Origin: Patescibacteria group bacterium
GTDB taxonomy: Bacteria; Patescibacteriota; Patescibacteriia; Patescibacteriales; XYC2-FULL-47-12
Assembly: GCA_041652935.1 (NCBI GenBank)
Contig: JBAZGH010000001.1
Span: 7,393-71,392 of the forward strand
Length of the DNA: 64,000 nt
Direction of reading: 5' to 3'
Shown: piece after piece, positions 1-64,000 of the stretch
How the letters are laid out: every line of letters begins with the position of its first letter
Position numbering within the stretch: the first letter of the stretch is position 1
Translations under genes and position numbers: made by a program
Notes under the pieces: model-generated
Told to the model about the DNA's origin: nothing
Databases searched by the model: none
The model's input: the letters and a program-made list of their open reading frames with translations, nothing else

Positions 1-192
1 TCGTTTATTTCATACTTTTGCTTTAAAAGTACTGCCATTTCTTGTCCGATATAGGCAAAGCGTCGTTGAAGTAAAAAACAAATTTTCATATTATTCATTA
101 AGTGTTCAAATTTATATAATTATTGTTAATTTATCATTAATTATGAGGAAGGTCAAGGAAAATAGGGCATTTTAGGGAATTATTGATACTCA

Positions 193-221
193 TTGACACC
201 TTTTGATACTTCTGTTAAAAT
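193..221 (+). promoter_or_regulatory. sigma-70-like promoter with -35 TTGACA (193-198), 17-nt spacer and -10 TAAAAT (216-221). It is flanked by a direct repeat TTGATACT (183-190 and 203-210).
   Basis: Read directly. The hexamers and spacing are near consensus. The ATG at 228 lies about 7 nt after the -10, which suggests a leaderless transcript. Confidence 0.5.
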
Positions 222-227
222 ATTAAC

Positions 228-476
228 ATGAATACAGAAATAAAACCAGACAATGTTTATACTACAGCCGAAACTCAAAAACTATTGAAAATAAGCAATA
301 GTACTATTAAACGCATGCTAAAAAAGGGGTTAATAAGAGCTAATAAAGTCGGCGGACAATATCGTATTTTAGGTAAAGAAATTTTGCGTCTACTTTCTCC
401 TGAAGTTGAAAAACAAGCAGTTAGATCTTATTTAAGATTAAAAGATAGGGTTGTGAATAAAATTAATAAATGGTAA
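228..476 (+). CDS. Small helix-turn-helix DNA-binding protein of the excisionase/MerR-like HTH_17 family
   Basis: 82 aa. The motif TTAETQKLLKISNSTIKRMLKKGLIRANKVGGQYRI matches the excisionase-family HTH pattern. Confidence 0.6.
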   Translation: MNTEIKPDNVYTTAETQKLLKISNSTIKRMLKKGLIRANKVGGQYRILGKEILRLLSPEVEKQAVRSYLRLKDRVVNKINKW

Positions 477-492
477 TAATTAAAAAATTAGT

Positions 493-1506
493 ATGTTTAA
501 GAAAAATTCAACTTTCATAATTGCCGAGGTCGGAATTAATCATAATGGCAATTTAAAAATTGCTAAAAAATTAATAACTGCTGCTAAAAAATGCGGCGCA
601 GACGCAGTAAAGTTTCAAAGCTTTAAAACCGAAGAATTAATCATAAAAGAATCAAAAAAAGCTGAGCACGTTAAAGGCAAGCAAAGTTTTTTTGAAATGA
701 TAAAAAGCTGGGAGCTTTCTGATAGTGATTATATAAAGTTGGCTGATTTTGCAAAAAAAGAAGGAATTATCTTTTTTGCTTCAATTTTTGGTAAACAATC
801 TTTAAATATAATGGAAAAAATTAAAGCGCCGCTTTATAAAATAGCATCTTGTGATTTAAATAATCATTATTTGTTAAAAAAAGTTGCTAAAACAAAAAAG
901 CCCATTATTATTTCAGTCGGCATGGGTGATATCAATGAAATAAACCAAGCAGTTAAGATTTTAGAAAAAAATAATAATGAATTAGGAATTTTGCATTGTG
1001 TTTCACTTTATCCGCCACAAGCGCAAGAATTGAATTTACAGCGTATCGCTTTATTAAAGAAAAAATTCCCCAAGCACATAGTTGGTTATTCTGACCATAC
1101 TTTAGATATTTTTACTCCAGCATCAACCATTCTCTTGGGAGCGGAAATCATTGAAAAGCATTTTACACTTGATAAGAATATGCCAGGTCCCGATCAGCCC
1201 AGTTCAGCCAATCCGGCAGAATTTAAGAAAATGGTTGAAGAAATCAGATTTTTAGAAAAGGCAATCAATCATCAGGAAAAAAAGATTACCCCATCAGCCC
1301 GAGAAAAAAAGATGAGTAAGGTTTTTAGGCGCAGTTTGGTTGCTGAAATTAATATTCCCAAAAATACAGTTATTACCGAGGCTATGTTGGGCGTTAAACG
1401 GCCGGGAACAGGCATTCCTTCTTCAGTGATGGATAAAGTAATAGGTAAAAAAGCAAAAATTAATTTAATAAAAAATGCGATGATAAAATACTCTAATTTA
1501 AAGTGA
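493..1506 (+). CDS. N-acetylneuraminate (nonulosonic acid) synthase of the NeuB/PseI/LegI family
   Basis: 337 aa. The N-terminus IAEVGINHNGNLKIAKKLI..GADAVKFQSF is a NeuB TIM-barrel signature. A C-terminal SAF-like region is present. Confidence 0.8.
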   Translation: MFKKNSTFIIAEVGINHNGNLKIAKKLITAAKKCGADAVKFQSFKTEELIIKESKKAEHVKGKQSFFEMIKSWELSDSDYIKLADFAKKEGIIFFASIFGKQSLNIMEKIKAPLYKIASCDLNNHYLLKKVAKTKKPIIISVGMGDINEINQAVKILEKNNNELGILHCVSLYPPQAQELNLQRIALLKKKFPKHIVGYSDHTLDIFTPASTILLGAEIIEKHFTLDKNMPGPDQPSSANPAEFKKMVEEIRFLEKAINHQEKKITPSAREKKMSKVFRRSLVAEINIPKNTVITEAMLGVKRPGTGIPSSVMDKVIGKKAKINLIKNAMIKYSNLK

Positions 1507-2480
1507 TGAAGAAGATAAATATTTTAGGTAAAATAAATAAAGATAATTATCAGGAATTCAACGATTCTGACTTTTTAGGTTATGAAGTTTATTTAAAATC
1601 TCAGGATGATTTTGAGCATTTACCGAAGATGACGCAACGATTAAATATTATATCAGTTCATCAGCCCAGCCGAAATTTTAATCTATGTTCAAATGATGAA
1701 GTTGGGAAAGAATCTTTTAATACAGTATTAAAAATGTTGGAATCACTTAACGCTGGCGGTTATCGAAAAATTGTAGTAGTTCATGGCGCTTTTTTCGATG
1801 AAGATGCTTCCAGTAAGCCAGATCATTTAAAAATTTTAGCAGAAAGAATAGATGAATTAGCGCAATTGTTTCCCAAGATTAAAATTACCCTAGAAAATGA
1901 TGTTTGGTTTTTTAATCAAAGTAAAAACAAGCGGGCATTATTAGTTGAAGCAGATGATTTTTTAGAATTAAAAAAATATTTAAAAACCAATCTTTATATT
2001 ACTTTAGATTTTGAACATATTTGGATATCGTCTGTCTTCAAAAATTTTATTGATAATAGCCCGCAATTTTATTTTGAAATTAAAAATTTAGCAGATTTAG
2101 ACAAACCAGAAGCAGCGGCTGTTAAAAAAGTATGGCTGGAATATTTGCAGAAAAATAAAAATAAAATGGATGATATGGCTTTAAAATTTTTAAAAGAATA
2201 TGAAAAATTAAAATCATCAATAATTAATTTTCATCTAAACGGTTCTAATATGCTTAAATATTGGTTTGATTCAAAAACATTTATTCCGCTTATAGGCGAG
2301 CATCTATGCATTAAAGATGTTGATGATATTTTAAATCACCAGCTTATTAAAAATAATATTAAAAATTTAACAGAACAAAGTGAAGCTAATTTAGTTTTAG
2401 AGATATGGCCTAGAAATACTAAACAATATGTTGTTGAATTAAAAAAATCAGGCCAGATAGCTAAAAAAATATATGCTTAA
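1503..2480 (+). CDS. Hypothetical protein, possibly a xylose-isomerase-like TIM-barrel sugar isomerase/epimerase
   Basis: 325 aa. Scattered His/Glu/Asp motifs (ISVHQP, LENDVWFF, DFEHIW, NFHLNGS, LEIWP) resemble the metal-binding residues of AP-endonuclease-2/xylose-isomerase-like barrels. Homology is weak. Confidence 0.3.
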   Translation: MMKKINILGKINKDNYQEFNDSDFLGYEVYLKSQDDFEHLPKMTQRLNIISVHQPSRNFNLCSNDEVGKESFNTVLKMLESLNAGGYRKIVVVHGAFFDEDASSKPDHLKILAERIDELAQLFPKIKITLENDVWFFNQSKNKRALLVEADDFLELKKYLKTNLYITLDFEHIWISSVFKNFIDNSPQFYFEIKNLADLDKPEAAAVKKVWLEYLQKNKNKMDDMALKFLKEYEKLKSSIINFHLNGSNMLKYWFDSKTFIPLIGEHLCIKDVDDILNHQLIKNNIKNLTEQSEANLVLEIWPRNTKQYVVELKKSGQIAKKIYA

Positions 2481-3114
2481 AAATAAAAAAAATATTATTA
2501 TTATCGGCGCGGGTGAAAATGGGGAAGTAGCTTTAAATTGTTTGCTGCAGTACAAAAAAGAATGGAAATTCATTGGTTTTTTAGATGATACTTTTAGCAA
2601 GAATAAAGAGCAAAAAATAATTGGAAAAGTAAATGATTATAAAAAGTATAAAAATAGTTATTTTTATATTGCAATCGGCGATAATTCGGCTCGCCGAAAG
2701 GTATTTGAAAGTTTAAAAAAAGCCAATTGTTTTTTTATTAATTTAATTCATCCCAAAGCTTTTATTGAAAAAAATGTTTGTTTGGGAGAAAGCGTTTTCG
2801 TAGGAGCAAACGTTTATGTTAATATTAAGTGCGCTATTGGCGATAATACTATTATAAACAACGGTTGTATTATTGAACATCATAATACCATCGGGCAACA
2901 TTGCCATTTAGCGCCCGGCGTAATTACCGGCGGAGGCGTGAAAATTAATAATAATGTTTTTATCGGACTAAACAGCGTAATTAGAGACCATGTTGAAATT
3001 AAAAATAATGTTTCTATTGGAATGGGATCTGTGATTACAAAAGACATTTCTTCAGGATTATTAGTTCATAATAATTTACGAATAAAAAGTAAAAAATATG
3101 GGCAAGGAAATTAA
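2473..3114 (+). CDS. Hexapeptide-repeat sugar O/N-acyltransferase (NeuD/PglD/PseH-like)
   Basis: 213 aa. The N-terminal Rossmann-like stretch IIIGAGENGEVALNCL is followed by left-handed beta-helix hexapeptide repeats (IG.N..I...C.I). Confidence 0.7.
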   Translation: MLKNKKNIIIIGAGENGEVALNCLLQYKKEWKFIGFLDDTFSKNKEQKIIGKVNDYKKYKNSYFYIAIGDNSARRKVFESLKKANCFFINLIHPKAFIEKNVCLGESVFVGANVYVNIKCAIGDNTIINNGCIIEHHNTIGQHCHLAPGVITGGGVKINNNVFIGLNSVIRDHVEIKNNVSIGMGSVITKDISSGLLVHNNLRIKSKKYGQGN

Positions 3115-3799
3115 AAAAGCAAAAAATATTTGTTTAATCCCGGCTCGAGGGGGGTCTAAAAGAATTCCTAAAAAAAATATTATTGATTTTTGCGGCAAGC
3201 CTTTAATAGCGCGCACAATTGAGGTTGCCATAAAATCAAAATTATTTAAAGAAATATATATTAGTTCTGATTCGGAAGAAATTTTAAAAATAGCTAGTCG
3301 TTATAAAGTCAAACAAATAAGACGACCAGTCAAACTCGCCAGCAGTAGTGCATTATTGGAAAATGTCACCCTGCATTTATTAAATAATATTTCGGATAAT
3401 TTTGATTATTTATGTCTGTTGATGCCCAATTGCCCCCTGCGCCTTTCGGAAGATATAAAAAAATCATATAAAAAATTAATAAAATCAAAAGCGAATTGTT
3501 TAATGAGCGTGGTTGATTATCATTGGTTAAATCCTTTCTGGGTCATGCAGGAAAAAAATAATCATCTAAAAATGCTTTTTGGCAATAAATATTTTGTTAA
3601 TAATTTTCAAAAATTGCCGCAAGATGTTTATTGCCCGACCGGCGTAGTACGCTGGGTCAAAATTAATAATTTTTTAAAAGAAAAAAAATATTATGGAAAA
3701 GATTTAATAAAATATGAAGTGCCTTTTGAAAGAGGGGTTGACATTGATACTTATCAGGATTTAGAGCTAGCTAAGAAGTTTTATAAAATATTAAAATAA
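3098..3799 (+). CDS. Acylneuraminate cytidylyltransferase (CMP-nonulosonic acid synthetase, NeuA/LegF-like)
   Basis: 233 aa. The N-terminal ICLIPARGGSKRIPKKNI is the CTP_transf_3 motif. Confidence 0.8.
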   Translation: MGKEIKKAKNICLIPARGGSKRIPKKNIIDFCGKPLIARTIEVAIKSKLFKEIYISSDSEEILKIASRYKVKQIRRPVKLASSSALLENVTLHLLNNISDNFDYLCLLMPNCPLRLSEDIKKSYKKLIKSKANCLMSVVDYHWLNPFWVMQEKNNHLKMLFGNKYFVNNFQKLPQDVYCPTGVVRWVKINNFLKEKKYYGKDLIKYEVPFERGVDIDTYQDLELAKKFYKILK

Positions 3800-3817
3800 T
3801 CCATTTAATTAAGAAGT

Positions 3818-4600
3818 ATGCCAAAAAAAATTAATGACGATAATTGGAAAATATGGGATGAATTTAATGTTTACGGTGATATTCTATATAAAAGAGCGAT
3901 TGGCAAAATAGAAGAGATGCAGTCAGCTAAAAGTATCTGTAAATTATTGCCGTCGTTTTATAAAAAGGGGATGAGTCTTTTGGATGTAGGGTGTGGAGCC
4001 GGGCATTATTTGCGGAGTTTGCAGTTAAGATTAGATAAAAATATAAAATATACGGGTGTTGACGCTACCAAGAATTATATTAAGTTGGCCAAAAAAGCAT
4101 TTGGTTCAAAAGCGAATTTTTTAACAGGCGACATTTTCAATTTGCCATTTAATGATAAAGCTTTTGATATTGTAATGTGTAATAATGTTATATTGCATTT
4201 ACCGCCGCCGCCGACAAAAGCAATTTCAGAATTAATTCGAGTAGCTAAAAAATATATAGTTATTCGTACTGTTATTGGTGAAAGAAATTATATAATTAAA
4301 GAGGTCAGAAATTTTAATGAAGGGGCAAAGCTTAAAGTTAAAGATGAAGATTTAATCGGCAAAAATGGATATCCGCTTTCTTATAATTTTTTTAATATGT
4401 ATACCACTGAATATTTAAAAGGTATCATTAATAGAATCGACAAAAATTTAGAGGTTAAGATTGTTTCTGATAATGAGTGGAAATCATTTAATAACAGAAA
4501 GATAGCCGGCGCTTTAGCTACTAAAGTTATTGACGGCAGGCAAGTTTCCGGAAATTTAATGCTTGACTGGAGATATATAATTGTAAAGAAAAAAATATAA
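3818..4600 (+). CDS. Class I SAM-dependent methyltransferase
   Basis: 260 aa. Motif I is LLDVGCGAGHY. Confidence 0.7.
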   Translation: MPKKINDDNWKIWDEFNVYGDILYKRAIGKIEEMQSAKSICKLLPSFYKKGMSLLDVGCGAGHYLRSLQLRLDKNIKYTGVDATKNYIKLAKKAFGSKANFLTGDIFNLPFNDKAFDIVMCNNVILHLPPPPTKAISELIRVAKKYIVIRTVIGERNYIIKEVRNFNEGAKLKVKDEDLIGKNGYPLSYNFFNMYTTEYLKGIINRIDKNLEVKIVSDNEWKSFNNRKIAGALATKVIDGRQVSGNLMLDWRYIIVKKKI

Positions 4601-4616
4601 AATTTATTTATCGTTT

Positions 4617-5747
4617 ATGAAGTTAAAAGAGTATCCCATAGCCAGACCGTTTATTGGCAAGAAAGAGGAGGGGTATGTTTTGGAAGTTTTACGCTCCGGT
4701 GTTTTAAGCATGGGAAAAAAGATTGAAGAATTTGAAAAATTATTTGCCAAGCATATTAGAACTAAATATGCCTGCGCGGTATCCAGTGGAACTGCTGGTC
4801 TTCATCTAATTATGATTGCAACGGATATTAAATCCGGAGATGAAGTAATTACCACTCCTTTTTCCTTTATAGCTTCAGCCAATTCTATTTTGTACGTTGG
4901 CGCTAAGCCGGTGTTTGTTGATATTAATCCTAATACATACAATATAGATGTTAATAAAATAGAAGAAAAAATTACCAAAAAAACTAAAGCTATTTTGGTG
5001 GTGCATATTTTTGGGCAAACAGCTGACATGAAGCCAATAAAAGCTATTGCCAAAAAATATAAGCTCAAAATTATTGAAGATGCCTGCGAGTCAATCAGCG
5101 CTTCTTATGATGGCCAACAGGCCGGAACCTTCGGCGAGTCAGCGGTATTTGCTTTTTATCCCAACAAGCAATTAACTACCGGAGAAGGCGGTATGATAGT
5201 TACAAATAAAAAGAAAATTTACGATTTATGCGTAAGCTTGCGCAACCAAGGGCGGGCAAAAAATATGCAATGGCTTGACCATGAATATTTAGGTTATAAT
5301 TATCGCATGGATGAAATGAGCGCGGCAGTAGGATTGGCTCAACTGGAAAAAATAAATTGGATGATTGCCGAACGTCGTAAAATCGCAAAATGGTATAATA
5401 AATATTTATCTTCTTATACTGATTTAGTACAGTTGCCGATAACCGCTAAGGGAAATAAACATAGCTGGTTCGTATATGTGATCAAATTAGTGCCAAAAAA
5501 TATTAATCGGAATAAAATTATAAATCAATTGAAACTTAAAAAAATTTATACTAAGCTCTATTTACCAGCAATTCATTTATTTGATTTTTATAGAAAGTTG
5601 CATGGTTATAAAAGGGGGGATTTTCCACAAACCGAAAAAGCCGCTGATGTATGCCTAGCCTTGCCTTTTTATATCGGCTTAAAGGAAAAAGATGTAAAAT
5701 ATATCGTTGATCAGTTATTAATCATTATAAAAAAATATGAAAAATAA
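4617..5747 (+). CDS. DegT/DnrJ/EryC1/StrS-family PLP-dependent sugar aminotransferase (PseC/LegC-like)
   Basis: 376 aa. It has the typical DegT layout, with AVSSGTAGLHL and a lysine-containing region. Confidence 0.8.
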   Translation: MKLKEYPIARPFIGKKEEGYVLEVLRSGVLSMGKKIEEFEKLFAKHIRTKYACAVSSGTAGLHLIMIATDIKSGDEVITTPFSFIASANSILYVGAKPVFVDINPNTYNIDVNKIEEKITKKTKAILVVHIFGQTADMKPIKAIAKKYKLKIIEDACESISASYDGQQAGTFGESAVFAFYPNKQLTTGEGGMIVTNKKKIYDLCVSLRNQGRAKNMQWLDHEYLGYNYRMDEMSAAVGLAQLEKINWMIAERRKIAKWYNKYLSSYTDLVQLPITAKGNKHSWFVYVIKLVPKNINRNKIINQLKLKKIYTKLYLPAIHLFDFYRKLHGYKRGDFPQTEKAADVCLALPFYIGLKEKDVKYIVDQLLIIIKKYEK

Positions 5748-6789
5748 ATTATTAAATGAATTTAAAGGTAAGCGAATTTTAGTGACTGGTGGAACAGGCT
5801 CTATCGGATCAACAATTGTTAAAGAGCTTTTAAAGTACCGACCGCGCCAAATTCGTATTTTTAGTCGTGATGAAACCAAGCAATTTGAATTAATGCATCA
5901 AATTAGTTCCTCAGTCCCAGTTAATTTTTTAATTGGTGATGTGCGGGATAAAGACCGTTTAAGCATGGCGATGGAAAATATTGATATTGTTTTTCACGCG
6001 GCAGCGCTTAAGCACGTAACGGCTTGCGAAAGAAATCCCTTCGAAGCGATGAAAACTAATGTTCAAGGGACGCAGAATATGATTGATTGCGCCTTTGCCA
6101 ATAAGGTTGATAAAGTGATCGTGATTTCCACTGATAAAGCAACCGACCCGGCTAATGTGATGGGGTGCACCAAACTTTTAGCTGAAAAAATGGTTTTAGC
6201 CAGCTTCTTTTATAAAGGGAACAAAAATACTAAAATTTGCTGTGTTCGGTTCGGCAATGTTTTAGGTTCTCGTGGTTCAGTAGTCCCTTTATTTATTAAT
6301 CAAATAAAACGTAATCAGCCAGTTACCATTACTGACCCCAACATGACCAGATTTTTCATGTCTATTGAACAAGCGGTTCAATTGGTATTTAAATCCGCTG
6401 TTATGACAAAAAATTGTGAAATTTTTGTATTAAAAATGCCGGTAATAGCCATTAAAGATCTAGCTAAAGCTGTTATTGAAATTTTTCAAGAAAAAAATAA
6501 AATTAAGTTAAATATCCCCATTAAAATTATTGGAAAAAGGGGAGGTGAACGGATTTACGAAAAGCTTTTAACCGCAGAGGAATCGTTGGGAGCGCTAGAG
6601 ACAGATGAGATGTTTATCGCTCTCCCAAGTTTAATAGATCCAAAACCGGGATATGAATTTTTAAAAGACAATTATTATCCTGGCGCCAAGAAAGCCAAAA
6701 TAGGGGAATACTTATCAAAAGATATTAAAAAAATGCCAATTAAAAAAATTAAGGAATTATTATTATCTAATAAAGATTTAGATTTTTAA
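5737..6789 (+). CDS. UDP-N-acetylglucosamine 4,6-dehydratase (PseB/CapD/LegB-like short-chain dehydratase)
   Basis: 350 aa. The N-terminal ILVTGGTGSIGS is an NAD(P)-binding motif, and the polysaccharide-dehydratase core is present. Confidence 0.8.
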   Translation: MKNKLLNEFKGKRILVTGGTGSIGSTIVKELLKYRPRQIRIFSRDETKQFELMHQISSSVPVNFLIGDVRDKDRLSMAMENIDIVFHAAALKHVTACERNPFEAMKTNVQGTQNMIDCAFANKVDKVIVISTDKATDPANVMGCTKLLAEKMVLASFFYKGNKNTKICCVRFGNVLGSRGSVVPLFINQIKRNQPVTITDPNMTRFFMSIEQAVQLVFKSAVMTKNCEIFVLKMPVIAIKDLAKAVIEIFQEKNKIKLNIPIKIIGKRGGERIYEKLLTAEESLGALETDEMFIALPSLIDPKPGYEFLKDNYYPGAKKAKIGEYLSKDIKKMPIKKIKELLLSNKDLDF

Positions 6790-6805
6790 AATATTAAAAA
6801 TTACT

Positions 6806-8599
6806 ATGTTTAGTATGTTCAAAAAATTATTTAATGCAGCCAAAATTTTTAAGCGCGCTTTCGGCCAACATAAGAAAGTTTTAGTGCTATTATTTTTCTT
6901 AAGTTTTTTAAACAGTATTTTAGAAGGAGTCGGAATTAGCGCCTTAATACCTTTCTTTTCTTTTATTGGGCATAATCAGTTTGGCAACACTGATTTAATT
7001 TCGCGATCAATAGAGAATTTTTTTATTTATTTACATATCCCATTTACTCTAAAATTTTTATTAATTTTTGTCTTATCCCTCTTTATATTGAAAGCAATTG
7101 TATTATTTTTTACTAATTTTATAGCTGCTTTAGTTACTACTAGTTATGAAAAAAATTTACGCAGCAATTTATTTAAGCTGACCCTATATGATTCATGGCC
7201 GCATTTAATCAAACAAAAAGTCGGGCATTTGGATCAATTGCTAGTTACTGACATAAACTGCAGCTCTAGTTTAATTTCCAGTATAGTTACCGGAGCGTTG
7301 ATGTTTACTAAATTAGTCGTCTATGTTTTAGTGGCTATAAATTTATCAATACCAATAACGCTTTTTGCTTTAATTTTAGGTCTGCTCACTTTTTTTATTT
7401 TTAAGCCGTTTTTTTATAAAAATCAAATTATGTCGCGTCGGGCATCTAATATGTATAAAGATTTAGCCCATTTTGTGAATGAGAATATAATTGGCATGAA
7501 AACCGTTAAATCAATGTTTGTGGAAAAATCAGTTATTGAGCGAGGGAAAAAATATTTTGAAGAACTTAGAAGTGTTAATCTTAAAGTAGCCGTCAGTCGG
7601 CATATTACCCACGCCTTAATGCAGCCGATTGGTTTTATTTTTATTATAGCGATATTCTCTTTTTCCTATAAAACTAATATTTTTAATTTTGCTTCTTTCG
7701 TTGTTATAGTATATGCTATTAATCAGATTTTTACTCAAATCCAGTCCGGTCAGGCGCATTTACATGGCATGATTTCATCAGCTCCATATCTAATGAATAT
7801 AATAAACTATCAAGAAATTGCTCGACAAAATATTGAAGAAGACAAAGGGAATAAAAAGTTTGTTTTTAATAATAATTTAGAACTCGCAGATGTTAATTTT
7901 AGTTACAATTCCAACCAAGAGACCTTAAGACATATAAATTTATTAATCAAAAAAGGAGATATGATTGGTTTAGTCGGCCATTCGGGTGCTGGCAAAACAA
8001 CAATGGTTGACTTGCTGTTGAGACTTTTTCAACCTGATAGTGGAAATATTTTGTTAGATGGAAGTAATATTAATGATTTTAGCTTAAGAGAATGGCGAAC
8101 AAATGTCGGCTATGTGTCTCAAGATATTTTTTTATTAAATGATACGATTGAAAATAATATTAAATTTTATAACAATAGTTTAACTAAAAAAGAAGTAGAA
8201 AAATTTGCTAAAATTGCTAATATTTTTGATTTTGTTTCAAGTTTGCCAGATAAATTTTCGGCAGTTATTGGTGAAAGAGGAATATTGTTGTCCGGAGGGC
8301 AAAGACAGCGCATTATTTTAGCTAGAATTCTAGCGAAAAATCCTAAAATTTTAATTTTAGATGAAGCAACCAGCGCTTTAGATAATGAATCAGAAATTCA
8401 GATTCAGAAAGCGATAGAAAATTTAAAGGGAAAAATTACAGTTTTAGCCATTGCTCATAGATTGACAACAGTTAAAAATTGCGATCGAATTATTGTTTTA
8501 AAAGATGGAGAAATAATTGAAAATGGAGAGCCGAAAGAATTACTCAATAACAAAAATTCTGCTTTTTATGAGATGTATAATATAAAAAATAATAGTTGA
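6806..8599 (+). CDS. ABC transporter with fused permease and ATPase (MsbA-like exporter)
   Basis: 597 aa. There is an N-terminal six-helix transmembrane domain. Walker A is GHSGAGKTT, the signature is LSGGQRQR and Walker B is ILILDEAT. Confidence 0.8.
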   Translation: MFSMFKKLFNAAKIFKRAFGQHKKVLVLLFFLSFLNSILEGVGISALIPFFSFIGHNQFGNTDLISRSIENFFIYLHIPFTLKFLLIFVLSLFILKAIVLFFTNFIAALVTTSYEKNLRSNLFKLTLYDSWPHLIKQKVGHLDQLLVTDINCSSSLISSIVTGALMFTKLVVYVLVAINLSIPITLFALILGLLTFFIFKPFFYKNQIMSRRASNMYKDLAHFVNENIIGMKTVKSMFVEKSVIERGKKYFEELRSVNLKVAVSRHITHALMQPIGFIFIIAIFSFSYKTNIFNFASFVVIVYAINQIFTQIQSGQAHLHGMISSAPYLMNIINYQEIARQNIEEDKGNKKFVFNNNLELADVNFSYNSNQETLRHINLLIKKGDMIGLVGHSGAGKTTMVDLLLRLFQPDSGNILLDGSNINDFSLREWRTNVGYVSQDIFLLNDTIENNIKFYNNSLTKKEVEKFAKIANIFDFVSSLPDKFSAVIGERGILLSGGQRQRIILARILAKNPKILILDEATSALDNESEIQIQKAIENLKGKITVLAIAHRLTTVKNCDRIIVLKDGEIIENGEPKELLNNKNSAFYEMYNIKNNS

Positions 8600-10044
8600 T
8601 TTATATGAAGATATTTGTAATTTGGCCATTTAAAGAATCGGAAATATCCATTTTATTTTCAGAACTAGAAAAAAATGGTCATGAAGTTGTGTATTGGGTG
8701 GGTCTTAAAGAGGGCGAGAAATATAAACCTACCGGAGCTGTTTTTCATGATCATAATGACGCCTGGGTTGGATTGCCGTCCAAAGAAGTGGATGCTTCTT
8801 CTTTTGTGCCGCCGGACGAGGAATTATTAAAAAAGCTTCATAAGACTGAGTCGTATCTTTTAACTATGATGAATAAGCGATATTATTATATGTCAGTAGA
8901 TGAACGTAAACATTTTTATTATAATATGTTGCAGTACTGGAAAGGTGTAATTGACAAATACAAACCTGATTTAATTATTTTTCCAACCATACCCCATACT
9001 GTCTATAATTATTTAATTTATGAATTAGCCATACTGTTTAATATTAAGACAGTCATGTTTGAGGATATCCAGGTAGGAGAAAGAATATTATTATATAATA
9101 TTTGGGAAGAGGGTTGTTTGGATTTGAAAAAAAAATTAATTATGAATAAAGATAAAATATTTTTATTAACAGATTTAAGTAGTGATTTACAAGAATATTT
9201 TAATTTACAGACTAAAGACGGAAGAGGCGATGCCACTCCTCCTTATATGTCGCATTATAAAAAGGTTTATACCGGCGTTAATTTTTTTAGGCATAAATTC
9301 AAGATTATTATTAATGCCATTAAAAATGGATCAATTTTAAAAAGAGTTTTAGATTTTATAGTCAAAATTAAAAAAAATCCACAAAAAGAATACAATAAAT
9401 TACAAATAAAGCCTGACTACAGCAAGAGCTTTGTTTATATTGCTCTTTGTTATCAACCTGAGCGCACTACTAGTCCACAAGGAGGAGTATTTGTGGATCA
9501 AATACTAATGATAGAAACACTATCTGCTGCGTTACCAGAGGGTTGGGTATTATATGTAAAAGAACATCCATCGCAAATGTGGCTTAATGGCTTGAACTAT
9601 TCTAGTTGTCGCTATGAAGGATATTACAAGAGGATTGCGCAGTTAAAAAATACTCATATTATTCCTGTGGAAACTAATTCATTTGAATTAATAAAAAAAT
9701 CTCAAGCAGTAGCGACAGTTACTGGGACAGTTGGCTGGGAAGCGGCTCTTCGGATGAAGCCAGCAATTATTTTCGGTTATGCGTGGTACCATGATTGTCC
9801 GGGAATATTTAGAGTTAATAGCGCCCAGACTTGCCGCCAAGTTTTTTCGGATATAACTAATGGATTTTCTATTAGAAAGCAAGATATTATAAATTACCTT
9901 AAGAGCATAGATAATGTTGCGGTCAATAGCCAAATAGATAGAATTTCAGGTTCGATATTACGGCCATCAAAATTATCGAATTCAGAAATGATGACTAATA
10001 TTACAAAAGCAATTATTAAAAATATAAAAAAAATTATTAATTAA
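8596..10044 (+). CDS. Putative GT-B-type transferase, either TagF/TagB-like CDP-alcohol phosphotransferase or sialyltransferase-like
   Basis: 482 aa. CYQPERT resembles the LYAPTWR motif and VKEHPSQ resembles the K-x-HP motif of TagF-family and GT-B sialyltransferases. The assignment rests on motifs only. Confidence 0.35.
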   Translation: MIYMKIFVIWPFKESEISILFSELEKNGHEVVYWVGLKEGEKYKPTGAVFHDHNDAWVGLPSKEVDASSFVPPDEELLKKLHKTESYLLTMMNKRYYYMSVDERKHFYYNMLQYWKGVIDKYKPDLIIFPTIPHTVYNYLIYELAILFNIKTVMFEDIQVGERILLYNIWEEGCLDLKKKLIMNKDKIFLLTDLSSDLQEYFNLQTKDGRGDATPPYMSHYKKVYTGVNFFRHKFKIIINAIKNGSILKRVLDFIVKIKKNPQKEYNKLQIKPDYSKSFVYIALCYQPERTTSPQGGVFVDQILMIETLSAALPEGWVLYVKEHPSQMWLNGLNYSSCRYEGYYKRIAQLKNTHIIPVETNSFELIKKSQAVATVTGTVGWEAALRMKPAIIFGYAWYHDCPGIFRVNSAQTCRQVFSDITNGFSIRKQDIINYLKSIDNVAVNSQIDRISGSILRPSKLSNSEMMTNITKAIIKNIKKIIN

Positions 10045-10052
10045 AATTTTAT

Positions 10053-11048
10053 ATGTTAGATTTTTTAAAAGATAAAACTATTTTAGTAACCGGAGGAACT
10101 GGCTCTTTTGGCAAAAATTTTGTTAAGTATTTATTAAAAAATTCTGAGGTAAAAAAAATTATTATTTTTAGTCGTGATGAATTAAAACAATCACAAATGC
10201 AGGCGGAATTAAATAGAGATGATATATTGCGTTTTTTTGTTGGTGATGTGCGTGATTTAGGGCGTTTACAAAGAGCGTTCCGTGGCGTGGATATTATCAT
10301 CCATGCCGCCGCGCTTAAACAAGTGCCGACTTTAGAATATAATCCATTTGAAGCTGTTAAAACAAATATTCTTGGAAGTCAAAATGTTATTGATGCCGCC
10401 ATAGATCAAAAAGTGGAAAAAGTAATATTAATATCCACAGATAAGGCGGCCCAGCCAGCTAATTTATATGGATCCACCAAGCATTGCGCGGAAAGGCTAT
10501 TCGTTAGTGGTAATTCTTATGCCAACAGACAAACTAAATTTTCCTGCGTGCGTTATGGCAACGTAATCGGTAGCCGCGGAAGTATTATTGAAACTTTATT
10601 AAAAAAGGCTTCGCAAGAAAAAATATCAATTACCGATGAGCGGATGACTAGATTTTGGATTACGCTTGAGCAGAGTTTTGAATTAGTAATATTTGCCTTA
10701 GCTAATATGGGGGGTGGAGAAATTTTTATTCCCAAAATACCAAGTATGAAATTAGTAGATATTTTTGACTCCATTGCGCCGAATGCGAGAAGAGAAATTA
10801 TTGGTATTCGACCGGGGGAAAAATTACATGAAGTTTTACTGACATTAGAAGAAGCCAGGCATGCGGTCGATTTTGGGGAGGTTTTTATTATTTTACCTGA
10901 ATATAATTTTTTTAATGTTGGCATGTTTGATAAATACTTTAAAACAGGAAAAGAATTAGATTTAAACTTTATTTATGCCAGTGACAATAATAATAATTGG
11001 TTGACTAAGGATGAATTAATAAAAATTATTAATAATCAATCTAAATGA
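10053..11048 (+). CDS. pseB: UDP-GlcNAc 4,6-dehydratase (PseB/FlaA1-type)
   Basis: 331 aa. ILVTGGTGSFGKNFVKYLL is the canonical PseB N-terminus. It is a paralogue of the 5737 gene. Confidence 0.8.
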   Translation: MLDFLKDKTILVTGGTGSFGKNFVKYLLKNSEVKKIIIFSRDELKQSQMQAELNRDDILRFFVGDVRDLGRLQRAFRGVDIIIHAAALKQVPTLEYNPFEAVKTNILGSQNVIDAAIDQKVEKVILISTDKAAQPANLYGSTKHCAERLFVSGNSYANRQTKFSCVRYGNVIGSRGSIIETLLKKASQEKISITDERMTRFWITLEQSFELVIFALANMGGGEIFIPKIPSMKLVDIFDSIAPNARREIIGIRPGEKLHEVLLTLEEARHAVDFGEVFIILPEYNFFNVGMFDKYFKTGKELDLNFIYASDNNNNWLTKDELIKIINNQSK

Positions 11049-12157
11049 TACCCTATGGACGCCAAAATTTAAATAAAGATGATATTGATTTAGTAGTTAA
11101 AGCATTAAAATCAGATTGGCTTACACAAGGCCCGAAAATTTTAGAATTTGAGAAAGCGCTAGCTAAATATTGCGGAGCTAAATACGCAGCAACTGTTTCT
11201 AGCGGGACAGCCGCACTACACCTAGCTTATTTAACAGCTGATTTTAAAAAGGGAGATGAAGTAATAACTACACCAAATACTTTTGTAGCTACATCAAATA
11301 TGCTGTTAGCCGTTCATGTTAAGCCGGTATTTTGTGATATTAGAGAAGATACTTATAATATTGATGAAAGTAAAATAGAAAAATTAATTACTAGTAAGAC
11401 AAAAGCGATTGTTCCAGTTCATTTTGCTGGACATTCTTGCGAGATGAGAAAAATAAAAAAAATTGCTAAAAAATATAATTTAATAATTATCGAGGACGCC
11501 TGTCATGCGTTAGGTGGAAAATATAAAAATATAAAAATTGGTAGTTGCAAATTTTCTGATATGGCGGTTTTTAGTTTTCATGCTGTAAAACCCATTACCA
11601 CGGGAGAGGGCGGAGCAATCTTAACTAATAACAAGAAATATTATGAAAAATTAATTTCTTTGCGCAGCCATGGAATTCATAAAGATAAAAATGGTAAAAA
11701 TATCATGACAGCGTTAGGATATAATTATCGAATTACCGATTTTCAAGCCGCCCTAGGTATAAATCAACTAAAAAAATTAGATTTTTTTATAAAAAAAAGA
11801 AAAGAAGTTGCGGCATGGTACAAAAAAGAATTAAGTGTATTAAAAGAAATTATTTTGCCGCAAGAAAAAAAAGATTGTTATAGCGGTTGGCATATTTATG
11901 TCATTAGAGTAAAAAATAAAAAAAATAAAGATGGCTTAATGAAATATTTAAGACAAAATGGCATAGGGGTTAATTTTCATTATCCGGCGGTTTACACCCA
12001 CCCCTATTACCAAAAAATAGGCTATCAAAATCTGCGTTTAAAATGCGTGGAAGAATATAACAATACCTGCGTCACCTTGCCTTGCCATACTCTATTGTCA
12101 AGAAAAGATATAGGGTACATAGGGGAATTAGTTAAAAATTATTTTAAAATTAAATAA
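11045..12157 (+). CDS. pseC: DegT-family aminotransferase (PseC-type UDP-4-amino-4,6-dideoxy-sugar aminotransferase)
   Basis: 370 aa. It is a paralogue of the 4617 gene and has the same DegT motifs. Confidence 0.8.
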   Translation: MIPYGRQNLNKDDIDLVVKALKSDWLTQGPKILEFEKALAKYCGAKYAATVSSGTAALHLAYLTADFKKGDEVITTPNTFVATSNMLLAVHVKPVFCDIREDTYNIDESKIEKLITSKTKAIVPVHFAGHSCEMRKIKKIAKKYNLIIIEDACHALGGKYKNIKIGSCKFSDMAVFSFHAVKPITTGEGGAILTNNKKYYEKLISLRSHGIHKDKNGKNIMTALGYNYRITDFQAALGINQLKKLDFFIKKRKEVAAWYKKELSVLKEIILPQEKKDCYSGWHIYVIRVKNKKNKDGLMKYLRQNGIGVNFHYPAVYTHPYYQKIGYQNLRLKCVEEYNNTCVTLPCHTLLSRKDIGYIGELVKNYFKIK

Positions 12158-12164
12158 ATTTATT

Positions 12165-13166
12165 ATGGATTATAATATTAAAAAAGAAATAAATCAATTT
12201 ATTTATAAATACCAAAAAGAAGATGTTAATGAGAAGTTGGGAAAAATTTTAGGGGATGATTTTAAAAAATATCGGAATGATTTTAATAAAACTCAGAATT
12301 ACCATGAAACAAAATTTATACCTGATTTTCCCATAACGATTTCATTAGAATTGGTCAATAGATGTAATTTGGATTGCATAATGTGTCTAGAAAATCAACA
12401 TACTCAGCCAAAATCACAACTAAGTTTAGATGATATAAAAAGGATTTTAGATGAAAGCCAGAAAAATAATATGCCATCTATTGAACTAGGACTAGGGTCG
12501 GAGGTGATGATGTATAAAGATATTCAGGAAGTAGTTATGCTTGTTAAAAAAGCTGGTATTTTAGATGTATTTTTTAGCACTAACGGCATATTATTAAATG
12601 ACGAAATAATTCGAGCAATTATTGATAATAAAATTACCCGAATAAAAATATCATTAGACGCCGCTACTGAAGAAACTTATAAAAAAATAAGGCGTAGAGC
12701 CCCCTCATTAAAAATAACTGAAGACAATATTAAAAAAATAATCGCTTGGAAAAAGAAGAAAAATAGTCCGATTCCTGTAATTCGCCTTAGTTTTATAATA
12801 ATGGATATTAATAAGCATGAAATAAAACAGTTTATAGATAAATGGAAAGACGAAGTTGATTATATAGATTTCCAAAAACTCATTGATTTTTCACATGTTG
12901 GTAAAACGGTGTTACTTGATGAAGTTAAACAAGAAGTAATTAAAGATTCTTTTTGCGCCTATCCTTTCTATAGCTTAAATATTTGGGCTAATGGAGATGT
13001 AAGCCCGTGTTGCACTTTTTATGGAAAGGACTTGATTATGGGGAATATTCATCAGCAAACCCTGAAAGAAATATGGAATAGTAAAAAAATGAAATTAATT
13101 CGTGAACAGCTTTATTCTAAAAAATTCAATCCAATTTGTCAAAAATGTTTATATTTTAGAGATTAA
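12165..13166 (+). CDS. Radical SAM protein with a C-terminal SPASM/twitch cysteine cluster
   Basis: 333 aa. CNLDCIMC is a CX3CX2C motif. The C-terminus carries C...CC...CQKC. Confidence 0.7.
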   Translation: MDYNIKKEINQFIYKYQKEDVNEKLGKILGDDFKKYRNDFNKTQNYHETKFIPDFPITISLELVNRCNLDCIMCLENQHTQPKSQLSLDDIKRILDESQKNNMPSIELGLGSEVMMYKDIQEVVMLVKKAGILDVFFSTNGILLNDEIIRAIIDNKITRIKISLDAATEETYKKIRRRAPSLKITEDNIKKIIAWKKKKNSPIPVIRLSFIIMDINKHEIKQFIDKWKDEVDYIDFQKLIDFSHVGKTVLLDEVKQEVIKDSFCAYPFYSLNIWANGDVSPCCTFYGKDLIMGNIHQQTLKEIWNSKKMKLIREQLYSKKFNPICQKCLYFRD

Positions 13167-13218
13167 AATTAATAGATGGTAGTTTTTAAACTAAAAATTT
13201 AATTGTAAAATAAGCACT

Positions 13219-14160
13219 ATGAATATATTAATAGTTGGTTTTGGCTCAATTGGACAAAGGCATTATAAAAATTTATTAATGCTGGGTTTTAAAGATATCT
13301 ATATTTACGACACCGATAGCGCAAAAATTAATAATAAAAATTTCAAAGTAATAAAGAAATTTGATAAAAAAAGTTTAGAAATATTTGACATAGCCTTTAT
13401 CTGTAACCCCAATAATAAGCACATTAATTCAGCGATTAAATGCGCGGAAGCAGGCTGTCATTTATTTATTGAAAAACCTCTTTCGCATACTTTGCAAGAT
13501 ATTGATAAACTACAAAAAATTTGTCAGAGTAAAAAACTAATAACTATGATTGGTTGTAATATGCGTTTTCATCCGTGTTTAAAATTTATCAAAAATTATT
13601 TAAATAAAAATAAATTGGGTAAAATATACAGCGTCCATCATGAATTCGGCCATTATTTGCCATATTGGCGAGTTGGGCAGGATTATCGTAAAAATTATGC
13701 CGTTAAAAAATCTACCGGTGGCGGAATTATTTTAGACGATATACACGAATTTGATTTATTATTTTGGTTTAACGATTTTAAAAAAATAAAAAATTCAAAA
13801 TTTATTTATAATAAATTAAGTAATCTAGAAATTAAAACAGAGGATTTCTGTTTAGCTGTTTTTCAATTTACTAATAAAATTATTGGCTCTGTACAATGTG
13901 ATTATTTACAACAAAATTATACTAGAAATTGTAAAATTATAGGCGTTAAGGGAAATTTAGAGTGGGACTTCAATGAAAATGTTGTTTGGTTAAAAAACAA
14001 ACAAAATGAGAAAAAATTATTTGCGGTTGATAATTTTAATTTTAATAAAGTTTATTTAGAAGAAATAAAATATTTTTTTAGTTGTATTTCTAAGAAAAAA
14101 GAAACTTTTAATGATACAAAAATTGCTTATGGAGTCTTGAAGTATTGTATAAATAGATAA
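13219..14160 (+). CDS. Gfo/Idh/MocA-family NAD(P)-dependent oxidoreductase
   Basis: 313 aa. The N-terminal ILIVGFGSIGQRH is a Rossmann motif, followed by an EKP motif. Confidence 0.7.
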   Translation: MNILIVGFGSIGQRHYKNLLMLGFKDIYIYDTDSAKINNKNFKVIKKFDKKSLEIFDIAFICNPNNKHINSAIKCAEAGCHLFIEKPLSHTLQDIDKLQKICQSKKLITMIGCNMRFHPCLKFIKNYLNKNKLGKIYSVHHEFGHYLPYWRVGQDYRKNYAVKKSTGGGIILDDIHEFDLLFWFNDFKKIKNSKFIYNKLSNLEIKTEDFCLAVFQFTNKIIGSVQCDYLQQNYTRNCKIIGVKGNLEWDFNENVVWLKNKQNEKKLFAVDNFNFNKVYLEEIKYFFSCISKKKETFNDTKIAYGVLKYCINR

Positions 14161-14163
14161 AAT

Positions 14164-14955
14164 ATGAAAAAAAATAAACAAAAAAACCTATGCATAATCC
14201 AAGCCCGTTATGGATCGACTCGTTTACCGGGCAAAGTTTTAAAGAAGGTTGATGGGCTTACTTTACTTGAATATGAAATAATTAGAGTTAAGCAGGCGAA
14301 AAAAATTGATAAAATTGTCATAGCAACCACTAAAAATAAATCCGACAAGAAAATTGAAGAATTATGCCAAAGAATAAAAATAGATTGTTTTTGCGGTTCA
14401 GAAAATGACGTATTAGATCGTTACTATCAATGTTCCTTGGAATACCCCGAATATAAAAATGTTATTCGGATTACTGGAGATTGTCCATTAATTGATCCGG
14501 TGATAATTGATAAAGTCATTAGTTTTTTTACCAAGAGAAAGCTTGATTATACTAGTAATATTGAGTTAGATACTTTTCCTGACGGTATGGATGTAGAAAT
14601 TTTTAAAAAAGACATTTTAATTGAAACTGCTAAAAGAGCTAAATTACCCTCAGAACGAGAACATGTTACTTATTATATCCGAAAAAATAAAAAATATAAA
14701 AAAGGAAATTTAACCGCGTGTAATAACTGGTCTCATTTTCGCTTAACAGTCGATGAACCAATTGATTTTGAGGTTATAAAATTTTTAATTAAAAATAGTA
14801 AAATTACTGATGGATACTTAGATTATATCTCGCTTTTAACTAAGAATCCAAAAGTAATGCTTAGTAATATTAATATTATTAGAAATGAGTGGAAATTAAA
14901 AGCTTTAAAAGAAGACGGAGAATTTAAAAAACAATATGCCAAAAAAATTCACTAA
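14164..14955 (+). CDS. CMP-sugar cytidylyltransferase (SpsF/PseF-like)
   Basis: 263 aa. CIIQARYGSTRLPGKVL is the SpsF/PseF-type motif. Confidence 0.75.
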   Translation: MKKNKQKNLCIIQARYGSTRLPGKVLKKVDGLTLLEYEIIRVKQAKKIDKIVIATTKNKSDKKIEELCQRIKIDCFCGSENDVLDRYYQCSLEYPEYKNVIRITGDCPLIDPVIIDKVISFFTKRKLDYTSNIELDTFPDGMDVEIFKKDILIETAKRAKLPSEREHVTYYIRKNKKYKKGNLTACNNWSHFRLTVDEPIDFEVIKFLIKNSKITDGYLDYISLLTKNPKVMLSNINIIRNEWKLKALKEDGEFKKQYAKKIH

Positions 14956-16225
14956 AAGTCAACAATTATTTAATAAAACTAGCAAAAGTATACCTCTTGC
15001 TTCGCAAACTTTTTCCAAAAGTTATTTGCAATATGTGAGAGGGCAGGCACCTTTATTTATCACACATGGCAGTGGTTCTCACGTTTGGGATGTTGACGGC
15101 AACAAATATGTGGATATGATAAACGGCTTATTGCCAGTAATTTTAGGATATCAATATAAAGCAGTTGATGATGCGATAAAAAATCAGCTAAATAAAGGAA
15201 TAATTTTTTCTCTGCCGTCCCCATTAGAATGTGAATTAGCTAGAATTTTGATTAAGCATATCCCTTGCGCTGAGATGGTCCGTTTTGGCAAAAACGGCTC
15301 CGATGTTACTTCTGGCGCAGTAAGGTTGGCACGGGCAATAACAGGTCGCAGTCATATTGCTTGTTGCGGTTATCATGGTTGGCATGATTGGTATATAGGG
15401 ACTACTGTTAGAAATTTAGGTGTGCCGAAAGAAACACAAAAATTGACCCATAGTTTTAAATATAATGATGTGGATTCTTTAAAAGAAGTTTTTAGAAAAA
15501 ATAAGAATAGAATTGCAGCTGTAATTATGGAACCGATGAACTATGTTGATTTACGGCCTGGATTTTTACAGCAGGTAAAGAAAATAACGCACGACAAAGG
15601 CGCCTTATTGATTTTTGATGAAATTATAACCGGTTTCAGGTATGATTTGGGGGGAGCGCAAAAATTATTCAGAATAACTCCAGATTTAGCAACTTTTGGG
15701 AAGGCAATGGCAAATGGCATGCCAATTGCCGCATTGGTCGGCAAAAAAAAATATATGAAACACGCTGAAGATATCTTTTACTCGTTTACTATGGGGGGCG
15801 AGGCATTATCTTTGGCAGCGGCAATAGCAACTATTAAAGAACTTGAACAGAAAAAAGTTATAAAGTATATTTGGAAACTTGGGAAATATTTGCAGGATAA
15901 TACCAATAATTTTTTGAAAGAAAATAAATTAGATGAGATTATAAAGGTGCGGGGAAAACCTTGTTGGCAGGTATTTATTATCAAGCCATCAGGAAAATTT
16001 AGCGATCTGGAAATAAAAAGCTACTTGCAGCAGGAAATACTACAGGCAGGATTTTTATGGTATGGACAGCATAATATGAGTTTCAGCCATACAAAAAAAG
16101 ATATGGACAGATTATTAGGAGTTTATAAAAAAGTATTTAAAAATTTAAAGGGGTTAATTGATAGTGGAAGATTAAGGGGGGAATTGAGAGGGCAACCGAT
16201 AACTAATATTTTTAAGGTTAGGTAA
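14936..16225 (+). CDS. Class-III PLP aminotransferase (glutamate-1-semialdehyde aminomutase-like)
   Basis: 429 aa. It has the AT-III fold motifs, including FDEIITGFR and a lysine region. Confidence 0.7.
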   Translation: MPKKFTKSQQLFNKTSKSIPLASQTFSKSYLQYVRGQAPLFITHGSGSHVWDVDGNKYVDMINGLLPVILGYQYKAVDDAIKNQLNKGIIFSLPSPLECELARILIKHIPCAEMVRFGKNGSDVTSGAVRLARAITGRSHIACCGYHGWHDWYIGTTVRNLGVPKETQKLTHSFKYNDVDSLKEVFRKNKNRIAAVIMEPMNYVDLRPGFLQQVKKITHDKGALLIFDEIITGFRYDLGGAQKLFRITPDLATFGKAMANGMPIAALVGKKKYMKHAEDIFYSFTMGGEALSLAAAIATIKELEQKKVIKYIWKLGKYLQDNTNNFLKENKLDEIIKVRGKPCWQVFIIKPSGKFSDLEIKSYLQQEILQAGFLWYGQHNMSFSHTKKDMDRLLGVYKKVFKNLKGLIDSGRLRGELRGQPITNIFKVR

Positions 16226-16226
16226 T

Positions 16227-16838
16227 ATGAATTCAACTAAGGTGTTATTTATTTTAGGTGGTGGATTAGTAAAAAAAGATAATAAATGGAGAACTACCAA
16301 TTTCAAGGAAGGAGATAAATTTGGCGCTTCAGGCGATAGGTTAAGGGTGGTGGCTGGAAGCTGTTTATATAAAAATAATTCAGAATATTTAATAATAACA
16401 TCAGGCGGCAAGGGGCAATATAAAAACGTTCCAAATTCTCTAACTGTAGCCGAGGTAATGAGACGAGAATTATTAGAGCTAGGCGTATTAGAGGAGACAA
16501 TAATAAAGGAAGAGGAATCTAGCAATACTTGGGAGCAATTACAACAGTTAAAAAAGATTATTCAAAAAGAAAATTTTATTAAAATAAAAATTCTTTCCAG
16601 TAGATATCATTTACCACGTGTGCGGGCGATGATTGAAGTTGATGGCAGATTAAATGAAATATTTAAAAAAGAAGTATTAGAATTAGTTTCTGCTGAAGAA
16701 ATTTTAATTAAACACAATGAAAATAAGTGGAAGAATTTTATTGAAAAAGCATATTCAAGCGAGGCTATGAAAAAAAGAATTACTTTAGAAAAACAGGGGA
16801 TTAAACAAATTAAAAACGGTACTTATAGTTTAAAATAA
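16227..16838 (+). CDS. DUF218 (YdcF/SanA/ElyC-like) domain protein
   Basis: 203 aa. The stretch ILGGG...ITSGGKG...SRYHLPR is typical of DUF218. Confidence 0.55.
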   Translation: MNSTKVLFILGGGLVKKDNKWRTTNFKEGDKFGASGDRLRVVAGSCLYKNNSEYLIITSGGKGQYKNVPNSLTVAEVMRRELLELGVLEETIIKEEESSNTWEQLQQLKKIIQKENFIKIKILSSRYHLPRVRAMIEVDGRLNEIFKKEVLELVSAEEILIKHNENKWKNFIEKAYSSEAMKKRITLEKQGIKQIKNGTYSLK

Positions 16839-16840
16839 TT

Positions 16841-17905
16841 ATGAAATATATTGAAATTAAAACTCCTAAAGGAAAAAGAAAAATTGGTCCAGGCCAGCCA
16901 GTATTTATAATCGCTGAAATGTCCGGTAATCACAACCAATCTTTTGCGCGCGCCAAGAAAATAATTGATGCCGCGGTTGACGCTGGAGTTGATGCAATAA
17001 AGCTGCAAACTTATACCGCCGATACAATGACGATAGATTGCGATAAAAAATATTTCCAAGTAAAAGTTAATGACGCGTGGAAAGGGCAAAGTTTATATCA
17101 ATTATATAAAAAAGCTTACACGCCATGGAAGTGGCAACCAAAATTAAAAAAATATGCGGAAAGTAAGGGTTTAGTTTGTTTTTCTACTCCTTTTGATGAA
17201 ACTGCAGTTGATTTTTTGGAAAAGATGAACGTACAACTTTATAAAATTGCCTCATTTGAAGTAGTTGATATTCCATTACTTAAAAAAATTGGAAAAACTA
17301 GAAAGCCAGTAATTATGTCACGTGGCATGGCTTCAATTGAAGAAATTAAGCTGGCGGTTAAGACGCTGAAAGATAATGGCGCGCCACATGTCGCAGTTCT
17401 CCATTGTGTAAGTTCATATCCAGCTAAATCGGAACAAATGAACTTAGCTACTATTCCAGATATTACTAAAAAGTTTAAAGTAATATCCGGTTTATCTGAT
17501 CATACCTTAGGAATCGTTGCATCCTTAATTTCCGTAGCTTTAGGCGCCTGCATCATTGAAAAACATTTTACTTTACGTAGGTCTGACGGAGGTCCAGACG
17601 CTAATTTTTCTTTAGAGCCGAATGAATTAAAAGAATTAGTTAAAAATGTGAGAGAATCAGAAAAAGCTATTGGTAAGCCAAATTATGTAATCAAAGGATC
17701 AGATGAGCAAAAAATGAGAAATTATCGAAGATCTCTCTTTGTTGTTAAGGAAATTAAGAAAGGAAATTTAATAACTTATGAAAATGTCAAATCAATTCGT
17801 CCTAGTTATGGACTGCCACCTAAGTATTTAGACAAAGTTATTAAGAAAAGAGCTAGCAAGGATTTAAGTATTGGCACCCCCTTATCTTTTAATTTAATAA
17901 AATAA
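16841..17905 (+). CDS. Pseudaminic/N-acetylneuraminic acid synthase family (NeuB/PseI-like)
   Basis: 354 aa. IIAEMSGNHNQSFARAKKIIDAAVDAGVDAIKLQTY is a NeuB signature. This is the second copy in the locus. Confidence 0.8.
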   Translation: MKYIEIKTPKGKRKIGPGQPVFIIAEMSGNHNQSFARAKKIIDAAVDAGVDAIKLQTYTADTMTIDCDKKYFQVKVNDAWKGQSLYQLYKKAYTPWKWQPKLKKYAESKGLVCFSTPFDETAVDFLEKMNVQLYKIASFEVVDIPLLKKIGKTRKPVIMSRGMASIEEIKLAVKTLKDNGAPHVAVLHCVSSYPAKSEQMNLATIPDITKKFKVISGLSDHTLGIVASLISVALGACIIEKHFTLRRSDGGPDANFSLEPNELKELVKNVRESEKAIGKPNYVIKGSDEQKMRNYRRSLFVVKEIKKGNLITYENVKSIRPSYGLPPKYLDKVIKKRASKDLSIGTPLSFNLIK

Positions 17906-17911
17906 AATTAA

Positions 17912-18700
17912 ATGTCAGAAAAAAAAGTAAAAAAAATTCATAATTTTTGGAATGAACGCGCCAAAGAGCATAAAACAAGTTATTTAGCTACAGTACCAGA
18001 TAAATTCTTAAAAGAATTAGAGATTAAAAATATTTTGAAATATATTCCTAAGAAAAAAATTAAAGTCGTTGATATTGGTTGTGGTAATGGATTTTCTACT
18101 ATTGCTTTTGCCAAAGAAAGACAAGCTGATTTTTTAGGAGTTGATTATTCAGAAAATATGATTGAGCAGGCTCAAAAAATATTACTTCAACGCAAAAAAA
18201 AAATCAAAGGAAAGGTACGATTTATATCGGGTAATATTTTAAATTTAAATTTTTTATCGCCAGCTACTCATGATATTGTATCAACCGATCGTTGTTTAAT
18301 AAATTTAGTCTCTTTATCAGATCAAAAAAAAGCAATTAAGGAAATATCAAGAGTATTAAAAAAGGGCGGTAAGTATATAATGTGCGAAGATACCAAGGAA
18401 GGATTAAGGAAACTTAATGAATTACGTATTTTGGCTGGTCTTGAAGCTATTCCTAATCATTGGCATAATTTATACTTAAATGAAAAAGAATTGCTACCAT
18501 ATATAGAAAGATATTTTAAAATTATTAAAATTGATAATTTTTCCAGCTTATATTATATTGCTTCCCGTATTTTCAATGCCGTATCAGCAATAGATATAAA
18601 AACCCCCAATTATTTAAGCGTTATTAATAAAACAGCTACTAAACTGCCTTCAATTGGAGATTATTCACCTTTAAAAATATTTTATTTAGAGAAAAAATAA
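17912..18700 (+). CDS. Class I SAM-dependent methyltransferase
   Basis: 262 aa. Motif I is VVDIGCGNGFST. Confidence 0.7.
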   Translation: MSEKKVKKIHNFWNERAKEHKTSYLATVPDKFLKELEIKNILKYIPKKKIKVVDIGCGNGFSTIAFAKERQADFLGVDYSENMIEQAQKILLQRKKKIKGKVRFISGNILNLNFLSPATHDIVSTDRCLINLVSLSDQKKAIKEISRVLKKGGKYIMCEDTKEGLRKLNELRILAGLEAIPNHWHNLYLNEKELLPYIERYFKIIKIDNFSSLYYIASRIFNAVSAIDIKTPNYLSVINKTATKLPSIGDYSPLKIFYLEKK

Positions 18701-18703
18701 TAC

Positions 18704-19375
18704 ATGAATTATGTTATTGCCAGTATAAAATCATGGAATGAAGATAATTATAAAATTTTTTTTGATAAGAGTAAAAATTTTTATTTGATAACTAATAAAA
18801 AAGATTTAACATTTGCTAAATTAAAAAAAATAAATCCTAAATATATTTTTATTCCACATTGGTCTTGGATAATACCGGAAAGTATCTGGAGTAATTTTAA
18901 TTGCGTAGTTTTTCATATGACTGATTTGCCATATGGGCGCGGTGGCACTCCCTTGCAAAATTTAATTTTGCGTGGTCATAAAACCACAAAAATATCAGCT
19001 ATTAAAGTTAACAGAGGGATTGACACGGGAAATATTTATTTGAAAGAAAGTTTAAGCTTAAATGGAAGCGCTGAAGAGATTTATCAACGTGCATCAAAGA
19101 TTATTTTTAATAAAATGATTCCTAAAATTATAAAAAATAATCCAATTCCAAAGAAACAATGCGGAAAAATTGTAAAATTTAATCGCAGAAAACCAGGACA
19201 AAGCGAGATTTCCTCAGGCATGAATTTAAAAAAAGTTTATGATCAAATTAGGATGTTGGATGCGGAAGATTACCCCAGAGCATATTTAAAGACTAAAAAA
19301 TTGAAATTTAATTTTTCTAAAGCTCAATTAAAAAATAAAAAATTAATTGCTAATGTTGAAATATATGAAGAATAA
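18704..19375 (+). CDS. Formyltransferase-family protein (sugar N-formyltransferase-like, Fmt N-domain)
   Basis: 223 aa. FHMTDLPYGRGGTPLQNLIL resembles the H-x-S-L-L-P-x-x-R-G catalytic motif of formyl transferases. Confidence 0.6.
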   Translation: MNYVIASIKSWNEDNYKIFFDKSKNFYLITNKKDLTFAKLKKINPKYIFIPHWSWIIPESIWSNFNCVVFHMTDLPYGRGGTPLQNLILRGHKTTKISAIKVNRGIDTGNIYLKESLSLNGSAEEIYQRASKIIFNKMIPKIIKNNPIPKKQCGKIVKFNRRKPGQSEISSGMNLKKVYDQIRMLDAEDYPRAYLKTKKLKFNFSKAQLKNKKLIANVEIYEE

Positions 19376-20042
19376 TATTTTAGTAATAGCTGCCCATCCT
19401 GATGACGAAATATTAGGCATAGGCGGTACAATTTTAAAGCATATTAAAAACGGTGATCAAGTTAGCATCTTAATCCTAGGGGATGGTGAAAGTTCAAGAA
19501 TGAGTGCGACTGCGGTTGATATTGCAAAAAGAAAAGAACAAGTTAAAGAAGTAGCTAAAAAATTAAAAATTAAAAATATTTTTATTGATGAATTACCTGA
19601 TAATAAATTTGATTCAGTAAGTTTGCTAGAAATAATTAAAAAAATAGAAACTATAATAAATAAGATAAAACCAAATATTATTTATACACATCATGCGCAT
19701 GATTTAAACATTGATCATTGTTTGACTTTTCAAGCAGTGTTAACTGTTTGTCGACCTCAGCCAGATTTTTTTGTGAAAAAAATATTAACCTTTGAAACTT
19801 TATCTTCAACCGAATGGCAAATTAAAAATGGACAAAATAATTTTTGTCCAAACGAATATGTTAATATTGAAAAATTTATTAATAAAAAAATTGAAATTTT
19901 AGAGATATACAAAGATGAATTGAGAGATTGCCCTCATCCTCGTTCGATTGAAGGTGTAAAAGTTTTAGCCAAATATAGAGGAATGGAAGTCGGTTATAAA
20001 TACGCTGAAGCTTTTCAAGTAATTAGAAACTTAAATGATTAA
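19347..20042 (+). CDS. PIG-L/LmbE-family N-acetylglucosaminyl deacetylase
   Basis: 231 aa. AAHPDDEILGIGGT is the LmbE zinc-site motif. Confidence 0.75.
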   Translation: MLMLKYMKNNILVIAAHPDDEILGIGGTILKHIKNGDQVSILILGDGESSRMSATAVDIAKRKEQVKEVAKKLKIKNIFIDELPDNKFDSVSLLEIIKKIETIINKIKPNIIYTHHAHDLNIDHCLTFQAVLTVCRPQPDFFVKKILTFETLSSTEWQIKNGQNNFCPNEYVNIEKFINKKIEILEIYKDELRDCPHPRSIEGVKVLAKYRGMEVGYKYAEAFQVIRNLND

Positions 20043-20050
20043 ACAATAAA

Positions 20051-21433
20051 TTACCCCCCGCTCGCATCCCGCCCCAACAACACAGTCCGAATAGTTTTGA
20101 GCATAATAACCAGGTCTAAAAATAAGGACCTGTTTTTTATATAGTATAAATCGTACTGCAGTTTTTTTACCGTGTCCTCTACCGTCGGAGAGTGGTATTC
20201 GCCGCAGACCTGGTCCCAACCGGAAATTCCCGGCTTAACCAGGGTGCGCTCGTTGTAAAAAGGAATTTGTTCTTGCAGTTGGCTTGCCAGATTAGGCCGC
20301 TCCGGACGGGGCCCGATTAAACTCATTTCACCTTTTAAAATATTTATCACTTGCGGTATTTCATCAATTCTAGTATTGCGTAAGAAGTAACCAAACTTAG
20401 TAATGCGGGCATCGTTAGGAACGGTTGGCCGCCCAGTATTTCCCTCCTCGCGCATTGTCCGGAATTTTATTAAGTTAATCGGCCTATTATTTTTTCCGGC
20501 CCGTTCTTGCCTATAAAATATTGTACCGCGGCTTTCTATTTTTATAATGGCTGCGATAATTGGCCAAAACGGCAGGGTGATTAGAAAAATAAAAAGGGCG
20601 ATAATTATATCATAGACCCTTTTTATTTTATCAAACCATGATTTTCCGCCCTCCTGCAGATTTTCTAAAAACCACATTTGGTTAATTGATTCTACTGGAA
20701 TTTTGCCGGTTATTTTTTCATAGAAGTTCGGCAGGCTGGAAAAATTTATTCCCAAGTGCAGGCAGTCAAATAAATTTGATCGGATTTCATTTGAGGTTTG
20801 GGCATCATCAGTCAAAATGACCGAGGAAATTTTATGTTCCAGCAGGTATTTTTTAATATTGGCAATGTCTTTATAATGTTTTACTTCATATAATCCCCGC
20901 TCATAGATATCGCCCTTATATAATACGAAAGATATCCTTAGCCCTAAATGCGGATTATCATTAAAATATTTTATCAATTCTTTTGTTTTTTCGTTATATC
21001 CGATAATCGCTATTTTATTTTTCGGCAAATAAGACTTCAGCGTTTTATTATAAATCTGCCGCCAGATTAAAAATAAAGCCGCGGTAATGACAATATCAAT
21101 CAAAAGATTCCTTTTCGGCGCGATGTTTAAATTAGGCATTAAATAGAAGAAAGCGGAGCCGAGCAGGAAGGAAAAAAACAAAGCCAGCGCGGTATGGGTA
21201 TAAAATTTAGCGTTATTAATCGCGATGGTAAGGTCGTATAAATTGCTGATATAAAAAATCAGCAGCCATAAAATAAAAACGGCTGTAAACGGGCCGATAT
21301 GGTCGGGCCATTGGCGCGGCATGGTTTCGTTCCCATATCTAACCAGCAGAGTTAAATACAATGAAACATATAGTATGCCGATATCGCCCAGCAGAAGAAG
21401 GTATTTTTTAAATTGGAGTGAGTAGTACTTCAT
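20051..21433 (-). CDS. Undecaprenyl-phosphate sugar phosphotransferase (WbaP/PglC-type initiating 'bacterial sugar transferase')
   Basis: 460 aa. The N-terminal half has multiple transmembrane segments. The C-terminal catalytic domain carries the hallmark SLIGPRPERP. GC looks higher than its neighbours. Confidence 0.8.
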   Translation of the reverse strand: MKYYSLQFKKYLLLLGDIGILYVSLYLTLLVRYGNETMPRQWPDHIGPFTAVFILWLLIFYISNLYDLTIAINNAKFYTHTALALFFSFLLGSAFFYLMPNLNIAPKRNLLIDIVITAALFLIWRQIYNKTLKSYLPKNKIAIIGYNEKTKELIKYFNDNPHLGLRISFVLYKGDIYERGLYEVKHYKDIANIKKYLLEHKISSVILTDDAQTSNEIRSNLFDCLHLGINFSSLPNFYEKITGKIPVESINQMWFLENLQEGGKSWFDKIKRVYDIIIALFIFLITLPFWPIIAAIIKIESRGTIFYRQERAGKNNRPINLIKFRTMREEGNTGRPTVPNDARITKFGYFLRNTRIDEIPQVINILKGEMSLIGPRPERPNLASQLQEQIPFYNERTLVKPGISGWDQVCGEYHSPTVEDTVKKLQYDLYYIKNRSLFLDLVIMLKTIRTVLLGRDASGG

Positions 21434-21626
21434 GGGTAGGATTATAGTATATTTTTAAGATAAAAGCAAGTTTAGTTTATCTGAGCGCCAAGAGTTTTTG
21501 GCGCTGGATTTATTTACATTTTTTATTTTTTATGTTATCATATTCGGAACGCTGCTTTAGTTTTAAAAAGCAGTTTTTAGATAGGTCTTTGTAAAAAAAC
21601 GAAAAAAACGAATAGGAGACGGTGCT

Positions 21627-23297
21627 ATGACAAAAAAAATGTTAGCAGAGCTGTTTGTCAGAGCTATCGACCCACAATTTGGAGAAGACAACATCTATCG
21701 GAATCCAGCCCAAATAACCATTTCCTTGGGACCGGTAATGATCGCGACTGTTGTCCAGGAGCGCGTAGCAGGTGTAGAAGCTGAAGTTGTGTCGGAAAAC
21801 AATTTCCGGCCATTTCTAAGAAAAGCTCCCTTGGACGGGAGGGGAATGCCCGACCATCTGGCTTTGCAAAAAGAGCGACCGGCAGAATTCATTTTTATCT
21901 CGGCGAGCATCAGCAACGCGGTCCCACGGGCGCTGGAACTCATCGGCATTTACCGCAACATGCCCGAGGAGCTAAGACCGAAATGGATTGTGGTCGGCGG
22001 CTGGCATGCCGGAGACAGCCCCAAGGAATTTCTGCTTGCCGGGGCCGATATCGTCGTCCATGGCGAAGGCGAGCCCGTCGTTAAGTCAATTATTGACGCG
22101 CTAAAAGGCGATTTGCCGCTGGAAAAAGTGCCTGGGATTTCCTATTGGTCGGCGGACGGGCAGATAAAAAGGAATCCGGTTTTTGACAAGCGCTATGAAG
22201 GGGAAGAGGGGTTTATTATCGTTCCGCCCGAAGAGATGGACCTTTTGCCTTACCCGAATTTCGGACTGGTGCGCTGGGCAAAAATAGAGATAATACCCAT
22301 AAGCAGAACAAGGGGTTGCGGCGGGAAGTGCCGTTTCTGCCGAGTTAAGGGAGAAGCGAGAGTTATTTCCCCAAAACGCCTTGCGGAACAGATAGAATCT
22401 CTGTGCAGCCAGGGGTATAGGCGATTTTTCCTAGTCGACGATCGCTCGGAAGAGGATATGGAAGGATTCATCGCTTGGTTGCAAGAAATAGTGAAATTGC
22501 GAAGGGAGAGGAAAATCCGGTGGATCTACATTACGGTCCAAAGCCGGTTATCCGCCGCCAATGACGAAGAACTGCTGCGGCTGATGCACGAGGCGGGAAT
22601 ACAGACAGTGGCAATCGGGGTTGAATCGGTTATTCCTGAAGAGTTGAGGGCCATGAAGAAGCCTATGAGCCAAGACCTTAATGAAATCGTCAGATTGATC
22701 AAGGTTTGGAAAAAACATGGCTTTTTCACGCATGCGATGCTCATCTTCGGCTATCCAATGCCATCCAAATCCAATCCGTTCCGCATGGATATTAAAGAGC
22801 GCGTCGCCAGATTCTGGTATTTTATCAAGGAGGCAAATCCGGACACGTTGCAGGTTTTAGCCTTAACGCCGATTCTGGGTACAGAGGACTGGCGAGATCT
22901 TGAAAGTCAAAACAGGATCTTCAGGGACTTGGGATGGCAGAATTGGGACGGCCTGCATGTGGTTTTCAGGCCGGATGAGCCCTTAACCGCCCCGCAGGTG
23001 CAGAGGGCTATTATTTATCTGCAGGACAGGTTTTATTCTTTTCTGTGGCTTAACATTCACGGAATTGCTTCTGTGGCGTTGAGAGCTTGCTATATCGGAT
23101 TGCTTGCGTTGGCTATGCCCTTTGTCTGGGCGCTTCTAATGCCTTTTAAGGGATTGGTTCCTAAATTAGCTTTTCGGCCCTGGCACAGGGTATGGCGCAA
23201 CACTATTCGCCGTCTTGGAGCCCAACTGATAGTTTTACGGGTTAAGGAAAAGCTTATTCCCTTCCTGCAAAAACTTGAAGAGCGTGAAGAACGTTAA
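21627..23297 (+). CDS. B12-binding-domain radical SAM protein with a C-terminal hydrophobic membrane anchor
   Basis: 556 aa. There is an N-terminal Rossmann-like B12-binding region. CGGKCRFC is a CX3CX2C motif. The C-terminal about 60 aa are hydrophobic. The gene is markedly GC-rich. Confidence 0.65.
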   Translation: MTKKMLAELFVRAIDPQFGEDNIYRNPAQITISLGPVMIATVVQERVAGVEAEVVSENNFRPFLRKAPLDGRGMPDHLALQKERPAEFIFISASISNAVPRALELIGIYRNMPEELRPKWIVVGGWHAGDSPKEFLLAGADIVVHGEGEPVVKSIIDALKGDLPLEKVPGISYWSADGQIKRNPVFDKRYEGEEGFIIVPPEEMDLLPYPNFGLVRWAKIEIIPISRTRGCGGKCRFCRVKGEARVISPKRLAEQIESLCSQGYRRFFLVDDRSEEDMEGFIAWLQEIVKLRRERKIRWIYITVQSRLSAANDEELLRLMHEAGIQTVAIGVESVIPEELRAMKKPMSQDLNEIVRLIKVWKKHGFFTHAMLIFGYPMPSKSNPFRMDIKERVARFWYFIKEANPDTLQVLALTPILGTEDWRDLESQNRIFRDLGWQNWDGLHVVFRPDEPLTAPQVQRAIIYLQDRFYSFLWLNIHGIASVALRACYIGLLALAMPFVWALLMPFKGLVPKLAFRPWHRVWRNTIRRLGAQLIVLRVKEKLIPFLQKLEEREER

Positions 23298-23308
23298 ATT
23301 TCTAATAA

Positions 23309-23345
23309 CCCCGTTTGAGTTAACACCTCAGCGGGTTTTTATTTT
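23309..23345 (+). terminator. Rho-independent terminator after the radical SAM gene
   Basis: An interrupted GC stem CCCG..TGAG / CTCA.CGGG is followed by TTTTTATTTT. Confidence 0.5.
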
Positions 23346-23383
23346 AAGTTGAATAACTATAAATAATCTGCTATATTAAATAC

Positions 23384-24403
23384 ATGAATAACGACAAAAA
23401 ATATGAATTTAACTGGCCGTTTTTCGGCAACCAGCACATCATCGATTTTTTACAGACCGGGATAAGCAATAACAGCCTGTCGCACTTTTATATTTTTTCC
23501 GGACCGCGGGATTTGGGGAAGTCAACGCTGGCTAATTTTTTTTCCCGTTCAATTTTGTGCGAAAATTTTAATGCCAAAAGAGGAAAACTGCCCTGTGGCG
23601 AATGCGTAAATTGCCGGCAGAAAAAGCACAGCGATATTACTGTGGTTGAAAAAGAAGCGGATAAAAAAAATATATCAATCGAGCAAATCAGGGAATTCAT
23701 AAAAATGATGAATATGGGTTCGTTTGGCAATTCCTATAAAATAGGAATTATCAGGGAAGCTGAAAATTTAAGCATTGAAGCGGCCAACGCGCTTTTAAAA
23801 ACACTGGAAGAACCAAAAAATAAAGTTTTAATAATAGCCCTTACTTCTTGGCTGGATAAATTGCCGCTGACGGTTAAATCCCGCGGCCAGACGCTTCTTT
23901 TTAAGCCCACAAGCCATGCCGGCATTTATGATTATTTAATAAAAGAGCATAAAGCGTCGCGCGACTTTGCCCTGAAACTTTCAAAAATATCAGTCGGCCG
24001 GCCGGCTTTGGCTGCCAAGTTGTTTCAGGAGGAAGAATTATTTAAACAGAGAAAACAAACCGCTGAATCGCTGATTAATGTTATAAGGGGGGATTTAAAT
24101 TTAAAATTTAAAGAAATAGATAGTTTATTGGGCGCGGGAAAAAATACTCAAGAGCAGAGGGAAAACGCCTTATTTATCTTAGAAATTTGGCAGACTATCG
24201 CCAGGGATCTTTTAATGATTCAGTCCGGATTGAGCGAATTTTCTATAAATGGATTTTCCTCTTCAGAATTAAATAGATTAAATTTAAACAGCCATGGTCT
24301 GATAATGCTGAATGACAATATTAAAAAAGGAAGGGGATATTTAGCCGCTAATGTTAATCCTAAATTAGTTTTGGAAAATATCTGCCTACAAATTACGAAT
24401 TAG
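23384..24403 (+). CDS. holB: DNA polymerase III delta' subunit
   Basis: 339 aa. FSGPRDLGKSTLANFF is an AAA+ Walker A-like motif. A C-x-x-C zinc module and a T.SW motif are present. Confidence 0.7.
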   Translation: MNNDKKYEFNWPFFGNQHIIDFLQTGISNNSLSHFYIFSGPRDLGKSTLANFFSRSILCENFNAKRGKLPCGECVNCRQKKHSDITVVEKEADKKNISIEQIREFIKMMNMGSFGNSYKIGIIREAENLSIEAANALLKTLEEPKNKVLIIALTSWLDKLPLTVKSRGQTLLFKPTSHAGIYDYLIKEHKASRDFALKLSKISVGRPALAAKLFQEEELFKQRKQTAESLINVIRGDLNLKFKEIDSLLGAGKNTQEQRENALFILEIWQTIARDLLMIQSGLSEFSINGFSSSELNRLNLNSHGLIMLNDNIKKGRGYLAANVNPKLVLENICLQITN

Positions 24404-24406
24404 TTT

Positions 24407-24483
24407 ATAAAGTTTAAAAGTTGAAAGTTAAAAAGTTCTTGTAAATAAAATACTTTTTAACTTTTAACTTTCTAACTTTTAAT
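24407..24483. repeat. Imperfect palindrome built from AAAGTTN and AACTTTN heptamers around a conserved loop TGTAAATAAAATACTTT (copy A of a family)
   Basis: Read directly. The left arm is aaagtttaaaagttgaaagttaaaaagt and the right arm is actttttaacttttaactttctaacttt. Confidence 0.7.
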
Positions 24484-24496
24484 TAATAATTATTAT

Positions 24497-25612
24497 ATGT
24501 TTAAACAACACAAAAAAGTTATATCACTTATTTTATTATTATTTGTCGCTTTGGGTTTGAGCGGCTGCAGCATTACCTTCGGGACTTCAAGCAATTCTTC
24601 AATGATTGACGGAGGGGTTTATAAGAGTTTTAACCGGGGTGTTGTTTGGAAGCAAAATTCCCTGGTCGCCTCAACCGGCAGCAAGGCAGTAAGTTTTAAT
24701 TCCGCCAACGTGGTCGCGTTAGCGATTGATCCGCAGGATGAGAACGCGATTTACGCCGGCACAGACAACGGTGGAATGCTTTATTCATACGACGGCGGAG
24801 CCAGCTGGAGCGTTGCCCGCGACTTAGGAAAAAGGTATGTGAAAGACATAAAAATAAGCCCGGTTGATAAATGCACAATTTATATTGCTTCCGAGAATAA
24901 AGTATTTAAGTCCGACGACTGCAGCCGGACATGGGATGATGTGTATTATGATAATAATACCGGCGTAATGATAAGAAGTTTAGCAATAGACCCCAGAAAT
25001 GAAAATATAATTTATGCCGGAACTTCGCGGGGAGATGTCATCACATCCTCAGATGCCGGAAAATCATGGAGCGCGCTGAAAAGATTCAGCGAAGATAAAT
25101 TATTCCGCGGCAAGAGCGAGATGAATATTATAAAAATTATTGTCAACCCAAAAAACAGTAATAATTTATGGATAGCCACCGAAGCCAACGGAGTCTTTAA
25201 AAGTATGGATAGGGGGGCGACTTGGCAGAGTTTTGAAGAAGAGTTTAAAGAAATTAACACTTCTAATTCAATATTAGTCAGTGATTTTGATCTTTTTGCC
25301 GGAGACGGGAAAACTATTATAGTTGCTACTAAAGCTGGATTATTAAGAAGTTTTGACGCCGGCGCGCATTGGCAGGTAGTTGATTTAGTCCCTCCATCAG
25401 ACAGCACCGCCATTAACGCGGTTAGGATGCATCCAACCGACGCCAGCATTATCTATTACGCTACAAACACCTCGTTTGGCAGCACAGACGACGGCGGGCA
25501 GGAATGGACCTCAAAGAAACTGCCAAGCACCCGGGCTGGCGCAGTTTTAATATCTGATCCAAGTGATTCTGACGTAGTTTATTTAGGAGTCAAATCAATA
25601 GTTCAGAAATAA
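24497..25612 (+). CDS. Lipoprotein with five BNR/Asp-box repeats (beta-propeller)
   Basis: 371 aa. The lipobox is LSGCS. Five S-x-D-x-G-x-x-W boxes are present: SYDGGASW, SSDAGKSW, SMDRGATW, SFDAGAHW, STDDGGQEW. Confidence 0.65.
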   Translation: MFKQHKKVISLILLLFVALGLSGCSITFGTSSNSSMIDGGVYKSFNRGVVWKQNSLVASTGSKAVSFNSANVVALAIDPQDENAIYAGTDNGGMLYSYDGGASWSVARDLGKRYVKDIKISPVDKCTIYIASENKVFKSDDCSRTWDDVYYDNNTGVMIRSLAIDPRNENIIYAGTSRGDVITSSDAGKSWSALKRFSEDKLFRGKSEMNIIKIIVNPKNSNNLWIATEANGVFKSMDRGATWQSFEEEFKEINTSNSILVSDFDLFAGDGKTIIVATKAGLLRSFDAGAHWQVVDLVPPSDSTAINAVRMHPTDASIIYYATNTSFGSTDDGGQEWTSKKLPSTRAGAVLISDPSDSDVVYLGVKSIVQK

Positions 25613-25630
25613 TTAAATAAATTTATAAAT

Positions 25631-26185
25631 ATGAACCAATACATTCAACAATATCAAGGAGAATTAACGCAGGCGATTGAGCATTTTAAAAAAGAAATTG
25701 CCAGCATCCGCACCGGGCGGGCAAACCCGGCCATATTGGACGCCGTACAAGTTGAATCTTACGGCGTTAAAGTCCCGTTACAGCAAGTGGGCAATATTTC
25801 AGTAGTTGACGCGCATTGCATGACCATAACTCCCTGGGATAAAAATATATTAAAAGAGGTTGAAAAAGGAATTGTAGAGGCAGACCTGGGAATTTCACCG
25901 GTTAACGAGGGTGATAAAATAAGAATTACTATTCCCCAGCCGACCGAAGAAGACCGCAAAAGCAGGGTAAAGAAACTAAATGAAAAATTGGAAGTTTCCC
26001 GCGTGCAAATAAGGCAAGCCAGAGATAAGATAAAAGACGCCATAGAAAAAGCGGAAGACGATAAAGATATTTCCGAGGATGATAAATTCAGGTTTTTGAA
26101 GGAAATGGAAGAAATAGTAAAGAACAACAATGATAAATTGCAAGAAATAAGAGACGGCAAGGAGAAGGAGATAATGACCATCTAA
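25631..26185 (+). CDS. frr: Ribosome recycling factor
   Basis: 184 aa. IASIRTGRANPAILD is the RRF signature. Confidence 0.85.
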   Translation: MNQYIQQYQGELTQAIEHFKKEIASIRTGRANPAILDAVQVESYGVKVPLQQVGNISVVDAHCMTITPWDKNILKEVEKGIVEADLGISPVNEGDKIRITIPQPTEEDRKSRVKKLNEKLEVSRVQIRQARDKIKDAIEKAEDDKDISEDDKFRFLKEMEEIVKNNNDKLQEIRDGKEKEIMTI

Positions 26186-26187
26186 GT

Positions 26188-26266
26188 TAGAAAGTTGAAA
26201 GTCAAAAGTTATAAAGTGCCTGTAAACAAAATACTTTCTAACTTTCAACTTTTAAACTTTTAACTT
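26188..26266. repeat. Copy B of the AAAGTT/AACTTT palindromic element, sharing the loop TGTAAACAAAATACTTT
   Basis: agaaagttgaaagtcaaaagtt ... actttctaactttcaacttttaaactttt. It is about 75% identical to copy A. Confidence 0.7.
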
Positions 26267-26271
26267 ACACT

Positions 26272-27420
26272 ATGTTCACAACAATTATTATATTTTTAGT
26301 TATTTTATCTATTCTAGTTTTTGCCCACGAACTGGGACATTTTTGGACTGCCAAGAAACTGGGCTTAACGCCCAAAGAGTTTGGCTTTGGTTTTCCTCCC
26401 AGAATTGGAGGGTTTTATAAAACTAAGCAAGGCAAATGGCGTTGGAAATGGGGGGGCGGTAAAATAGAAAATATAACGGGAACAATTTACTCAATAAATT
26501 ATCTGCCATTGGGAGGATTTGTTAATGTCGGCGAAGATGATGACATTGGAGGAGACGAAGAGTTAAAAAATGACCCAAAACATTTTAAAAACCAAAAGCC
26601 ATGGAAGCGAGGTGTGATTTTAACCGCCGGGGTGGTGATGAATTTAATACTGGCGGCCGTATTTTTTTCTATCGGCTATATGATTGGTTTGCCTAAAGTT
26701 GTGGATGAGGTTGGTCCGGGAGCGCGGTTTTCGGAAAAAAATATCCAAGTTGTCCAGATTCTTAGCAATACTCCGGCCGAGGAAGCGGGAGTTAAGGTGG
26801 GGGATATAATCATATCGATAAATGGGCAGGAATTTGCAAATTACAAAGATTTAAGCGATTTTGCCGCTTCTAAAAATAATGAACAGCTTGATTATAAAAT
26901 TAAGCGCGGCAAAGAAGAGCTGGATTTAATGATTGTTCCAGAGCCGATTTTTGAAAATGACAATATACCGGGAATTGGAATCGCGATTGCCGAAACCGGC
27001 TTAGTTAGTTATCCATGGTATCTGGCGATTTGGGAAGGTATAAAAACAACCATATTTTTAACCTGGTATATCATAGTTGCTTTTGCAGTTCTGATTAAAA
27101 GTTTAATAATGGGTCATGGAGCCGGGGTGGAAATAGCCGGACCGGTTGGAATCGCCAATATGACGGGGCAGATGGCGCAGCTGGGCTTTGTTTATATTCT
27201 GCAGTTTTCCGCTATTTTATCGATTAACCTGGCGATTATAAATTATTTGCCGTTTCCGGCGCTGGATGGCGGGCGGGTGTTATTTTTAATTATAGAAAAA
27301 TTCCGCGGCAAGCCGGTTTCGGAAAAAGTAGAAGCCTTTATGCATAATTTGGGCTTTATATTATTAATGCTCGCGGTTGCGGTTGTAACTCTTAGGGATG
27401 TGTTAAAATTGTTTAATTAA
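26272..27420 (+). CDS. rseP: RIP zinc metalloprotease (site-2 protease, RseP-like) with a PDZ domain
   Basis: 382 aa. It has HELGHF (HExxH), a PDZ domain in the middle and the C-terminal LDGG motif. Confidence 0.8.
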   Translation: MFTTIIIFLVILSILVFAHELGHFWTAKKLGLTPKEFGFGFPPRIGGFYKTKQGKWRWKWGGGKIENITGTIYSINYLPLGGFVNVGEDDDIGGDEELKNDPKHFKNQKPWKRGVILTAGVVMNLILAAVFFSIGYMIGLPKVVDEVGPGARFSEKNIQVVQILSNTPAEEAGVKVGDIIISINGQEFANYKDLSDFAASKNNEQLDYKIKRGKEELDLMIVPEPIFENDNIPGIGIAIAETGLVSYPWYLAIWEGIKTTIFLTWYIIVAFAVLIKSLIMGHGAGVEIAGPVGIANMTGQMAQLGFVYILQFSAILSINLAIINYLPFPALDGGRVLFLIIEKFRGKPVSEKVEAFMHNLGFILLMLAVAVVTLRDVLKLFN

Positions 27421-27424
27421 ATAA

Positions 27425-29077
27425 ATGATTAAAAAATTATTCACCTCTAAAATAAATTCAATTACTTCAGCAGCAATAATTGTCGCGGCGGCGTCGGTAG
27501 CCAGCCGCTTTTTAGGTATTTTCCGCGATAGGATTTTAGCCGGTGAATTCGGCGCCGGCGATACGCTTGATATCTATTATGCCGCTTTTCGCGTTCCTGA
27601 TTTAGTTTTTAATTTGCTTGTTTTAGGCGCGCTGTCAGCCGGTTTTATCCCGGTATTTGCCGGCTTATGCGAGAAAAAATCCGTTTTTAAATTTTTATGC
27701 CGCGGTAAAGAGAAGTGCGGCCAAGAGGCCTGGTATGTCGCCAACGCGGTAGTGAACTTAATCGGCATTTCTTTGATTATTATTTCAGCAATTTTAGTTA
27801 TTTTTACTCCCCAACTAATGCGTTTAATTACTCCAGGATTTGACGGGGAAAAGTTAAGCATGACAATAGCAATGACCCGCATTATGTTTTTATCTCCATT
27901 CTTTTTGGGTTTAAGTTCGGTTATGGGCGGAATTTTACAGTCATTTAAAAGATTTTTTGTCTATTCAGTCGCGCCGATAATGTATAATATCGGGATTATA
28001 ATCGGCGCTTTGTATTTTGTTCCGATTTGGGGAATTTACGGCTTGGCCTATGGAGTCGTTTTCGGCGCCCTGCTGCATTTTTTAATTCAGGTTCCGACTG
28101 CTTTCCATCTTGGCTACCGTTGGCAGCCGGTGCTTAATTTAAAAAATAAAAATGTCAGGGAAATAATAAAGATGATGGTTCCCCGGACAATGAGTTTGGC
28201 GATTTCCCAGATAAATTTAGTTGTAATTACTATTATCGCCTCTACTCTAGCGGCCGGCAGTTTGGCGATTTTTAATTTTGCCAATAATTTACAGTCATTT
28301 CCCATAGGCATATTCGGCATTTCTTTCGCGATAGCGGCTTTTCCAACCCTATCGTCTTTAGCGGATAGAAAGGAAGAACTAATCCGCAATTTTTCCAAAG
28401 TATTGCGCCAAATTATTTTTTTCATTCTGCCGGCAACAGTTTTCATACTGACTTTGCGCGTGCAAATTATCCGCGTTGTTCTCGGAAGCGGCCAGTTTGA
28501 CTGGGAAGACACTATTTTAACCATGGATACTTTGACTTTTTTTAGTTTAAGTTTATTCGCGCAAGCAACCATCCCGCTTTTAATCCGCATGTTTTACGCC
28601 CAGAAAGACAGCAAGACTCCATTCATTGTCGGCTTAATTTCAGCCATAGCTAATATATTTTTAAGTTTGTGGCTTGCCTCCCGCATGGGCATAGCCGGTT
28701 TGGCGCTGGCTTTTTCCATCGCCATGATAATAAATTTTGCCCTGCTTTGGCTTTTATTAAAAGCAAGGTTGGGCGAATTGGATGAAGTAAATATACTCTA
28801 CTCAACTTTAAAAATTTCTTTAGCCAGTATTTGCGCAGGTCTGGGCGTACAGGCCATGAAATTAATCGTCGGCTCTTCTGCGGTTATTGACATGACCCGT
28901 TTTTGGGGTATATTTACCCAAAGTGCTGTTGCTGGAATTTTCGGCTTGTTTATTTTTATTCTGCTTTGCTGGATGCTGCATGTGGAAGAGCTTTATAATT
29001 TTGTCCGCAGCATCCGCGCCAGAGCCAAGCGGGAAAAAGTTGAAACCGAGGGGCATGGCGAAGCGCGAGGCATTTAA
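27425..29077 (+). CDS. murJ: Lipid II flippase MurJ (MviN family)
   Basis: 550 aa with about 14 transmembrane helices. The N-terminal SRFLGIFRDRILAGEFGAG is typical of MurJ. Confidence 0.8.
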   Translation: MIKKLFTSKINSITSAAIIVAAASVASRFLGIFRDRILAGEFGAGDTLDIYYAAFRVPDLVFNLLVLGALSAGFIPVFAGLCEKKSVFKFLCRGKEKCGQEAWYVANAVVNLIGISLIIISAILVIFTPQLMRLITPGFDGEKLSMTIAMTRIMFLSPFFLGLSSVMGGILQSFKRFFVYSVAPIMYNIGIIIGALYFVPIWGIYGLAYGVVFGALLHFLIQVPTAFHLGYRWQPVLNLKNKNVREIIKMMVPRTMSLAISQINLVVITIIASTLAAGSLAIFNFANNLQSFPIGIFGISFAIAAFPTLSSLADRKEELIRNFSKVLRQIIFFILPATVFILTLRVQIIRVVLGSGQFDWEDTILTMDTLTFFSLSLFAQATIPLLIRMFYAQKDSKTPFIVGLISAIANIFLSLWLASRMGIAGLALAFSIAMIINFALLWLLLKARLGELDEVNILYSTLKISLASICAGLGVQAMKLIVGSSAVIDMTRFWGIFTQSAVAGIFGLFIFILLCWMLHVEELYNFVRSIRARAKREKVETEGHGEARGI

Positions 29078-29107
29078 CACTTAATAAATAACAATTAATA
29101 TTTAATT

Positions 29108-29416
29108 ATGAACAAAATTAATAATTTCCACAAAACAACCATCTTTACTTTTACGCTCGCTTTATTATTTATTTTTTCCGCTATTTTAGTGCAGATAAAA
29201 GGGCAAAGCGAGTTGAGTATGAATTGCAGTTATCTTGACCCCATCACCATAGATATTTTTGCTTTTATATTCGCCCTATTTTTAGTTATTGAAGGAATGT
29301 ATAAAATATATCAGGATAAAGATGCGGCATTGACGAAACAAATGACGAGGAGCATTAGAGTTTCCGTTGGCATGGCTATTTTAACTCTCCATATTCTGCA
29401 GTTTTTTTATAAGTAG
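29108..29416 (+). CDS. Small hypothetical membrane protein
   Basis: 102 aa with three predicted transmembrane segments. No recognisable family. Confidence 0.35.
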   Translation: MNKINNFHKTTIFTFTLALLFIFSAILVQIKGQSELSMNCSYLDPITIDIFAFIFALFLVIEGMYKIYQDKDAALTKQMTRSIRVSVGMAILTLHILQFFYK

Positions 29417-29467
29417 CAGCGGAATCTGTAAATAAAAAACGTAAATTATTAATATATAATTTATTTT

Positions 29468-31348
29468 ATGAATCACATACGTAACTTCTGTATAATCGCG
29501 CACATAGATCACGGCAAGTCCACATTGGCAGACAGGATGCTTGAAATAACGGGAACGGTGGAAAAAAGGAAAATGAAAGAGCAATTGCTGGACAGGATGG
29601 ACTTGGAAAGAGAGCGGGGGATAACCATTAAACTGCAGCCCGTTAATATGGAGTACGAAGGATACCATTTGAATTTAATCGATACTCCCGGGCACGTGGA
29701 TTTTTCCTATGAAGTTTCAAGAAGTTTAGCGGCTGTTGAGGGCGCTGTTTTGTTAGTGGACGCAACTCAAGGAATACAGGCGCAGACGCTGGCGAACCTT
29801 TATTTAGCGCTTGACCAAAATTTAGAGATAGTACCGGTTGTAAATAAAATTGATTTGCCCGCGGCGGATGTAAAAGGAACAAAAGAAAGCATTGTTAAAT
29901 TGCTTGGATGCAAACAAGAAGAAATTTTAGAGGCCAGCGGAAAGACCGGCGCAGGAGTGAAGGAAATTTTACAGGCAGTTATTGATTGTGTGCCGCCGCC
30001 CAAGACAACCGCGGAAAATAAATTGCGCGCTTTAATTTTTGACTCTGTTTACGACGAATATAAGGGCGTAGTCGCCTATGTCCGGCTGGTTGACGGAGAA
30101 GTTAAGAAAGGGGATGAGATAAAAATGGTTACGACTAAATATGAAAGCGACGCCCTTGATGTCGGCGTCTTCAAGCCGGATTATAAATCGACCGGAGAGC
30201 TGAGAACAGGAGAAATCGGCTATATTGTGACTGGCCTTAAATCAGTTGAAGAGTGCAAAGTCGGAGATACCATAACATTATCGAACGCTTTAATAGCGTC
30301 CCCCTCCTTAAGCGAGGGGACAGGGGTGGTGATGAAAAATAAAAATCACACCCCCCCAACCCCCCCCTCGTCCAAGGGGGGGCGCGTTCGCGCAATGGTT
30401 GTCGCACTTCCCGGCTATAAAGAAGTAAAGCCGATGGTTTTTGCGGGGATATTCTGCAAAGAGGGAAATGAGTATGAAGAGCTGCGCGAGGGCATTGGAA
30501 AATTAAAATTAACTGATTCAGCCCTGGTTTATGAACCGGAGCATTCACAGGCGCTGGGCTTCGGGTTCCGATGCGGATTTTTAGGCCTGCTTCACCTGGA
30601 AATATTCCAAGAGCGCTTGCGCCGGGAGTATGGCTTGGGGCTGGTAGTTACAACGCCTTCAGTTGCTTATCAGCTTAAAAAAACCGGCGGGGAAGAGATG
30701 ATAGTGCGCTCGGCCCTGGATATGCCTGACCCCGCGCATATCGCTTCCATAAAAGAGCCGTGGGTAACCTTAGATGTAATTTCCCCCAAAGATTATATGG
30801 GAGGAATTATGTCTTTAGTGCAGGAAAAGCGGGGAACATATAAAAATACTGAGTACATTGACGATAACCGAGTAATTTTGCATTACGAAATGCCGATGTC
30901 GACTATCCTAACTGATTTTTATGACAAAGTAAAAAGCGCAACATCTGGTTACGCTTCTATTAATTATGAATTTTTAGATTACCGGAATTGCGAGGTGCAG
31001 CGATTGGACATTTTAGTCGCAGAAGAGCAGGTTGAATCTTTGGCAACTATTGTTTATAAGGACGAGGCGTTTAAGCGCGGCAAAGAAATTGTGAACTCGC
31101 TGAAAAATACATTGCCGCGCCAGCAGTTTGTTTTAAAAATACAGGCAGCTATTGGCGGTAAAGTAATCGCGGCTGAAAGAGTGTCCGCCTTGCGGAAAGA
31201 TGTAACTGCTAAATTATACGGCGGCGATGTTTCCCGCAAGCGCAAACTTTTAGAAAAGCAGAAAAAAGGGAAGAAGAAAATGATGTCTATGGGCAAGGGC
31301 AAGGTTGATATTCCGCCGGAGGCGTTCCTTGCGGTGTTAAAGAAATAA
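29468..31348 (+). CDS. lepA: Elongation factor 4 (LepA), carrying a roughly 34-aa in-frame insertion
   Basis: 626 aa. The G-domain motif NFCIIAHIDHGKSTLADR and the LepA C-terminal domain are present. The insertion lies between TITLSNA and ALPGYKEVKP. Confidence 0.85.
   Translation: MNHIRNFCIIAHIDHGKSTLADRMLEITGTVEKRKMKEQLLDRMDLERERGITIKLQPVNMEYEGYHLNLIDTPGHVDFSYEVSRSLAAVEGAVLLVDATQGIQAQTLANLYLALDQNLEIVPVVNKIDLPAADVKGTKESIVKLLGCKQEEILEASGKTGAGVKEILQAVIDCVPPPKTTAENKLRALIFDSVYDEYKGVVAYVRLVDGEVKKGDEIKMVTTKYESDALDVGVFKPDYKSTGELRTGEIGYIVTGLKSVEECKVGDTITLSNALIASPSLSEGTGVVMKNKNHTPPTPPSSKGGRVRAMVVALPGYKEVKPMVFAGIFCKEGNEYEELREGIGKLKLTDSALVYEPEHSQALGFGFRCGFLGLLHLEIFQERLRREYGLGLVVTTPSVAYQLKKTGGEEMIVRSALDMPDPAHIASIKEPWVTLDVISPKDYMGGIMSLVQEKRGTYKNTEYIDDNRVILHYEMPMSTILTDFYDKVKSATSGYASINYEFLDYRNCEVQRLDILVAEEQVESLATIVYKDEAFKRGKEIVNSLKNTLPRQQFVLKIQAAIGGKVIAAERVSALRKDVTAKLYGGDVSRKRKLLEKQKKGKKKMMSMGKGKVDIPPEAFLAVLKK
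30296..30398. mobile_element. GC-rich palindromic miniature element inserted in frame within lepA
   Basis: Hairpin 1 is GTCCCCCTC-CTTAAGC-GAGGGGAC. AGGGGTGGTG and CACACCCCCC are complementary. Hairpin 2 is CCCCCCC-TCGTCCAA-GGGGGGG. The element is about 60-70% GC in an AT-rich gene and resembles the element at 42711-42872. Confidence 0.55.
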
Positions 31349-31468
31349 CACAACACGTATTACATAACGCAAACATATGAAAAGAAAAACAATTAAAAAA
31401 GTTATCGGCACCAGCATAATAATCATAATGATTATCGCTATGCTGTTATTTACTTTAATGCCGTTGTT

Positions 31469-31509
31469 TTATTAAAAAATAAAAAGCCGTTTCCAATTCT
31501 GAAAACGGC
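31469..31509 (-). terminator. Rho-independent terminator for the minus-strand small gene
   Basis: On the minus strand the stem GCCGTTT / AAACGGC is followed by TTTTTATTTTTT. Confidence 0.6.
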
Positions 31510-31513
31510 AGTG

Positions 31514-31708
31514 TCATCTAGAACTCCAAAGATAATAGACCGTAATAAAACAGAGAGCGGCCAGGAACCATCTCACCACCTTATAGATTAGAAATCCGAC
31601 TGTATCCCGTATTTCTCGTCTATAAAAATAATCTTCGCCCGCTCCGATAACAATAAATCCAACGACGAATAAGATAAAGCCTAGTATAGTTTTCATTGCG
31701 GGGTCCAT
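31514..31708 (-). CDS. Small two-helix membrane protein
   Basis: 64 aa. A strong SD AGGAGG lies 8 nt upstream, and its own terminator follows. Confidence 0.5.
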   Translation of the reverse strand: MDPAMKTILGFILFVVGFIVIGAGEDYFYRREIRDTVGFLIYKVVRWFLAALCFITVYYLWSSR

Positions 31709-31761
31709 TTCCGCCTCCTTTTTTGAAATAGATGTAAAGATATTAGCATTATTTTAAAGTT

Positions 31762-33573
31762 TTGTCAATTTTTATGGATAAAAAGTGGATTATAAAGGAA
31801 AAACAGGAATACACTAAAAACAATCCGGGATTGCACCCGGTTATTTTTCGATTACTGGCAAATCGCGGTTTTAGCGTTGATGAAATAGAGAAATTTTTAA
31901 AGCTGGATTACAAGGAAAATTTACATGATCCATTCTTATTTAAAAATATGAAAGCAGCGGTAGAATTGATTTTTAAGCACATGAAGAATGGAAGCAGAAT
32001 TATAATATACGGAGATTATGACGCTGACGGTGTTACAGCCACGGCGGTTATGCAGAAGACATTGGAATTTTTAGGATGCAAGAATTTAGATATTTACATT
32101 CCCCACCGCGAAAGCGAGGGATACGGCATAAATAAAAGCGCGGTAGAGGAAATTGCCAAAAGCGGCGCTAGTTTAATTATCACAGTTGATACCGGCATTA
32201 GAAGCATCGGCGAGGTTGCGCTAGCTAAAGAAAAGGGAATGGACGTTGTTTTAACCGACCATCATGAATGCGGCGAACAGGTTCCCGATTGCTTGATTAT
32301 TAATCCAAAAGTTAACGGCGAAAAATATCCATTCAGGGATTTGGCCGGAGTTGGCGTGGCGTTTAAAGTGTCGCAGGCGTTGTTGTACGCACGCGAAAAC
32401 CATGCGCAACATAACGCAAAACAACGCGAAAAAGAGGGATTTGAAAAGTGGCTATTGGATTTAGTAGCCATAGGCACCATTGCTGATTTAATGCCATTAG
32501 TTAATGAGAATAGAGTTTTGGTGAATTATGGATTAGTCGTATTGAATAAGACGCAGAGAATCGGCATTAAAAAATTAATGGAAACCGCGCAAAGCGATAC
32601 TGATAAAAATGGAAATAAGCGGGAAGTTGACGCTTGGCAAATTGGTTATCAATTAGCCCCTCGCTTAAATGCGGCTGGTCGGCTTGGGCGCGCAAATACG
32701 GCCTACGAATTACTTATTACTGAAGATAAACAAGAAGCAACAGAAATAGCCCATAAATTAGACAATACGAATAAAGAACGCCAAAATATTACACAAGAAA
32801 TTTTTGAGCAGGCAGAGCAAGAGATTAATAAGAAAAACAAAATTTTATTTGCTGTTTATAATGGAGAGCAAAAGAACGCCTGGTCTTCAGGAGTGATGGG
32901 TTTGGTGGCTGGAAAATTAACAGAAAAATATTACCGGCCATCGTTGGCGATTACAAGCAAAATTGGCAATGATGGGTTGGAAATTGTCGGGAGCGCCAGA
33001 AGTATTGCTGAATTTAACATTACATCCATGCTGGAGGAATGCGGTGAATTATTATCGCATTACGGCGGGCACAAACAGGCGGCCGGATTCACCATAAAGC
33101 CGGGAAAATTAGATGAGTTTTTAGCCAAAGCAAAAAAAATTACTGAACATGAATTAAAAGATGTTGAATTAATCCCCGCCCTAGAAATTGATTTAGAGAT
33201 AAATTTTAATGACGTGTCTGAAGATTTATATGAAGCATTGCAAAAATTAAGGCCCTTCGGAGTTAAAAATGCCCAACCAAAATTTGTTAGCAAAAATTTA
33301 AAAGTGATAAATGCAGTTAAGATGGGGAATGAACAACAACATCTCAAGTTACAAGTTACAAGTTACAAGTCACAAAAATTAAGCGCAGTTGGTTTTAGCG
33401 TATTGGAAGAATGGAAAAAAATAAAAATTGGAGACGAAATTGATTTAGTGTATTATATAGATATGAACGAATGGAACGGGAGGAGGGAAGTTCAGTTGAA
33501 GATTATAGACCTAAAAAATAATTCAAATATTCAAATGAATTCAAATACCTCAAATACAAATAATTCGAATTAA
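31762..33573 (+). CDS. recJ: Single-stranded-DNA-specific exonuclease RecJ
   Basis: 603 aa. DHH motifs (IIIYGDYDADGVTA, DHH) and DHHA1 are present. The C-terminal tail is N/S-rich low-complexity sequence encoded by TTCAAAT repeats. Confidence 0.8.
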   Translation: MSIFMDKKWIIKEKQEYTKNNPGLHPVIFRLLANRGFSVDEIEKFLKLDYKENLHDPFLFKNMKAAVELIFKHMKNGSRIIIYGDYDADGVTATAVMQKTLEFLGCKNLDIYIPHRESEGYGINKSAVEEIAKSGASLIITVDTGIRSIGEVALAKEKGMDVVLTDHHECGEQVPDCLIINPKVNGEKYPFRDLAGVGVAFKVSQALLYARENHAQHNAKQREKEGFEKWLLDLVAIGTIADLMPLVNENRVLVNYGLVVLNKTQRIGIKKLMETAQSDTDKNGNKREVDAWQIGYQLAPRLNAAGRLGRANTAYELLITEDKQEATEIAHKLDNTNKERQNITQEIFEQAEQEINKKNKILFAVYNGEQKNAWSSGVMGLVAGKLTEKYYRPSLAITSKIGNDGLEIVGSARSIAEFNITSMLEECGELLSHYGGHKQAAGFTIKPGKLDEFLAKAKKITEHELKDVELIPALEIDLEINFNDVSEDLYEALQKLRPFGVKNAQPKFVSKNLKVINAVKMGNEQQHLKLQVTSYKSQKLSAVGFSVLEEWKKIKIGDEIDLVYYIDMNEWNGRREVQLKIIDLKNNSNIQMNSNTSNTNNSN

Positions 33574-33576
33574 TTT

Positions 33577-33975
33577 ATGCAAGATAAAGTGGTTCATAGA
33601 GAATTATCATATAAAATTACAGGTTTATTATTTAAAGTTCATACTGAGTTGGGGCATTATCGCAATGAAAAACAGTACGCTGATTATTTTGAAAAATTAT
33701 TGCAATTATATAATATTGAATATGTTAGAGAATATAGATTTTTAGATCAACAATATGGAAAGGAACAAGTAAGATGTGTTGCGGATTTCATTATTAATGA
33801 TAAGGTGCTTTTAGAGTTTAAATCTAGAAATTTTTTAACTAAAGACGATTATTACCAGGTTAGAAGATATTTAATAACTCTGAATTTACAATTAGGTATT
33901 TTGATAAATTTTAAACAATATAGGCTATCACCAAAACGTATTTTAAATAGTGATTTTTTGAGAAATAAATTTTAA
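33577..33975 (+). CDS. GxxExxY-family protein (PD-(D/E)XK-like)
   Basis: 132 aa. The G..E..Y pattern appears in ELGHYRNEKQYADY, with a D..E.K-like core. Confidence 0.5.
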   Translation: MQDKVVHRELSYKITGLLFKVHTELGHYRNEKQYADYFEKLLQLYNIEYVREYRFLDQQYGKEQVRCVADFIINDKVLLEFKSRNFLTKDDYYQVRRYLITLNLQLGILINFKQYRLSPKRILNSDFLRNKF

Positions 33976-34037
33976 TTTAATTTTTTATTTGAATTATTTG
34001 ATTTGAATAATTTGAATTTAAGTTCGTAATTCGAATT

Positions 34038-34445
34038 ATGAGTTATGCGAAATTAACAATCTACACCGACGGCGGAGCGCGCAACAATCCGGGCCCGGCA
34101 GGCATAGGGTGCGTTTTTTATGATGACAAAAAAAATATAGTTAAGGAAATTTCCGAATACATCGGCGAGGCGACAAATAACCAAGCAGAATACAAAGCTT
34201 GTTTGCGGGCGATGGAAGAAGCAAAAAAATTCGGAGCCGAGGAGTTGGATTTTTATTTGGATAGCGAATTAGTAGTTAAACAGCTCAAGCGCGAGTATAA
34301 GGTAAAAAATAAAGAGCTGGCGCCGTTGTTTATGAAGATTTATAATTTATCCCAGCAGTTTAAAAAGGTAACATTTAAGCATGTGCGGCGCGAGTTCAAT
34401 AGGGAAGCGGATAGATTGGTAAATGAGGCGATTGATAATAGATAA
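34038..34445 (+). CDS. rnhA: Ribonuclease HI
   Basis: 135 aa. IYTDGGARNNPGPAGIG and TNNQAEY are RNase H catalytic motifs. Confidence 0.85.
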   Translation: MSYAKLTIYTDGGARNNPGPAGIGCVFYDDKKNIVKEISEYIGEATNNQAEYKACLRAMEEAKKFGAEELDFYLDSELVVKQLKREYKVKNKELAPLFMKIYNLSQQFKKVTFKHVRREFNREADRLVNEAIDNR

Positions 34446-34470
34446 CCATGAAAATAATTCAACCATTATT

Positions 34471-34527
34471 TAACGATAATTGTACAATAATTAATTATCG
34501 TTAAATTATTGTACAATTATCGTTAAA
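34471..34527. promoter_or_regulatory. Composite perfect palindrome TTAACGATAATTGTACAATAAT / ATTATTGTACAATTATCGTTAA, with an additional direct repeat AATTATCGTTAA
   Basis: Read directly. The arms are 22 bp and perfect, separated by 13 bp. The element lies between rnhA and the ftsB-like gene. Confidence 0.6.
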
Positions 34528-34544
34528 TATTTTATAATAAACCC

Positions 34545-34985
34545 ATGCGCCAGAGGTTTGCTCAACAAGATAATATTTTTAAACGGACAATTTTAAACTC
34601 CAAATTTTTTACTTTGGTTGTTATTGTAATTATAGTATTAATTTCCCAGCCGCTGATAAAAAAGATAAACCAACGGCGCGATTTAAACAGGGAGATTAGC
34701 GCGTTGGAGCAAGAGGTGGATCGAATTGAAAATAAGAATGACGATTTGCGCGGGTTGATAGATTATTTAGACAGCGACGGCTTTACTGAAAAAGAGGCGC
34801 GATTAAATCTTGATTTGCGCAAGCCGGGCGAGAAAGTTGCCATAATAAAAGGAACTGAAAATAATTTTTCAGAACAGGAAGAAGTAAAGACTATTTTTAA
34901 TGTGCCCGGCCTGGATAAAGAGCAGCCGGAATCGCCAAAAAATAACTTGAAAAAATGGCGGGATTATTTTTTTGCCGTCAGATAG
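34545..34985 (+). CDS. Septum formation initiator (FtsB/DivIC-like)
   Basis: 146 aa. It has an N-terminal transmembrane segment and a coiled coil. ARLNLDLRKPGEKV matches the FtsB C-terminal motif. Confidence 0.6.
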   Translation: MRQRFAQQDNIFKRTILNSKFFTLVVIVIIVLISQPLIKKINQRRDLNREISALEQEVDRIENKNDDLRGLIDYLDSDGFTEKEARLNLDLRKPGEKVAIIKGTENNFSEQEEVKTIFNVPGLDKEQPESPKNNLKKWRDYFFAVR

Positions 34986-35026
34986 CTTATTTACATATAA
35001 ATTAAGGAACCAATAAATTTAACCGA

Positions 35027-36580
35027 ATGCCCAAATATATTGACGGGGTAAAAAAAGTTAACGCAAAAAAGGTTAAAGAAGACAATCCACTGCCAATTTT
35101 CTCAAATAAAAATAAGAATGTAGAAAAATCAGCCAGCGGAATTTTTTATGTTGCCGCTAAAAGCGCCGAGAAGAAGCAAGACATAAAAAAGCCGGGCAGT
35201 TACGCGAAGCCGGAGGAAAAATCAGCTGAAAGCAAAGTAGAAGAAAATAATTTATTTAAAAATATTTTTGGCAAAGCGGAATTCATGGGCGGAAAAAAAA
35301 TTAATTTAAAAAACAAATTTTTTAAGATTAGCGAAATGGCGGAAAAGAGAATGGCTAGGCAAAGGGATAAAATTGAATTGAAAAATAAAGAATTAGCCGC
35401 AAGAAAAGAACAAAAAACAGGGGAGGAAAAAGCGCGGTTGGAAAAGATAGCGGCTGAAAAAAAAGCCAGGGAAGAAAAGCATTTAAAAATGCAAAAAGAA
35501 AACAAAAGGCAAAAAAATGAAATTAAAAAAAGGAAGGGAATGGCGAAAAAAGCCAAGGCAAAGCTAAGAGCGGAAAAATTTGCTTTAAAGTTAGAAAGGA
35601 AAGAAGAATGGAAGAAGAAGGCGGAAGAAACAAAAAAGAAGAAAAAGAAAGCAATAAAAATAATTATTTTAAAAATAAAACAACAGTCAAGAAAACTGTT
35701 AATGTCGCTGGCTGTCGGCGCTATAATTACAATAGCGGTTCTTGCGGGGCTGTCTTATTCGGTTTATCAACATCCCGTTACTAATGATTTGAACCAGGTA
35801 CTAATAAGGAAGCTGCCGTTCCCGGCGATTTTTGTGAATTACCGCATGGTAAGGTATTCGCAATATTTTGACGATTTGCGCTTATTAGGAGATTATTATT
35901 TAACAGAAGCAGAGTCTAGCTTGCCCGAAGGAAAAACTTTAGGGAAAAATAAAGATCAACTAGTGCTGGAAAAAATTATAGAAAAAAGATTATTGGAAAA
36001 CTTAGCGAATAAATATAATGTAAAAGTTGGAGAGAATGAAGTTAATGAATATTTTAATAAATTATCCGCCGCGGAAGGCGAAGAGAATTTTACAGATAAG
36101 ATTTATAACCAATATGGCTTAACTAAGAAGCTTTTTAATGAAAAAATAATCTATTATTTTGTTTTGAAAGATAAAATAAAAGAATATTTCATTAAAGATG
36201 AAAAAGCGCATCAAGGAGCAAATTTAAGAATTAAGAAAGTAGAGGAATTGTTAAAAAAGAATCCGGATGATTTTGGAAAATTAGCCGAGAAATACAGTGA
36301 AGATGTCCACGCTTTAAATGGCGGGGATATTGGATATATAAAATATGGCAGCATGGAAGAGAATTTGAAACAATCTATTACCGGTCTTAATATGGGCGAT
36401 ACAAGTGAAATTATAAAAGAAGAGGACGAGTATTACATATTAAAAGTACGCGACATAAAAGAGGGCCGGGACGGCCAGGATGTTTGGCTGGAAAAAATAA
36501 CTATTTTTACCAACTATACTTTTGATAAGTATTTAGAGGATTTAAGAAATGAAGCTAAGATTTGGAATTTAATTAAATGA
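35027..36580 (+). CDS. Lys/Glu-rich coiled-coil protein with a C-terminal PpiC-type (parvulin) peptidyl-prolyl isomerase domain
   Basis: 517 aa. The C-terminal HALNGGDIGYI...GDTSEIIKEEDEYYILKV is a rotamase domain. A mid-protein transmembrane segment is present. Confidence 0.65.
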   Translation: MPKYIDGVKKVNAKKVKEDNPLPIFSNKNKNVEKSASGIFYVAAKSAEKKQDIKKPGSYAKPEEKSAESKVEENNLFKNIFGKAEFMGGKKINLKNKFFKISEMAEKRMARQRDKIELKNKELAARKEQKTGEEKARLEKIAAEKKAREEKHLKMQKENKRQKNEIKKRKGMAKKAKAKLRAEKFALKLERKEEWKKKAEETKKKKKKAIKIIILKIKQQSRKLLMSLAVGAIITIAVLAGLSYSVYQHPVTNDLNQVLIRKLPFPAIFVNYRMVRYSQYFDDLRLLGDYYLTEAESSLPEGKTLGKNKDQLVLEKIIEKRLLENLANKYNVKVGENEVNEYFNKLSAAEGEENFTDKIYNQYGLTKKLFNEKIIYYFVLKDKIKEYFIKDEKAHQGANLRIKKVEELLKKNPDDFGKLAEKYSEDVHALNGGDIGYIKYGSMEENLKQSITGLNMGDTSEIIKEEDEYYILKVRDIKEGRDGQDVWLEKITIFTNYTFDKYLEDLRNEAKIWNLIK

Positions 36581-36609
36581 GCTGAAGTGGGGTTAAATTT
36601 TATTTTTTG

Positions 36610-36682
36610 AGCCACCTGTCGGGTTTGAACCGACGACCTACGGTTTACGATACCGCCGCTCTGCCAACTGAGCTAAGGTGGC
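36610..36682 (-). tRNA. tRNA-Thr (anticodon CGU)
   Basis: Folded by hand into a cloverleaf: acceptor GCCACCT/AGGTGGC, anticodon loop AUCGUAA, T-loop TTCAAAC. Confidence 0.8.
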
Positions 36683-36764
36683 CTTTCTTGGAGCAGGTAA
36701 CGGGAACCCGCCCACGTCCCGAATTTTCGGGACTACAGTGGGTAAGTTGAACCCACGATTTCTG

Positions 36765-36835
36765 AGCGGGATACGAGAATCGAACTCGCGTCTCCTGCTT
36801 GGGAAGCAGATGTACTACCATTGTACTAATCCCGC
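36765..36835 (-). tRNA. tRNA-Gly (anticodon CCC)
   Basis: Folded by hand into a cloverleaf: acceptor GCGGGAT/ATCCCGC, anticodon loop UUCCCAA, T-loop TTCGATT. Confidence 0.8.
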
Positions 36836-36889
36836 AAATAAACTATTCAACTAAAGTGGCTAAGCAACTAGTTAACTAATTCATATACT

Positions 36890-38491
36890 ATGCCAAAAAA
36901 TCGATTAAATCAAGTTGCAAAAATAACAATACTGACAATAATAGCCAGTTTTTTTATATTATTCAATAATGCCCGGGCGCAAGCGGATGAAAAAGAAGTT
37001 TTGCAAACAAAACAATATTTTATTAATTTAGATAAAGCGACTATAGCTAGGGGCTACACGGTAGCTGCCTATGAAAACCAGATAAAATTATCTTTAATAC
37101 CGGGAATATTGAATGAATCAACCGGCGTGGATGTTTGGGAATTGCACGAGCCCTTAAATGAGCCATGGCAGTTTAATAGGATAAGCGAAGTTTATCAGTT
37201 TGAATTCCGCAATAAAGCCGCCTACGACAACGAGAAACCATTTATTATCCAGCTAAAATATAATAGCGAGGACAATAATTTAAAGCAGGTTTACTATTTT
37301 GATAAAAACTATAATTCTTGGCGGCCGCTACCGACGCAAGATTATTTTGGCGAACAAATGGCTCGAGCTTATATCCATTTGCCATTTGCCAGAGTGGCGG
37401 TTTTTTCCAATCCGGACGTAATGGCTGTCGGTAATGCCAGTTGGTACGTTTATAAAAATGGGGATTTTGCGGCCTCGCCTGATTTTCCCAAAGGTTCAAT
37501 TTTAAAAGTAACTAATTTGGAGAATAATAAAACCATTGAGGTGGAAATAAACGATTGGGGTCCTGATAGGGCTATCCATCCCGACCGAGTAATTGATTTA
37601 GATAAACTGGCTTTTAAAAAAATAGCTAGTTTAGGAGATGGAATCGTAAGAGTTGGCGTTGAGCCGATTTACATACCGGAAGAAAACGGAAGTGTGCTTG
37701 GAATAAAAATAGACAGGATTAATGAAAATTTAGATATTAATTCCAAGGCTTTTATAGTCCAGGATATAAATTCGGGCGAGGTTATAATCGCCGGCAACGC
37801 GACTACAACTTTGCCCTTGGCCAGCTTGACTAAAATAGTAACCGCCAGCGTTTTTTTAGACACTAATCCTGATTTTAACAAAGTAATAACATATTCAGTC
37901 AAGGATGAAGAAAACAATTGGCCGTATTTGGAAAATAAATATGAATCAATGCGTCTGCAGATAGAGGACGGCGACCAGTTTACCGTTAAAGATGCATTTT
38001 TTTCCACACTGGTTAAATCAACTAATAATACGGCTGAAACTTTAGCGCGGATAAGCGGAATTCCGCGTGAAGATTTTATTAAGAAAATGAACGAAAAAGT
38101 CCATGAATGGGGCGCAACCAGCACTGTTTTTGTTGAGCCGTCCGGGCTGTCGCCGGAGAATGTGTCAACTGTCTCGGATTATGCTATAATAAGTAAAAAT
38201 GCGCTTAAGCATCCAAAGCTTCTTGAAGCAACTACTTTAAAGCGGTACGAATTTACAACCCTGAAGGATAAAAAGAAAGTTATACAAAGCAATACTAATG
38301 AGTTGCTTTATGACAGTTTTTATGTAACTGGGGGGAAGACAGGATATATAGATGAGGTGGGATATTGTTTGATGACTAAAATAAAAACAGGTAACTCTGA
38401 AATAATCGGAGTTTTATTAGGGGCTGATACCCGCGAACAAAGTTTTAATGAAATGAGGGATTTACTTAAGTATGCAAGTCGTAAAAAGTAA
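36890..38491 (+). CDS. Fusion protein: RlpA-like double-psi beta-barrel domain plus serine-type D-Ala-D-Ala carboxypeptidase (peptidase S11, PBP5/6-like)
   Basis: 533 aa. SWYVYKNGDFAASPDF...VEINDWGPD is an RlpA/DPBB domain. LASLTKIV is the SxxK motif and the KTG motif is KTGYIDEVG. Confidence 0.7.
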   Translation: MPKNRLNQVAKITILTIIASFFILFNNARAQADEKEVLQTKQYFINLDKATIARGYTVAAYENQIKLSLIPGILNESTGVDVWELHEPLNEPWQFNRISEVYQFEFRNKAAYDNEKPFIIQLKYNSEDNNLKQVYYFDKNYNSWRPLPTQDYFGEQMARAYIHLPFARVAVFSNPDVMAVGNASWYVYKNGDFAASPDFPKGSILKVTNLENNKTIEVEINDWGPDRAIHPDRVIDLDKLAFKKIASLGDGIVRVGVEPIYIPEENGSVLGIKIDRINENLDINSKAFIVQDINSGEVIIAGNATTTLPLASLTKIVTASVFLDTNPDFNKVITYSVKDEENNWPYLENKYESMRLQIEDGDQFTVKDAFFSTLVKSTNNTAETLARISGIPREDFIKKMNEKVHEWGATSTVFVEPSGLSPENVSTVSDYAIISKNALKHPKLLEATTLKRYEFTTLKDKKKVIQSNTNELLYDSFYVTGGKTGYIDEVGYCLMTKIKTGNSEIIGVLLGADTREQSFNEMRDLLKYASRKK

Positions 38492-38647
38492 CACGAAACT
38501 GCGAAAATATGCGAATATAACGAAAAAAAATTTTCACGAAAAATTTTTGTGGCATTCGCATTAATCTATAGAAATTTTAATCCGTATAATGAATTCGTGT
38601 TAATGGTTCGTTAACCTTTTTAAATAGCGCTAAGATAATTAAACATT

Positions 38648-39328
38648 ATGATAAGTTTTGAAAACGTCAGCAAGCATTACCCACCCAGCACAAAGGCGCT
38701 GGATGGCTTTAGCTTGGAAATTAAGCCGGGGGAATTCGTATCCATAGTCGGCCAGTCGGGAACCGGAAAAACCACTATGGTAAAATTATTAATCGGAGAA
38801 GAAAGGGCTACCAAAGGAAGAATCGCCATAGGCGATTGGGATATTACCAGAATCAAGCAGCGCGAGGTGCCTTATTTGCGCCGCCAAATAGGAGTTATTT
38901 TCCAGGATTTTAAATTGTTGCCGCAAAAAACCCTATTGGAAAATGTTGCGTTTGCCATGCAAGTTTGCGGGCATCCGCCAAGCGAAATAAGCGCTAAGGT
39001 GCCGCAAATTTTAAAATTAGTCGGGCTCGAGAGAAAGGGGCACCGCTATCCCCATGAAGTTTCCGGCGGAGAGCAGCAGCGGGTCGTTATCGCCCGTTCG
39101 CTGATACACCATCCGAAAATATTATTGGCTGATGAGCCGACTGGAAATTTAGATTCAATTAACGCGGCTGATATTATAAATTTACTGGAAAAAATAAATA
39201 AATTCGGCACTACGGTTATTTTAGTCACCCATAACAAAGAAATAGTAAACAGCTTGCGCCGCCGGGTAGTTACAATAGATGGCGGCCGAGTTATAAGTGA
39301 TCAAAAAGTAGGGAAGTATATCCTTTAA
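38648..39328 (+). CDS. ftsE: Cell division ATP-binding protein FtsE
   Basis: 226 aa. Walker A is GQSGTGKTT and the signature is VSGGEQQR. Confidence 0.8.
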   Translation: MISFENVSKHYPPSTKALDGFSLEIKPGEFVSIVGQSGTGKTTMVKLLIGEERATKGRIAIGDWDITRIKQREVPYLRRQIGVIFQDFKLLPQKTLLENVAFAMQVCGHPPSEISAKVPQILKLVGLERKGHRYPHEVSGGEQQRVVIARSLIHHPKILLADEPTGNLDSINAADIINLLEKINKFGTTVILVTHNKEIVNSLRRRVVTIDGGRVISDQKVGKYIL

Positions 39329-39467
39329 AAAATAATTCAAATCTATAAATTATATGCAAATACTACAATTAAATTATTTGCATCCATTTGTATACATATA
39401 AATTCGTGCAACATATTTGAATTAACGGTTTGACCTCCATGTAAATAAGTATAACTTAATTTGAACT

Positions 39468-40385
39468 ATGATTTTAATATCATTATCAAGAATTTTAAAA
39501 TTTGCCGTCCAGGACTTTATCCGCAATTTTTGGATTTCCATTGTGACGGTTACTATTTTAATTTTGTCCTTGTTTTCAATAAATTTTTTAATTGTAGCCG
39601 GAGTTATCAGCGAAGCCGCTATTAAAACTGTTGAACAGAAAATTGATTTAAGTTTGTATTTATCTCCAGCAGCGGCCGAGGAAGACATTAGCGCGCTAAA
39701 GAAGGAATTGGAAAATTTAGACGGAGTTGCCGAGGTTGAATACATATCAAAAACGCAGGCGCTGGAAGCTTTCCAGCAGAAGCATAAAGACAATGCCGAA
39801 GTGCAGGATGCATTAAGGGAAATAGGGGATAATCCGCTGAACCCAAGTTTTGTTGTGCAGGCAAAACTTTTATCTGATTATGAGGCAATAATTAATTCGC
39901 TTGATAAATTAAGCAAGCACACGATAATAGAAAGCAGGAATTTTGACAACCATAAAATTCTGCTAGAGAGCATGAGCAATATTACCGTTAAAACCAGGCA
40001 GGCGGGGATGCTTATCAGTTTTATTTTTGTAGTAATTACCATACTAGTCGTTTTTAACGCCATTAGAATCGCCATCTATACCCATAAAAAAGAAATTAGG
40101 ATAATGAAACTGGTTGGGGCAAGCGATTGGTTTATACGCGCCCCATTTTTGGTTGAGGGCATAATATATGCTTTTATCGGAGTTATTTGCATAATTGCAT
40201 TGTTTTACCCATTTATCCATCTGTTGCAGCCGTATTTAACTACTTTCTTTAACGCCAACGATTTAAATTTATTGGATTATTTTAATAGTAATTTTATCTT
40301 AATTTTTGGCTCTCAATTTTTAGTTGCTGGATTAATTAATATAATCGCCAGCTTATGGGCGATGAGAAATCATTTAAGAGTTTAA
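39468..40385 (+). CDS. ftsX: Cell division permease FtsX
   Basis: 305 aa. It has a transmembrane segment, a periplasmic domain and three transmembrane helices. It follows ftsE. Confidence 0.75.
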   Translation: MILISLSRILKFAVQDFIRNFWISIVTVTILILSLFSINFLIVAGVISEAAIKTVEQKIDLSLYLSPAAAEEDISALKKELENLDGVAEVEYISKTQALEAFQQKHKDNAEVQDALREIGDNPLNPSFVVQAKLLSDYEAIINSLDKLSKHTIIESRNFDNHKILLESMSNITVKTRQAGMLISFIFVVITILVVFNAIRIAIYTHKKEIRIMKLVGASDWFIRAPFLVEGIIYAFIGVICIIALFYPFIHLLQPYLTTFFNANDLNLLDYFNSNFILIFGSQFLVAGLINIIASLWAMRNHLRV

Positions 40386-40402
40386 TAATAAAATATTATT
40401 TT

Positions 40403-41383
40403 ATGAAATACGATTTAGTTTCAATTGGAGGCGCGGTAGAAGATATAACTTTTTATCCTGATAACGCTATTTTAGTTGATAATAAGCAGGATATCCTAAG
40501 GCAGAAACTGCTTGCTTTTGAATATGGGGCAAAGATAAGGGTTAAAGAGGCGCATTCAACCTTCGGCGGCGGCGCGGCTAATGTTTCAGTTTCAGCCAGA
40601 AGTTTAGGGCTTAAGTCCGCCTGCGTTTGCGCGGTCGGAGATGATTATCGGGGAAAATCAATAATAAAAAATTTAAAAGAGAAGAAAGTTGATGTTAAAT
40701 TTATCCAAAGAATAAAAGGCGATATGAGCGGTTTTTCTTTTTTATTAGTTGGTCCGGGAAATGAACACGTAATTTTTTCCCATCGGGCGGCTAATTCAAA
40801 AATGGAAGTTTCTAATAATATTTTAAAAAAAATCAACAGCCGATGGCTTTACATAACATCACTGTCTGGAGAATGGCATCCGATTCTAAATAATATATTC
40901 AAGCACCACAACCGGTTTAAAATCGCCTGGAATCCCGGCTACATCCAGCTGACCGAAGGCATCGGTTTAATGAAAAAGTTTTTAAAATATACCGAAGTCA
41001 TAAATTTAAACGAAGATGAGGCAATTGAATTCGTGGCGTCCTGCCGCAAAGCCATGAAGGGGCGGGACCAAAGCCGGAAATTTTTAAGCAACGTTAAGAA
41101 TTTATTGGAAGTGATAAAAAGCTATGGGCCGAGTATTGTAATGATAACTAGGGGGAGAAAGGGAGCGGATGCTTATGACGGAAAAAATTTCTATCACATA
41201 AATATAAAAAAAGAAGCCAGGCGGGTTGATACTACTGGAGTCGGAGACGCTTTTGGCTCAGCTTTTGTGTCCGGGCTGGAAATTTATGGGGAAGACATAG
41301 AAAGAGCGATGGATCTTGGAATAAGAAATTCCGCCTCGGTTATAGCGGAAAAGGGGGCGCAGAATGGATTGTTAAAGTTGTAA
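40403..41383 (+). CDS. PfkB-family carbohydrate/ribokinase-like kinase
   Basis: MKYDLVSIGGAVEDI matches the N-terminal GG motif, and DTTGVGDAF the C-terminal motif. The start is moved from 40355 to 40403 to avoid overlap with ftsX. Confidence 0.65.
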   Translation: MKYDLVSIGGAVEDITFYPDNAILVDNKQDILRQKLLAFEYGAKIRVKEAHSTFGGGAANVSVSARSLGLKSACVCAVGDDYRGKSIIKNLKEKKVDVKFIQRIKGDMSGFSFLLVGPGNEHVIFSHRAANSKMEVSNNILKKINSRWLYITSLSGEWHPILNNIFKHHNRFKIAWNPGYIQLTEGIGLMKKFLKYTEVINLNEDEAIEFVASCRKAMKGRDQSRKFLSNVKNLLEVIKSYGPSIVMITRGRKGADAYDGKNFYHINIKKEARRVDTTGVGDAFGSAFVSGLEIYGEDIERAMDLGIRNSASVIAEKGAQNGLLKL

Positions 41384-41385
41384 AT

Positions 41386-41955
41386 ATGAAAATAAAAATA
41401 GAAGTATCAGGGAGGCATATTCATTTATCAAGCAATGATTTAAATAAGTTATTTGGCAGTGATTATGAATTACAAAAATTGCGTGATTTATCACAGCCAG
41501 GAGAATTTGCCTGTGAAGAAAAAGTTTTATTGCGTAACGGCAATAATGAAATAGCGGTTAGAATTATTGGTCCGGCGCGAGGCATTACTCAAATTGAAAT
41601 TTCGCAAAAAGACGCTGCAGAATTAAATATAAATCCACCCCGCAGAATGTCGGGGGATTTACGCGGCAGCGCGGGTATAAAAATTATTGGACCAAAAGAT
41701 GGGGTTGATTTAATAAAGGGCGTAATTTTATCCCAAAGGCATATTCATTTAGATAAGGGATCAGCTAAAAAATTAAATTTAAGTGATAACCAAAAAGTTG
41801 ATGTGCGAGTTGATAATCAAAAAAGTTATGTATTTAAGGATGTTTTAGTGCGGGTGGGAGAAAAATATAAGCCAGCCCTGCATATTGATACCGATGATGC
41901 CGTAGAAGCTGATATAAAAAGAGGAGAAGTAACGGGGGGCACAATATTGCAATAA
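41386..41955 (+). CDS. PduL-type phosphate acyltransferase (phosphotransacetylase-like)
   Basis: 189 aa. Two PduL repeats each carry an RHIHL motif (VSGRHIHLS and SQRHIHLD). Confidence 0.55.
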   Translation: MKIKIEVSGRHIHLSSNDLNKLFGSDYELQKLRDLSQPGEFACEEKVLLRNGNNEIAVRIIGPARGITQIEISQKDAAELNINPPRRMSGDLRGSAGIKIIGPKDGVDLIKGVILSQRHIHLDKGSAKKLNLSDNQKVDVRVDNQKSYVFKDVLVRVGEKYKPALHIDTDDAVEADIKRGEVTGGTILQ

Positions 41956-41987
41956 TCAATTTTTTATGTTAAATTATATTACTAATT

Positions 41988-42014
41988 AAGCTGGTTTATT
42001 TACCAGCTTTTTTA
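41988..42014 (+). terminator. Rho-independent terminator
   Basis: The stem AAGCTGGT/ACCAGCTT with loop TTATTT is followed by TTTTT. Confidence 0.7.
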
Positions 42015-42038
42015 CTCCTACAAACCTACAAATACAAC

Positions 42039-42710
42039 ATGACTGTTTATATAATAATTCCAACATATAATGAAGAGAAAAGCATCAGAGCGGTTATTAA
42101 AGACATAAAAAATAGTTTCAATGAAGCCAGGATTATTATCGTTGATGATGCATCTGATGACCAGACGGTTGCCTTTGCACAAAATTTACCTATTGCCATA
42201 ATTTTACAACACGCTGTAAACAGGGGGCAGGGAGCGGCTTTAAAAACCGGTACCGAATGCGCTATAATAGAGGGAGCGGATATTATTGTACATTTTGACG
42301 CTGACGGGCAGTTTTTGGCTGATGAAATTAAAGATATGACAGCGCCCATAGTTAATGGGCAAGCAGATATTGTTTTTGGCTCGCGTTTCCTAGATAAAAA
42401 ATCAAGCATGCCATGGTTGAAAAAAAATATAATAATGCCCTTAGCGCGCTTAATTAATAAAATATTTTTTAATGTTCAATTATCTGATCCGCAGGCCGGC
42501 TTCCGCGCTTTTTCGCGAGAAGCTTATAAAAAAATAGAATGGCAACAGGATAGGATGGCGCACTGTTCGGAAATTATGCGCAATGCTTTCAAAAATAAAT
42601 TACGAATAAAAGAAGTTCCAATAACTGTGATCTATAAAGATTTCGGCCAAAAATTTTCCGGAGGATTTAGAATTTTAAAAGATATGTTTATTGGGAGGTT
42701 TACACGATAA
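42039..42710 (+). CDS. Family 2 glycosyltransferase (polyprenyl-phosphate sugar synthase-like)
   Basis: 223 aa. It has VYIIIPTYNEEKSI and a D.D motif. Confidence 0.75.
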   Translation: MTVYIIIPTYNEEKSIRAVIKDIKNSFNEARIIIVDDASDDQTVAFAQNLPIAIILQHAVNRGQGAALKTGTECAIIEGADIIVHFDADGQFLADEIKDMTAPIVNGQADIVFGSRFLDKKSSMPWLKKNIIMPLARLINKIFFNVQLSDPQAGFRAFSREAYKKIEWQQDRMAHCSEIMRNAFKNKLRIKEVPITVIYKDFGQKFSGGFRILKDMFIGRFTR

Positions 42711-42872
42711 CGCCCTCACCCCTAACCCCTCTCCCAAAGGGAGAGGGGGAAAATGTCAATTTAACTTTATTTATAATTTTATTAAATAATATAAAATAAA
42801 TAAACTCCAAAATTATTTCTGTTATGACGAGAGGGAACTCCCTCTCCTCGTGGGAGAGGGTTGGGGTGAGGG
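42711..42872. mobile_element. MITE-like element of 162 bp with imperfect GC-rich terminal inverted repeats and an AT-rich core
   Basis: The left end CCCTCACCCCTAACCCCTCTCCC-AAA-GGGAGAGGGGG and the right end CCCTCTCC-TCGTG-GGAGAGGG-TTGGGGTGAGGG are reverse complements of each other. Each contains a local hairpin. Confidence 0.6.
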
Positions 42873-42877
42873 AATAT

Positions 42878-43213
42878 ATGTTCACTCAACAAATCATCGG
42901 TCTGATAATTATCGCTTATTTTTTAATCAGACTTTACTTACAGAAAAAACAAAAACAAATTAACGCTAATGAATTTTATTTTTGGTTAATTTTTTGGATA
43001 ATAGCCGGAGCGGCTGTTTTGCTTTTAAAGCAGATTGATTTGTTGGTTCGTAATTTAGGATTTACCGCTTCCGGAATTGACGTATTATTATATTTAGCGG
43101 TGGTCACGCTATTTTATTTTGTATTCCGCTTGCGCATTCGAATGGCGAGAATAGAACATAATATTACAAGGGTTGTGAGGGAAATGGCTATTAAAAACAA
43201 GAATTATGAATAA
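42878..43213 (+). CDS. Small membrane protein (DUF2304-like) located between two GT2 genes
   Basis: The ORF track starts at 42824, inside the repeat. An internal ATG at 42878 (MFTQQIIGL...) gives a 111-aa protein with three transmembrane segments. Confidence 0.5.
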   Translation: MFTQQIIGLIIIAYFLIRLYLQKKQKQINANEFYFWLIFWIIAGAAVLLLKQIDLLVRNLGFTASGIDVLLYLAVVTLFYFVFRLRIRMARIEHNITRVVREMAIKNKNYE

Positions 43214-43219
43214 GGAATT

Positions 43220-44281
43220 ATGAATCAGGCATTGAAAATAGGAATAATAATTGTTAACTATAAGGATTATGCCCAGCGGTTCTTATATGATTGCATAGAG
43301 ACCTTACGCAAACAGGAAGGAGAAAATTTAGATTGTCAATTATATATAATTGACAATTCTTCATCTGAAGAAACAAGAGAATATTTAAAAAAACAGGCGC
43401 CGGAGGCAAAGATTATTCCGCGCTCGGACGGAAATTATAGCGCGGCTAATGGGGCGGGAATTGAACAAGCGGGGCAGAATGGCTGTGAATATTTTGTTAT
43501 AGTCAATATGGATGTTGTTTTTAATAAAAATTGGCTAAGTGAATTAGTAAAAGCAGTTAACAGCGATGAACAAGTTGGGATAGCACAATCAAAAGTGATG
43601 CTATGGCCGGAAAAAGATAAAATAAATAGCGTTGGCAATGTTATTAATTTTTTAGGATTTGGGTTTACTCAAGGATATAGAGAAAAAAATAAAGAAATTG
43701 AAGAAATTGAAGAAATTAAGGGTTATGCATCTGGCTGTTCAATGATAATTAAGCTAGAGGTGATAGAGAAAATAGGTAATTATGACTCAGAGTATTATAT
43801 GTATCATGATGATGTAGAATTGGGCTGGCGGACTAAATTAGCTGGTTACAAAATTGTTTTAGCGCCAAAATCAGTTGTTTATCATAAATATGAATTTAGT
43901 CGCTCAGTTCGTATGCTGTACTATATGGAGCGTAACCGCTATATAGCTATTCTCTCTTTTTATAAATTGCCAACAATTTTATTAGTTTTGCCACCGTTAG
44001 TTATTATGGATTTAGGCATGTTGGCCTATTCAATAATTAACGGCTGGTTTGGCACAAAATTAAAAGTTTATTTATATTTTTTACAGCCAAAAAATTGGCA
44101 GCATATTTTTCAGGTGCGTCAGCAAGTTAAAAAATTTCGACAAGTTTCTGATCGTGTTATAATTAAAAATATTGCCGGTATAATTGATCATCAGGAAATA
44201 ATGAATCCAGTGTTGAAATATATAGTTAATCCAGTATTTAATTTATATTGGAAATTTATAAGGGTGTTTATTGTTTGGTAA
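43220..44281 (+). CDS. Family 2 glycosyltransferase
   Basis: 353 aa. It has IGIIIVNYKD, a DXD-like motif (HDDVE) and a C-terminal transmembrane region. Confidence 0.75.
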   Translation: MNQALKIGIIIVNYKDYAQRFLYDCIETLRKQEGENLDCQLYIIDNSSSEETREYLKKQAPEAKIIPRSDGNYSAANGAGIEQAGQNGCEYFVIVNMDVVFNKNWLSELVKAVNSDEQVGIAQSKVMLWPEKDKINSVGNVINFLGFGFTQGYREKNKEIEEIEEIKGYASGCSMIIKLEVIEKIGNYDSEYYMYHDDVELGWRTKLAGYKIVLAPKSVVYHKYEFSRSVRMLYYMERNRYIAILSFYKLPTILLVLPPLVIMDLGMLAYSIINGWFGTKLKVYLYFLQPKNWQHIFQVRQQVKKFRQVSDRVIIKNIAGIIDHQEIMNPVLKYIVNPVFNLYWKFIRVFIVW

Positions 44282-44284
44282 ATC

Positions 44285-44393
44285 ATCATTTGTCATTCTG
44301 AGCGAAGCGAAGAATCTGTTTGCGTGAATAAGAAAATATTATAAATCCTTCGTCGTTTCGCTAACACTCCACTTCTCAGGATGACAAAAAGAG
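44285..44393. repeat. Imperfect inverted repeat of about 110 nt (TTTGTCATTCTGAGCGAAGCGAAG ... CTTCGTCGTTTCGC..CTCAGGATGACAAA) that embeds the start codon of the next gene
   Basis: Read directly. It shares the GTCATT(C/T)TGAG motif with the hairpin at 63772-63810. Confidence 0.5.
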
Positions 44394-44809
44394 ACATTAT
44401 GCTTAAATTTTTAAAACTATTATTAATATTTTCCTGGATGCTGATGATATTTATTAGTTCGCATATTTCTGCTCCGCCGGAAGATTTAACATATCAAAAA
44501 AAACTAATTGATTATACTTATGATAAAAGCATGCACTTGATTTTATACGGCATGCTGGCTTGGCTAATTGTTTATTTTTTGCGCGAGTTTAAAATAAAAT
44601 ACCGCTATATTTTCTATATCGCGGTTATTACAGCTTATTTATATGGTATTACCGACGAATGGCATCAAAGTTTTGTGCCGGGCAGGGGAGTGAGCTATTG
44701 GGATCTTGTTTTTAATGTTATCGGCGCAATGTTCGGCTTTATTGTTTATCGCCTATGGCACGTAGTTAAATATAAGCGTGGTTGGCATGCTAAGCATTTA
44801 CATGAATGA
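44381..44809 (+). CDS. VanZ-like family membrane protein
   Basis: 142 aa. YDKSMHLILYGMLAWL and ITDEWHQSFVPGRGVSYWDLVFNVIGA match the conserved VanZ motifs. Confidence 0.55.
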   Translation: MTKRDIMLKFLKLLLIFSWMLMIFISSHISAPPEDLTYQKKLIDYTYDKSMHLILYGMLAWLIVYFLREFKIKYRYIFYIAVITAYLYGITDEWHQSFVPGRGVSYWDLVFNVIGAMFGFIVYRLWHVVKYKRGWHAKHLHE

Positions 44810-44894
44810 AATTTTTTTGAGATTTTGTCAATATGTGGCTAAAAATAGTCAATATGATATACTAAAAATGACTATAATTTTAAATTAATTTTTT

Positions 44895-45938
44895 ATGAAT
44901 ATAGAACAATATTTCAAAATAGCCATTGAAAAAGGAGCGGCTGACCTGCATTTGGTCGGCGGGTCGGTTTCAACATTAAGAATAGGCGAACAATTAATTC
45001 CCATTAGCGAGGAACCGTTAGACAATAAAGAACTTCAGGGGGCGGCTTTGGGGTTATTAGATGAAAATCAAAAAAATCATTTTTTAGAAAAAAAAGAGTT
45101 GGATTTCGGCAAAGAAATTTTAGGCCAGCGCTTCAGGATAAATTTGCATTTTCAGGAAAGTAAAATTGGTTTAACGGCCAGAGTAATAGCAAAAAAGATT
45201 CCGGCCCCGGATAAGCTTGGTTTTACAGACATATTATACGGCCTAACGCATTTGCGCGACGGGCTTATTTTAGTTGTGGGGACTTCCGGTAGCGGAAAAA
45301 GCTCGACTTTAGCGGCTATGATAGATATTATAAACACCGAGCGCAAGGCGCACATTATAACAATTGAAGACCCGATTGAATATATGTTCCGGGAAAAGCA
45401 GAGCATTATTGAGCAGCGGGAGCTGGGAGTAGACACGAAATCTTTTGCTGACGCTTTAAAATCAGCTTTGCGGCAGGACCCGAATGTTATTATGGTGGGT
45501 GAAATGCGGGATCAGGAAACAATCGCCGGCGCTTTAACAGCGGCCGAAACAGGACATTTGGTTATATCCACCCTACACACCTCAAACGCTCCGGAAACAA
45601 TCCAGCGCATAGTTGACTCTTATCCGGCTGATAAAAGAAACCAAATTTTAAATCAGCTGGCATCTAATTTGCGGGCGGTTATTGCTCAAGAATTACTACC
45701 AACCAAAGAAGGCGGGCGAGTGGCGGTTCGTGAAATAATGATAAATAATTCCGCAATTGCCAATTTAATAAAAAATAATGATATGGCGCAGATATTATCC
45801 GCTATCCAGACCGGCGGGGGAGACGGCATGACAACCATGAACCAGTCAATTGATAAGTTATTAGCCGCTGGTATTATTGACCAAAAGGTAGCTGAAAACA
45901 GAAAAAGGGATTTAGAGACAAAGTCAGTTTACTATTAA
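44895..45938 (+). CDS. pilT: Type IV pilus retraction ATPase PilT
   Basis: 347 aa. Walker A is GTSGSGKSS, followed by Asp-box and His-box motifs. The length is typical of PilT. Confidence 0.75.
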   Translation: MNIEQYFKIAIEKGAADLHLVGGSVSTLRIGEQLIPISEEPLDNKELQGAALGLLDENQKNHFLEKKELDFGKEILGQRFRINLHFQESKIGLTARVIAKKIPAPDKLGFTDILYGLTHLRDGLILVVGTSGSGKSSTLAAMIDIINTERKAHIITIEDPIEYMFREKQSIIEQRELGVDTKSFADALKSALRQDPNVIMVGEMRDQETIAGALTAAETGHLVISTLHTSNAPETIQRIVDSYPADKRNQILNQLASNLRAVIAQELLPTKEGGRVAVREIMINNSAIANLIKNNDMAQILSAIQTGGGDGMTTMNQSIDKLLAAGIIDQKVAENRKRDLETKSVYY

Positions 45939-46040
45939 AAATATAATGCAAATCCTCAAATTTATTCAAATGCTTCAAATGATTTTTATGCGAATATTAT
46001 ATTTGTGGCTATTTGGGGCATTTGCATTTAATTTGTAGAT

Positions 46041-46391
46041 TTGAATTATATTATGCAAATAGAAAAATGGGAAAACATCAAAGGAATGATAAAAGACCAG
46101 TTTGAAGTTGAAGACGAGGGCAAGGAGGAATTGGAGGACGCTCCGAATAGTACCATGGAATTTATTATTTTTAATGGGCCGCTAGGCAAAATAAAGCTGG
46201 AATACATCGTTAAACCGGTGGTGCTGGATAAAAAAACAATCGGTTCTCGTCGAATCGGTTCGGAAACCACAGTGGAGTATATTTACAGCGATGATGAATT
46301 TTCCAATACTTTCAAAGCTTATAAATGGGATGATGACCGAGATGATTGGGTGGAAATGGAAAGGGAGAGGGCAAGCGCGTTTATGGCGTAA
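46041..46391 (+). CDS. Hypothetical acidic protein
   Basis: 116 aa. No recognisable family. Confidence 0.35.
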   Translation: MNYIMQIEKWENIKGMIKDQFEVEDEGKEELEDAPNSTMEFIIFNGPLGKIKLEYIVKPVVLDKKTIGSRRIGSETTVEYIYSDDEFSNTFKAYKWDDDRDDWVEMERERASAFMA

Positions 46392-46441
46392 TTCATAAAA
46401 AATTAAACAGAAATTTAACAATAATTAAACAATAATTTTTT

Positions 46442-46885
46442 ATGAGAGCAGTAGTACAAAGGGTAAAAGAATCCAGAGCTAAAATAGACGAGGAAATTAT
46501 TGGAGAAATTAATCAAGGGTTGCTAGTCCTGTTAGCAGTCCATAAAGACGACACGGAAAAAGATATAGTGTGGATGGCGAAAAAGATAGCGCAGTTGCGG
46601 ATATTTGGTGATGAAGATTGTAAAATGAATAAATCCGTAAAAGACACTGGCGGAGAGATTCTTATTGTTTCACAGTTTACATTATACGGCGACTGTGGAA
46701 GAGGAAATAGGCCAAGTTTCATTACCAGCGCCCGGCCGGAAAAGGCAAAAGAGTTTTATGAAAAATTTTTGGAACAAATCCGTTCTGCCGGCATCAAAGT
46801 TGCCACCGGAAAATTTCAGGAACATATGGAATTGGAATTAATAAATGACGGACCGACCACGATAATTATTGACAGCCATCAGTAG
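46442..46885 (+). CDS. dtd: D-aminoacyl-tRNA deacylase
   Basis: 147 aa. It has MRAVVQRV...GLLVLL...SQFTLYGD...GNRPSF. Confidence 0.85.
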
Positions 46886-46908
46886 AGACGTGGCACTGCC
46901 ACGTCTCT
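46884..46908 (+). terminator. Perfect 10-bp stem-loop overlapping the dtd stop codon. No T-tract follows.
   Basis: AGAGACGTGG-cactg-CCACGTCTCT. Confidence 0.35.
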
Positions 46909-46946
46909 GTAGTTAGATAATATAATAAAAAAGACACCAAATTTTT

Positions 46947-47384
46947 ATGTTTAAAGTCGGAGCATTTGCTATTATTTTTGACAAAGATGGGAAGGTGCTA
47001 TTATGCCACCGTCTCGATTACGATCTATGGAATTTGCCCGGAGGCGGTCTGAATGATAAAGAATCTCCGTGGGAGGCGGTAATTAGGGAAACAAAAGAAG
47101 AGACAGGGCTGGATGTTGAAATTGAAAAGTTAGTTGGTATTTATAGCAAGAATAACAAAAATGACATAGTTTTTTCTTTTAAGTGCAAAGTTATCGGGGG
47201 AGAAATCGCATTATCGGATGAGGCGGATGAAATTGAATATTTTGATATTAACAGTCTGCCTAAAAATACAGTCCCCAAACAGGTTGTTAGAATAAAAGAT
47301 GCCTTTGCGGATAAAAAAGAAGTAATTCTAAAAATACAGGGCGGACCGGAGGCCATTGAATTAGTAAAGCAAGGAAAATTATAA
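46947..47384 (+). CDS. NUDIX hydrolase
   Basis: 145 aa. The Nudix box is GGGLNDKESPWEAVIRETKEETG. Confidence 0.8.
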   Translation: MFKVGAFAIIFDKDGKVLLCHRLDYDLWNLPGGGLNDKESPWEAVIRETKEETGLDVEIEKLVGIYSKNNKNDIVFSFKCKVIGGEIALSDEADEIEYFDINSLPKNTVPKQVVRIKDAFADKKEVILKIQGGPEAIELVKQGKL

Positions 47385-47464
47385 TTTAATTCATTAAGGA
47401 GGATAAAAAGTTGCGGGTTGCAGGTCTTAGAACCTAAGTCTTACAACTTACAACCTATAAACGT

Positions 47465-48214
47465 ATGGACATTTTATCAATCGCTATCGCAGTCATTATT
47501 ATTGCGATTATCGTTTTGCGCCAGGTTAACCAGTACGAGCGGGGTGTTATGTTTACTTTGGGAAAATTTACCGGCGTTGCCGAGCCGGGCTGGCGCGTTG
47601 TTATACCTATTTTTCAGTTTATGAAAAAAGTAGATATGCGCGTTAAGGCGGTTGACGTGCCGGACCAAAAAGCAATCACTCGCGACAATATTTCCGTAAC
47701 TGTTAACGCGGTAATTTATTATAAAGTAGCTGATGCATCAAAAGCGGTAATCGCTGTGGAAGATTTCCGTTACGCAATTTCACAATTGGCGCAGACTACG
47801 ATGCGCAATATTGTCGGCGAGATTAGTTTGGATGAGTTATTGGCGGAAAGGGAAAAAACATCAGAACGCATCCGCGATATTGTTGATAAAGTTTCCGACG
47901 CCTGGGGCATTAAAGTGGAAAACGTGGAATTGAAAGATGTCAGCTTGCCGGCGGACATGGAGCGCACGATTGCCAAACAGGCCGAGGCTGAACGGGAAAA
48001 AAGAGCGGTTATAATTAAAGCCGAAGGCGAGGTGGCGGCGGCGGAAAATATGGCAAAAGCAGCCGGTATTTTATCAGGATCAACGGGCGCCCTGCATTTG
48101 CGCACCCTGCAATCAATTAATGACTTAAGCTCCGATCAATCTAACACGGTAATTTTCGCTTTACCGGTAGAAATACTGCGCGCGTTTGAATCATTCACTA
48201 AGAAAAATACTTAA
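47465..48214 (+). CDS. SPFH/band-7 (stomatin/prohibitin-like) membrane protein
   Basis: 249 aa. It has an N-terminal transmembrane segment, an SPFH core and the EAEREK coiled coil. Confidence 0.75.
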   Translation: MDILSIAIAVIIIAIIVLRQVNQYERGVMFTLGKFTGVAEPGWRVVIPIFQFMKKVDMRVKAVDVPDQKAITRDNISVTVNAVIYYKVADASKAVIAVEDFRYAISQLAQTTMRNIVGEISLDELLAEREKTSERIRDIVDKVSDAWGIKVENVELKDVSLPADMERTIAKQAEAEREKRAVIIKAEGEVAAAENMAKAAGILSGSTGALHLRTLQSINDLSSDQSNTVIFALPVEILRAFESFTKKNT

Positions 48215-48223
48215 ATAAAATTT

Positions 48224-48616
48224 ATGCTTAATAAAAAAGGAGGAACAATTTTTTATCTGCTTTTTATAATCGCAGCCATTTTAATTGTTGGTTTGATAAT
48301 TTTTTATTATAGCCAAAAAGACGATGTCGGTGATAATATGGCGGAAACGCAAGTTGATTTAACCCAGTTAGCTGAAAATTACAAGAACAAGGTCAAAGAT
48401 ATTATGCCGGCGTATAAAGAGGCGATAGAGGGTATTAATCAGGAAAAATTAGAAGAACTGCGCGTCCAGTTGCTCTCATTGAAAATGCCGTCAGAATTCA
48501 AAGATTTGCACGTTGAACTTATTTTGCTTTTGGACAAGCTAGAGCAAAATTATTCATCCGAAGAAGCGCAAAAAAAGTTAGAAGAAATAATATCCCAATA
48601 TAATTGGCTTAAATAA
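48224..48616 (+). CDS. Hypothetical membrane-anchored protein
   Basis: 130 aa with an N-terminal transmembrane segment. Confidence 0.35.
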   Translation: MLNKKGGTIFYLLFIIAAILIVGLIIFYYSQKDDVGDNMAETQVDLTQLAENYKNKVKDIMPAYKEAIEGINQEKLEELRVQLLSLKMPSEFKDLHVELILLLDKLEQNYSSEEAQKKLEEIISQYNWLK

Positions 48617-48626
48617 ACGCAGCAAT

Positions 48627-49385
48627 ATGCTTAACCGCCACACACCATTAATTATCTCGATTATATTATTTTTCGGCTGGGAAATAATTGTTTTTTTTCC
48701 AAAAAATTTTTTAATTGCCGCAGCGGTTGTTATAATTTTGCCAACCATTTTATTATTAAGATTAAATAAATTTAATTTTAAGAGCGGTGATTTTTGGCTG
48801 CTGGCATCTCCCTGCCTGTTTTTAATATTATCGGCCAGTTTGTTTTTTCTTTTTCTTAACTATCCAGCGGTAAAGCATTCTGTGATTATAATTTTAACCG
48901 TAATCAGTTATTATTTCATATCTTATCTTTATTATTTTTTATGCCGGATAACAAAGTACACACCCCTTAGCTTGGAAAGCTCTTCCTCTTATTTTAATAT
49001 AATCAGTTTTTTATTTCTAAGCACCTCTTTCTATGGCTTTATAAATTTACTGAATTTAAAGATGTGGTACTTGGCGGTAATTTTAACAGCGGCGGTTTTT
49101 ATCTTAACTTACCAGTTTTTTTGGATTAATAAGGTCGGCGAGCGTAATAATTTATTAATTTCAACATTAGTTTCCATTTTGATGGCTGAATTTTTTTGGT
49201 CAATTTCCTTTCTGCCGATTTCCCACTTTATCAGCGGTCTGTCCCTTGCTATAATATACTATGTGTTAATAAATATACTGCTTTTGCATTTTTTAGAAAA
49301 ATTTGATAAAAAGACTGTAATAAAGTATTTTATCATCGGGCTATCCTGCATTTTTATTATATTATTGTCAGCTCGCTGGCTATAG
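48627..49385 (+). CDS. Hypothetical polytopic membrane protein
   Basis: 252 aa with 6-7 hydrophobic helices. Confidence 0.4.
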   Translation: MLNRHTPLIISIILFFGWEIIVFFPKNFLIAAAVVIILPTILLLRLNKFNFKSGDFWLLASPCLFLILSASLFFLFLNYPAVKHSVIIILTVISYYFISYLYYFLCRITKYTPLSLESSSSYFNIISFLFLSTSFYGFINLLNLKMWYLAVILTAAVFILTYQFFWINKVGERNNLLISTLVSILMAEFFWSISFLPISHFISGLSLAIIYYVLINILLLHFLEKFDKKTVIKYFIIGLSCIFIILLSARWL

Positions 49386-49426
49386 TTCAAAATCTTTATA
49401 CGTACTAAATACTACGTCAAACCATT

Positions 49427-49565
49427 AATTCGAATGCTTTGTACGGATTTATGCGGACACAGATGAATGCGAATGCTGCGAATTCAGTACAAACATTATT
49501 TTATTAATATTTGAGGCATTCGCATTCATCTGGGTCGTTTGAGATAAGTACAACGAATTCGAATT
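49427..49565. repeat. Nested inverted repeat. The inner 17-bp perfect inverted repeat is CAGATGAATGCGAATGC (49460-49476) / GCATTCGCATTCATCTG (49516-49532). The outer arms are AATTCGAATGCTTTGTAC / GTACAACGAATTCGAATT.
   Basis: Read directly. The core is AT-rich. Confidence 0.65.
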
Positions 49566-49610
49566 AAGGGATTGTAGAACATTTTAGTCCGCACTAATAA
49601 ACTTCTATAT

Positions 49611-50723
49611 ATGTCTAGAAATTACAAAATTACAATTTTAATAATAACAATAATAGTAAGCTTGGCAGGCGGCGTGATAGGCGGAATTATCTTCCGTTCC
49701 TATTTAATTAACTCTTCTTTCGGGATACCTCTCTGGGGAGATATTAATTTAAGCGATAATTATCAGCAAGGACAAATTGTTATCAGCCAGCCGAAAAAAG
49801 TGATTGTCGAGCAAAATGACAGGATTGCCGAAGTCGCTTCCGGAGCAATAAGGAATAAAGTAAGTTTTTACATAAAAAAACAGCCGGTTTTAAGCAACCA
49901 AGGCGGCGTTTTTAATATTAAAGAGTATTATCTTCCTGGAGATAAGGCGGGGGAGGGGTTAGTGCTTACGAATGACGGATGGGCGGTAACAGCGGTAAAA
50001 GTCAGCAAGCCCTTAAGTTATATCGCGGTTGACAGTGAAAAAGATATTATCGCCATAGAGCGGAGTTATTTTGACGAAGTAAGCGGATATTATTTCGTTA
50101 AATTAAACGCCTCTGATTTATCGGTAGCTCAGTTTACGGAGCCGGAAAGCATGAGGATAGGCCAGTTGGCAGTTGCTTTTTCAGAGGGGGGGATAAAAAC
50201 AGCTTATATTGAAAAAATAAATTATTATCCTGATTACAACTTGGTAAAATCAAGTGAAAATGATTTTAGTTATCTTAAAATAAGCGAAGAAAATTTAGCG
50301 TTGGGCGATATTTGTTTCGGCCTTGACGGCTCCGCGGTCGGCTTATACGCAAAAGAAGAGGCATTAATGCCCATAAATTATTTTAAGAAATTATTGCCCA
50401 ATTTATTAAATAAGGGTGAAATAACACGTTCTTATTTGGGAATAAATTATATTTTATTAGACGAATTAACGGGAGAAGAAAAATTAAGCGGTGCAATAAT
50501 TGCCAAAGATTCTATAGGAGTTTCCATAGAAAAGAAAAGCCCGGCAGAAGCTGCCGGATTGCTTGAGGGAGATATAATTTTGGAGATTGAAGGCAGAAAA
50601 ATCAGCGAAACAAATAATTTAAGCGATATAATACTGGGATATAAAACGGGAGAAGAAATTGAGATAAAAATTGAGCGCAGGGGAGAAGAGCGGCAAATTA
50701 AGGTGGTTTTAGGGGGGCAATAG
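49611..50723 (+). CDS. Membrane-anchored PDZ-domain protein (HtrA-like, with no visible catalytic serine motif)
   Basis: 370 aa. It has an N-terminal transmembrane segment and a C-terminal PDZ domain (GAIIAKDSIGVSIEKKSPAEAAGLLEGDIILEI). No GDSGGP motif is present. Confidence 0.5.
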   Translation: MSRNYKITILIITIIVSLAGGVIGGIIFRSYLINSSFGIPLWGDINLSDNYQQGQIVISQPKKVIVEQNDRIAEVASGAIRNKVSFYIKKQPVLSNQGGVFNIKEYYLPGDKAGEGLVLTNDGWAVTAVKVSKPLSYIAVDSEKDIIAIERSYFDEVSGYYFVKLNASDLSVAQFTEPESMRIGQLAVAFSEGGIKTAYIEKINYYPDYNLVKSSENDFSYLKISEENLALGDICFGLDGSAVGLYAKEEALMPINYFKKLLPNLLNKGEITRSYLGINYILLDELTGEEKLSGAIIAKDSIGVSIEKKSPAEAAGLLEGDIILEIEGRKISETNNLSDIILGYKTGEEIEIKIERRGEERQIKVVLGGQ

Positions 50724-50808
50724 GCGGTATAAGTAATTTTGCATAAACAGCGAGATATTTACTCTCGTTTTTTTATTACTTAAATTATGTTATAATATAC
50801 ACAAGATT

Positions 50809-52002
50809 ATGAAAATAAAAACAATTAAAAATATTAAGAATTTGCGAGGCAAAAGAGTTCTTGTTCGTTGTGATTTTAATGTTGCAATCAAAGACCATAA
50901 AATAATTGACGATTTTAAAATTATCCAAACTTTGCCCACTATTAGATATTTAACAAATAAGGGAGCGAAAGTTATTATTATTACTCATTTAGGCAGGCCT
51001 ACGACAAGCAACAAGCCACAAGCAACAAGTAATCAAAAATATACCATCAAACCGATTATAATTCGGTTGAATAAACTTTTAGGAAAAAAAGTTAAATATT
51101 TAGAAAATTTTTTAGATGACGGTGCTAAAGATGCGGTTAATGATTTAAAAAACGGGCAAATATTAATGTTGGAAAATATTAGGTTTTATCAAGGAGAAAA
51201 GAAAAATGACAAAAAATTCGGCAAAGAATTAGCCGGCTTGGCTGATATTTATGTAAATGACGCGTTGGCGGTTTCACATCGGGCGCACGCTTCAGTCAGC
51301 GCCATCCAAAATTTTTTGCCGTCTTACTCCGGATTATTGCTGGAAAAAGAAATATTGAATTTAAATAAAATTATCCATCCGCAAAAGCCGTTGGCGGTAA
51401 TTATGGGAGGCGCTAAAATAGAAACCAAGGTGCCGGTCATAAAAAAACTCGCGAAAAAAGCCAGTGTAATTTTTATCGGCGGAATGATAAGCTATGATTT
51501 TTTAGCAGCTTTGAAATTAAGTACCGGCAAATACAAAGTTAACGTAAAAAATAAAAAGCTGGCAAGAAAGTTATTGGGCAAAAAAATAATTTTGCCGATA
51601 GATTTTGTGGCCAGTAGTTCTAAAAATGGGCGGGGAAAAATACGGGTTGTGGCTGCCGATGAAATTCCTAAAAATAGCTGGCAACTAGACATCGGGCCGG
51701 AAACAATCCGTTTTTATTCTCAGCATCTTAAACAGGCAAAAACGATAATCTGGAACGGGCCAATGGGCATGTTTGAAAATGATAAATTTAAAAACGGAAC
51801 ATTATCTATTGCCCGGGTAGTTGCTTCCGTGTCGCAAGGCAGGGCTTTTGGCATTGCCGGCGGAGGAGAAACCGTTGTTGCTTTAAAAAAAACAAAAATG
51901 CTTGAGCATGTTGACTGGGTATCAACCGGAGGCGGAGCAATGCTGGCGTATCTGGCTGGAGAGAAGATGCCGGGACTAACTAAGTTAAAAGTTGGAAAGT
52001 AA
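50809..52002 (+). CDS. pgk: Phosphoglycerate kinase
   Basis: 397 aa. It has VLVRCDFNV, HLGRP and GGGA motifs. Confidence 0.85.
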   Translation: MKIKTIKNIKNLRGKRVLVRCDFNVAIKDHKIIDDFKIIQTLPTIRYLTNKGAKVIIITHLGRPTTSNKPQATSNQKYTIKPIIIRLNKLLGKKVKYLENFLDDGAKDAVNDLKNGQILMLENIRFYQGEKKNDKKFGKELAGLADIYVNDALAVSHRAHASVSAIQNFLPSYSGLLLEKEILNLNKIIHPQKPLAVIMGGAKIETKVPVIKKLAKKASVIFIGGMISYDFLAALKLSTGKYKVNVKNKKLARKLLGKKIILPIDFVASSSKNGRGKIRVVAADEIPKNSWQLDIGPETIRFYSQHLKQAKTIIWNGPMGMFENDKFKNGTLSIARVVASVSQGRAFGIAGGGETVVALKKTKMLEHVDWVSTGGGAMLAYLAGEKMPGLTKLKVGK

Positions 52003-52098
52003 AAAATAGAAAGTGCGATGAACGACGAACAAAATTGAGAAATTGGAAGCTAGAAAATTAATAAAAAATATCTAAATTATAAATTTAATTAAAAAAAT

Positions 52099-52863
52099 AT
52101 GCAGAAGCAAAATAATCAAATTTTATTAATTTTAGCCGGCATTTTGACTTTAGTAATTGTAATTTGGATTGGGGTTTTGACGCGCAATAGTCTGAAAGAA
52201 TACCGCTATATAGGGCAGAGCGCCGAGCAGAAGCATTCTATTTATATGAACGGCGAGGGAAAAATTACCGCCGTGCCTGATATCGCTAAAATCCAGCTTG
52301 GCCATTCGGTAGAAAAAAAGAAAGTGGCTGACGCGCAGAAAGAAAATACGGAAAAAATGAACGCGGTTATAAAGAAATTAAAAGAAGAGTTTGATATAGA
52401 GGCTAAAGATATCCAAACCGCCAATTACAATATTTACCCGCAGTATAATTGGACCGACGGGCGGCAAGTGTTGGGCGGATATGAGGTTTCCCAGAATATA
52501 AGCGTAAAAATAAGGGACTTGAATAATATCAGTGATATTTTAGATATGGCCGGGGCAGAAGGATTGAACCAAGTCGGCGGATTAAGTTTTGAGGTTGACG
52601 ATCCGCAGGAACTAAAACAGCAGGCGCGAGAGCTTGCTATACAGCATGCCAAAGAAAAAGCAGAGAGCCTGGCTAAAGTCGCCGGCGTAAAGCTTGGCAA
52701 CATAATCAGTTTTTCTGAATATTCAACCGAACCTCAGTACAGCACTAATAACTTTTTAGCCAAAGAAGCGTACGGCCTGGGCGGAGCTGACAGTTCCCCC
52801 GATGTGGAGGTTGGCAGTACGGAAGTTATCGTAACGGCAACAGTGGAATATGAGATATATTAG
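52099..52863 (+). CDS. SIMPL-domain (DUF541/YggE-like) protein
   Basis: 254 aa. It has an N-terminal transmembrane segment and SIMPL-domain features. Confidence 0.55.
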   Translation: MQKQNNQILLILAGILTLVIVIWIGVLTRNSLKEYRYIGQSAEQKHSIYMNGEGKITAVPDIAKIQLGHSVEKKKVADAQKENTEKMNAVIKKLKEEFDIEAKDIQTANYNIYPQYNWTDGRQVLGGYEVSQNISVKIRDLNNISDILDMAGAEGLNQVGGLSFEVDDPQELKQQARELAIQHAKEKAESLAKVAGVKLGNIISFSEYSTEPQYSTNNFLAKEAYGLGGADSSPDVEVGSTEVIVTATVEYEIY

Positions 52864-52952
52864 TAAAAAGTTGAAAGTTATAAAATTAAAAGCCTGCCTG
52901 TTGGCAGACGGGCTAATATACAAATATAAAATATATAAATAAAGGAGGACAT

Positions 52953-54223
52953 ATGCTTAAAATTAGAAATATAACAGCTCGTGAAATTTTAGATTCTCGG
53001 GGAAATCCGACCGTGGAGGCGCAAGTGGAGCTTGAAAACGGAATTAAAGCCAAAGCATCAGTACCGTCAGGCGCATCCACTGGCGACCACGAAGCGCATG
53101 AATTGCGCGACGGCGATAAAGATCGCTATAGCGGGTTGGGCGTGCTTAAGGCTGTAAAAAATGTAGAAAGTAAAATTGCGCCGGAATTACGGGGAACTGA
53201 TTGTACCAAGCAGGAAAAAATTGATCAAACAATGATTAAGCTGGACGGCACTAAAAATAAAAAGAAATTGGGCGCGAATGCTATTTTGGCAGTATCACTA
53301 GCCTGTGCGCGAGCTGCATCTGTATCTGAAAAGCAGGAATTATATGAATACATTCGTCAATCTTACAACTCACAACTTACAACCTACAATTTACCTGTGC
53401 CGAGTTTTAATATATTTAACGGCGGCAAGCATGCTGATACGAATTTGGATTTTCAGGAATTTATGGTTATTCAATGGCAAAAAATTATAAGAAGGGGCAG
53501 TTTGCCGAACAGATTAAAATGGGAGCTGAAATATTCCATGAATTGGGAAAAGTTTTGCTTGAATCGGGGTTTGATACTGACGTTGGCAGTGAAGGCGGAT
53601 ACGCGCCCGATATTTATTCTTCCGTGCAGGCGATGGAATTTATTATGGCGGCCGGAGTTAGAACCGGCTACCAAATAGGGAAAGATTTCGGGCTGGGGAT
53701 TGACGTCGGTTCTTCCGAACTTTATGACTTGCGGACAAAAAAATATATTTTTAAGCTAGATCAGGCCATTTTCGCCAATTCCACCCTAGTTGATTTATAC
53801 CACGAATGGCTGAAAAAATTTAATGTTATCTCAATTGAGGATGGTCTGGCCCAGGATGACTGGGAAGGATGGGAGGAACTTACCAGAATGCTAAAAAAAG
53901 AAGTAATGATAGTGGGTGATGATTTGTTTGTCACAAATATTGAGCGCTTAAAAAAGGGGATAAAGAAAAAAGTTGCCAATACGATTTTAATAAAGCCCAA
54001 TCAGGTCGGAACTTTGACCGAAACCATAGAATGTGTTAAATTAGCAAAAAAGAATAAATATAAAATATTTGTTTCGCACCGCAGCGGAGAGACAACGGAT
54101 GATTTTATTGCCGACTTGGCGGTAGCGGTTGGGGCTGATTATGTTAAATTCGGGTCGCTAAGCAGGGGAGAGAGAGTTTGCAAATACAATAGATTAATGG
54201 AGATTGAAAATTTAGTTAATTAG
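52953..54223 (+). pseudogene. eno: Enolase, with the reading frame broken by a -1 shift near 53466-53476
   Basis: ORF 52953-53678 matches the enolase N-terminal half up to [11 protein letters not shown] 53474-54223, in another frame, continues with [15 protein letters not shown] through the C-terminal SHRSGETTDDFIADLAVA. Confidence 0.7.
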
Positions 54224-54231
54224 TTACACAA

Positions 54232-55821
54232 ATGAAAAATTTTAATAATATCAAAACTAAACCGCTTATTCTTATTATTCTTGATGGTTGGGGCATCGCT
54301 CCGCCAAACAAAGGCAACGCGGTAACCTTAGGAAAAACTCCGACTATGGATAAGCTTGCGAAAAATTATCCGTACACTGAATTATTCGCGCACGGGAAAA
54401 ATGTCGGCCTGCCCAGCTACCAGGACGGAAACAGCGAGGCCGGGCATATGAATATCGGCGCCGGGAGAATCGTCAACCAGGATGTTATTAAAATAAGCAA
54501 AAGCATTAAAGATAAAACTTTTTTTAAGAATGCTGCTTTCTTGCAAGCGATAAAACATGCTAAAGATAATCGATCCCACCTTCATTTAATGGGTCTGCTT
54601 TCAAACGGAATGAGCGCGCACAGCGATCCATTCCACATTGAAGCTCTTTTAAAATTGGCGCGCGAGCATGGGATAAAAAATACTTATTTGCATCTATTTA
54701 CCGACGGTCGGGACTCTCCCCAGCATGCCGCCCTAAAATTAGTGCAGGATTTAGAAAGAAAGCTTTTGCCCAATGAGTATATCGCTACCGTAATGGGCCG
54801 TTATTATGGCATGGACCGTAAGAAAAATTGGAAAGTTACCCAGCAGGCTTATGATGTGTTAACTTGCAAAAAATGCCGTTGGCACAGCTCAAAAGATACT
54901 GCCAGTGCGATTACGCAAAGCTATAACCGCAATAATACGGATGAATTTTTAGAACCGTATGTTATTTTGCGGAAAAATAAAATATTGCCTCGCATAGAAA
55001 ATAATGACAGTATTATTTTTTTTAATTTGCGTTCTGACCGCGCCCGCCAAATAGCAAAGGCTTTTACTCAAGATGATTTTGAGATTAAAAATAAGGGTTC
55101 ATTTAAACGGAAGGAAAAGTTAAAACATTTATGTTTTGTAGCGATGACGGATTTCGGGCCTGACCTAGAATCTATTTTAACGGCTTTTCCCAGTACTGAC
55201 ATGGAAAATACTCTGCCGATGCAATTAAAAGATTGCAGGCAAATTTATATGGCGGAGACGGAAAAATACGCCCATGTAACTTATTTTTTTAACGGCGGTT
55301 ATGCCGATCCGGTGGCGGGAGAGCAAAGGATCCACGTGCCGTCTCCAGACGTAAAATCATATGACCAAAAACCGGAAATGAGTTCGCGGGAGCTGACTGA
55401 TAATATTTTAAAATTTATAAAAAATAAAAATTTTGATTTTCTTACAGTAAATTATGCCTGTCCCGATATGATAGGCCACACAGGAAATTTAGGGGCCGGA
55501 ATCTTGGCAGTTGAAGCCGTTGATAATTATCTTAGTAAAATTATAGCTGAAGCTGAAAAAAATAGAATTAGAATCATAATTACCGCCGACCACGGGAATA
55601 TTGAAGAAATGATCAAGCTTGATACCGGCGAGGTTAACACTGAACACACAACCAATAAAGTGCCGTTTATTTTCTTTGACAATGAGTTCAAAAAAGCAGA
55701 ATTAAGCCAAAAGGGAATTTTAGGCGATATTGCTCCATTTATATTAATGCTGTTGCAAAAGGAAAAACCGAAGACAATGAATAGGGGGATAATGATAAAC
55801 AAAAAGAAATGGAAGCTTTAA
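54232..55821 (+). CDS. gpmI: 2,3-bisphosphoglycerate-independent phosphoglycerate mutase
   Basis: 529 aa. DGWG, NSEAGH, TDGRDS, TADHGN and EHTTN are all present. Confidence 0.8.
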   Translation: MKNFNNIKTKPLILIILDGWGIAPPNKGNAVTLGKTPTMDKLAKNYPYTELFAHGKNVGLPSYQDGNSEAGHMNIGAGRIVNQDVIKISKSIKDKTFFKNAAFLQAIKHAKDNRSHLHLMGLLSNGMSAHSDPFHIEALLKLAREHGIKNTYLHLFTDGRDSPQHAALKLVQDLERKLLPNEYIATVMGRYYGMDRKKNWKVTQQAYDVLTCKKCRWHSSKDTASAITQSYNRNNTDEFLEPYVILRKNKILPRIENNDSIIFFNLRSDRARQIAKAFTQDDFEIKNKGSFKRKEKLKHLCFVAMTDFGPDLESILTAFPSTDMENTLPMQLKDCRQIYMAETEKYAHVTYFFNGGYADPVAGEQRIHVPSPDVKSYDQKPEMSSRELTDNILKFIKNKNFDFLTVNYACPDMIGHTGNLGAGILAVEAVDNYLSKIIAEAEKNRIRIIITADHGNIEEMIKLDTGEVNTEHTTNKVPFIFFDNEFKKAELSQKGILGDIAPFILMLLQKEKPKTMNRGIMINKKKWKL

Positions 55822-57395
55822 TGACAAATAATAAATTAACGGTTTTATGCATCATTGACGGCTGGGGTGTTGCCGCGCCTTACAACGGCAATGCAGTTAC
55901 TGAAGCTGATTTGCCCAATATAAATAAGATAATTTCCCAATATCCGGTTACAACCCTAGAAGCCGGCGGGGAAGCGGTGGGGCTGGAAGAAGGATTGGCC
56001 GGCAATAGCCGCCAGGGCCATTTTGTTATTGGAACCGGGCAAAGAGCCGACTCTGATTTACTTAGGATAAACAACGCAATCAGGGATAAAACTTTTTTTA
56101 AAAATAAAATTTTGAAAGAAGCGGTTAGACACGCCGAGAAAAACAATTCAAGCATACACATATTAGGATTAGTTTCCGAAGATAAAATTCACTCATCCTT
56201 TAGCCACTTGTTGTCCTTGATGGATTTTTTTAAAAAACGTAAAGAGCAGAAAATTTATTTAGACCTTATTATTTCAGAAGAAGAGTCATCTCTGAATTTA
56301 TTAAGGGAAATCCAGCAAAAGGCGGATAAATATGAGAATATCGAGATAGCAACGATTTCCGGAAGTTTTTACGCAATGGATGGATATGGCAATTGGGACC
56401 GTACTATTAAATTTTATCAGGCGCTGGCGGAGGGGGAGTGTAAAAATAAATTTGACAGCATTTCAAAGGCCGTTGAATTTTATAATAATAATAAAAAAAT
56501 TGCCGCCAGCGGGATTATTCCGACAGTTTTAATAAAAAATAGCCGTCCAGTCGCCACAGTTAAAGAAAAAGACGTTTTAATATTCTTCAATTTTAACCCC
56601 AGAGGAATGGGGCAGATAGTTCAAGCATTTTCTCTGCCCAGCCTAGCTAAGTTCCCGGAGCGCAAAAAATATTTTCCTGATTTATTTATCGCCTGCATGA
56701 CAGAGTATGAAAAGTATCTGCCGGTTAAAGTTATTTTTGATCATCCGGAAATTAACGCCACTTTAAATAAAATTTTAGCGGAAAACAGCAAAAAACAGCT
56801 ATTTATAACCGAAACCGAAAAATATCCTTATTTAAATTATTTTTTTAATGGATTCCAGTATTTTTTTAATGGGGGCGATAATCGGATATTGATTTCGGCC
56901 GAGCCGACAAAGGATGTTTATGGCAGCCAGGAAATATCAGCCGAAAAGATTACCGCCGTAGCGATAAAAGAAATAAAAAAAGGCGCCTATGATTTTATCG
57001 CCCTTAATTATGGAAGCGCCGATATTTTAGCAGATTCCGGCAAACTGGAAGCCGTTATTGCCGGATTGAAAGCAATAGATAAAAATATAGGAAATCTGCG
57101 AAAAGTGGTTTTGTCTGTCGGCGGAACGCTTATCATAACATCAAGCCATGGAAATTGCGAAGAGATGGTAAGCCGCCACAGTGAAGAGATGAATGAAAAA
57201 AATACAAACAACCCAGTTCCTTTTATACTTGCAAACAATAACTTGGAGGGGATTAGCTTGAATAAAGCGGACGCCGCCGGCATTGATTTAAGCGATTTAA
57301 AACCAACAGGAAGCTTACTTGATATTGCTCCGACTATTTTAAAAATTATGGGGATTAAAAAGCCGGATGAAATGGAGGGAAAAAGTTTACTTTAG
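55809..57395 (+). CDS. Divergent iPGM paralogue, likely catalytically impaired
   Basis: 528 aa. DGWG and NSRQGH are kept. The TDGRD position reads SEEES, ADHGN reads SSHGN, and the downstream H reads N (NTNNPVPF). Confidence 0.65.
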   Translation: MEALMTNNKLTVLCIIDGWGVAAPYNGNAVTEADLPNINKIISQYPVTTLEAGGEAVGLEEGLAGNSRQGHFVIGTGQRADSDLLRINNAIRDKTFFKNKILKEAVRHAEKNNSSIHILGLVSEDKIHSSFSHLLSLMDFFKKRKEQKIYLDLIISEEESSLNLLREIQQKADKYENIEIATISGSFYAMDGYGNWDRTIKFYQALAEGECKNKFDSISKAVEFYNNNKKIAASGIIPTVLIKNSRPVATVKEKDVLIFFNFNPRGMGQIVQAFSLPSLAKFPERKKYFPDLFIACMTEYEKYLPVKVIFDHPEINATLNKILAENSKKQLFITETEKYPYLNYFFNGFQYFFNGGDNRILISAEPTKDVYGSQEISAEKITAVAIKEIKKGAYDFIALNYGSADILADSGKLEAVIAGLKAIDKNIGNLRKVVLSVGGTLIITSSHGNCEEMVSRHSEEMNEKNTNNPVPFILANNNLEGISLNKADAAGIDLSDLKPTGSLLDIAPTILKIMGIKKPDEMEGKSLL

Positions 57396-57823
57396 AAAAA
57401 ATAATATCCAATTGCGCTGACAGCGATTCCTATAAGGCACCCCGTTAAAACCTGCAATGGAGTATGCCCTATTTTTTCCAATAATTTGGGATAATGCTCT
57501 TCCAATACTTTATCATCCTTTAAATCTTTTACCAAGATATTTAAAATTTTTCCATGCTGGCCGAGATAACGCCTCAAACCGATCGCGTCTCGAATGACCA
57601 CAACGGCAAAAATAAAAGATAAGGCGAAAACAGGAGAGCCCCACCCTTCAATTAGGACGATGATTAAAGCCAGAGATGACACTGCCGCGGAGTGCGAAGA
57701 GGGCATCCCCGAATAGGCTAATAAATTTTTAAAATTAAATTTTAGCTTGTTGCTTGAAACAAAAAATTTGATAATTTGGGCGACAGCGCCGGCAATAATC
57801 GGCAATAAGATAATTTTTATCAT
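57392..57823 (-). CDS. Divergent PAP2 / DUF212 membrane phosphatase-like protein
   Basis: 143 aa. SGMPSSHSA and the RD motif are present. Confidence 0.55.
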   Translation of the reverse strand: MIKIILLPIIAGAVAQIIKFFVSSNKLKFNFKNLLAYSGMPSSHSAAVSSLALIIVLIEGWGSPVFALSFIFAVVVIRDAIGLRRYLGQHGKILNILVKDLKDDKVLEEHYPKLLEKIGHTPLQVLTGCLIGIAVSAIGYYFF

Positions 57824-57845
57824 ATTATTAAATTAAAATTACTAT

Positions 57846-58658
57846 ATGTTAGAGCATTATTTTTCCGTTGTTATTTTATCAATCATTCAGGGAATTACTG
57901 AGTTTGTGCCGATATCCTCATCCGGCCATTTAATTATTTTACACAACATTTTGCCTGAACTAAAAATAAATGAATTGGCTTTTGATGTTTTTTTACATGC
58001 CGGTACGTTATTAGCCGTTATAGTATTTTTTTGGCCCGATTTGGTCAAAATTTTTATTAATTGGTTAAAAAATTCTTTAAAAATGAATTTTAGAGCATCA
58101 GAGGCAAAGCTAGGATGGCTTTTGATTATTGCCACCATTCCAGCCGGTTTATTCGGCTATTTTTTTGAAGATTTAATTGAAAATTTTTTAAGATCTAATT
58201 TAGTTGTAGCCGCAATGCTAATTATAGTGGGCCTGCTGTTTTTATTGGCAGAGCATTATTTTAAGCGGCAGCAAATGATAACACAATTAAATTGGAAAAA
58301 CGCTTTATTCATTGGAATTGCCCAGGCAATCGCTTTAATTCCGGGAACCTCGCGTTCAGGCATTACTATTATAGCAGGCATGGCCTCTAAATTAAAGAGG
58401 GAAGAGGCAGTGAGATTTTCATTCCTAATATCAGTGCCTGTTATACTGGGGGCGACAATAAAAAAAATCCCGGCTATTTCAGCCGCGATTTTTGACGGAA
58501 ATTTATTAAATTTTTCAATGAGCGCTGTTATTAGTTTTGTCACTGCATATTTTATTATTAAATATTTATTAATTTATGTAAAAAATCATTCACTGAATAT
58601 TTTTGCTTATTATCGTTTTTTTCTGGCGGCTGTAATTATTCTTTTATACTTTATTTAA
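57846..58658 (+). CDS. uppP: Undecaprenyl-diphosphatase
   Basis: 270 aa. It has ITEFVPISSSGHL and SRSG.T. Confidence 0.8.
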   Translation: MLEHYFSVVILSIIQGITEFVPISSSGHLIILHNILPELKINELAFDVFLHAGTLLAVIVFFWPDLVKIFINWLKNSLKMNFRASEAKLGWLLIIATIPAGLFGYFFEDLIENFLRSNLVVAAMLIIVGLLFLLAEHYFKRQQMITQLNWKNALFIGIAQAIALIPGTSRSGITIIAGMASKLKREEAVRFSFLISVPVILGATIKKIPAISAAIFDGNLLNFSMSAVISFVTAYFIIKYLLIYVKNHSLNIFAYYRFFLAAVIILLYFI

Positions 58659-59507
58659 TAATTTAAGCTTTTTGCCGAAGTTGTTTATATAGTTAATATA
58701 GAAATAAAACAGGACTGCAGTGCACATCGCTAATATATATATTGACATCAATTTAATTATAATTAAAAAATAGCTCACAACCGATTTCATATCCGGCGTT
58801 TTAAATAAAGCGCCGGATTTATTTTCGTAATTTTCAATATCCAGCATTTTAGCATTATAAGCCATAGGATTATTTTTTGAATTTATATTATTTAAATAAT
58901 ACTCCGATAAATCAGAAGCTATAAAATAGGGGGAGCTGTTTTGTGATTTTAAAAAAGATTGATCAGTATTAGTATTGAGAACTAATTGTTCCGAGGATAT
59001 TTTCGGCGCGCCAAAAAGTTCTACCGCTATTATGGTTTCCTCGCCAAACCATTCTCCGCTTAAAACAGCAACACCCGCTTCTTGGTAATTTTCATGCAAT
59101 ACATTTTTTCTATGCGAAGGGGACGCCAGCCAAGCGTTGAACATGGGTTCGCTTTCAGTGAAATTAACCGCCAGATTTTCACCGACGATTGAATATTCAT
59201 ATCCCTCCTCTTTTATCCAGTCGGAAAATTTTTTATCGGAAAAATTATGGGAAAAATTTTGCTGGCTGATAATAGCGCTGGCTTTCGCTATGGCCGCTTT
59301 AGTTAATGATTCATTTTCAACTAATTCATTAAGCCCATATTTAACTCTTTCCAAATTCGTTAATTCCATTATTTTTTCAGCCGTAACTTCAGAGGCCAGG
59401 GCGTTGCCGGCGATTAAATTTGAGAATAAAAAAATCCCTATTATCCACAGTAATAGAGAATTTCTAAAATTAAAAAATATATAGTTCCCCCTCTTTTTTG
59501 TTTTCAT
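58644..59507 (-). CDS. CAP/SCP (YkwD-like) domain protein with an N-terminal signal/transmembrane segment and a C-terminal transmembrane segment
   Basis: 287 aa. The CAP motifs are LTNLERVKYGLNEL, GENLA and HRKNVL. Confidence 0.6.
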   Translation of the reverse strand: MKTKKRGNYIFFNFRNSLLLWIIGIFLFSNLIAGNALASEVTAEKIMELTNLERVKYGLNELVENESLTKAAIAKASAIISQQNFSHNFSDKKFSDWIKEEGYEYSIVGENLAVNFTESEPMFNAWLASPSHRKNVLHENYQEAGVAVLSGEWFGEETIIAVELFGAPKISSEQLVLNTNTDQSFLKSQNSSPYFIASDLSEYYLNNINSKNNPMAYNAKMLDIENYENKSGALFKTPDMKSVVSYFLIIIKLMSIYILAMCTAVLFYFYINYINNFGKKLKLLNKV

Positions 59508-60134
59508 TTTTGTTTTTTATACCTTTGTTTTTGCTTATACCTTTGTTTTTGCTTGTTCGCCTATTTTGGGCGGAGTAAAAGATTATTTTTGATCTTTCAC
59601 TATATATATTATATCATAGTTTGCGGTAAAAATCAAGAGGCGTTTTAGTTGTAAGTTATAAGTCTTAAGTTCTAAAGTTCTAAGCTTCAAAATTTTTAGA
59701 GTCCTAACTGGAACTATATAGTTTTAAGTTCTAGAGTTCTAATTTATATAGTTTTAGAGTTGCAAAGCTCTAGGTTATGGGCATGACAAATATTTACTTG
59801 TTGAGATCTTTTTTTATACGGTAAATAAAATTTTTTAATTTAATAATATTATAAATAAATTTTAAATTTTAATTAGTATCTGCCGGCAAAAAAATTTAAA
59901 TATATAATTTTATATTGATAATATTATTTAAAAATTAAAAATTAGATATTATTTAAAAATTAAAAAATTATAAAATTTAAAATTTTAACCATAGAACCAA
60001 TTAGCCCAAGTTATTTTAAGGTAAAAATTACATAAATTTTTTCAACTTGCAACACGGTACGATTAGTGCTATTGTAACATAATATTATAAATCAAACTTT
60101 ACGACTTTTGACTTTTAAACTTTGCAACTAAAGT
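59508..60134. repeat. AT-rich intergenic region of 627 bp packed with short tandem and inverted repeats
   Basis: TACCTTTGTTTTTGCT occurs twice in tandem (59517-59548). There are AAGTTCTAA arrays, a doubled ATTATTTAAAAATTAAAAA, and an ACTTTTGACTTTTAAACTTT arm immediately before the manC ATG. Confidence 0.6.
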
Positions 60135-61208
60135 ATGAAAATAGTTATTCTCGCCGGAGGATCCGGCAGCCGGCTTTGGCCGGTTTCTAGAAAAAATAAT
60201 CCAAAACAGGTGCAGCCGTTTTTAGACGACGATACTATGCTGCAAAAAACTTATAAGCGCCTGCGCCGCGGGTTCAATGTTGATGATATTTTTATTGCCA
60301 CAGCCGAAAGTTATATTGCGATTACCAAAAAACAGCTTCCGGAGCTTCCGCAAAAAAATATTATTAGCGAACCTTATAAGCGGGACACAGCGGCGGCCAT
60401 CGGGCTGGCGGCCATCTTTTTTTATTTCCGCAACCCGAACGAAATAATCATTACCGTGCACGCTGATCATTACATAGACGATGAAGAAGAATATATAAAA
60501 ACTTTAAAGTTGGCCGGGAAGCTAGCGGAAATTAATCCAGGAAGGGGAGTCTTGATAGGAGTAAGGCCGGCTTATCCTGAAACCGGTTTCGGCTACATAA
60601 AAATAAACGGACAATTTTTTTCCTTAAATGATAGAAAAATATTTACAGTAGAAGAATTTATTGAAAAGCCCAATTCGGAAAAAGCAAAAAATTATATCAG
60701 CAAATGGGAGTACCTTTGGAACCCCGGTTATTTTATTTGGCGGGTTGACACCCTGCTCGCTCAGTACAAAAAACATCTGCCGGAAATGTATAAAAGTTTA
60801 GTTGAGATTAATCGCGCGCTGGAAACTAAAAATGAGAAAAAAGTAATAGATAGCGAATTTAAAAAAATAACGCCAAAGGCGTTTGATTACGGCATACTGG
60901 AAAAGGCGGATAACTTATTGGTCGTGCCGACCGATTTCGTTTTTACTGACATTGGAAACTGGCGGACGGCTAAAAGAGTTTTAAGCGGCAATAAAAAAAA
61001 TGCCATAAAAGGCAAGGTTATTGAATTAGACAGTTCTAATAATTTAATTTATAATTTTACCAATAGGCCGTTAACCTGCGCCGGCTTAAAAGATATGATA
61101 ATAGTTGCGGTTGAGGACGCTACCTTGGTTTGCCACCAAGACAGCGCTCAGGATGTTAAAAAAATAGTGGAAAAATTAAAAGAGGCGGGGCTGGAAAAAT
61201 ATTTATAA
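60135..61208 (+). CDS. Mannose-1-phosphate guanylyltransferase-like nucleotidyltransferase
   Basis: 357 aa. ILAGGSGSRLWP is the NTP-transferase motif. No C-terminal isomerase domain is present. Confidence 0.7.
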   Translation: MKIVILAGGSGSRLWPVSRKNNPKQVQPFLDDDTMLQKTYKRLRRGFNVDDIFIATAESYIAITKKQLPELPQKNIISEPYKRDTAAAIGLAAIFFYFRNPNEIIITVHADHYIDDEEEYIKTLKLAGKLAEINPGRGVLIGVRPAYPETGFGYIKINGQFFSLNDRKIFTVEEFIEKPNSEKAKNYISKWEYLWNPGYFIWRVDTLLAQYKKHLPEMYKSLVEINRALETKNEKKVIDSEFKKITPKAFDYGILEKADNLLVVPTDFVFTDIGNWRTAKRVLSGNKKNAIKGKVIELDSSNNLIYNFTNRPLTCAGLKDMIIVAVEDATLVCHQDSAQDVKKIVEKLKEAGLEKYL

Positions 61209-61213
61209 ATTTT

Positions 61214-62257
61214 ATGCTACGAAAGTTAACTACAACATTAGGAATAATTATTTCTTTAATTATACTAGTCGGCGCGACTATGTATATTTCTTTTTGGCGG
61301 GCGGTTAATTCACCGGTTCAAGATGAAAGCGAACAGATTATTTTTAGTGTTGAAGAAGGAAATAAAACGCGTGAAATAAGCAATAAATTAAAAGAAGAGG
61401 GAATAATAAGCAGCCCTTTTTATTTTGATTGGTATGCCGCTTTTAGGGATATAGATACTAAAATACAGGCCGGCGAATATGCGCTAGATAAAAATATGAA
61501 TATTAAAGAAATAGCGGCTATTTTATCTGTTGGAAATTCGCAGAGTAGAGAAAAAACCATAAAGATTATTGAGGGATGGGATATTAATAATATTGCTCAA
61601 TATCTGGAAGAACAACATGGATTTAGCGCCAAAGAATTCATTAAATTAACAGAGCCGGGAGAAGGAACATGTTTTTCCCGCGATATATGCCAATTTTCCA
61701 ATATAGAATCAATACCAGCGGGAAAAAGTTTAGAGGGCTATCTATTTCCGGATACATATCGCATATTCTCTGATGCCACCACAGAAGATGTTATCGCAAA
61801 AATGTTAAGCAATTTTGGAACTAAAATCAGCGGCCAAATGCTGGCCGACATAGAGAATCAGGGCAAAAATTTATACCAGATAATAACCATGGCCTCCTTA
61901 GTAGAAAAAGAAGTGAGAAAAACAGAGGACATGAAAATTGTTTCCGGAATTTTTTGGAATAGGATAAAGCGAGGGCAGCCGCTTGAATCATGCGCCACCC
62001 TAGCTTATGTTTTAGGCGAGAATAAGTCACAGTACAGCATAGAGGATACGAAAGTTGATTCGCCATATAATACTTATAAAAATTACGGTTTGCCGCCAGG
62101 ACCAATAGCAAATCCCGGGCTTAACGCGATTAACGCCGCTATTTATCCGGCCGAAACTGATTATTTGTATTTTTTAAATGAGCTGGGGAGCGGAAAAACC
62201 CATTTTGCCGAAACTTTTGAGGAGCACGCTAGAAATAAAGCGCTTTATTTAAAATAG
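61214..62257 (+). CDS. mltG: Endolytic murein transglycosylase MltG (YceG-like)
   Basis: 347 aa. An N-terminal transmembrane segment is present and the YceG core is recognisable. Confidence 0.7.
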   Translation: MLRKLTTTLGIIISLIILVGATMYISFWRAVNSPVQDESEQIIFSVEEGNKTREISNKLKEEGIISSPFYFDWYAAFRDIDTKIQAGEYALDKNMNIKEIAAILSVGNSQSREKTIKIIEGWDINNIAQYLEEQHGFSAKEFIKLTEPGEGTCFSRDICQFSNIESIPAGKSLEGYLFPDTYRIFSDATTEDVIAKMLSNFGTKISGQMLADIENQGKNLYQIITMASLVEKEVRKTEDMKIVSGIFWNRIKRGQPLESCATLAYVLGENKSQYSIEDTKVDSPYNTYKNYGLPPGPIANPGLNAINAAIYPAETDYLYFLNELGSGKTHFAETFEEHARNKALYLK

Positions 62258-62324
62258 TCATTAAAGACATAAGTCGTAAGTCATAATAACCTTACGGCTT
62301 GGGGCTTATGGCTTACGATTTAAC

Positions 62325-63002
62325 ATGACTTACATAATTTCATTAGGTGGTTCTTTAATCGCGCCGAAAAAAGGAATTGACTGGAAATTTTTAAAAAAAA
62401 TTCGGACATTAATAATGGAGCGAATTCAGCAAGGAAATAGATTCATCATTATAGCCGGCGGAGGAACTACCTGCCGCGATTACATCGACGCAGCCAGCAG
62501 AGTGATTAATATTGCCGATGAAGATAAAGATTGGCTCGGTATACATGCCTCCCGCTTGAATGCCCATTTATTGCGCACTATCTTTTTTGATATTGCCCAT
62601 CCGGTCATTATTGATAATCCAGCTAAGAAAATAAAAACAAACTGCCCCCTAATCATAGGAGCCGGCTGGCGCCCGGGTAACTCTACCGACTATGTAGCGG
62701 TCTATTTGGCAAAAACATACAAAGTTAAAACAGTCATTAATTTATCAAACATAGACTACGCCTATGATAAGGACCCTAATAAATACAAAGACGCTGAAAA
62801 AATTAAAGATATAAAATGGGCTGATTTCAGAGGGATAATAGGCAATAAATGGATTCCGGGCTTAAACACACCCTTTGACCCGATTGCCTCTAGATTAGCC
62901 GAAGAGCTGAAATTGCGGGTAATTATTATGAACGGAAAAAAGTTAAAAAATTTAGAAAATTGTTTGAATAATAACAAATTTCAAGGAACAGTTATTAAAT
63001 AA
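62325..63002 (+). CDS. Amino-acid-kinase-family protein, most similar to archaeal-type UMP kinase
   Basis: 225 aa. LGGSLI, AGGGTTCRDYIDAA, RPGNSTDYVA and YDKDP are present. The length and motifs fit short PyrH proteins. Confidence 0.5.
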   Translation: MTYIISLGGSLIAPKKGIDWKFLKKIRTLIMERIQQGNRFIIIAGGGTTCRDYIDAASRVINIADEDKDWLGIHASRLNAHLLRTIFFDIAHPVIIDNPAKKIKTNCPLIIGAGWRPGNSTDYVAVYLAKTYKVKTVINLSNIDYAYDKDPNKYKDAEKIKDIKWADFRGIIGNKWIPGLNTPFDPIASRLAEELKLRVIIMNGKKLKNLENCLNNNKFQGTVIK

Positions 63003-63059
63003 TTTGACATATTTTACAGTTGTGTTATTATATTGACAATTAAATAATAACCGTAGAAA

Positions 63060-63197
63060 ACAAGGGATTTTATTGGGAAAATCTTGAAAATCTTGTCGAG
63101 GTGCATATCGCATAATGTAGAACGCATAAAGCGTAACATTATGCGGATATTTTCTGCGGTTAAAAACGGCAGTTTTTTATTTTTTTAAATACAATAT
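63060..63197 (+). promoter_or_regulatory. Structured leader upstream of rplJ (L10-leader-like)
   Basis: The inverted repeat is CGCATAATGT / ACATTATGCG, with an inner ACGCATAAAGCGT. CTGCGGTTAAAAACGGCAG followed by TTTTTTATTTTTTT gives an attenuator-like terminator. Confidence 0.45.
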
Positions 63198-63722
63198 ATG
63201 GCTATAAATAAGCAAAAAAAACAGGAAATAGTAAAAGAATTACGAGAAAAGATTGGTAGAGCCAAATCAGTTGTGTTTACTAAGTTTTTTGGGGTTGGCG
63301 CGAATGAAATCAATGATTTGCGAGGTAAGATAAAAGACAGCGGCAGCGAATACATGGTTGCTAAAAAAACTTTAGTTGATGTAGCTTTTGCCGACCAAAA
63401 AATTGAAGGATTGAAGGTTAGGGACATAGAGGGCGAGGTTGCGGCTGTTTTTGGCTATGAAGATGAAGTTGCGCCGGCAAAAATTATTGATGAATTTAAA
63501 AAGAGCCATGAAAGCGTAGAGTTAATGGGTGGAGTTTTAGAAAATAAGTTTATTGATGCCGCGCAGGTTCAGGCGCTGGCCAAGATGCCTTCTAAACCGG
63601 AACTATACGCGAAAATTGTCGGCTCTATCAAAGCCCCCATTTCCGGATTTGTTAATGTATTGTCCGGGAATTTAAGAGGGTTGGTAACCGTGTTGAAGGC
63701 GATTGAAGAAAAAAAACAATAA
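63198..63722 (+). CDS. rplJ: 50S ribosomal protein L10
   Basis: 174 aa. The L10 N-terminal signature is recognisable. Confidence 0.85.
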   Translation: MAINKQKKQEIVKELREKIGRAKSVVFTKFFGVGANEINDLRGKIKDSGSEYMVAKKTLVDVAFADQKIEGLKVRDIEGEVAAVFGYEDEVAPAKIIDEFKKSHESVELMGGVLENKFIDAAQVQALAKMPSKPELYAKIVGSIKAPISGFVNVLSGNLRGLVTVLKAIEEKKQ

Positions 63723-63823
63723 TTAAATAGAAATTAATCAATAATTTAACAATAATTAATTAATAAATAAACATTTTGTCATTTTGAGGAGCGCCTGCCC
63801 GCAAAATGATAAATAGAAAAAAT

Positions 63824-64000
63824 ATGACAGACGAACAAAAAAACAATGCTCCAGTAGAAGCTGCGGCAGAAGAAAAAAAGGATGTAGTAGTTCCTGAAAA
63901 ATTCAAATCTCTAGTTGGGGAGATTGAAAAAATGTCAGTTTTAGATTTAGCTGAATTAGTTAAAATTTTAGAGGAAAAATTCGGCGTATCAGCTGCCGCT
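63824..64000 (+). CDS. rplL: 50S ribosomal protein L7/L12 (N-terminal part; truncated by the window end)
   Basis: The translation is MTDEQKNNAPVEAAAEEKK...FKSLVGEIEKMSVLDLAELVKILEEKFGV. No stop codon appears before position 64000. Confidence 0.8.
   Translation, partial: MTDEQKNNAPVEAAAEEKKDVVVPEKFKSLVGEIEKMSVLDLAELVKILEEKFGVSAAA

Follow-up and report, generated by a model that had tools for sequence, protein, structure and literature searches.

A compact operon from a Patescibacteria genome for a pseudaminic-type surface sugar, with predicted tailoring enzymes

Results

The window analysed here, a single stretch of 64,000 nucleotides, holds an 11-gene operon at positions 10053-20042, which lies in an island of low GC content in a Patescibacteria MAG. 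The original prediction concerned 12165-20042, the distal, tailoring two-thirds of this operon; domain searches found each of the ORFs it had named in place and on the + strand, and its domain calls hold. The operon and its flanking genes are:

6806-8599, + strand: MsbA/PglK-type ABC exporter, between two nonulosonate (NulO) modules (PF00664, PF00005)
8596-10044, + strand: Capsule_synth (KpsS/KpsC-like) protein (PF05159, 40 bits)
10053-11048, + strand: PseB, UDP-GlcNAc inverting 4,6-dehydratase, operon gene 1 (TIGR03589, 449 bits, cut-off 407.75)
11045-12157, + strand: PseC, aminotransferase giving UDP-4-amino-4,6-dideoxy-beta-L-AltNAc (TIGR03588, 460 bits, cut-off 423.5)
12165-13166, + strand: radical SAM enzyme whose C-terminal domain is twitch-like, a partial SPASM (PF04055, 71 bits; PF13186, SPASM, 62 bits)
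13219-14160, + strand: Gfo/Idh/MocA NAD(P) sugar oxidoreductase (PF01408, PF22725, PF02894)
14164-14955, + strand: CTP_transf_3 cytidylyltransferase, presumed CMP-NulO synthetase (PF02348, 102 bits)
14936-16225, + strand: class-III PLP enzyme, glutamate-1-semialdehyde aminomutase-like (PF00202, Aminotran_3, 167 bits)
16227-16838, + strand: DUF218/YdcF-family protein, candidate PseG substitute (PF02698, 66 bits)
16841-17905, + strand: PseI, pseudaminic acid synthase, which performs the PEP condensation (TIGR03586, 482 bits, cut-off 340)
17912-18700, + strand: class-I SAM methyltransferase (Methyltransf_31/25/11)
18704-19375, + strand: formyltransferase-like member of the family of PDB 1zgh, presumed to N-formylate a sugar (Formyl_trans_C_2, PF21553, 74.5 bits; weak Formyl_trans_N, PF00551, 29 bits)
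19347-20042, + strand: PIG-L/LmbE metal-dependent de-N-acetylase, AHPDDE motif intact (PF02585, 98.5 bits)
20051-21433, - strand: polyprenyl-phosphate glycosyl-1-phosphate transferase, reading towards the end of the operon from the other side (PF02397, 206 bits; TIGR03025, 369 bits, cut-off 296)

With PseB and PseC, the operon starts upstream of the interval first singled out, and that interval contains two core genes, the cytidylyltransferase and PseI, that were missing from the earlier heading. Two methyltransferases had been counted there, whereas the one at 17912-18700 is the only one; the second, at 3818-4600, belongs to module A. Operon genes abut or overlap (by 4 nt at PseB/PseC, 20 nt at the cytidylyltransferase and class-III genes, and 29 nt at the formyltransferase-like and PIG-L genes), with intergenic gaps of at most 52 nt, and GC content returns to genome level at 20051-21433. 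Since the genes are contiguous or overlapping and their families are found together again in more than 150 independent loci, the grouping goes beyond chance. The operon is genuine and compact and serves a sialic-acid-like surface sugar; the evidence supports the proposal that the interval encodes the tailoring portion of a NulO pathway of pseudaminic type.

PseB, PseC and PseI all exceed their NCBIfam equivalog cut-offs. The cytidylyltransferase reaches only 27 bits against the PseF model (cut-off 206), and its top PDB match is 6oew; a member of the same subfamily is the sole cytidylyltransferase match in two further Pse loci (L015 and L054), and in another two (L043 and L060) a PseF-type enzyme occupies the equivalent position beside the aminotransferase. 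The lack of a GNAT PseH, originally remarked on for module B, extends to the whole window: HMMs built from related loci (30 PseH and 46 PseG sequences) gave no match to PseH or PseG in any frame of the 64 kb.

The DUF218 subfamily was seen only in Patescibacteria loci, where it adjoins NeuB/PseI. It occurs fused to a PseH-like GNAT domain in L029 and L032, and to Formyl_trans_N in L071 and P0292. PseG is found in 0 of 10 DUF218-positive loci versus 39 of 63 DUF218-negative ones (Fisher p = 2e-4), an exclusion confounded by lineage, as the positive loci are nearly all CPR; both genes are absent from 24 of the 73 loci. Foldseek returned weak matches for this protein, none at E < 1e-3. Because it is never found alongside PseG and is fused elsewhere to PseH-like or formyltransferase domains, we regard the DUF218 protein as a candidate functional stand-in for the missing UDP-sugar hydrolase PseG.

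It is also conceivable, though we think it quite improbable, that the pathway is ordinary, with PseG and PseH encoded outside the window, standard Pse5Ac7Ac as the product and the accessory enzymes adding minor late decorations. The window covers 64 kb of an 85-kb contig, one locus (L111) carries the radical SAM and class-III enzymes beside a complete PseB/C/H/G/I, and clostridial loci combine the full canonical set with the formyltransferase-like and PIG-L genes. However, PseG was undetectable within ~10 kb in 15 of 17 CPR Pse loci, although it is common among the DUF218-negative loci, and in a further CPR locus (L088) its only match was marginal (E = 0.001) and fell on a Capsule_synth gene; the fusions of DUF218 to a PseH-like step also argue against this account.

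The formyltransferase-like protein shares ~65% identity (290 bits) with 1zgh, whose family is present in at least 574 species genomes. An Fmt identity, raised at the outset as a point to check, is rejected: the protein reaches 33 bits with TIGR00460, whose cut-off is 201, and its C-terminal domain, PF21553 (58 residues), is not a tRNA-binding one. Its fold, the motif HxxxLPxGRGGxP, H71 and D107 align to the N-domains of VioF, ArnA, GDP-perosamine formyltransferase and Fmt. Four independent PDB alignments (Fmt of two species, VioF and ArnA) agree in placing V69 at the Asn of the Asn-His-Asp triad. As the catalytic Asn is absent, formyl transfer by this protein is plausible and no firmer than that.

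The substituted triad bears on a reading that we consider unlikely, in which formyl transfer is not the function of the 1zgh-type protein: it would instead bind folate or act like a hydrolase as a partner of PIG-L, or transfer a different acyl group, and the product would lack N-formyl groups. Val, Ile or Thr replaces the Asn in 14 of 14 aligned members, which share a new invariant motif, PHWSW; additionally, the name that 1zgh bears in the PDB (Met-tRNA formyltransferase) does not suit a family that fails the Fmt model, and in the literature searched we found no paper on its function. Against this, the family keeps His71, Asp107 and the folate-loop motif without exception, and its detectable relatives are all N10-formyl-THF enzymes. 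Furthermore, in the CMP-NulOs of Ca. Kuenenia one amine is free and one is formylated, with a methylation of +14 Da in addition, and the NulO cluster of this organism includes a deacetylase and a formyltransferase (preprint 10.64898/2026.04.20.719630), an experimental precedent for the present gene pair as far as the description of that cluster goes.

The genomic context of the family is highly regular. A PIG-L gene lies immediately downstream of the 1zgh-type gene in 70 of 78 genome loci. Where both flanks extend to at least 9 kb (37 loci), PIG-L is adjacent in all 37, NeuB/PseI is present in 36, PseC in 31, PseB in 30, PseG in 24 and PseH in 21; the flagellar locus of C. tetani, a clostridial example, reads PseB-PseF-PseH-PseI-FT-PIGL-PseG (FT being the formyltransferase-like gene). 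One relative (L019) repeats the order PseI-MT-FT-PIGL, its methyltransferase (MT) scoring 290 bits. As the pair sits in Pse loci that usually also have PseH and PseG, we read it as an accessory module, probably one of N-deacetylation and re-acylation that formylates its substrate.

It had been suggested that the formyltransferase takes the place of PseH. Such an exchange has a precedent in PseJ, which stands in for PseH and makes N-formyl pseudaminic acid (PDB 6ci2/6ci4; PMC11040635), but the present protein is not a PseJ orthologue, its family profile reaching PseJ only marginally (E ~7e-4). By this account, which we hold as possible though doubtful, the C4 amine would be formylated directly to give 7-N-formyl pseudaminic acid, and PIG-L would strip the 5-N-acetyl group to leave a free or methylated amine. 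The window lacks PseH, and this protein is the sole acyltransferase candidate of the operon; in the closest syntenic relative (L090) a GNAT directly follows the radical SAM gene, a GNAT that our window lacks. VioF, a 4-amino-4,6-dideoxy-sugar N-formyltransferase, aligns across most of the protein, and the description of the Kuenenia cluster, with its singly formylated products, names no acetyltransferase. The missing Asn weighs against the proposal, as does the coexistence of 1zgh-type genes with a GNAT PseH in at least 21 of the 37 loci and their fusion to a GNAT in some, where the 1zgh-type protein must do something other than the PseH step. As a family-wide role, substitution for PseH also sits poorly with the PIG-L pairing and the usual presence of PseG; the pair is conserved across many phyla as an accessory unit of Pse loci and is not a general PseH replacement.

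The radical SAM protein carries its CX3CX2C motif at C67/C71/C74, with further conserved cysteines at C264, C282/C283, C325 and C328. The resulting auxiliary pattern, C-x17-CC...C-x2-C, is that of a BtrN-like single auxiliary cluster (twitch), and the BtrN twitch domain is its top PDB profile match. C-methylation of the sugar, one of the activities first proposed, is unlikely, because the enzyme has no B12 domain and shows this BtrN-like pattern. Among 506 metagenome relatives, NulO genes or Maf plus flagellin accompany the gene in all 12 loci whose flanks reach at least 9 kb, which come from different phyla, and in 22 of the 24 whose flanks reach at least 3 kb. It adjoins PseB or PseC in many loci, and its only constant partners are core NulO genes; the family is specific to NulO and flagellin-glycosylation loci.

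The class-III PLP enzyme is translationally coupled to the cytidylyltransferase, and the two are fused in other organisms (CTP_transf_3-Aminotran_3 fusions in four loci: L003, L137, L158 and L160); in more than 10 Pse loci its gene lies next to that for a cytidylyltransferase. It scores 396 bits against PRK06209, below the cut-off of 486, and its neighbours in the PDB include aminoglycoside C-6' aminotransferases. A trio of PseG, class-III aminotransferase and cytidylyltransferase is known from the O-antigen loci of L. pneumophila Sg6/Sg12 (PMC3694923). The Gfo/Idh/MocA oxidoreductase recurs with both the cytidylyltransferase and the class-III enzyme in five other loci (L009, L033, L043, L060 and L066) and would oxidise a hydroxyl to a ketone or act as a ketoreductase; its nearest NCBIfam model is an archaeal UDP-GlcNAc 3-dehydrogenase (94 bits, under cut-off).

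Could the radical SAM protein be a maturase of peptides or cofactors whose presence in a sugar locus is incidental, and the class-III enzyme a housekeeping HemL-like protein? The AF2 model of the former (pLDDT 90) is equally close in Foldseek to SkfB, SuiB, MoaA, BtrN, EpeE, BlsE, DesII and anSME, with the RiPP maturases SkfB and SuiB as the top matches, and its best NCBIfam match is a tungsten-cofactor maturase; the nearest PDB sequences of the latter are glutamate-1-semialdehyde aminomutases. Yet the curated scores fall far under their cut-offs: no known maturase family was reached (best 115 bits against 380), and HemL identity is rejected at 263 bits against 527. Each ORF of at least 80 aa in the operon codes for an enzyme and matches a family; with such short gaps, no room remains for a precursor-peptide gene. 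Together with the glycosylation context of the radical SAM relatives and the repeated fusion of the class-III enzyme to cytidylyltransferases, this leaves the idea strongly disfavoured and, in our view, very improbable.

Upstream, an orthologue of the ABC exporter precedes PseB in three other loci (L007, L090 and L169), and the Capsule_synth gene recurs in six (L007, L019, L032, L060, L168 and L169). The Capsule_synth protein, whose family we take to include KpsS1, is probably a transferase that uses the CMP-sugar. KpsS1 has been cited as a Pse-specific glycosyltransferase (PMC11040635).

Discussion

Here we propose, as a somewhat better than even reading of the genes present, that the operon makes a CMP-activated 5,7-diamino-3,5,7,9-tetradeoxy-nonulosonate of the pseudaminic type, tailored as set out below and destined for a lipid-linked surface glycan. 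Family-level matches carry the PseB, PseC, PseI and CTP_transf_3 steps; the others we infer. PseB and PseC would convert UDP-GlcNAc to UDP-4-amino-4,6-dideoxy-L-AltNAc, the DUF218 protein, in the role of the missing PseG, may free the hexose from UDP, PseI would condense the released hexose with PEP, and the CTP_transf_3 enzyme would yield the CMP-sugar. PIG-L may remove an N-acetyl group, the simplest candidate being the one derived from GlcNAc that ends up as N5; the 1zgh-type enzyme would then re-acylate an amine, probably with formyl from N10-formyl-THF. This would give derivatives with N-formyl groups and/or free amines, and the neighbouring methyltransferase may methylate them. It is possible that a sugar hydroxyl is oxidised by the Gfo/Idh/MocA oxidoreductase and/or the radical SAM enzyme, the latter, with its one BtrN-like auxiliary cluster, perhaps abstracting a sugar hydrogen for dehydrogenation or epimerisation, and that the class-III PLP enzyme aminates or isomerises the oxidised position at or around the CMP-sugar stage.

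The families of these extra enzymes recur in such sugar loci of bacteria and archaea, with functions that are so far predicted. Rather than a new kind of system, the operon offers concrete leads to new sugar chemistry.

Gene organization and core pathway

GC content is 27-33% from position 1 to ~20,050 and 35-46% in the remainder of the window, and within the low-GC part every large ORF lies on the + strand, densely packed. Pfam and NCBIfam scans divide this part into three blocks (module A, export/transfer genes and module B), bounded by a convergent gene:

493-6789, + strand: module A, comprising Neu/Leg-type NeuB, AP_endonuc_2 TIM barrel, NeuD/PglD acetyltransferase, PseF-like cytidylyltransferase, methyltransferase, DegT aminotransferase and PseB/FnlA-like dehydratase
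6806-8599, + strand: MsbA/PglK-type ABC exporter
8596-10044, + strand: Capsule_synth (KpsS-like) protein
10053-20042, + strand: module B, in the order PseB (10053-11048), PseC (11045-12157), radical SAM/SPASM (12165-13166), Gfo/Idh/MocA (13219-14160), CTP_transf_3 (14164-14955), class-III aminotransferase (14936-16225), DUF218 (16227-16838), PseI (16841-17905), methyltransferase (17912-18700), formyltransferase-like protein (FT, 18704-19375) and PIG-L/LmbE deacetylase (19347-20042)
20051-21433, convergent with the operon: polyprenyl-phosphate sugar-phosphate transferase, at which genomic GC resumes

Every domain that the original prediction had placed between 12165 and 20042 was recovered, save for one of its two methyltransferases: a single methyltransferase (17912-18700) lies in this interval, and the other belongs to module A. 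Past the convergent transferase, a gene for a B12-binding radical SAM protein is followed by housekeeping genes. The sharp GC step coincides exactly with the operon's convergent end, suggesting that the glycan island is horizontally exchanged or hypervariable in this Patescibacteria (CPR) metagenome-assembled genome.

The island is headed by an HTH_17/excisionase-like ORF (82 aa, 228-476) that may act as a locus regulator; among the related loci that we compared (L-numbers), L007 and L169 have an 83-aa HTH_17 gene in the same position, preceding an ABC exporter. Within module A, an AP_endonuc_2 protein (a xylose-isomerase-like TIM barrel, 1503-2480) lies between NeuB and NeuD, with a similar gene at the end of L007, and none of the module's seven proteins matched the NeuC/LegG-type hydrolysing 2-epimerase family. 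Just beyond the low-GC island, beside the phosphoglycosyl transferase, the B12-binding radical SAM protein (556 aa, 21627-23297) is a candidate C- or P-methylase. Other B12-radical SAM genes are found within the related nonulosonic acid (NulO) loci L007, L116, L120, L133, L138, L139 and L151, the one in L007 being only 24% identical to that of the window.

The canonical CMP-Pse5Ac7Ac pathway of Campylobacter jejuni and Helicobacter pylori consists of PseB (inverting 4,6-dehydratase), PseC (aminotransferase), PseH (GNAT N-acetyltransferase), PseG (UDP-sugar hydrolase), PseI (synthase) and PseF (CMP-Pse synthetase). Like it, module B is an operon with a cytidylyltransferase of the same superfamily and with orthologues of PseB (TIGR03589, 449 bits against an equivalog cut-off of 407.75), PseC (TIGR03588, 460 against 423.5) and PseI (TIGR03586, 482 against 340). 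Unlike it, module B has seven added genes (radical SAM, Gfo/Idh/MocA, class-III PLP enzyme, DUF218, methyltransferase, FT and PIG-L), and its cytidylyltransferase does not appear to be of the PseF type, scoring 102 bits against CTP_transf_3 and 27 bits against the PseF model TIGR03584 (cut-off 206); the same CTP_transf_3 subfamily provides the sole cytidylyltransferase match in Pse loci L015 and L054. A further difference is that PseH and PseG are both absent from the 64 kb. An HMM of 30 PseH sequences from related loci found no match in the six frames of the 64-kb window (best E 0.47), nor did an HMM of 46 sequences of PseG, a GT-B fold protein, find one in the window (best E 0.41), and the Pfam scan detected no GNAT domain in the module B operon. 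The predicted lack of a PseH-type GNAT in module B thus holds, and extends to all frames of the 64 kb and to PseG.

The formyltransferase-like protein and its paired deacetylase

Along its whole length, FT shares ~65% identity with PDB 1zgh, a Clostridium thermocellum structural-genomics entry deposited under the name 'methionyl-tRNA formyltransferase'. The original prediction had named true methionyl-tRNA formyltransferase (Fmt) identity as one outcome that would undo its sugar assignment; FT scores 33 bits against the Fmt model TIGR00460 (cut-off 201.5), its C-terminal part is the 58-residue PF21553 domain, with no Fmt-type C-terminal domain among its Pfam matches, and the 80 genome loci recovered for the family are Pse loci. 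We reject FT as an Fmt. The failure of the window member against the Fmt model, together with the placement of those 80 loci, indicates that the deposited name of 1zgh is ill-suited to the family as judged from its sequences and neighborhoods. The family itself is large, with 4,967 database clusters at E < 1e-8, and is found at 50-65% identity in at least 574 species genomes, spanning Patescibacteria, Clostridia, Omnitrophota, Campylobacterota, Bacteroidota and archaea.

The family retains the formyltransferase fold, invariant His71 and Asp107, and a folate-loop motif, HMTDLPYGRGGTP, that conforms to the HxSLLPxxRG folate loop of N10-formyl-THF-dependent sugar N-formyltransferases (PseJ, VioF, ArnA, WlaRD) and is accompanied by a small C-terminal subdomain; its profile aligns over ~180 residues with VioF, ArnA and GDP-perosamine formyltransferase. 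The catalytic Asn-His-Asp triad is incomplete, however, with Asn replaced by Val69 in the window protein and by V, I or T throughout the aligned members of the family, a substitution on which alignments to Fmt (two species), VioF and ArnA agree. A second, divergent FT-like paralogue (~215 aa, Formyl_trans_N 31 bits) is encoded at 8308-8958 of L013, and likewise in L020, L021, L025, L034, L068 and L075, loci that also carry the 1zgh-type FT and PIG-L. It occupies the slot between PseF and PseI, the normal place of PseH; its motif, NLVIHESDLP, is again without the triad Asn, and it has no match to PseJ.

ORFs were called in the 80 FT genome loci and classified by phmmer against the window proteins and against C. 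tetani PseG, PseH, PseF, Maf and flagellin. A PIG-L gene directly follows the FT gene in 70 of 78 loci. Where the flanks reach at least 9 kb on each side (37 loci), PIG-L is always present (37/37), accompanied by NeuB/PseI (36), PseB (30), PseC (31), a cytidylyltransferase (33), PseG (24) and a GNAT PseH (21). The flagellar locus of C. tetani, for instance, reads flagellin-Maf-PseB-PseF-PseH-PseI-FT-PIGL-PseG, and GNAT and FT are fused in the protein entries P0126 and P0141. The PIG-L linkage, the co-presence of PseH and PseG and the GNAT-FT fusions together argue that, on gene content, FT and PIG-L form a conserved accessory module added to Pse pathways that are otherwise complete. FT as a general substitute for PseH is rejected, given that PseH stands alongside it in most loci and that GNAT-FT fusions occur.

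The window PIG-L scores 98.5 bits against PF02585 (gathering threshold 28.2), carries the AHPDDE metal/catalytic motif of PIG-L/LmbE zinc de-N-acetylases (sequence VIAAHPDDEILG) and falls under the cut-offs of the bacillithiol and mycothiol equivalogs. The most economical reading of the pair is that PIG-L would perform an N-deacetylation, after which FT would re-acylate an amine, probably by formylation. A 2026 Clostridium survey and a Geobacillus paper do not discuss the pair, and our literature search returned no functional study of FT, PIG-L, class-III PLP or radical SAM genes in NulO pathways.

A different role would follow the PseJ route. PseJ (PDB 6ci2/6ci4) is a formyltransferase that replaces PseH, and PMC11040635 cites it as completing the route to Pse5Ac7Fo; as in that route, the window has a formyltransferase-fold enzyme in a Pse locus devoid of PseH, and an N-formyl Pse is predicted. 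It is possible that FT acts in this PseJ-like manner in place of PseH in this window: in L090, the closest relative by synteny, a GNAT immediately follows the radical SAM gene, and the window lacks that GNAT. FT is nevertheless unlike PseJ in belonging to the 1zgh/PF21553 family, in lacking the catalytic Asn, and in coming from a family paired with PIG-L and found beside PseH in most genomes. We reject it as a PseJ orthologue, the match of the family profile to PseJ being marginal (E 7e-4 to 1e-3, ~22 bits). The original prediction, which saw FT as standing in for PseH, was right in direction, the product being a decorated pseudaminic-type sugar that is probably N-formylated or de-N-acetylated; FT, however, is not PseJ-like and does not generically take the place of PseH.

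Deacetylation followed by formylation also finds a parallel elsewhere. The Ca. Kuenenia stuttgartiensis cluster contains a deacetylase and a formyltransferase, flanked by dehydratase and aminotransferase genes on one side and by NeuB and cytidylyltransferase genes on the other, and its description names no acetyltransferase; the CMP-NulOs of Ca. Kuenenia have one amine free and one formylated, plus a methylation (+14 Da) (SugarBase preprint, 10.64898/2026.04.20.719630). With the Kuenenia enzymes compared by description, the methyltransferase-FT-PIG-L trio of the window fits this free-amine/formyl/methyl pattern, although the core is Leg-type there and Pse-type here. By analogy, the Kuenenia cluster would serve as an experimental precedent for the accessory-module logic of FT and PIG-L. 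In a Rhodospirillales chromosome (L005, 7739-9411), a Formyl_trans_N formyltransferase and a Polysacc_deac_1 deacetylase adjoin a radical SAM homologue in a flagellin/Maf locus, so the combination of deacetylase and formyltransferase recurs with non-homologous deacetylases. In several CPR loci, a WbqC-like protein (PF08889) lies directly upstream of FT-PIG-L or of a lone PIG-L (L009 5157-5849; L012 1735-2433; L168 11843-12553); the window is without it.

The radical SAM protein

The cluster motif CX3CX2C (C67/C71/C74) is invariant in the radical SAM family, and five further Cys are conserved (C264, C282/C283, C325, C328), enough for one auxiliary cluster; the family does not conform to the seven-Cys SPASM motif, which holds two. 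Comparison with curated maturase families (PqqE, MftC, AlbA, SkfB, tungsten-cofactor maturase and others) gave 47 NCBIfam matches, none near its cut-off (best 115 bits against 380), such that the known cofactor maturase that the original prediction had guarded against did not emerge. An AF2 model (pLDDT 90) is about equally near SkfB, SuiB, MoaA, BtrN, EpeE, BlsE, DesII and anSME.

A close parallel is butirosin biosynthesis, in which the twitch radical SAM dehydrogenase BtrN, of a type that oxidises a secondary alcohol by two electrons with the twitch cluster as their acceptor, is followed by the DegT-type PLP aminotransferase BtrS. The Cys set of the window protein would, as in BtrN, serve one auxiliary cluster and has BtrN-like spacing, and among PDB entries the family profile matches the BtrN twitch domain best; a PLP aminotransferase lies within the same operon, so that a logic of OH to C=O to NH2 would apply by analogy. 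In contrast to BtrN, the sequence match is confined to the C-terminal domain (profile positions 253-331), Foldseek identity is 13-15%, the protein has a 55-residue N-terminal extension, and its predicted substrate is a nucleotide sugar or NulO rather than an aminocyclitol. The aminotransferase also differs from BtrS in being of class III.

In three unrelated genomes, homologues at 43-55% identity lie beside genes for NeuB, cytidylyltransferase, Maf and flagellin. Among 80 metagenome loci, NulO genes or Maf are found in 22 of the 24 with at least 3 kb of flanking sequence and in all 12 with at least 9 kb. The radical SAM gene often has PseB or PseC next to it; also recurrent in its neighborhood are the class-III enzyme and amidotransferases of HisH-like and Asn-synthase-like type. 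Judged by this gene context, the enzyme is sugar-dedicated, as originally proposed; the C-methylation suggested for it is unlikely because it has no B12 domain. We also reject the protein as a replacement for PseG, since five loci (L003, L109, L111, L152 and L166) hold both genes. The literature search yielded no paper tying a radical SAM enzyme to NulO biosynthesis.

Two further arrangements were seen around this family. In four marine metagenome loci (L131, L135, L140 and L150), PseC forms a fusion (695 aa) with an RmlD-like reductase domain at the N-terminus, and a 435-aa fusion of GNAT and aldo/keto reductase is encoded between PseB and the radical SAM gene. Rhodospirillales members of the family lie in flagellin glycosylation loci (L005 and the protein entries P0055, P0065 and P0084). 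Magnetospirillum gryphiswaldense produces 'higher-carbon' CMP-ulosonic acids, and a link to this family is conceivable.

The class-III PLP enzyme and its neighbors

The class-III PLP enzyme is kin to glutamate-1-semialdehyde aminomutases, but we reject it as HemL because it falls well under the cut-off (TIGR00713, 263 bits against 527; PRK06209, 396 against 486). Its PDB neighbors include aminoglycoside C-6' aminotransferases and epimerases. The gene overlaps that of the cytidylyltransferase by 20 nt, and fusions of the enzyme to a CTP_transf_3 domain are known from L003 (712 aa) and, with 678 aa, from L137, L158 and L160; in more than 10 Pse loci the two genes adjoin, often with a Gfo/Idh/MocA gene. 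Dehydrogenase-aminotransferase pairs have established precedent in WbpB/WbpE, KdnB/KdnA and BtrN/BtrS, and by analogy with these we infer an oxidation-then-transamination step, in which a hydroxyl would be oxidised and then transaminated at or near the CMP-sugar stage.

A comparable neighborhood exists in the Legionella pneumophila Sg6/Sg12 O-antigen cluster, which encodes a GNAT, PseG, a 'GSA aminomutase', an acylneuraminate cytidylyltransferase and HisF/HisH (PMC3694923). As in the window, a class-III PLP enzyme sits beside a cytidylyltransferase in a NulO polysaccharide locus, and HisH-like genes are also common beside the radical SAM family. The remaining content differs: Legionella has PseG and a GNAT and lacks radical SAM, FT, PIG-L and DUF218 genes.

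DUF218 and the absence of PseG

No PseG is detected in 15 of the 17 Pse loci from CPR; in a sixteenth (L088), the one match is marginal (E = 0.001) and falls on the Capsule_synth gene. The DUF218 subfamily of the window is found in CPR loci only. In the window, as in L168 and L169, its gene adjoins that of NeuB/PseI; a DUF218-GNAT fusion directly follows FT-PIG-L in L029 and L032, and DUF218 is fused to Formyl_trans_N in L071 and P0292. PseH and PseG catalyze consecutive steps. Of the 73 loci that encode a PseI-type synthase and span 12 kb or more, none has both DUF218 and PseG, 10 have DUF218 without PseG, 39 have PseG without DUF218 and 24 have neither (Fisher p = 2e-4, a signal confounded by lineage). 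Because DUF218 is fused to the N-acyltransferase step and is mutually exclusive with PseG, it is a candidate non-orthologous PseG. Foldseek and PDB profile searches gave only weak matches, which carry no weight here: YdcF (3ca8), methylglyoxal synthase and, at a probability of 0.4-0.7, halves of GT-B enzymes. The literature reports no biochemical activity for any DUF218 protein.

Discussion

As decorations of flagella, pili, capsules, S-layers and LPS, nonulosonic acids govern immune and phage recognition. To our knowledge, most of the enzymes that diversify them are unknown. The locus described here is a variant of an already known kind of system, and our findings do not overturn the current view of pathway logic; what makes it interesting is that it gathers in one place four families of uncharacterised enzymes, all of them recurrent and nonulosonate-dedicated (FT with PIG-L, the twitch radical SAM enzyme, the class-III PLP enzyme and DUF218), each with a testable role. 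That streamlined CPR bacteria spend ~20 kb on two nonulosonate modules adds to this interest.

A bolder joint reading, which we put forward tentatively and consider rather doubtful as a whole, would have DUF218 take over from PseG the hydrolysis of the UDP-sugar while the radical SAM, Gfo/Idh/MocA and class-III PLP enzymes carry out radical chemistry on the NulO, yielding an undescribed NulO. Its scope may include CPR bacteria and some other lineages. The radical SAM protein may here be a dedicated twitch enzyme partnered with Gfo/Idh/MocA and with a class-III PLP enzyme coupled to the cytidylyltransferase, and the product could carry an extra amino group, an epimeric center or a backbone change.

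Whatever the fate of this joint reading, the locus offers a first biochemical hypothesis for DUF218. If true, a PseG role would be the first biochemical activity for the large DUF218/YdcF family, which includes SanA and ElyC.

Follow-up and report, generated by a model that had tools for sequence, protein, structure and literature searches.

Heptamer-Built Hairpins in the Intergenic Spacers of a Patescibacterial Contig and at Gene Ends in Many Bacterial Phyla

Introduction

What are the long hairpins, built from tandem seven-nucleotide units, that stand between unrelated genes of a patescibacterial contig, and do they act on the transcripts of their neighbours? The question is raised by a 64-kb window (the whole stretch of DNA analysed), in which a sequence-only reading had recognised a family of structured intergenic repeats. 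Attention was drawn there to the closeness of these repeats to start codons without SD sequences, and it was suggested that one arm of each hairpin could sequester the start, in a translational or processing role going beyond that of a terminator. The two full copies, their relatives in the window and elsewhere, and the explanations that may account for them are considered below.

Sequence, Placement and Predicted Fold of the Two Window Copies

Two full copies were located on the plus strand by an inverted-arm search, folding and a unit-array finder. Copy A (24407–24483) comprises four AAAGTT units (24409–24437), the loop CTTGTAAATAAAAT and four AACTTT units (24451–24479); its inverted arms (24409–24436 and 24452–24479) are 28 nt long and 89% complementary. 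It occupies the 93-nt spacer between the stop codon (24403) of holB, encoding DNA polymerase III delta' (23384–24403, plus strand), and the ATG (24497) of a BNR/Sortilin-type repeat lipoprotein gene (24497–25612, plus strand). Copy B (26183–26267) comprises five AAAGTY units (26183–26218), the loop CCTGTAAACAAAAT and five AACTTT units (26232–26267), with inverted arms at 26184–26212 and 26231–26259, and lies between frr, the gene for ribosome recycling factor (25631–26185, plus strand), and rseP, which encodes an M50 site-2 protease (26272–27420, plus strand). The TAA stop codon of frr (26183–26185) is part of the base of the copy B stem, and the ATG of rseP follows at 26272. The two copies are 78–87% identical, depending on the aligned span, have the loop TGTAAA(T/C)AAAATAC in common, measure 70–85 nt and are predicted to form stems of 28–35 bp with approximately one G-C pair per 7 bp.

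As RNA, copy A was predicted to fold with −27.1 kcal/mol (z = −6.3) and copy B with −24.1 kcal/mol (z = −4.8), and none of 200 shuffled sequences folded as well in either case; the comparison with shuffled controls, on which the earlier claim of a structured family had in part been staked, thus came out in its favour. The minus-strand folds of both copies were found to be about as good as the plus-strand folds. Each copy fills its entire intergenic spacer: the upstream stop codon lies 5 nt before copy A and is overlapped by copy B, and the next ATG follows 4–17 nt after the 3' end of the element. The reported proximity to start codons is therefore correct as a distance, but it is not a defining feature, since the upstream stop is adjoined as well. 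The suggested sequestration of the start codon by the complementary arm was not borne out, the downstream start being unpaired in the predicted folds of both copies. The lack of an SD sequence does not set these starts apart either, an SD-like 4-mer being present upstream of only 7 of the 54 window genes, and a relative without the hairpins (L001) is likewise without SD at both the BNR lipoprotein gene and rseP.

Further Arrays in the Window

Besides the two full copies, about four further arrays were found in the window. Arrays of at least four AAAGTY/RACTTT units numbered six, against a mean of 0.01 (maximum 1) in 100 first-order Markov simulations of the window, and forward hairpins numbered two, against a simulated mean of 0. 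The SIMPL gene ends with its stop codon at 52863, and 3 nt past it a one-armed AAAGTT-type array (52867–52894, plus strand) begins; this array has no RACTTT partner, and a separate G+C-rich hairpin follows at approximately 52891–52914. A one-armed array of four RACTTT units (60095–60123, plus strand) ends 11 nt before the ATG of manC (60135). Both had been described as partial copies, and they are indeed genuine one-armed arrays; no stable fold was predicted for either one alone (z = −0.1 and −1.1, respectively). An AAGTY-type direct array (59653–59680, plus strand) lies within the 627-nt spacer upstream of manC and, in the predicted fold of that spacer, pairs over a long range with 60095–60123, so that the two arrays would be the halves of a split hairpin enclosing a loop of about 415 nt. 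An array of four AAGTTAC units (33346–33372, plus strand) was located inside the coding sequence of recJ, where it falls in a variable loop of the OB domain that encodes ...LQVTSYKSQ...; a relative (L006) carries AAAGTC units at the same position.

A related hairpin of TAAGTC and GGCTTA units (62258–62324, plus strand) stands between mltG (yceG) and a UMP-kinase-like gene; like the arrays at 59653–59680 and 33346–33372, it had escaped the earlier reading. It provides a hint of an effect at the RNA level, being 10 kcal/mol more stable as sense RNA (−23.9 kcal/mol for the plus strand versus −13.5 kcal/mol for the minus strand), because G.U pairs recur at the same position of each unit. The hairpins of the window separate functionally unrelated genes, and none was found in its tightly packed first 20 kb.

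Distribution, Position and Polarity across Genomes

Repeat-built palindromes at gene ends are a widespread class in many bacterial phyla. When 185,579 species genomes were scanned for the pattern, the matches listed came mainly from Bacteroidota, Acidobacteriota and Patescibacteria, and the core hexamer AAAGTY/RACTTT was found to recur in more than ten phyla. The multi-unit hairpins analysed are the 100 among the matches listed; they are 47–180 nt long and are built from the core AAAGTY in the 5' arm and RACTTT in the 3' arm, with a spacer of 1–4 nt, and only 7 of the 100 hold a separately folding core between the arrays. All 100 listed hairpins, within 937 kb, have the polarity (AAAGTY)n-loop-(RACTTT)n and none the reverse; reverse-polarity matches in viral contigs were two-unit palindromes only. 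One-armed arrays also obey a sense-strand rule, both after stop codons (21 versus 4) and, as sense-strand RACTTT, before start codons (18 versus 5).

With respect to gene context, 41 of the 100 listed hairpins stand between a stop and a start, 19 in convergent and 2 in divergent spacers, which departs from the background of 72% co-directional, 16% convergent and 12% divergent spacers (chi-square, p = 0.002) by enrichment in convergent and depletion in divergent spacers. A further 22 listed hairpins adjoin a stop codon at one end, with the nearest gene beyond the other end more than 60 nt away. Stop codons lie a median of 4 nt and start codons a median of 12 nt from the listed hairpins, and the next ATG lies within about 47 nt in 41 of 100. 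Nearness to starts does not define the class either: among the 100 hairpins listed, 101 element faces abut a stop codon and 53 a start codon. The 3' arm has more units than the 5' arm, in sense orientation, in 17 hairpins, versus 7 with the opposite imbalance (p = 0.07), and SD-like motifs before hairpin-adjacent starts were found in 0 of 23 and 5 of 28 cases; in the Bacteroidota loci, they precede 8% of the genes.

The class has apparently not been described before. A full-text search of the literature, which included two-unit strings, returned no description of AAAGTY/RACTTT elements. At the gathering threshold, only two tRNAs in the whole window matched Rfam, and a permissive search of 24300–26400 and eight carrier loci returned no bacterial family, only sub-threshold models of plant microRNA precursors and generic hairpins.

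The heptamers AAGATY and AATGAY, which were intended as scrambled control units, proved to be real formers of multi-unit hairpins, as did T[AG]C[AG]AAT, and the idea of AAAGTY as the sole hairpin-building heptamer was dropped. Unlike the AAAGTY family, AATGAY hairpins occur in both polarities. Because control heptamers build such hairpins as well, a dedicated AAAGTY-binding factor was down-weighted, and the architecture alone does not imply the function proposed below. The AATGAY scan recovered (AATGACC)n...(GGTCATT)n elements, in which the repeated GGTCATT is the STRR2 unit. The STRR heptanucleotide repeats, which Mazel et al. reportedly described in 1990 from heterocystous cyanobacteria, with TTGGTCA as STRR2, are similarly tandem heptamers in non-coding DNA, but they differ from the AAAGTY/RACTTT elements in unit sequence and are described as direct arrays.

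Turnover among Relatives

Comparison of the two window sites among relatives revealed differences in presence and absence. A relative at 82% RseP identity (L001–L003) has bare spacers of 5 and 16 nt at the two sites, whereas both hairpins are present in a relative at 88% identity (L004/L005). Of 7 lineages compared, 5 carry a heptamer hairpin in the frr–rseP spacer, the most distant of them at 64% RseP identity; a sixth lineage (L155) carries an unrelated G+C-rich palindrome with a T-rich tail at this site, and the spacer is empty in only one of the seven. In Flavobacterium, elements persist at orthologous sites across species and differ there in the number of complete units, as between L013 and L019. 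Locus L019 is from Flavobacterium anhuiense FLA4 and has its hairpin at 1971–2050 (approximately 777,971–778,050 of NZ_CP158861.1); the hairpin loci L010/L080 are from F. chungbukense/chilense. A variant unit on one arm has its counterpart on the other (for example, L020, L022 and L065). Homologous copies share an unchanged core and vary at spacer positions, the changes there often breaking pairs; covariation among five homologous copies was almost nil.

The loop of copy A is of the copy B type, being identical to it at 12 of 16 positions and to its positional orthologue (L004-A) at 4 of 16. Loops within one genome are mostly unrelated (for example, L087/L030 and L119); L106 and L116, on different contigs of the Patescibacteria MAG H43-bin053_1, share one. 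A scan of a metagenome collection for the loop shared by the window copies returned only two unrelated, A+T-rich chance matches. The filled site of the window and the empty site of L001 show no target-site duplication beyond the unit periodicity, and a single AACTT unit is already present in the empty-site flank, pointing to an array that grew in place or was precisely deleted. It has largely been shown that the arrays originate and change in length as units are gained and lost, that their arms are kept complementary and that sequence is exchanged between copies.

Termination, Promoter and RNA-Level Tests

The earlier statement that no T-tract follows any copy holds for the window copies, whose flanks read TAATTAATAATT and ACTTACACTATG, and for the class, in which the T fraction of the 10 nt past the last unit is 0.27–0.32 and TTTT is present in 2–3% of flanks. 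Runs of U are confined to UUU within each unit, and the G+C-poor stems of 28–35 bp differ from the G+C-rich stems of approximately 5–14 bp that an intrinsic terminator requires. Because of the missing T-tract and the G+C-poor stems, the elements are not canonical terminators, as the view that they are more than terminators had anticipated, and a terminator scan of 20000–38000 lists neither copy A nor copy B. A promoter in the 3' arm was also considered; a sigma-70 scan and inspection by eye revealed none placed so as to yield an ATG-containing transcript. Any termination at stop–hairpin–start junctions must be leaky, as there is no room for a downstream promoter, and the idea of a promoter-coupled terminator (bioRxiv 10.64898/2026.08.19.745784) serves as an analogy only.

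Sense and antisense RNAs of the 41 co-directional listed hairpins did not differ significantly, either in minimum free energy (−27.9 versus −27.3 kcal/mol, p = 0.46) or in the number of G.U pairs (77 versus 66, p = 0.34). Similarly, 19 window spacers displayed no significant sense/antisense asymmetry, and copies A and B were symmetric. Symmetry of this kind offers nothing in support of selection acting on the RNA. The T7 epsilon enhancer (TTAACTTTA), the −35 elements of ECF sigma factors (GAACTT), boxA (CUCUUUAAC), primase GTY recognition sites and mimicry of the 16S rRNA 3' tail were each set aside, the resemblance extending over 5–7 nt only, and modules providing stops in all frames were rejected on account of many units without any stop triplet.

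A REP-Like Reading and Its Alternatives

The reading favoured here, with a probability of roughly 0.4, is that the elements are REP-like extragenic palindromes, generated by 7-nt slippage and palindrome correction, which would serve as leaky hairpins at the 3' ends of mRNAs or between cistrons. The processes beneath the observed unit changes would be replication slippage together with palindrome correction or gene conversion, and the products would survive only at harmless sites, mainly right after stop codons, in spacers otherwise 5–20 nt long. Transcribed within the mRNA, an element would fold into an A-U-rich hairpin of 28–35 bp (−24 to −27 kcal/mol) and may behave as REP elements or leaky bidirectional terminators do: as a 3'-end hairpin, it would attenuate read-through and either block 3' exonucleases or offer a site to RNase III, and the expression of unrelated neighbours (holB and the BNR lipoprotein gene, frr and rseP) would be uncoupled. 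At a stop–hairpin–start junction, the base of the stem would lie inside the ribosome footprint of both codons, and initiation downstream would depend on melting of the stem, for instance by a ribosome terminating upstream. Translational gating or coupling is possible at these junctions, but it cannot be the role of the class as a whole. In favour of the REP-like reading are the anatomy and predicted fold of copies A and B, the turnover at the DNA level, the position and strict polarity of the listed hairpins, the persistence of a hairpin in the frr–rseP spacer and the greater sense-strand stability of 62258–62324. Against it count the missing T-tract and the G+C-poor stems, the sense/antisense symmetry, the near absence of covariation, the other hairpin-building heptamer families and the L001 lineage, which does without the elements.

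Mobile REP sequences protect the 3' ends of mRNAs, attenuate transcription and exert effects near the stop codon, which is the kind of role proposed for the AAAGTY/RACTTT elements. The REP/BIME sequences of Enterobacteria and Pseudomonas are likewise imperfect, strain-variable extragenic palindromes found at gene 3' ends, in co-directional and convergent spacers, and rarely in divergent ones, and the extragenic, 3'-end-biased location of REPs is shared by the present elements. By definition, a REP is an imperfect palindrome of 20–40 nt, one end of which bears a conserved GTAG or CGTC tag (PMC3733652); copies A and B, at 70–85 nt and with neither tag at their ends, were therefore not classed as REPs proper. 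More generally, REPs are G+C-rich, tagged, RAYT-mobilised and lineage-specific in sequence, whereas the present elements are 47–180 nt long, A+T-rich, untagged and built from tandem 7–9 nt units with a core common to several phyla.

Two other systems resemble the proposed hairpin in part. The strict polarity, in which either strand reads an A-run arm first and a U-run arm last, matches the needs of a bidirectional terminator, and the AAAG...CTTT core resembles an iterated junction of A-tract, stem base and T-tract; on these grounds, the AAAGTY family is proposed to descend from bidirectional terminators. Bidirectional intrinsic terminators are likewise hairpins at the 3' ends of genes; either strand of them is A-rich on its 5' side and U-rich on its 3' side, and they are enriched in convergent spacers, but their stems are G+C-rich and of 5–14 bp, whereas the present elements have no contiguous U-tract, have G+C-poor stems of 28–40 bp and are often followed by the next ATG within 4–20 nt. 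In the early mRNA of phage T7, the upstream message keeps a protective 3' stem from intercistronic RNase III hairpins. These are long hairpins placed, as here, exactly between a stop and the next start on a polycistronic transcript; the T7 sites, however, are unique sequences with a characteristic internal loop and are not built from repeats. The predicted stems of 28–35 bp would be long enough for RNase III, which needs at least approximately 20 bp.

A bolder version appears improbable, namely that the AAAGTY/RACTTT hairpins are an unrecognised cross-phylum gene-boundary signal, a nested ladder of A-runs, G-C pairs and U-runs whose strength would be set by unit number and tuned by 7-nt slippage, and which would either be read by RNA polymerase, for which it would be a bidirectional attenuator with no tract, or be melted by a conserved single-strand binder such as a cold-shock protein or S1. 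If true, it would provide Bacteroidota, Acidobacteriota and CPR with a compact means of partitioning expression between packed genes.

The main alternative to the REP-like reading, and a somewhat less probable one, is that of functionless, self-propagating DNA, in which heptamer slippage and quasi-palindrome correction would produce arrays tolerated mainly after stop codons, with no role in RNA. The presence/absence and unit-number polymorphism between close relatives, the loops not conserved within a genome and the lack of sense/antisense asymmetry in stability and G.U pairs are all consistent with it, as are the expansion of arrays within the recJ coding loop and the several heptamer families that give the same architecture, with AATGAY in both polarities; neutral or selfish repeats, too, typically show such a depletion in divergent spacers. 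Nevertheless, a DNA process blind to the strand does not predict the 100:0 polarity of the listed hairpins or the sense-strand rule followed by one-armed arrays. The same core hexamer in more than ten phyla, the persistence at orthologous sites in Flavobacterium and CPR (to 64% RseP identity) and the different hairpin occupying the L155 site also argue against it.

Unlikely as an explanation of the class is a translational device, a more specific form of the earlier suggestion, in which the U-rich RACUUU array beside the start would be an SD-independent landing or enhancer site of S1, a cold-shock protein or a similar single-strand binder, masked by the AAAGUY arm, and the downstream gene would be translated only once the stem had been opened by a ribosome terminating upstream or by an RNA chaperone. 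The geometry fits, with the stop contained in or adjoining the base of the stem and the ATG 4–17 nt beyond, and the placement of RACTTT arrays on the sense strand before starts (18 versus 5), the larger 3' arms (17 versus 7, p = 0.07) and the low use of SD in the carrier lineages (7 of 54 window genes; 8% in Bacteroidota loci) point the same way. However, 19 of the 62 classified hairpins are convergent and have no start codon, the 22 with a stop on one side have no gene within 60 nt on the other, and divergent spacers, in which many 5'-UTR elements would be expected, contain only 2; moreover, the predicted fold leaves the start codon unpaired, and the unit sequence is not unique, other heptamers building the same hairpins.

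The literature offers a precedent for such a device and a similar binding motif. The preferred heptamer of CspB from B. subtilis, GTCTTTG/T, is one position away from GACTTTG/T (PMC1904285), and binding of S1 or Csp was proposed for TAACTGA direct repeats before SD-less starts in Beggiatoaceae, Cyanobacteria and some Bacteroidetes (MacGregor 2015, PMC4679880). The TAACTGA repeats are also intergenic heptamers with an AACT core, which lie forward directly before SD-less starts or, in a reverse-orientation set, just past a stop codon, and which show 7-nt indels between strains and sets missing in close relatives (PMC4679880). The forward placement before SD-less starts recurs in the present elements (18 versus 5; SD-like motifs in 0 of 23 and 5 of 28). 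They were nevertheless not assigned to the TAACTGA type, the unit here being N-AACTTT/AAAGTT-N (NAACTTT as compared with TAACTGA) and the arrays inverted, whereas TAACTGA sets are almost all direct, with one 'indirect repeat' among 170, and neither a hairpin architecture nor an association with stop codons is described for them (PMC4679880).

A strict mobile element, whether a MITE or a repeat of REP type, that depends in trans on a dedicated transposase (for example, a Y1 enzyme of the RAYT/IS200 type) is very unlikely. The insertion-like presence and absence at two sites and the loop common to two copies per genome (in the window, and L106/L116 of H43-bin053_1) would agree with mobility, but there is no target-site duplication, an AACTT unit is present in the empty-site flank, copies A and B have no GTAG/CGTC tag, loops are generally unrelated within genomes and the loop scan of metagenomes gave two chance matches only; a MITE was rejected on the missing duplication and the loop results, and no single transposase would explain the same core in more than ten phyla. 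A site acting as double-stranded DNA, with the units as inverted 6-bp protein-binding motifs of an operator, nucleoid-protein or cruciform site, is the least probable, as the invariant core hexamer with variable spacers and the arms equally good on both strands are outweighed by the 7–9 bp spacing, which puts successive sites on different helix faces, by the location at gene 3' ends and in convergent spacers instead of promoter regions, and by the universal factor that a motif in more than ten phyla would require, no cognate factor being known.

Significance

Should the REP-like elements act on transcripts, they would constitute a common and easily recognised gene-boundary signal in CPR/Patescibacteria, Bacteroidota and Acidobacteriota, phyla in which terminators, operon structure and SD-independent translation are poorly understood, and unit number would be a heritable, fast-evolving control of the relative expression of neighbouring genes. 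Should they be functionless, they would show how slippage and palindrome correction build long, perfect hairpins from a 7-nt seed, would mark the places in compact genomes that are freely insertable, and would probably give rise to breaks in assemblies and to mis-called start codons. In either case, with culturable carriers among Flavobacterium, Niastella and Fibrella, the question is directly testable.

Window Copies and Related Arrays

The plus strand holds almost all genes of the window, and the nearest named relatives of its RseP belong to Candidatus Falkowbacteria, which places the source genome, a member of the Patescibacteria (CPR), close to that group. Copy A (24407–24483) lies between the holB stop codon (24403) and the ATG (24497) of a BNR-repeat lipoprotein gene, and copy B (26183–26267) between frr (stop codon TAA, 26183–26185) and rseP (ATG at 26272). 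In each, a 5′ arm of four or five AAAGTY units, 7–8 nt apart, is followed by a loop of about 14 nt and a 3′ arm of complementary RACTTT units. The copies are about 78% identical across the entire element and have the loop TGTAAA(T/C)AAAATAC in common. The RNA folds reached −27.1 kcal/mol for copy A (z = −6.3) and −24.1 kcal/mol for copy B (z = −4.8), far better than the shuffled controls, none of which (0/200 for each copy) was as stable; the minus strands fold about equally well. Arrays of at least four units numbered six in the window vs a mean of 0.01 in 100 Markov simulations of it, and forward hairpins two vs none in any simulation. Folds and simulations thus confirmed the two structured, loop-sharing copies that had been proposed from the sequence alone. 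The partial copies of the same proposal exist as one-armed arrays: AAAGTT units (52867–52894) beginning 3 nt past the SIMPL gene stop codon, and RACTTT units (60095–60123) ending 11 nt ahead of the manC ATG. When the 627-nt spacer is folded in silico, the manC array pairs with an AAGTY array (59653–59680) 415 nt upstream.

The coding sequence of recJ itself contains four AAGTTAC units (33346–33372), at a variable loop of the encoded OB domain, and recJ of the relative L006 (18040–18074) has AAAGTC units at the equivalent place. Each recJ array uses the unit type of its own genome's intergenic hairpins: AAGTT for the window, AAAGTC for L006. A TAAGTC/GGCTTA hairpin lies in the spacer at 62258–62324. 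A second family, with T[AG]C[AG]AAT units in the 5′ arm and ATT[CT]G[CT]A in the 3′ arm, forms window hairpins at 38492–38647, 39329–39467, 45939–46040 and 49386–49610 (the last with 83-nt arms) and a solo array at 42014–42038; elements of this family were also found in relatives (L155, 5615–5710; L006, 11162–11250; L154, 8901–9089), and its hairpins likewise occupy entire stop-to-start spacers in these CPR genomes. With several spacers so filled, repeat-built hairpins are the usual content of the longer spacers in the window genome. A perfect 26-nt inverted repeat (TATTTAACGATAATTGTACAATAATT / AATTATTGTACAATTATCGTTAAATA; 34467–34529) between an RNase H-like gene and divIC is not heptamer-built, folds at −29.7 kcal/mol and is a candidate operator or a palindromic element of another kind.

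Breadth, Polarity and Gene Context

One genome per species (185,579 species) was scanned for two AAAGTY, a gap of 8–38 nt and two RACTTT. As proportions of a sample of at least 120 matches, of unknown scan order, and not as a census, the matches listed comprised by record title at least about 51 Bacteroidota, at least 21 Acidobacteriota, 18 Patescibacteria, 7 Nitrospirota/Nitrospinota, 5 Pseudomonadota, 4 Cyanobacteria and 3 Planctomycetota, single cases in six further phyla and at least 4 unclassified records. Firmicutes, Actinobacteria and Proteobacteria, the bulk of described species, were nearly absent among the matches listed. Nearly all of the matches listed run well past the search pattern, with 3–14 units per arm (median 4) and lengths of 47–180 nt (median 74). 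Carriers include complete isolate genomes and independent assemblies, and an assembly artefact was therefore ruled out. Phage genomes also carry the class, as judged from AAAGTN/NACTTT hairpins of very large size, each arm having at least a dozen units, on the predicted phage contig IMGVR_UViG_3300031812_000004 (about 785–980 in locus L130 and 3850–4030 in locus L131). Six viral loci (L128, L129, L132, L138, L141 and L142) have a conserved short palindrome, AAAGTCYAAAGTYAACTTT...AACTTT, which in several phage contigs precedes a gene of about 670 aa by 17–37 nt; rather than a multi-unit array, it looks like a conserved regulatory site of its own.

Polarity was strict: 100 hairpins in 937 kb read (AAAGTY)n-loop-(RACTTT)n, vs none in the opposite order. 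On viral contigs, the forward pattern gave 15 stretches, about half of them multi-unit, and the reverse pattern eight, all bare two-unit palindromes. Among the 100 hairpins, 41 lie between a stop and a start codon, 19 between two stops (convergent) and 2 between two starts (divergent), with a stop on one side only in 22, a start on one side only in 8 and neither in 8. Of the adjacent gene pairs at these loci, 72% are co-directional, 16% convergent and 12% divergent; against this background convergent junctions are enriched (p = 0.005) and divergent ones depleted (p = 0.03; overall chi-square p = 0.002). Median distances from the edge of the element are 4 nt to the stop codon, with frequent overlap, and 12 nt to the ATG. 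On the sense strand, one-armed arrays, counted with some halves of index hairpins included, showed AAAGTY after stop codons (21 vs 4) and RACTTT before start codons (18 vs 5).

Each arm is a near-perfect complement of the other, and a variant unit in one has its mirror in the opposite arm (AATGTCC/GGACATT in L020; ACTGTCT/AGACAGT in L065). Two rearranged units intended as negative controls gave real multi-unit hairpins in viral contigs (AAGATY, 12 stretches; AATGAY, 15 stretches, and 23 with reversed polarity, multi-unit cases among them); the heptamer-built hairpin is thus a general architecture, and the AAAGTY family stands apart by strict polarity, by its spread over phyla and by its position at gene ends. 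Multi-unit AATGACC/GGTCATT hairpins of both polarities occur on the viral contigs L171, L173–L176, L197, L198, L204 and L211; (GGTCATT)n is the cyanobacterial STRR2 heptamer.

The elements gave no match in Rfam. No T-tract follows the last unit, as the sequence-only reading had correctly stated, and only 7 of the 100 hairpins have a separately folding core between the arms; the elements were therefore rejected as intrinsic terminators. A canonical minus-strand terminator (31486–31509 plus a T-run) lies in the 413-nt lepA-recJ gap (31349–31761), which may also hold a small minus-strand gene.

Turnover among Relatives

The syntenic region was compared in seven related lineages. The frr-rseP spacer holds an AAAGTT hairpin in the window, in L004/L005 (RseP identity 88%) and, with a still recognisably homologous loop, in L156 (64%), and an AAAGTC hairpin in L154 (73%) and L006/L007 (68%). 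In L001–L003 (82%) it is empty, at 16 nt (TTTTTAAACTTACGCT), and in L155 (67%) it has an unrelated G+C-rich palindrome with a T-rich tail. L155 has a distinct palindromic repeat family (GTCATTCCCGC...GCGGGAATGAC; 4380–4480 and 8546–8683), one copy of which sits in this spacer instead of the heptamer hairpin. Between holB and the BNR gene, the window and L004 have a filled spacer and L154 a partly filled one; spacer length is 5 nt for L001 and 15 nt for L155. The loop of copy A matches copy B and the L004 counterpart of copy B at 12 of 16 positions, vs 4 of 16 for its own positional orthologue in L004, and sequence has therefore moved between the two sites, 1.8 kb apart. Presence, absence and loop exchange among relatives are DNA-level events, for which the processes would be slippage of units, precise loss, and either conversion or re-copying. 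Orthologous elements of Flavobacterium species persist yet differ by whole units.

Possible Origin and Role

A family of repeat-built palindromes is established, with DNA-level turnover, strict polarity, a preference for the nucleotides just past stop codons, enrichment at convergent junctions and long persistence at some sites. Most facts are fitted, at a probability of roughly 40%, by a REP-like element that slippage and palindrome correction would generate and that would act in the transcript as a leaky 3′-end or intercistronic hairpin. Bidirectional terminators may have supplied the seed for its AAAG...CTTT core in the form of their A-tract/stem/T-tract junction; the polarity and the preference for gene ends would then be accounted for. 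The GTAG/CGTC tags by which REP superfamilies are defined (PMC3733652) are missing from the present elements. Terminators overlapping the promoter of the next tandem gene, described in a 2026 preprint (bioRxiv 10.64898/2026.08.19.745784), offer an analogy only.

That the elements are functionless, tolerated repeats is a somewhat less probable reading. Selection on the sense transcript should make G.U pairs exceed their A.C counterparts; among 41 oriented hairpins there was no such excess (77 sense vs 66 antisense, p = 0.34) and no strand difference in MFE (−27.9 sense vs −27.3 antisense kcal/mol, p = 0.46), and copies A and B are both symmetric. The sense orientation is better by 9–10 kcal/mol in the window hairpins at 62258–62324, 45939–46040 and 33976–34037. 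In an alignment of five homologous copies, the core AAAGT/ACTTT is invariant, changes fall in spacer positions, many of them pair-breaking, and covariation is almost nil.

A translational gate or protein-binding array is unlikely. A role at SD-less start codons had been proposed, and an ATG does closely follow the 3′ arm; the stop codon is closer still, and the ATG is near because the element fills a spacer otherwise of only 5–20 nt. Sequestration of the start codon by the arm finds no support in the predicted folds, in which the ATG is unpaired. SD sequences are indeed few, with SD-like 4-mers upstream of 7 of 54 window genes; at hairpin-adjacent starts they were found in 0/23 cases in Bacteroidota (background 21/256) and 5/28 in other phyla (background 105/393). 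Given the background rates, their lack is a trait of the genomes and not of hairpin-adjacent genes, and in the hairpin-free relative L001 the BNR and rseP genes are also without an SD. With 19 convergent and only 2 divergent hairpins, a start-codon function cannot be the general role of the class. At stop-hairpin-start junctions gating is plausible on geometry: a ribosome covers about 12–15 nt either side of the codon being decoded, the stem base lies inside this span, so that a ribosome terminating there would unwind the outer units and make the stretch immediately before the next ATG accessible.

A full-text search for two-unit strings of the family returned only unrelated eukaryotic papers. 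The closest description is that of the TAACTGA heptamer direct repeats (MacGregor 2015, PMC4679880), which in Beggiatoaceae, Cyanobacteria and five Bacteroidetes directly precede start codons that have no SD; a reverse set lies just past a stop codon, strains differ by 7-nt indels, close relatives lack the repeats, and S1, Csp or CsrA were put forward as binders. The preferred heptamer of B. subtilis CspB, GTCTTTG/T (PMC1904285), is one base off GACTTTG/T.

A transposase-driven MITE/REP, which the presence and absence among relatives might recall, is very improbable: filled and empty frr-rseP sites showed no target-site duplication, one AACTT unit already adjoins the ATG of the empty site, and loops within one genome are mostly unrelated, except in two Patescibacteria genomes (the window and L106/L116). 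A double-stranded DNA site, for all the strand symmetry of the arms, is very improbable beside the location at gene ends.

Other Features of the Window

Two overlapping ORFs in separate frames make up the enolase gene (52953–54223), one encoding the N-terminal domain (52953–53678) and the other the C-terminal TIM barrel (53474–54223), a frameshift that represents a real pseudogene, a recoding event or an assembly error. G+C content is 29–32% over positions 1–20000 vs 34–43% over 20001–64000, and the low-G+C block, in which sugar/sialic-acid-type biosynthesis genes, NeuB among them, are tightly packed, may be a glycan island gained by horizontal transfer.

Follow-up and report, generated by a model that had tools for sequence, protein, structure and literature searches.

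How a GC-rich palindromic stretch of DNA comes to lie in frame within a conserved translation factor gene is the question raised by lepA (elongation factor 4) of a Falkowbacteria genome (candidate phyla radiation, CPR), which carries 99 surplus bases. We analyzed the gene within a 64-kb stretch of DNA, referred to here as the window, whose features are listed in Table 1. A sequence-only reading of the window had described in-frame palindromic DNA in lepA, and both the sequence and the hairpins were found to be as described. The lepA open reading frame is likewise uninterrupted (626 aa) and the surplus of 99 nt is a multiple of 3. In our judgment the insert is probably selfish palindromic repeat DNA, similar to the palindromic elements of Rickettsia (RPEs) and to intragenic REPs, that is lodged in the linker between domains II and III of LepA.

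The size of the surplus depends to a small degree on the protein chosen for comparison. Aquifex LepA (2ywe; E 2e-198) has 7 residues opposite residues 273-313 of the window protein, and therefore approximately 34 residues are extra, the number originally proposed. Relative to the nearest orthologue (L001, 593 aa), however, 42 aa stand in place of 9 aa, giving 33 net additional aa (99 nt). The closest LepA orthologues are 591-593 aa in length and lack the segment, which is missing from most of the 120 LepA sequences compared. In agreement with the insertion originally proposed, the 8 nearest orthologues (P0002-P0009) lack the segment altogether rather than carrying an AT-rich, non-palindromic version of it. 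The abrupt rise in GC content that had been noted is real as a contrast (61% in the insert core vs. 44.7% in the remainder of lepA), but it is less abrupt than claimed. On general knowledge of E. coli, in which lepA is conserved but not essential, the earlier description of the gene as essential was an overstatement. The gene is under purifying selection, since pN/pS is 0.096 between the window gene and its L001 orthologue; synonymous sites are saturated between the window gene and its closest relative.

The variable loop leads from the last strand of domain II to the first strand of domain III. In an AlphaFold2 model, residues 279-308 have pLDDT values below 50 and no secondary structure, and they sit between strands 268-271 and 324-330. 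The insert peptide is thus predicted to be a disordered linker between LepA domains II and III, which supports the proposal that the extra peptide is tolerated as a loop. The insert is presumably translated, judging solely by its open frame, and it may be neutral for LepA. An intein, an intron or translational bypass need not be invoked, as the segment is short and open in the frame used and its flanks are colinear with LepA.

Table 1. Coordinates of the lepA gene, the parts of its insert and the intergenic sister element (position 1 is the first nucleotide of the window).
Feature	Position	Strand	Description
lepA (elongation factor 4)	29468-31348	+	Intact reading frame, 626 aa (ORF list)
Variable loop L271-V312	30278-30403	+	42 codons; approximately 9 in relatives (codon-threaded alignments)
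Outer shell, left remnant TCGAACGCTTTAATAGCG	30281-30298	+	Counterpart of TCGAACGCTGTCATTGCG in L038 lepA, where the palindromic element is intact
Unit U'	30298-30333	+	Hairpin GTCCCCCTC-cttaagc-GAGGGGAC, then G-rich arm GGGGTGGTGAT
Hairpin GTCCCCCTC/GAGGGGAC	30298-30321		
Hairpin GGGGTGGTGAT/ATCACACCCC	30323-30354		Encloses the AT loop
AT-rich spacer	30334-30344	+	Loop of the central hairpin; read from the sequence
Unit U	30345-30382	+	C-rich arm ATCACACCCC, linker, hairpin CCCCCCCT-cgtcca-AGGGGGGG
Hairpin CCCCCCCT/AGGGGGGG	30361-30382		8 bp, perfect
Outer shell, right remnant CGCGTTCGCGCAATGGTTGTC	30383-30403	+	Counterpart of ...CGCTCGCAATGACAGTAC of L038
Intergenic sister element	42709-42875	.	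Flanked by a glycosyltransferase-like ORF and an ORF for a small membrane protein

Rather than a single clean element, the insert is a composite in which two or more repeat families are nested. Its GC-rich core is an inverted doublet (hairpin plus GGGGTGGTG, AT spacer, CACACCCC plus hairpin), in which unit U is the approximate reverse complement of unit U'. The core unit is a 10-bp C/G hairpin with a GGGGTGGTG or CACCACCCC arm, doubled inversely around the AT spacer. Around this core lies a degenerate outer shell, the arms of which pair with each other (CGAACGC at 30282-30288 with GCGTTCG at 30384-30390). By its sequence, the shell appears to derive from a palindrome of approximately 100 nt with TGTCATTGCGAG/CTCGCAATGACA ends, and two relatives have an unbroken shell-related palindrome, TGTCATTGCGAG...CTCGCAATGACA, at this site of lepA. 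Folding of a 124-nt stretch surpassed that of 200 out of 200 dinucleotide shuffles (z -4.58 as DNA and -4.74 as RNA). Together with its neighbors the AT-rich spacer encodes MKNKN, and on the + strand it is free of stops only in the frame used. Within the 64-kb window, hairpins of the CCCCTC..GAGGGG type are confined to the lepA insert and 42726-42748. Two GC-rich elements per 64 kb is a low copy number, which counts against reading them as selfish elements. A 14-nt match (GGGGTGGTGATGAA) at 26629 falls within the protease gene upstream, in coding sequence native to that gene, and was judged to be due to chance.

The existence of further copies, a possibility raised by the sequence-only reading, was borne out in the recJ gene of L037 and L038, in the lepA gene of L003 and, as a dispersed unit, in many phyla. 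In recJ of L037 and L038, the left half of the insert and its AT spacer are present in frame, matching at 84% over 57 nt (E 1e-9 in 0.6 Mb; L037 recJ coordinates 6922-6978). The recJ gene of the window does not contain this 57-nt sequence, and lepA of L037 and L038 does not contain the GC core. L003, an independent assembly, has this composite of shell and core at the same lepA junction (between CG and TCCCCCTCCTTA); this copy carries an additional tiny nested hairpin and is missing unit U. Unit U resembles inserts at loop 180 of L004 lepA and in L001 recJ, and related copies are found in lepA or recJ of L003, L004, L037 and L038. Upstream of L004 lepA there is a fragment of an L003-type lepA 5' end (MNNIRNFAILAHIDH).

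These copies bear on two alternative explanations. A tolerant linker could have expanded in place in a lineage-specific way, through slippage, local duplication or GC-biased drift. The length and sequence of the linker do vary in all LepA homologs, and the exact insert, as protein, is on record from this one contig of a single assembly. However, the same 57 nt, including the AT spacer, are present in recJ of related genomes, the unit is repeated in many phyla, and the shell matches a family of palindromes of which viral contigs contain more than 120 copies. Sequence shared at unrelated sites disfavors local slippage as the source, and expansion in place, which we consider very improbable, already appears to be largely refuted by the recJ match. 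An artefact of assembly or sequencing, either a chimeric join or the result of poly-G/poly-C errors, is hardly credible as the source of the segment. Although the insert has C7, C8 and G7 runs and comes from a single assembly, the frame is kept across three homopolymer runs and 99 additional bases, the palindromic symmetry is internally consistent, and homologous composites occur at that lepA site in the independent assembly L003 and, in other samples, in the recJ genes of L037 and L038.

LepA and RecJ of these bacteria have acquired inserts more widely. Inserts of at least 5 aa at this loop were counted in 19 of 121 aligned LepA sequences (including the window's own two entries), and other LepA sequences have inserts in the loops around residues 180 and 64. 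In other Falkowbacteria, this linker between the LepA domains contains different palindromic inserts, as do two further loops of the protein, and RecJ inserts fall at 7 or more sites across 8 loci. Many of the LepA-loop inserts encode peptides of the PPLxRGG or PLSRGAGEG type, which is what C/G hairpins encode. The distribution of inserts on the LepA tree is patchy, so that several gains, precise losses or recombination are needed; for the same reason, the insertion in the window lineage cannot be called recent. The window and L003 LepA proteins fall in different clades yet share shell and core with an identical junction. This speaks for a spread of composite-bearing lepA segments by homologous recombination or lateral exchange rather than for repeated transposition into the same site, as does the fragment upstream of L004 lepA. 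However, recombination leaves the original arrival of the DNA and its presence in recJ unexplained. We regard it as a possible, though not a probable, cause of the patchiness; it complements the explanation by selfish insertion and does not replace it.

A second element of the window lies between genes (42709-42875), and its DNA folds with a z of -7.07. Its ends, of approximately 35 nt, are inverted (CCCTCACCCC-TAA-CCCCTCTCCC-aaa-GGGAGAGGGG ... GGGAGAGGGTTGGGGTGAGGG) around an AT-rich core. The element is homologous, in its core as well, to L037 5409-5617, which has a different genomic context; the inverted ends are clear in both, and there may be a TA duplication, although the case is ambiguous. 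The left end (42709-42752) is 88% identical to an intergenic repeat of E. coli that occurs in 4,317 of 5,426 genomes, e.g. CCCTCACCCTAACCCTCTCCCCAGAGGGGCGAGGGGAC adjoining fabI, and that we believe to be boxC. The likeness between the lepA insert and 42711-42872 that had been remarked upon holds for architecture and superfamily, but direct sequence similarity is weak. The 42709-42875 element belongs to a sister family of the lepA insert.

The unit of the insert itself (CCCCCTCCTT-loop-AAGGAGGGGG-TTA-GGGGGTGGTG) was located at 31 loci in genomes and 38 in metagenomes, with hosts among the Gammaproteobacteria, Thioploca, Bacteroidota, Planctomycetota, Chloroflexota and several CPR phyla. The Thioploca copies sit at contig ends. 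Almost all copies are intergenic, several of them being doublets with the U'-spacer-U layout, and outside Falkowbacteria the unit family is overwhelmingly intergenic. The outer shell's palindrome family, with its more than 120 viral-contig copies, forms inverted dimers of 60-90 nt; the U' pattern had 0 matches in IMG/VR viral contigs. With the lepA insert as query, BLAST found nothing in 5,426 genomes of E. coli or in plasmids, and in phages only matches at chance level. At the gathering threshold, Rfam identified two tRNAs and nothing else in the window and five loci, and in E-value mode it gave sub-threshold matches to generic miRNA hairpins and a weak match to whalefall-1 for the lepA and 42709-42875 elements; no known RNA family matches either element. 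We tentatively raise the possibility that transposase-free hairpin repeats (boxC-like, CCCCCTCCTT/GGGGGTGGTG and CGTC-REP-like dimers) form a pan-bacterial pool, present also on phage or prophage DNA, that repeatedly colonizes inter-domain linkers of housekeeping proteins (LepA, RecJ) in Falkowbacteria, small as their genomes are, nests within itself and yields lineage-specific loops.

In other phyla, the unit is often situated 8-15 nt upstream of a start codon, and it contains AAGGAGG/CCTCCTT and GGAGGTGAT-like strings. This SD- and anti-SD-like content might have an effect on translation for some copies. In the window, the SD-like GAGGGG/GGGGTGGTG directly precedes an in-frame ATG at 30332. 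These features, together with the occurrence of inserts at domain boundaries, would be consistent with recruitment of the insert for a function, either as a ribosome pause or internal start at the domain II/III boundary or as a loop that contacts a partner. However, inserts at the same site are wholly different between lineages and missing in most, the peptide is predicted to be disordered, and domain boundaries tolerate insertions anyway. Recruitment therefore seems improbable to us.

The insertion of selfish palindromic DNA that we favor may have proceeded as follows. Non-coding DNA of a REP, boxC-like or RPE-like kind would have landed in the lepA linker and simply been translated. The units would spread, or be copied between sites, as hairpin-forming DNA, encoding nothing themselves and relying on functions supplied by the host or in trans. 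Within genes, an insertion would survive only if the frame is kept, the insert is free of stops, and the linker is permissive and solvent-exposed; in LepA, the outcome would be a disordered loop of 33 residues that selection tolerates. Hairpins may attract more hairpins, leading to nesting, and a few LepA and RecJ linkers would become hot spots. Our best guess for mobilization is transposition or copying of single-stranded DNA hairpins without target duplication, as proposed for REPs. A target-site duplication is not definable for the lepA insert because the empty sites of relatives are too diverged (dS saturated). Counting against this account, no tyrosine (Y1) transposase or RAYT was found in a scan of ten small ORFs out of roughly 64 in the window.

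CPR genomes are regarded as streamlined. The presence in lepA and recJ of what is probably translated selfish hairpin DNA would extend the RPE and intragenic-REP phenomenon to CPR bacteria; a literature search for an RPE-like process in CPR yielded nothing relevant in the papers returned. It also marks out inter-domain linkers as natural permissive sites and serves as a warning for the annotation and alignment of CPR proteins, where such DNA may appear as spurious length variation and PPLxRGG-like low-complexity loops. In addition, with a CPR intergenic element so close to a repeat of E. coli, one must ask how units for which no transposase is known spread across phyla or arise there.

Among known systems, the boxC repeats of E. 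coli, reportedly treated by Bergler in 1992 and Bachellier in 1999, are described as intergenic. The boxC repeat measures 56 bp and has 32 copies (PMC2267715). The lepA insert shares with it the layout of C-rich arm, TAA and C/G hairpin, but not the sequence: the boxC pattern (CCCTCACCC-TAA-CCCTCTCCCC-loop-GGGGnGAGGGG) is absent from the insert, whereas 42709-42752 of the sister element matches at 88%. REPINs are inverted palindromic doublets with a short spacer and are mobilized by RAYT transposases (PMC3116915, PMC3337134). The core of the lepA insert is likewise an inverted doublet around a short spacer that can form a long hairpin, but there is no GTAG at the feet of its hairpins and the copy number in the window is low.

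According to the REP survey by Di Nocera et al. 2013 (PMC3733652), intragenic REPs with GTAG or CGTC tags are mostly dimers; they encode 20-30 aa and often reside in repair genes. The survey knows of no dedicated transposase for CGTC REPs and includes no CPR genomes. It describes the CGTC REP as an unpaired CGTC/TGTC tag, a stem of 8-9 bp starting with AT, a loop of 4-5 nt and a CCA tail, and it reports predominantly head-to-head dimers, many of them in replication and repair ORFs, with which recJ can be compared here. The same orientation is seen in the 60-90-nt inverted dimers of the shell family and in the inverted doublet of the window core. The GC-rich core departs from this description, having CGTC at 30297-30300, the stem CCCCTC, loops of 6-7 nt and no CCA tail. 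The intact shell family in L038 and viral contigs has TGTC/CGTC, ATTGCG... and AATCC(A), and the outer shell family (T/CGTC-ATTGCGAG...AATCC) probably fits the CGTC REPs as they are described verbally in that survey; the window's own shell is too degenerate to be scored.

Finally, RPEs (Ogata et al. 2000, 2002) are palindromic and lie in frame within genes, and RPE-1 is approximately 100-150 bp in length and specific to Rickettsia (PMC10969869). The elements described here differ in being GC-rich hairpin-plus-arm modules of approximately 35 nt that are nested, reside in a CPR host and belong to a family spanning many phyla. The resemblance to RPEs proposed from sequence stands as a functional analogy but does not extend to sequence, as the GC-rich core has no demonstrated kinship to RPEs. 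In both systems, palindromic DNA lies in frame in conserved genes and adds a peptide without destroying the protein, as in LepA, where the 626-aa ORF is intact, 33 aa are added in a disordered linker and pN/pS is 0.096. In both, the same families are also found between genes, and copies are dispersed here over genic (lepA, recJ) and intergenic sites (42709-42875, L037 5409-5617).

The lepA segment is an insertion, and the site that it occupies is a hot spot. The window LepA resembles proteins of Candidatus Falkowbacteria (Patescibacteria/CPR) most closely, and its loop L271-V312 (30278-30403, 42 aa) takes the place of TPKSEGKVK in the nearest orthologue (P0003, 593 aa, from locus L001). The sequence-only reading had counted about 34 extra residues; the insertion is borne out, with a net surplus over this orthologue of 33 aa, or 99 nt. 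In the eight nearest LepA proteins (80-86% identity, 591-606 aa) the loop at this position is short, and residues 273-313 of the window LepA align opposite just 7 residues of the solved Aquifex LepA. Strong purifying selection acts on lepA, as judged from a pN/pS of 0.096 against L001, with synonymous sites saturated even relative to the closest relative. Among 121 aligned sequences (the window protein and 120 database homologues, one of them the same protein), 19 carry at least five extra residues at the insert position, and others have inserts after residues ~180 and ~64. Many of the insert peptides, PLSRGAGEGKE, PPLARGG, PSLRGGE and SPLCQGGE among them, correspond to the coding content of C-rich/G-rich hairpins, and palindromic inserts of several kinds were verified in the DNA of seven relatives.

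The claim of a GC-rich palindromic element lying in frame in lepA is confirmed with small corrections, because the insert holds three adjacent hairpins flanked by a 7-nt inverted repeat (CGAACGC/GCGTTCG) and folds more strongly than all 200 shuffles (z -4.58 as DNA, -4.74 as RNA). Among the corrections, the GC-rich core has 61% GC compared with 44.7% in the remaining lepA; the window as a whole has 35.5%. An AlphaFold2 model places residues 279-308 (pLDDT <50, without secondary structure) in the linker that joins domain II, whose last strand is 268-271, to domain III, whose first strand is 324-330. In the same model the residue-180 site corresponds to the linker between the G domain and domain II, the residue-64 site to a beta-hairpin turn. 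At the latter, six homologues (P0010, P0011, P0016, P0022, P0059 and P0095) have AT-rich inserts of low complexity, KIPNSKFQIPK and IPDNKHLTPDN being examples; their composition suggests that this G-domain turn hosts another repeat family, one rich in AT.

The insert is a nested composite. At the same lepA site, L038 and L037 (P0010 and P0011) carry a palindrome of ~100 nt with 13-nt ends, CTGTCATTGCGAG...CTCGCAATGACAG. The window flanks, GCTTTAATAGCG and CGCGCAATGGTTG, represent these ends in diverged form, and the codons around this shell (TTATCGAACGCT, CCACTTCCCGG) also agree. Inside the window shell lie unit U' (hairpin plus GGGGTGGTGAT), an AT spacer, and unit U (ATCACACCCC plus hairpin), which is approximately the reverse complement of U'. 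The junction of shell and U', CG|TCCCCCTCCTTA, is common to the window and L003, a relative from another sample, whose composite lacks the third hairpin and has, within its first loop, an additional small hairpin (GCCTGCC..GGCAGG). The small hairpin is also nested in other elements of L037 and in L003 recJ. It recurs within bigger palindromic elements from different families, in the manner of a very small repeat for which other hairpins are the target.

Related DNA is found in recJ. L037 and L038 encode an in-frame TSPSLSKEGTGVVMKKEK in RecJ, and this insert is 84% identical to the window lepA insert over 57 nt that take in the AT spacer (E 1e-9, local database of 0.6 Mb; both loci had been fetched for lepA, not for the motif). 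Related U' copies occupy another recJ site in L003 and L004. Taken over eight Falkowbacteria loci, the in-frame palindromic inserts of RecJ fall at seven or more distinct sites and belong to several repeat families; the protein reaches 701 aa in L037 versus 603 aa in the window, whose recJ (31762-33573) has neither the L037/L038 insert nor any other palindromic insert found in its relatives. At its end the window RecJ has a low-complexity tail rich in asparagine and serine (33520-33573; NNSNIQMNSNTSNTNNSN), which is missing in all seven aligned relatives. Between recJ and rnhA, a 132-aa ORF of the PD-(D/E)XK nuclease family (33577-33975; PDDEXK_3, E 2.5e-20; 24% GC) looks like an inserted gene, since recJ and rnhA are adjacent in L001. 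Gene GC is 0.25-0.36 in 1-20042, where genes are densely packed and all on the + strand, and 0.38-0.50 in 20051-31348 (0.50 for the radical-SAM-like ORF 21627-23297).

Features of the lepA insert and of related palindromic elements (positions in the window or in the named locus)
Feature	Locus	Position	Remark
lepA	window	29468-31348	626 aa, frame uninterrupted
Hairpin 1	window	30298-30321	
Hairpin 2	window	30323-30354	around AT loop
Hairpin 3	window	30361-30382	
Sister element	window	42709-42875	~35-nt inverted ends, AT-rich core; fold z -7.07
RecJ inserts	L037	6723-6785, 6915-7028, 7479-7571, 7782-7844, 8166-8207	
RecJ inserts	L038	4439-4528, 4559-4606, 4814-4849	
RecJ insert	L003	8646-8777	
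RecJ inserts	L004	13981-14070, 14599-14652	
RecJ insert	L001	13532-13576	
Tiny hairpin	L037	4360-4385, 5558-5580	GCCTGCC/GCCTACC-GGCAGGC
Tiny hairpin	L003	5237-5281, 8655-8680	GCCTGCC/GCCTACC-GGCAGGC

A search for further copies, as the earlier reading had proposed, located a U'-derived pattern at 31 loci among GTDB species genomes and at 38 metagenome loci; the copies have the consensus CCCCCTCCTT-loop-AAGGAGGGGG-TTA-GGGGGTGGTGAT. Hosts include one gammaproteobacterial MAG (four contigs), Thioploca (six contigs, several copies at contig ends), Bacteroidota isolates, Planctomycetota, Anaerolineae, Magnetococcus, Peribacteria, Gracilibacteria, Nomurabacteria and Paceibacterota. Nearly all copies are intergenic, the Falkowbacteria recJ copy being the only one deep inside a long ORF, and several of those in Thioploca and the gammaproteobacterium form U'-spacer-U doublets like that of the window. 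This spread across phyla is a more interesting question than the lepA case itself. In metagenome Ga0082212 (L050 7960-8142; also L051 and L066), U' is tandemly repeated every 70 nt, a similar AT-rich segment following each unit. The U' hairpin pairs AAGGAGG with CCTCCTT, that is, Shine-Dalgarno with anti-Shine-Dalgarno strings, and in other phyla the unit is frequently found 8-15 nt ahead of genuine start codons. In the window, Shine-Dalgarno-like strings (GAGGGG, GGGGTGGTG; 30314-30334) directly precede an in-frame ATG (M289, 30332-30334) at the boundary of domains II and III, where internal initiation or pausing is conceivable.

The best supported explanation is that hairpin-forming repeat DNA would enter the permissive LepA linker, keep the reading frame and be translated as a disordered loop, after which further hairpins would nest into the first insert. 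No mobilising enzyme was found among ten small window ORFs, and no target duplication could be defined at the lepA insert. In the LepA tree the insert is patchy, with the window sister to insert-free P0002, P0003, P0005 and P0006, P0010 and P0011 sister to insert-free P0009, and P0015 in another clade, so that several gains, precise losses or recombination are needed. A fragment of a second lepA 5' end lies upstream of L004 lepA (ATGAACAACATCCGTAACTTCGCCATATTGGCCCATATTGACCAC = MNNIRNFAILAHIDH; L004 9349-9575, L003 1946-2022). The fragment agrees with the L003-type allele, not with L004's own start, and is preceded by a three-hairpin cluster, two of whose hairpins also occur in L003 in another context. 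This arrangement hints at recombination, by which one allele may have replaced another.

The lepA insert had also been said to resemble the intergenic sister element, and the likeness holds at the level of architecture only: both share an arm-TAA-hairpin layout but not sequence, and the insert has no match in E. coli genomes. The left end of the sister element is 88% identical to an E. coli intergenic repeat that we take to be boxC; 4,317 of 5,426 complete genomes of the species carry it (for example in the deoB-deoD spacer and, in K-12, as CCCTCACCCTAACCCTCTCCCCAGAGGGGCGAGGGGAC beside fabI). The BoxC family comprises 32 copies of 56 bp (PMC2267715). Units of the sister type number more than 120 in IMG/VR contigs; L037 5409-5617 is homologous to the sister element, core included, in a different genomic context, and mini-versions or half-units occur as in-frame segments of L004 lepA, at the loop under study, and of L037/L038 recJ. 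The shell pattern, GTCATTGCGA-N40-70-TCGCAATGAC, likewise has more than 120 IMG/VR matches, frequently several per contig, of the form CGTCATTGCGAGCGAAGCGAAGCAATCCAG...CTGGATTGCTTCGC..GCTCGCAATGACG.

Nothing in Rfam matched the elements, and the literature searched yielded no report of in-frame palindromic elements in CPR. Earlier work describes such elements in Rickettsia, Coxiella, Anabaena, Opitutus, Xanthomonas and others (PMC10969869, PMC3733652). PMC3733652 characterizes CGTC-tagged REPs, which include RPE-4 and RPE-6, by a CGTC/TGTC tag, a stem whose first bases are AT, a CCA tail and a head-to-head arrangement as dimers, and reports that they have no known dedicated transposase. The shell family agrees with this verbal description; as the comparison was made with the text of the paper, we claim no membership. 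According to the same paper, intragenic REPs are mostly dimers that encode 20-30 aa, many of them in replication and repair genes (PMC3733652).
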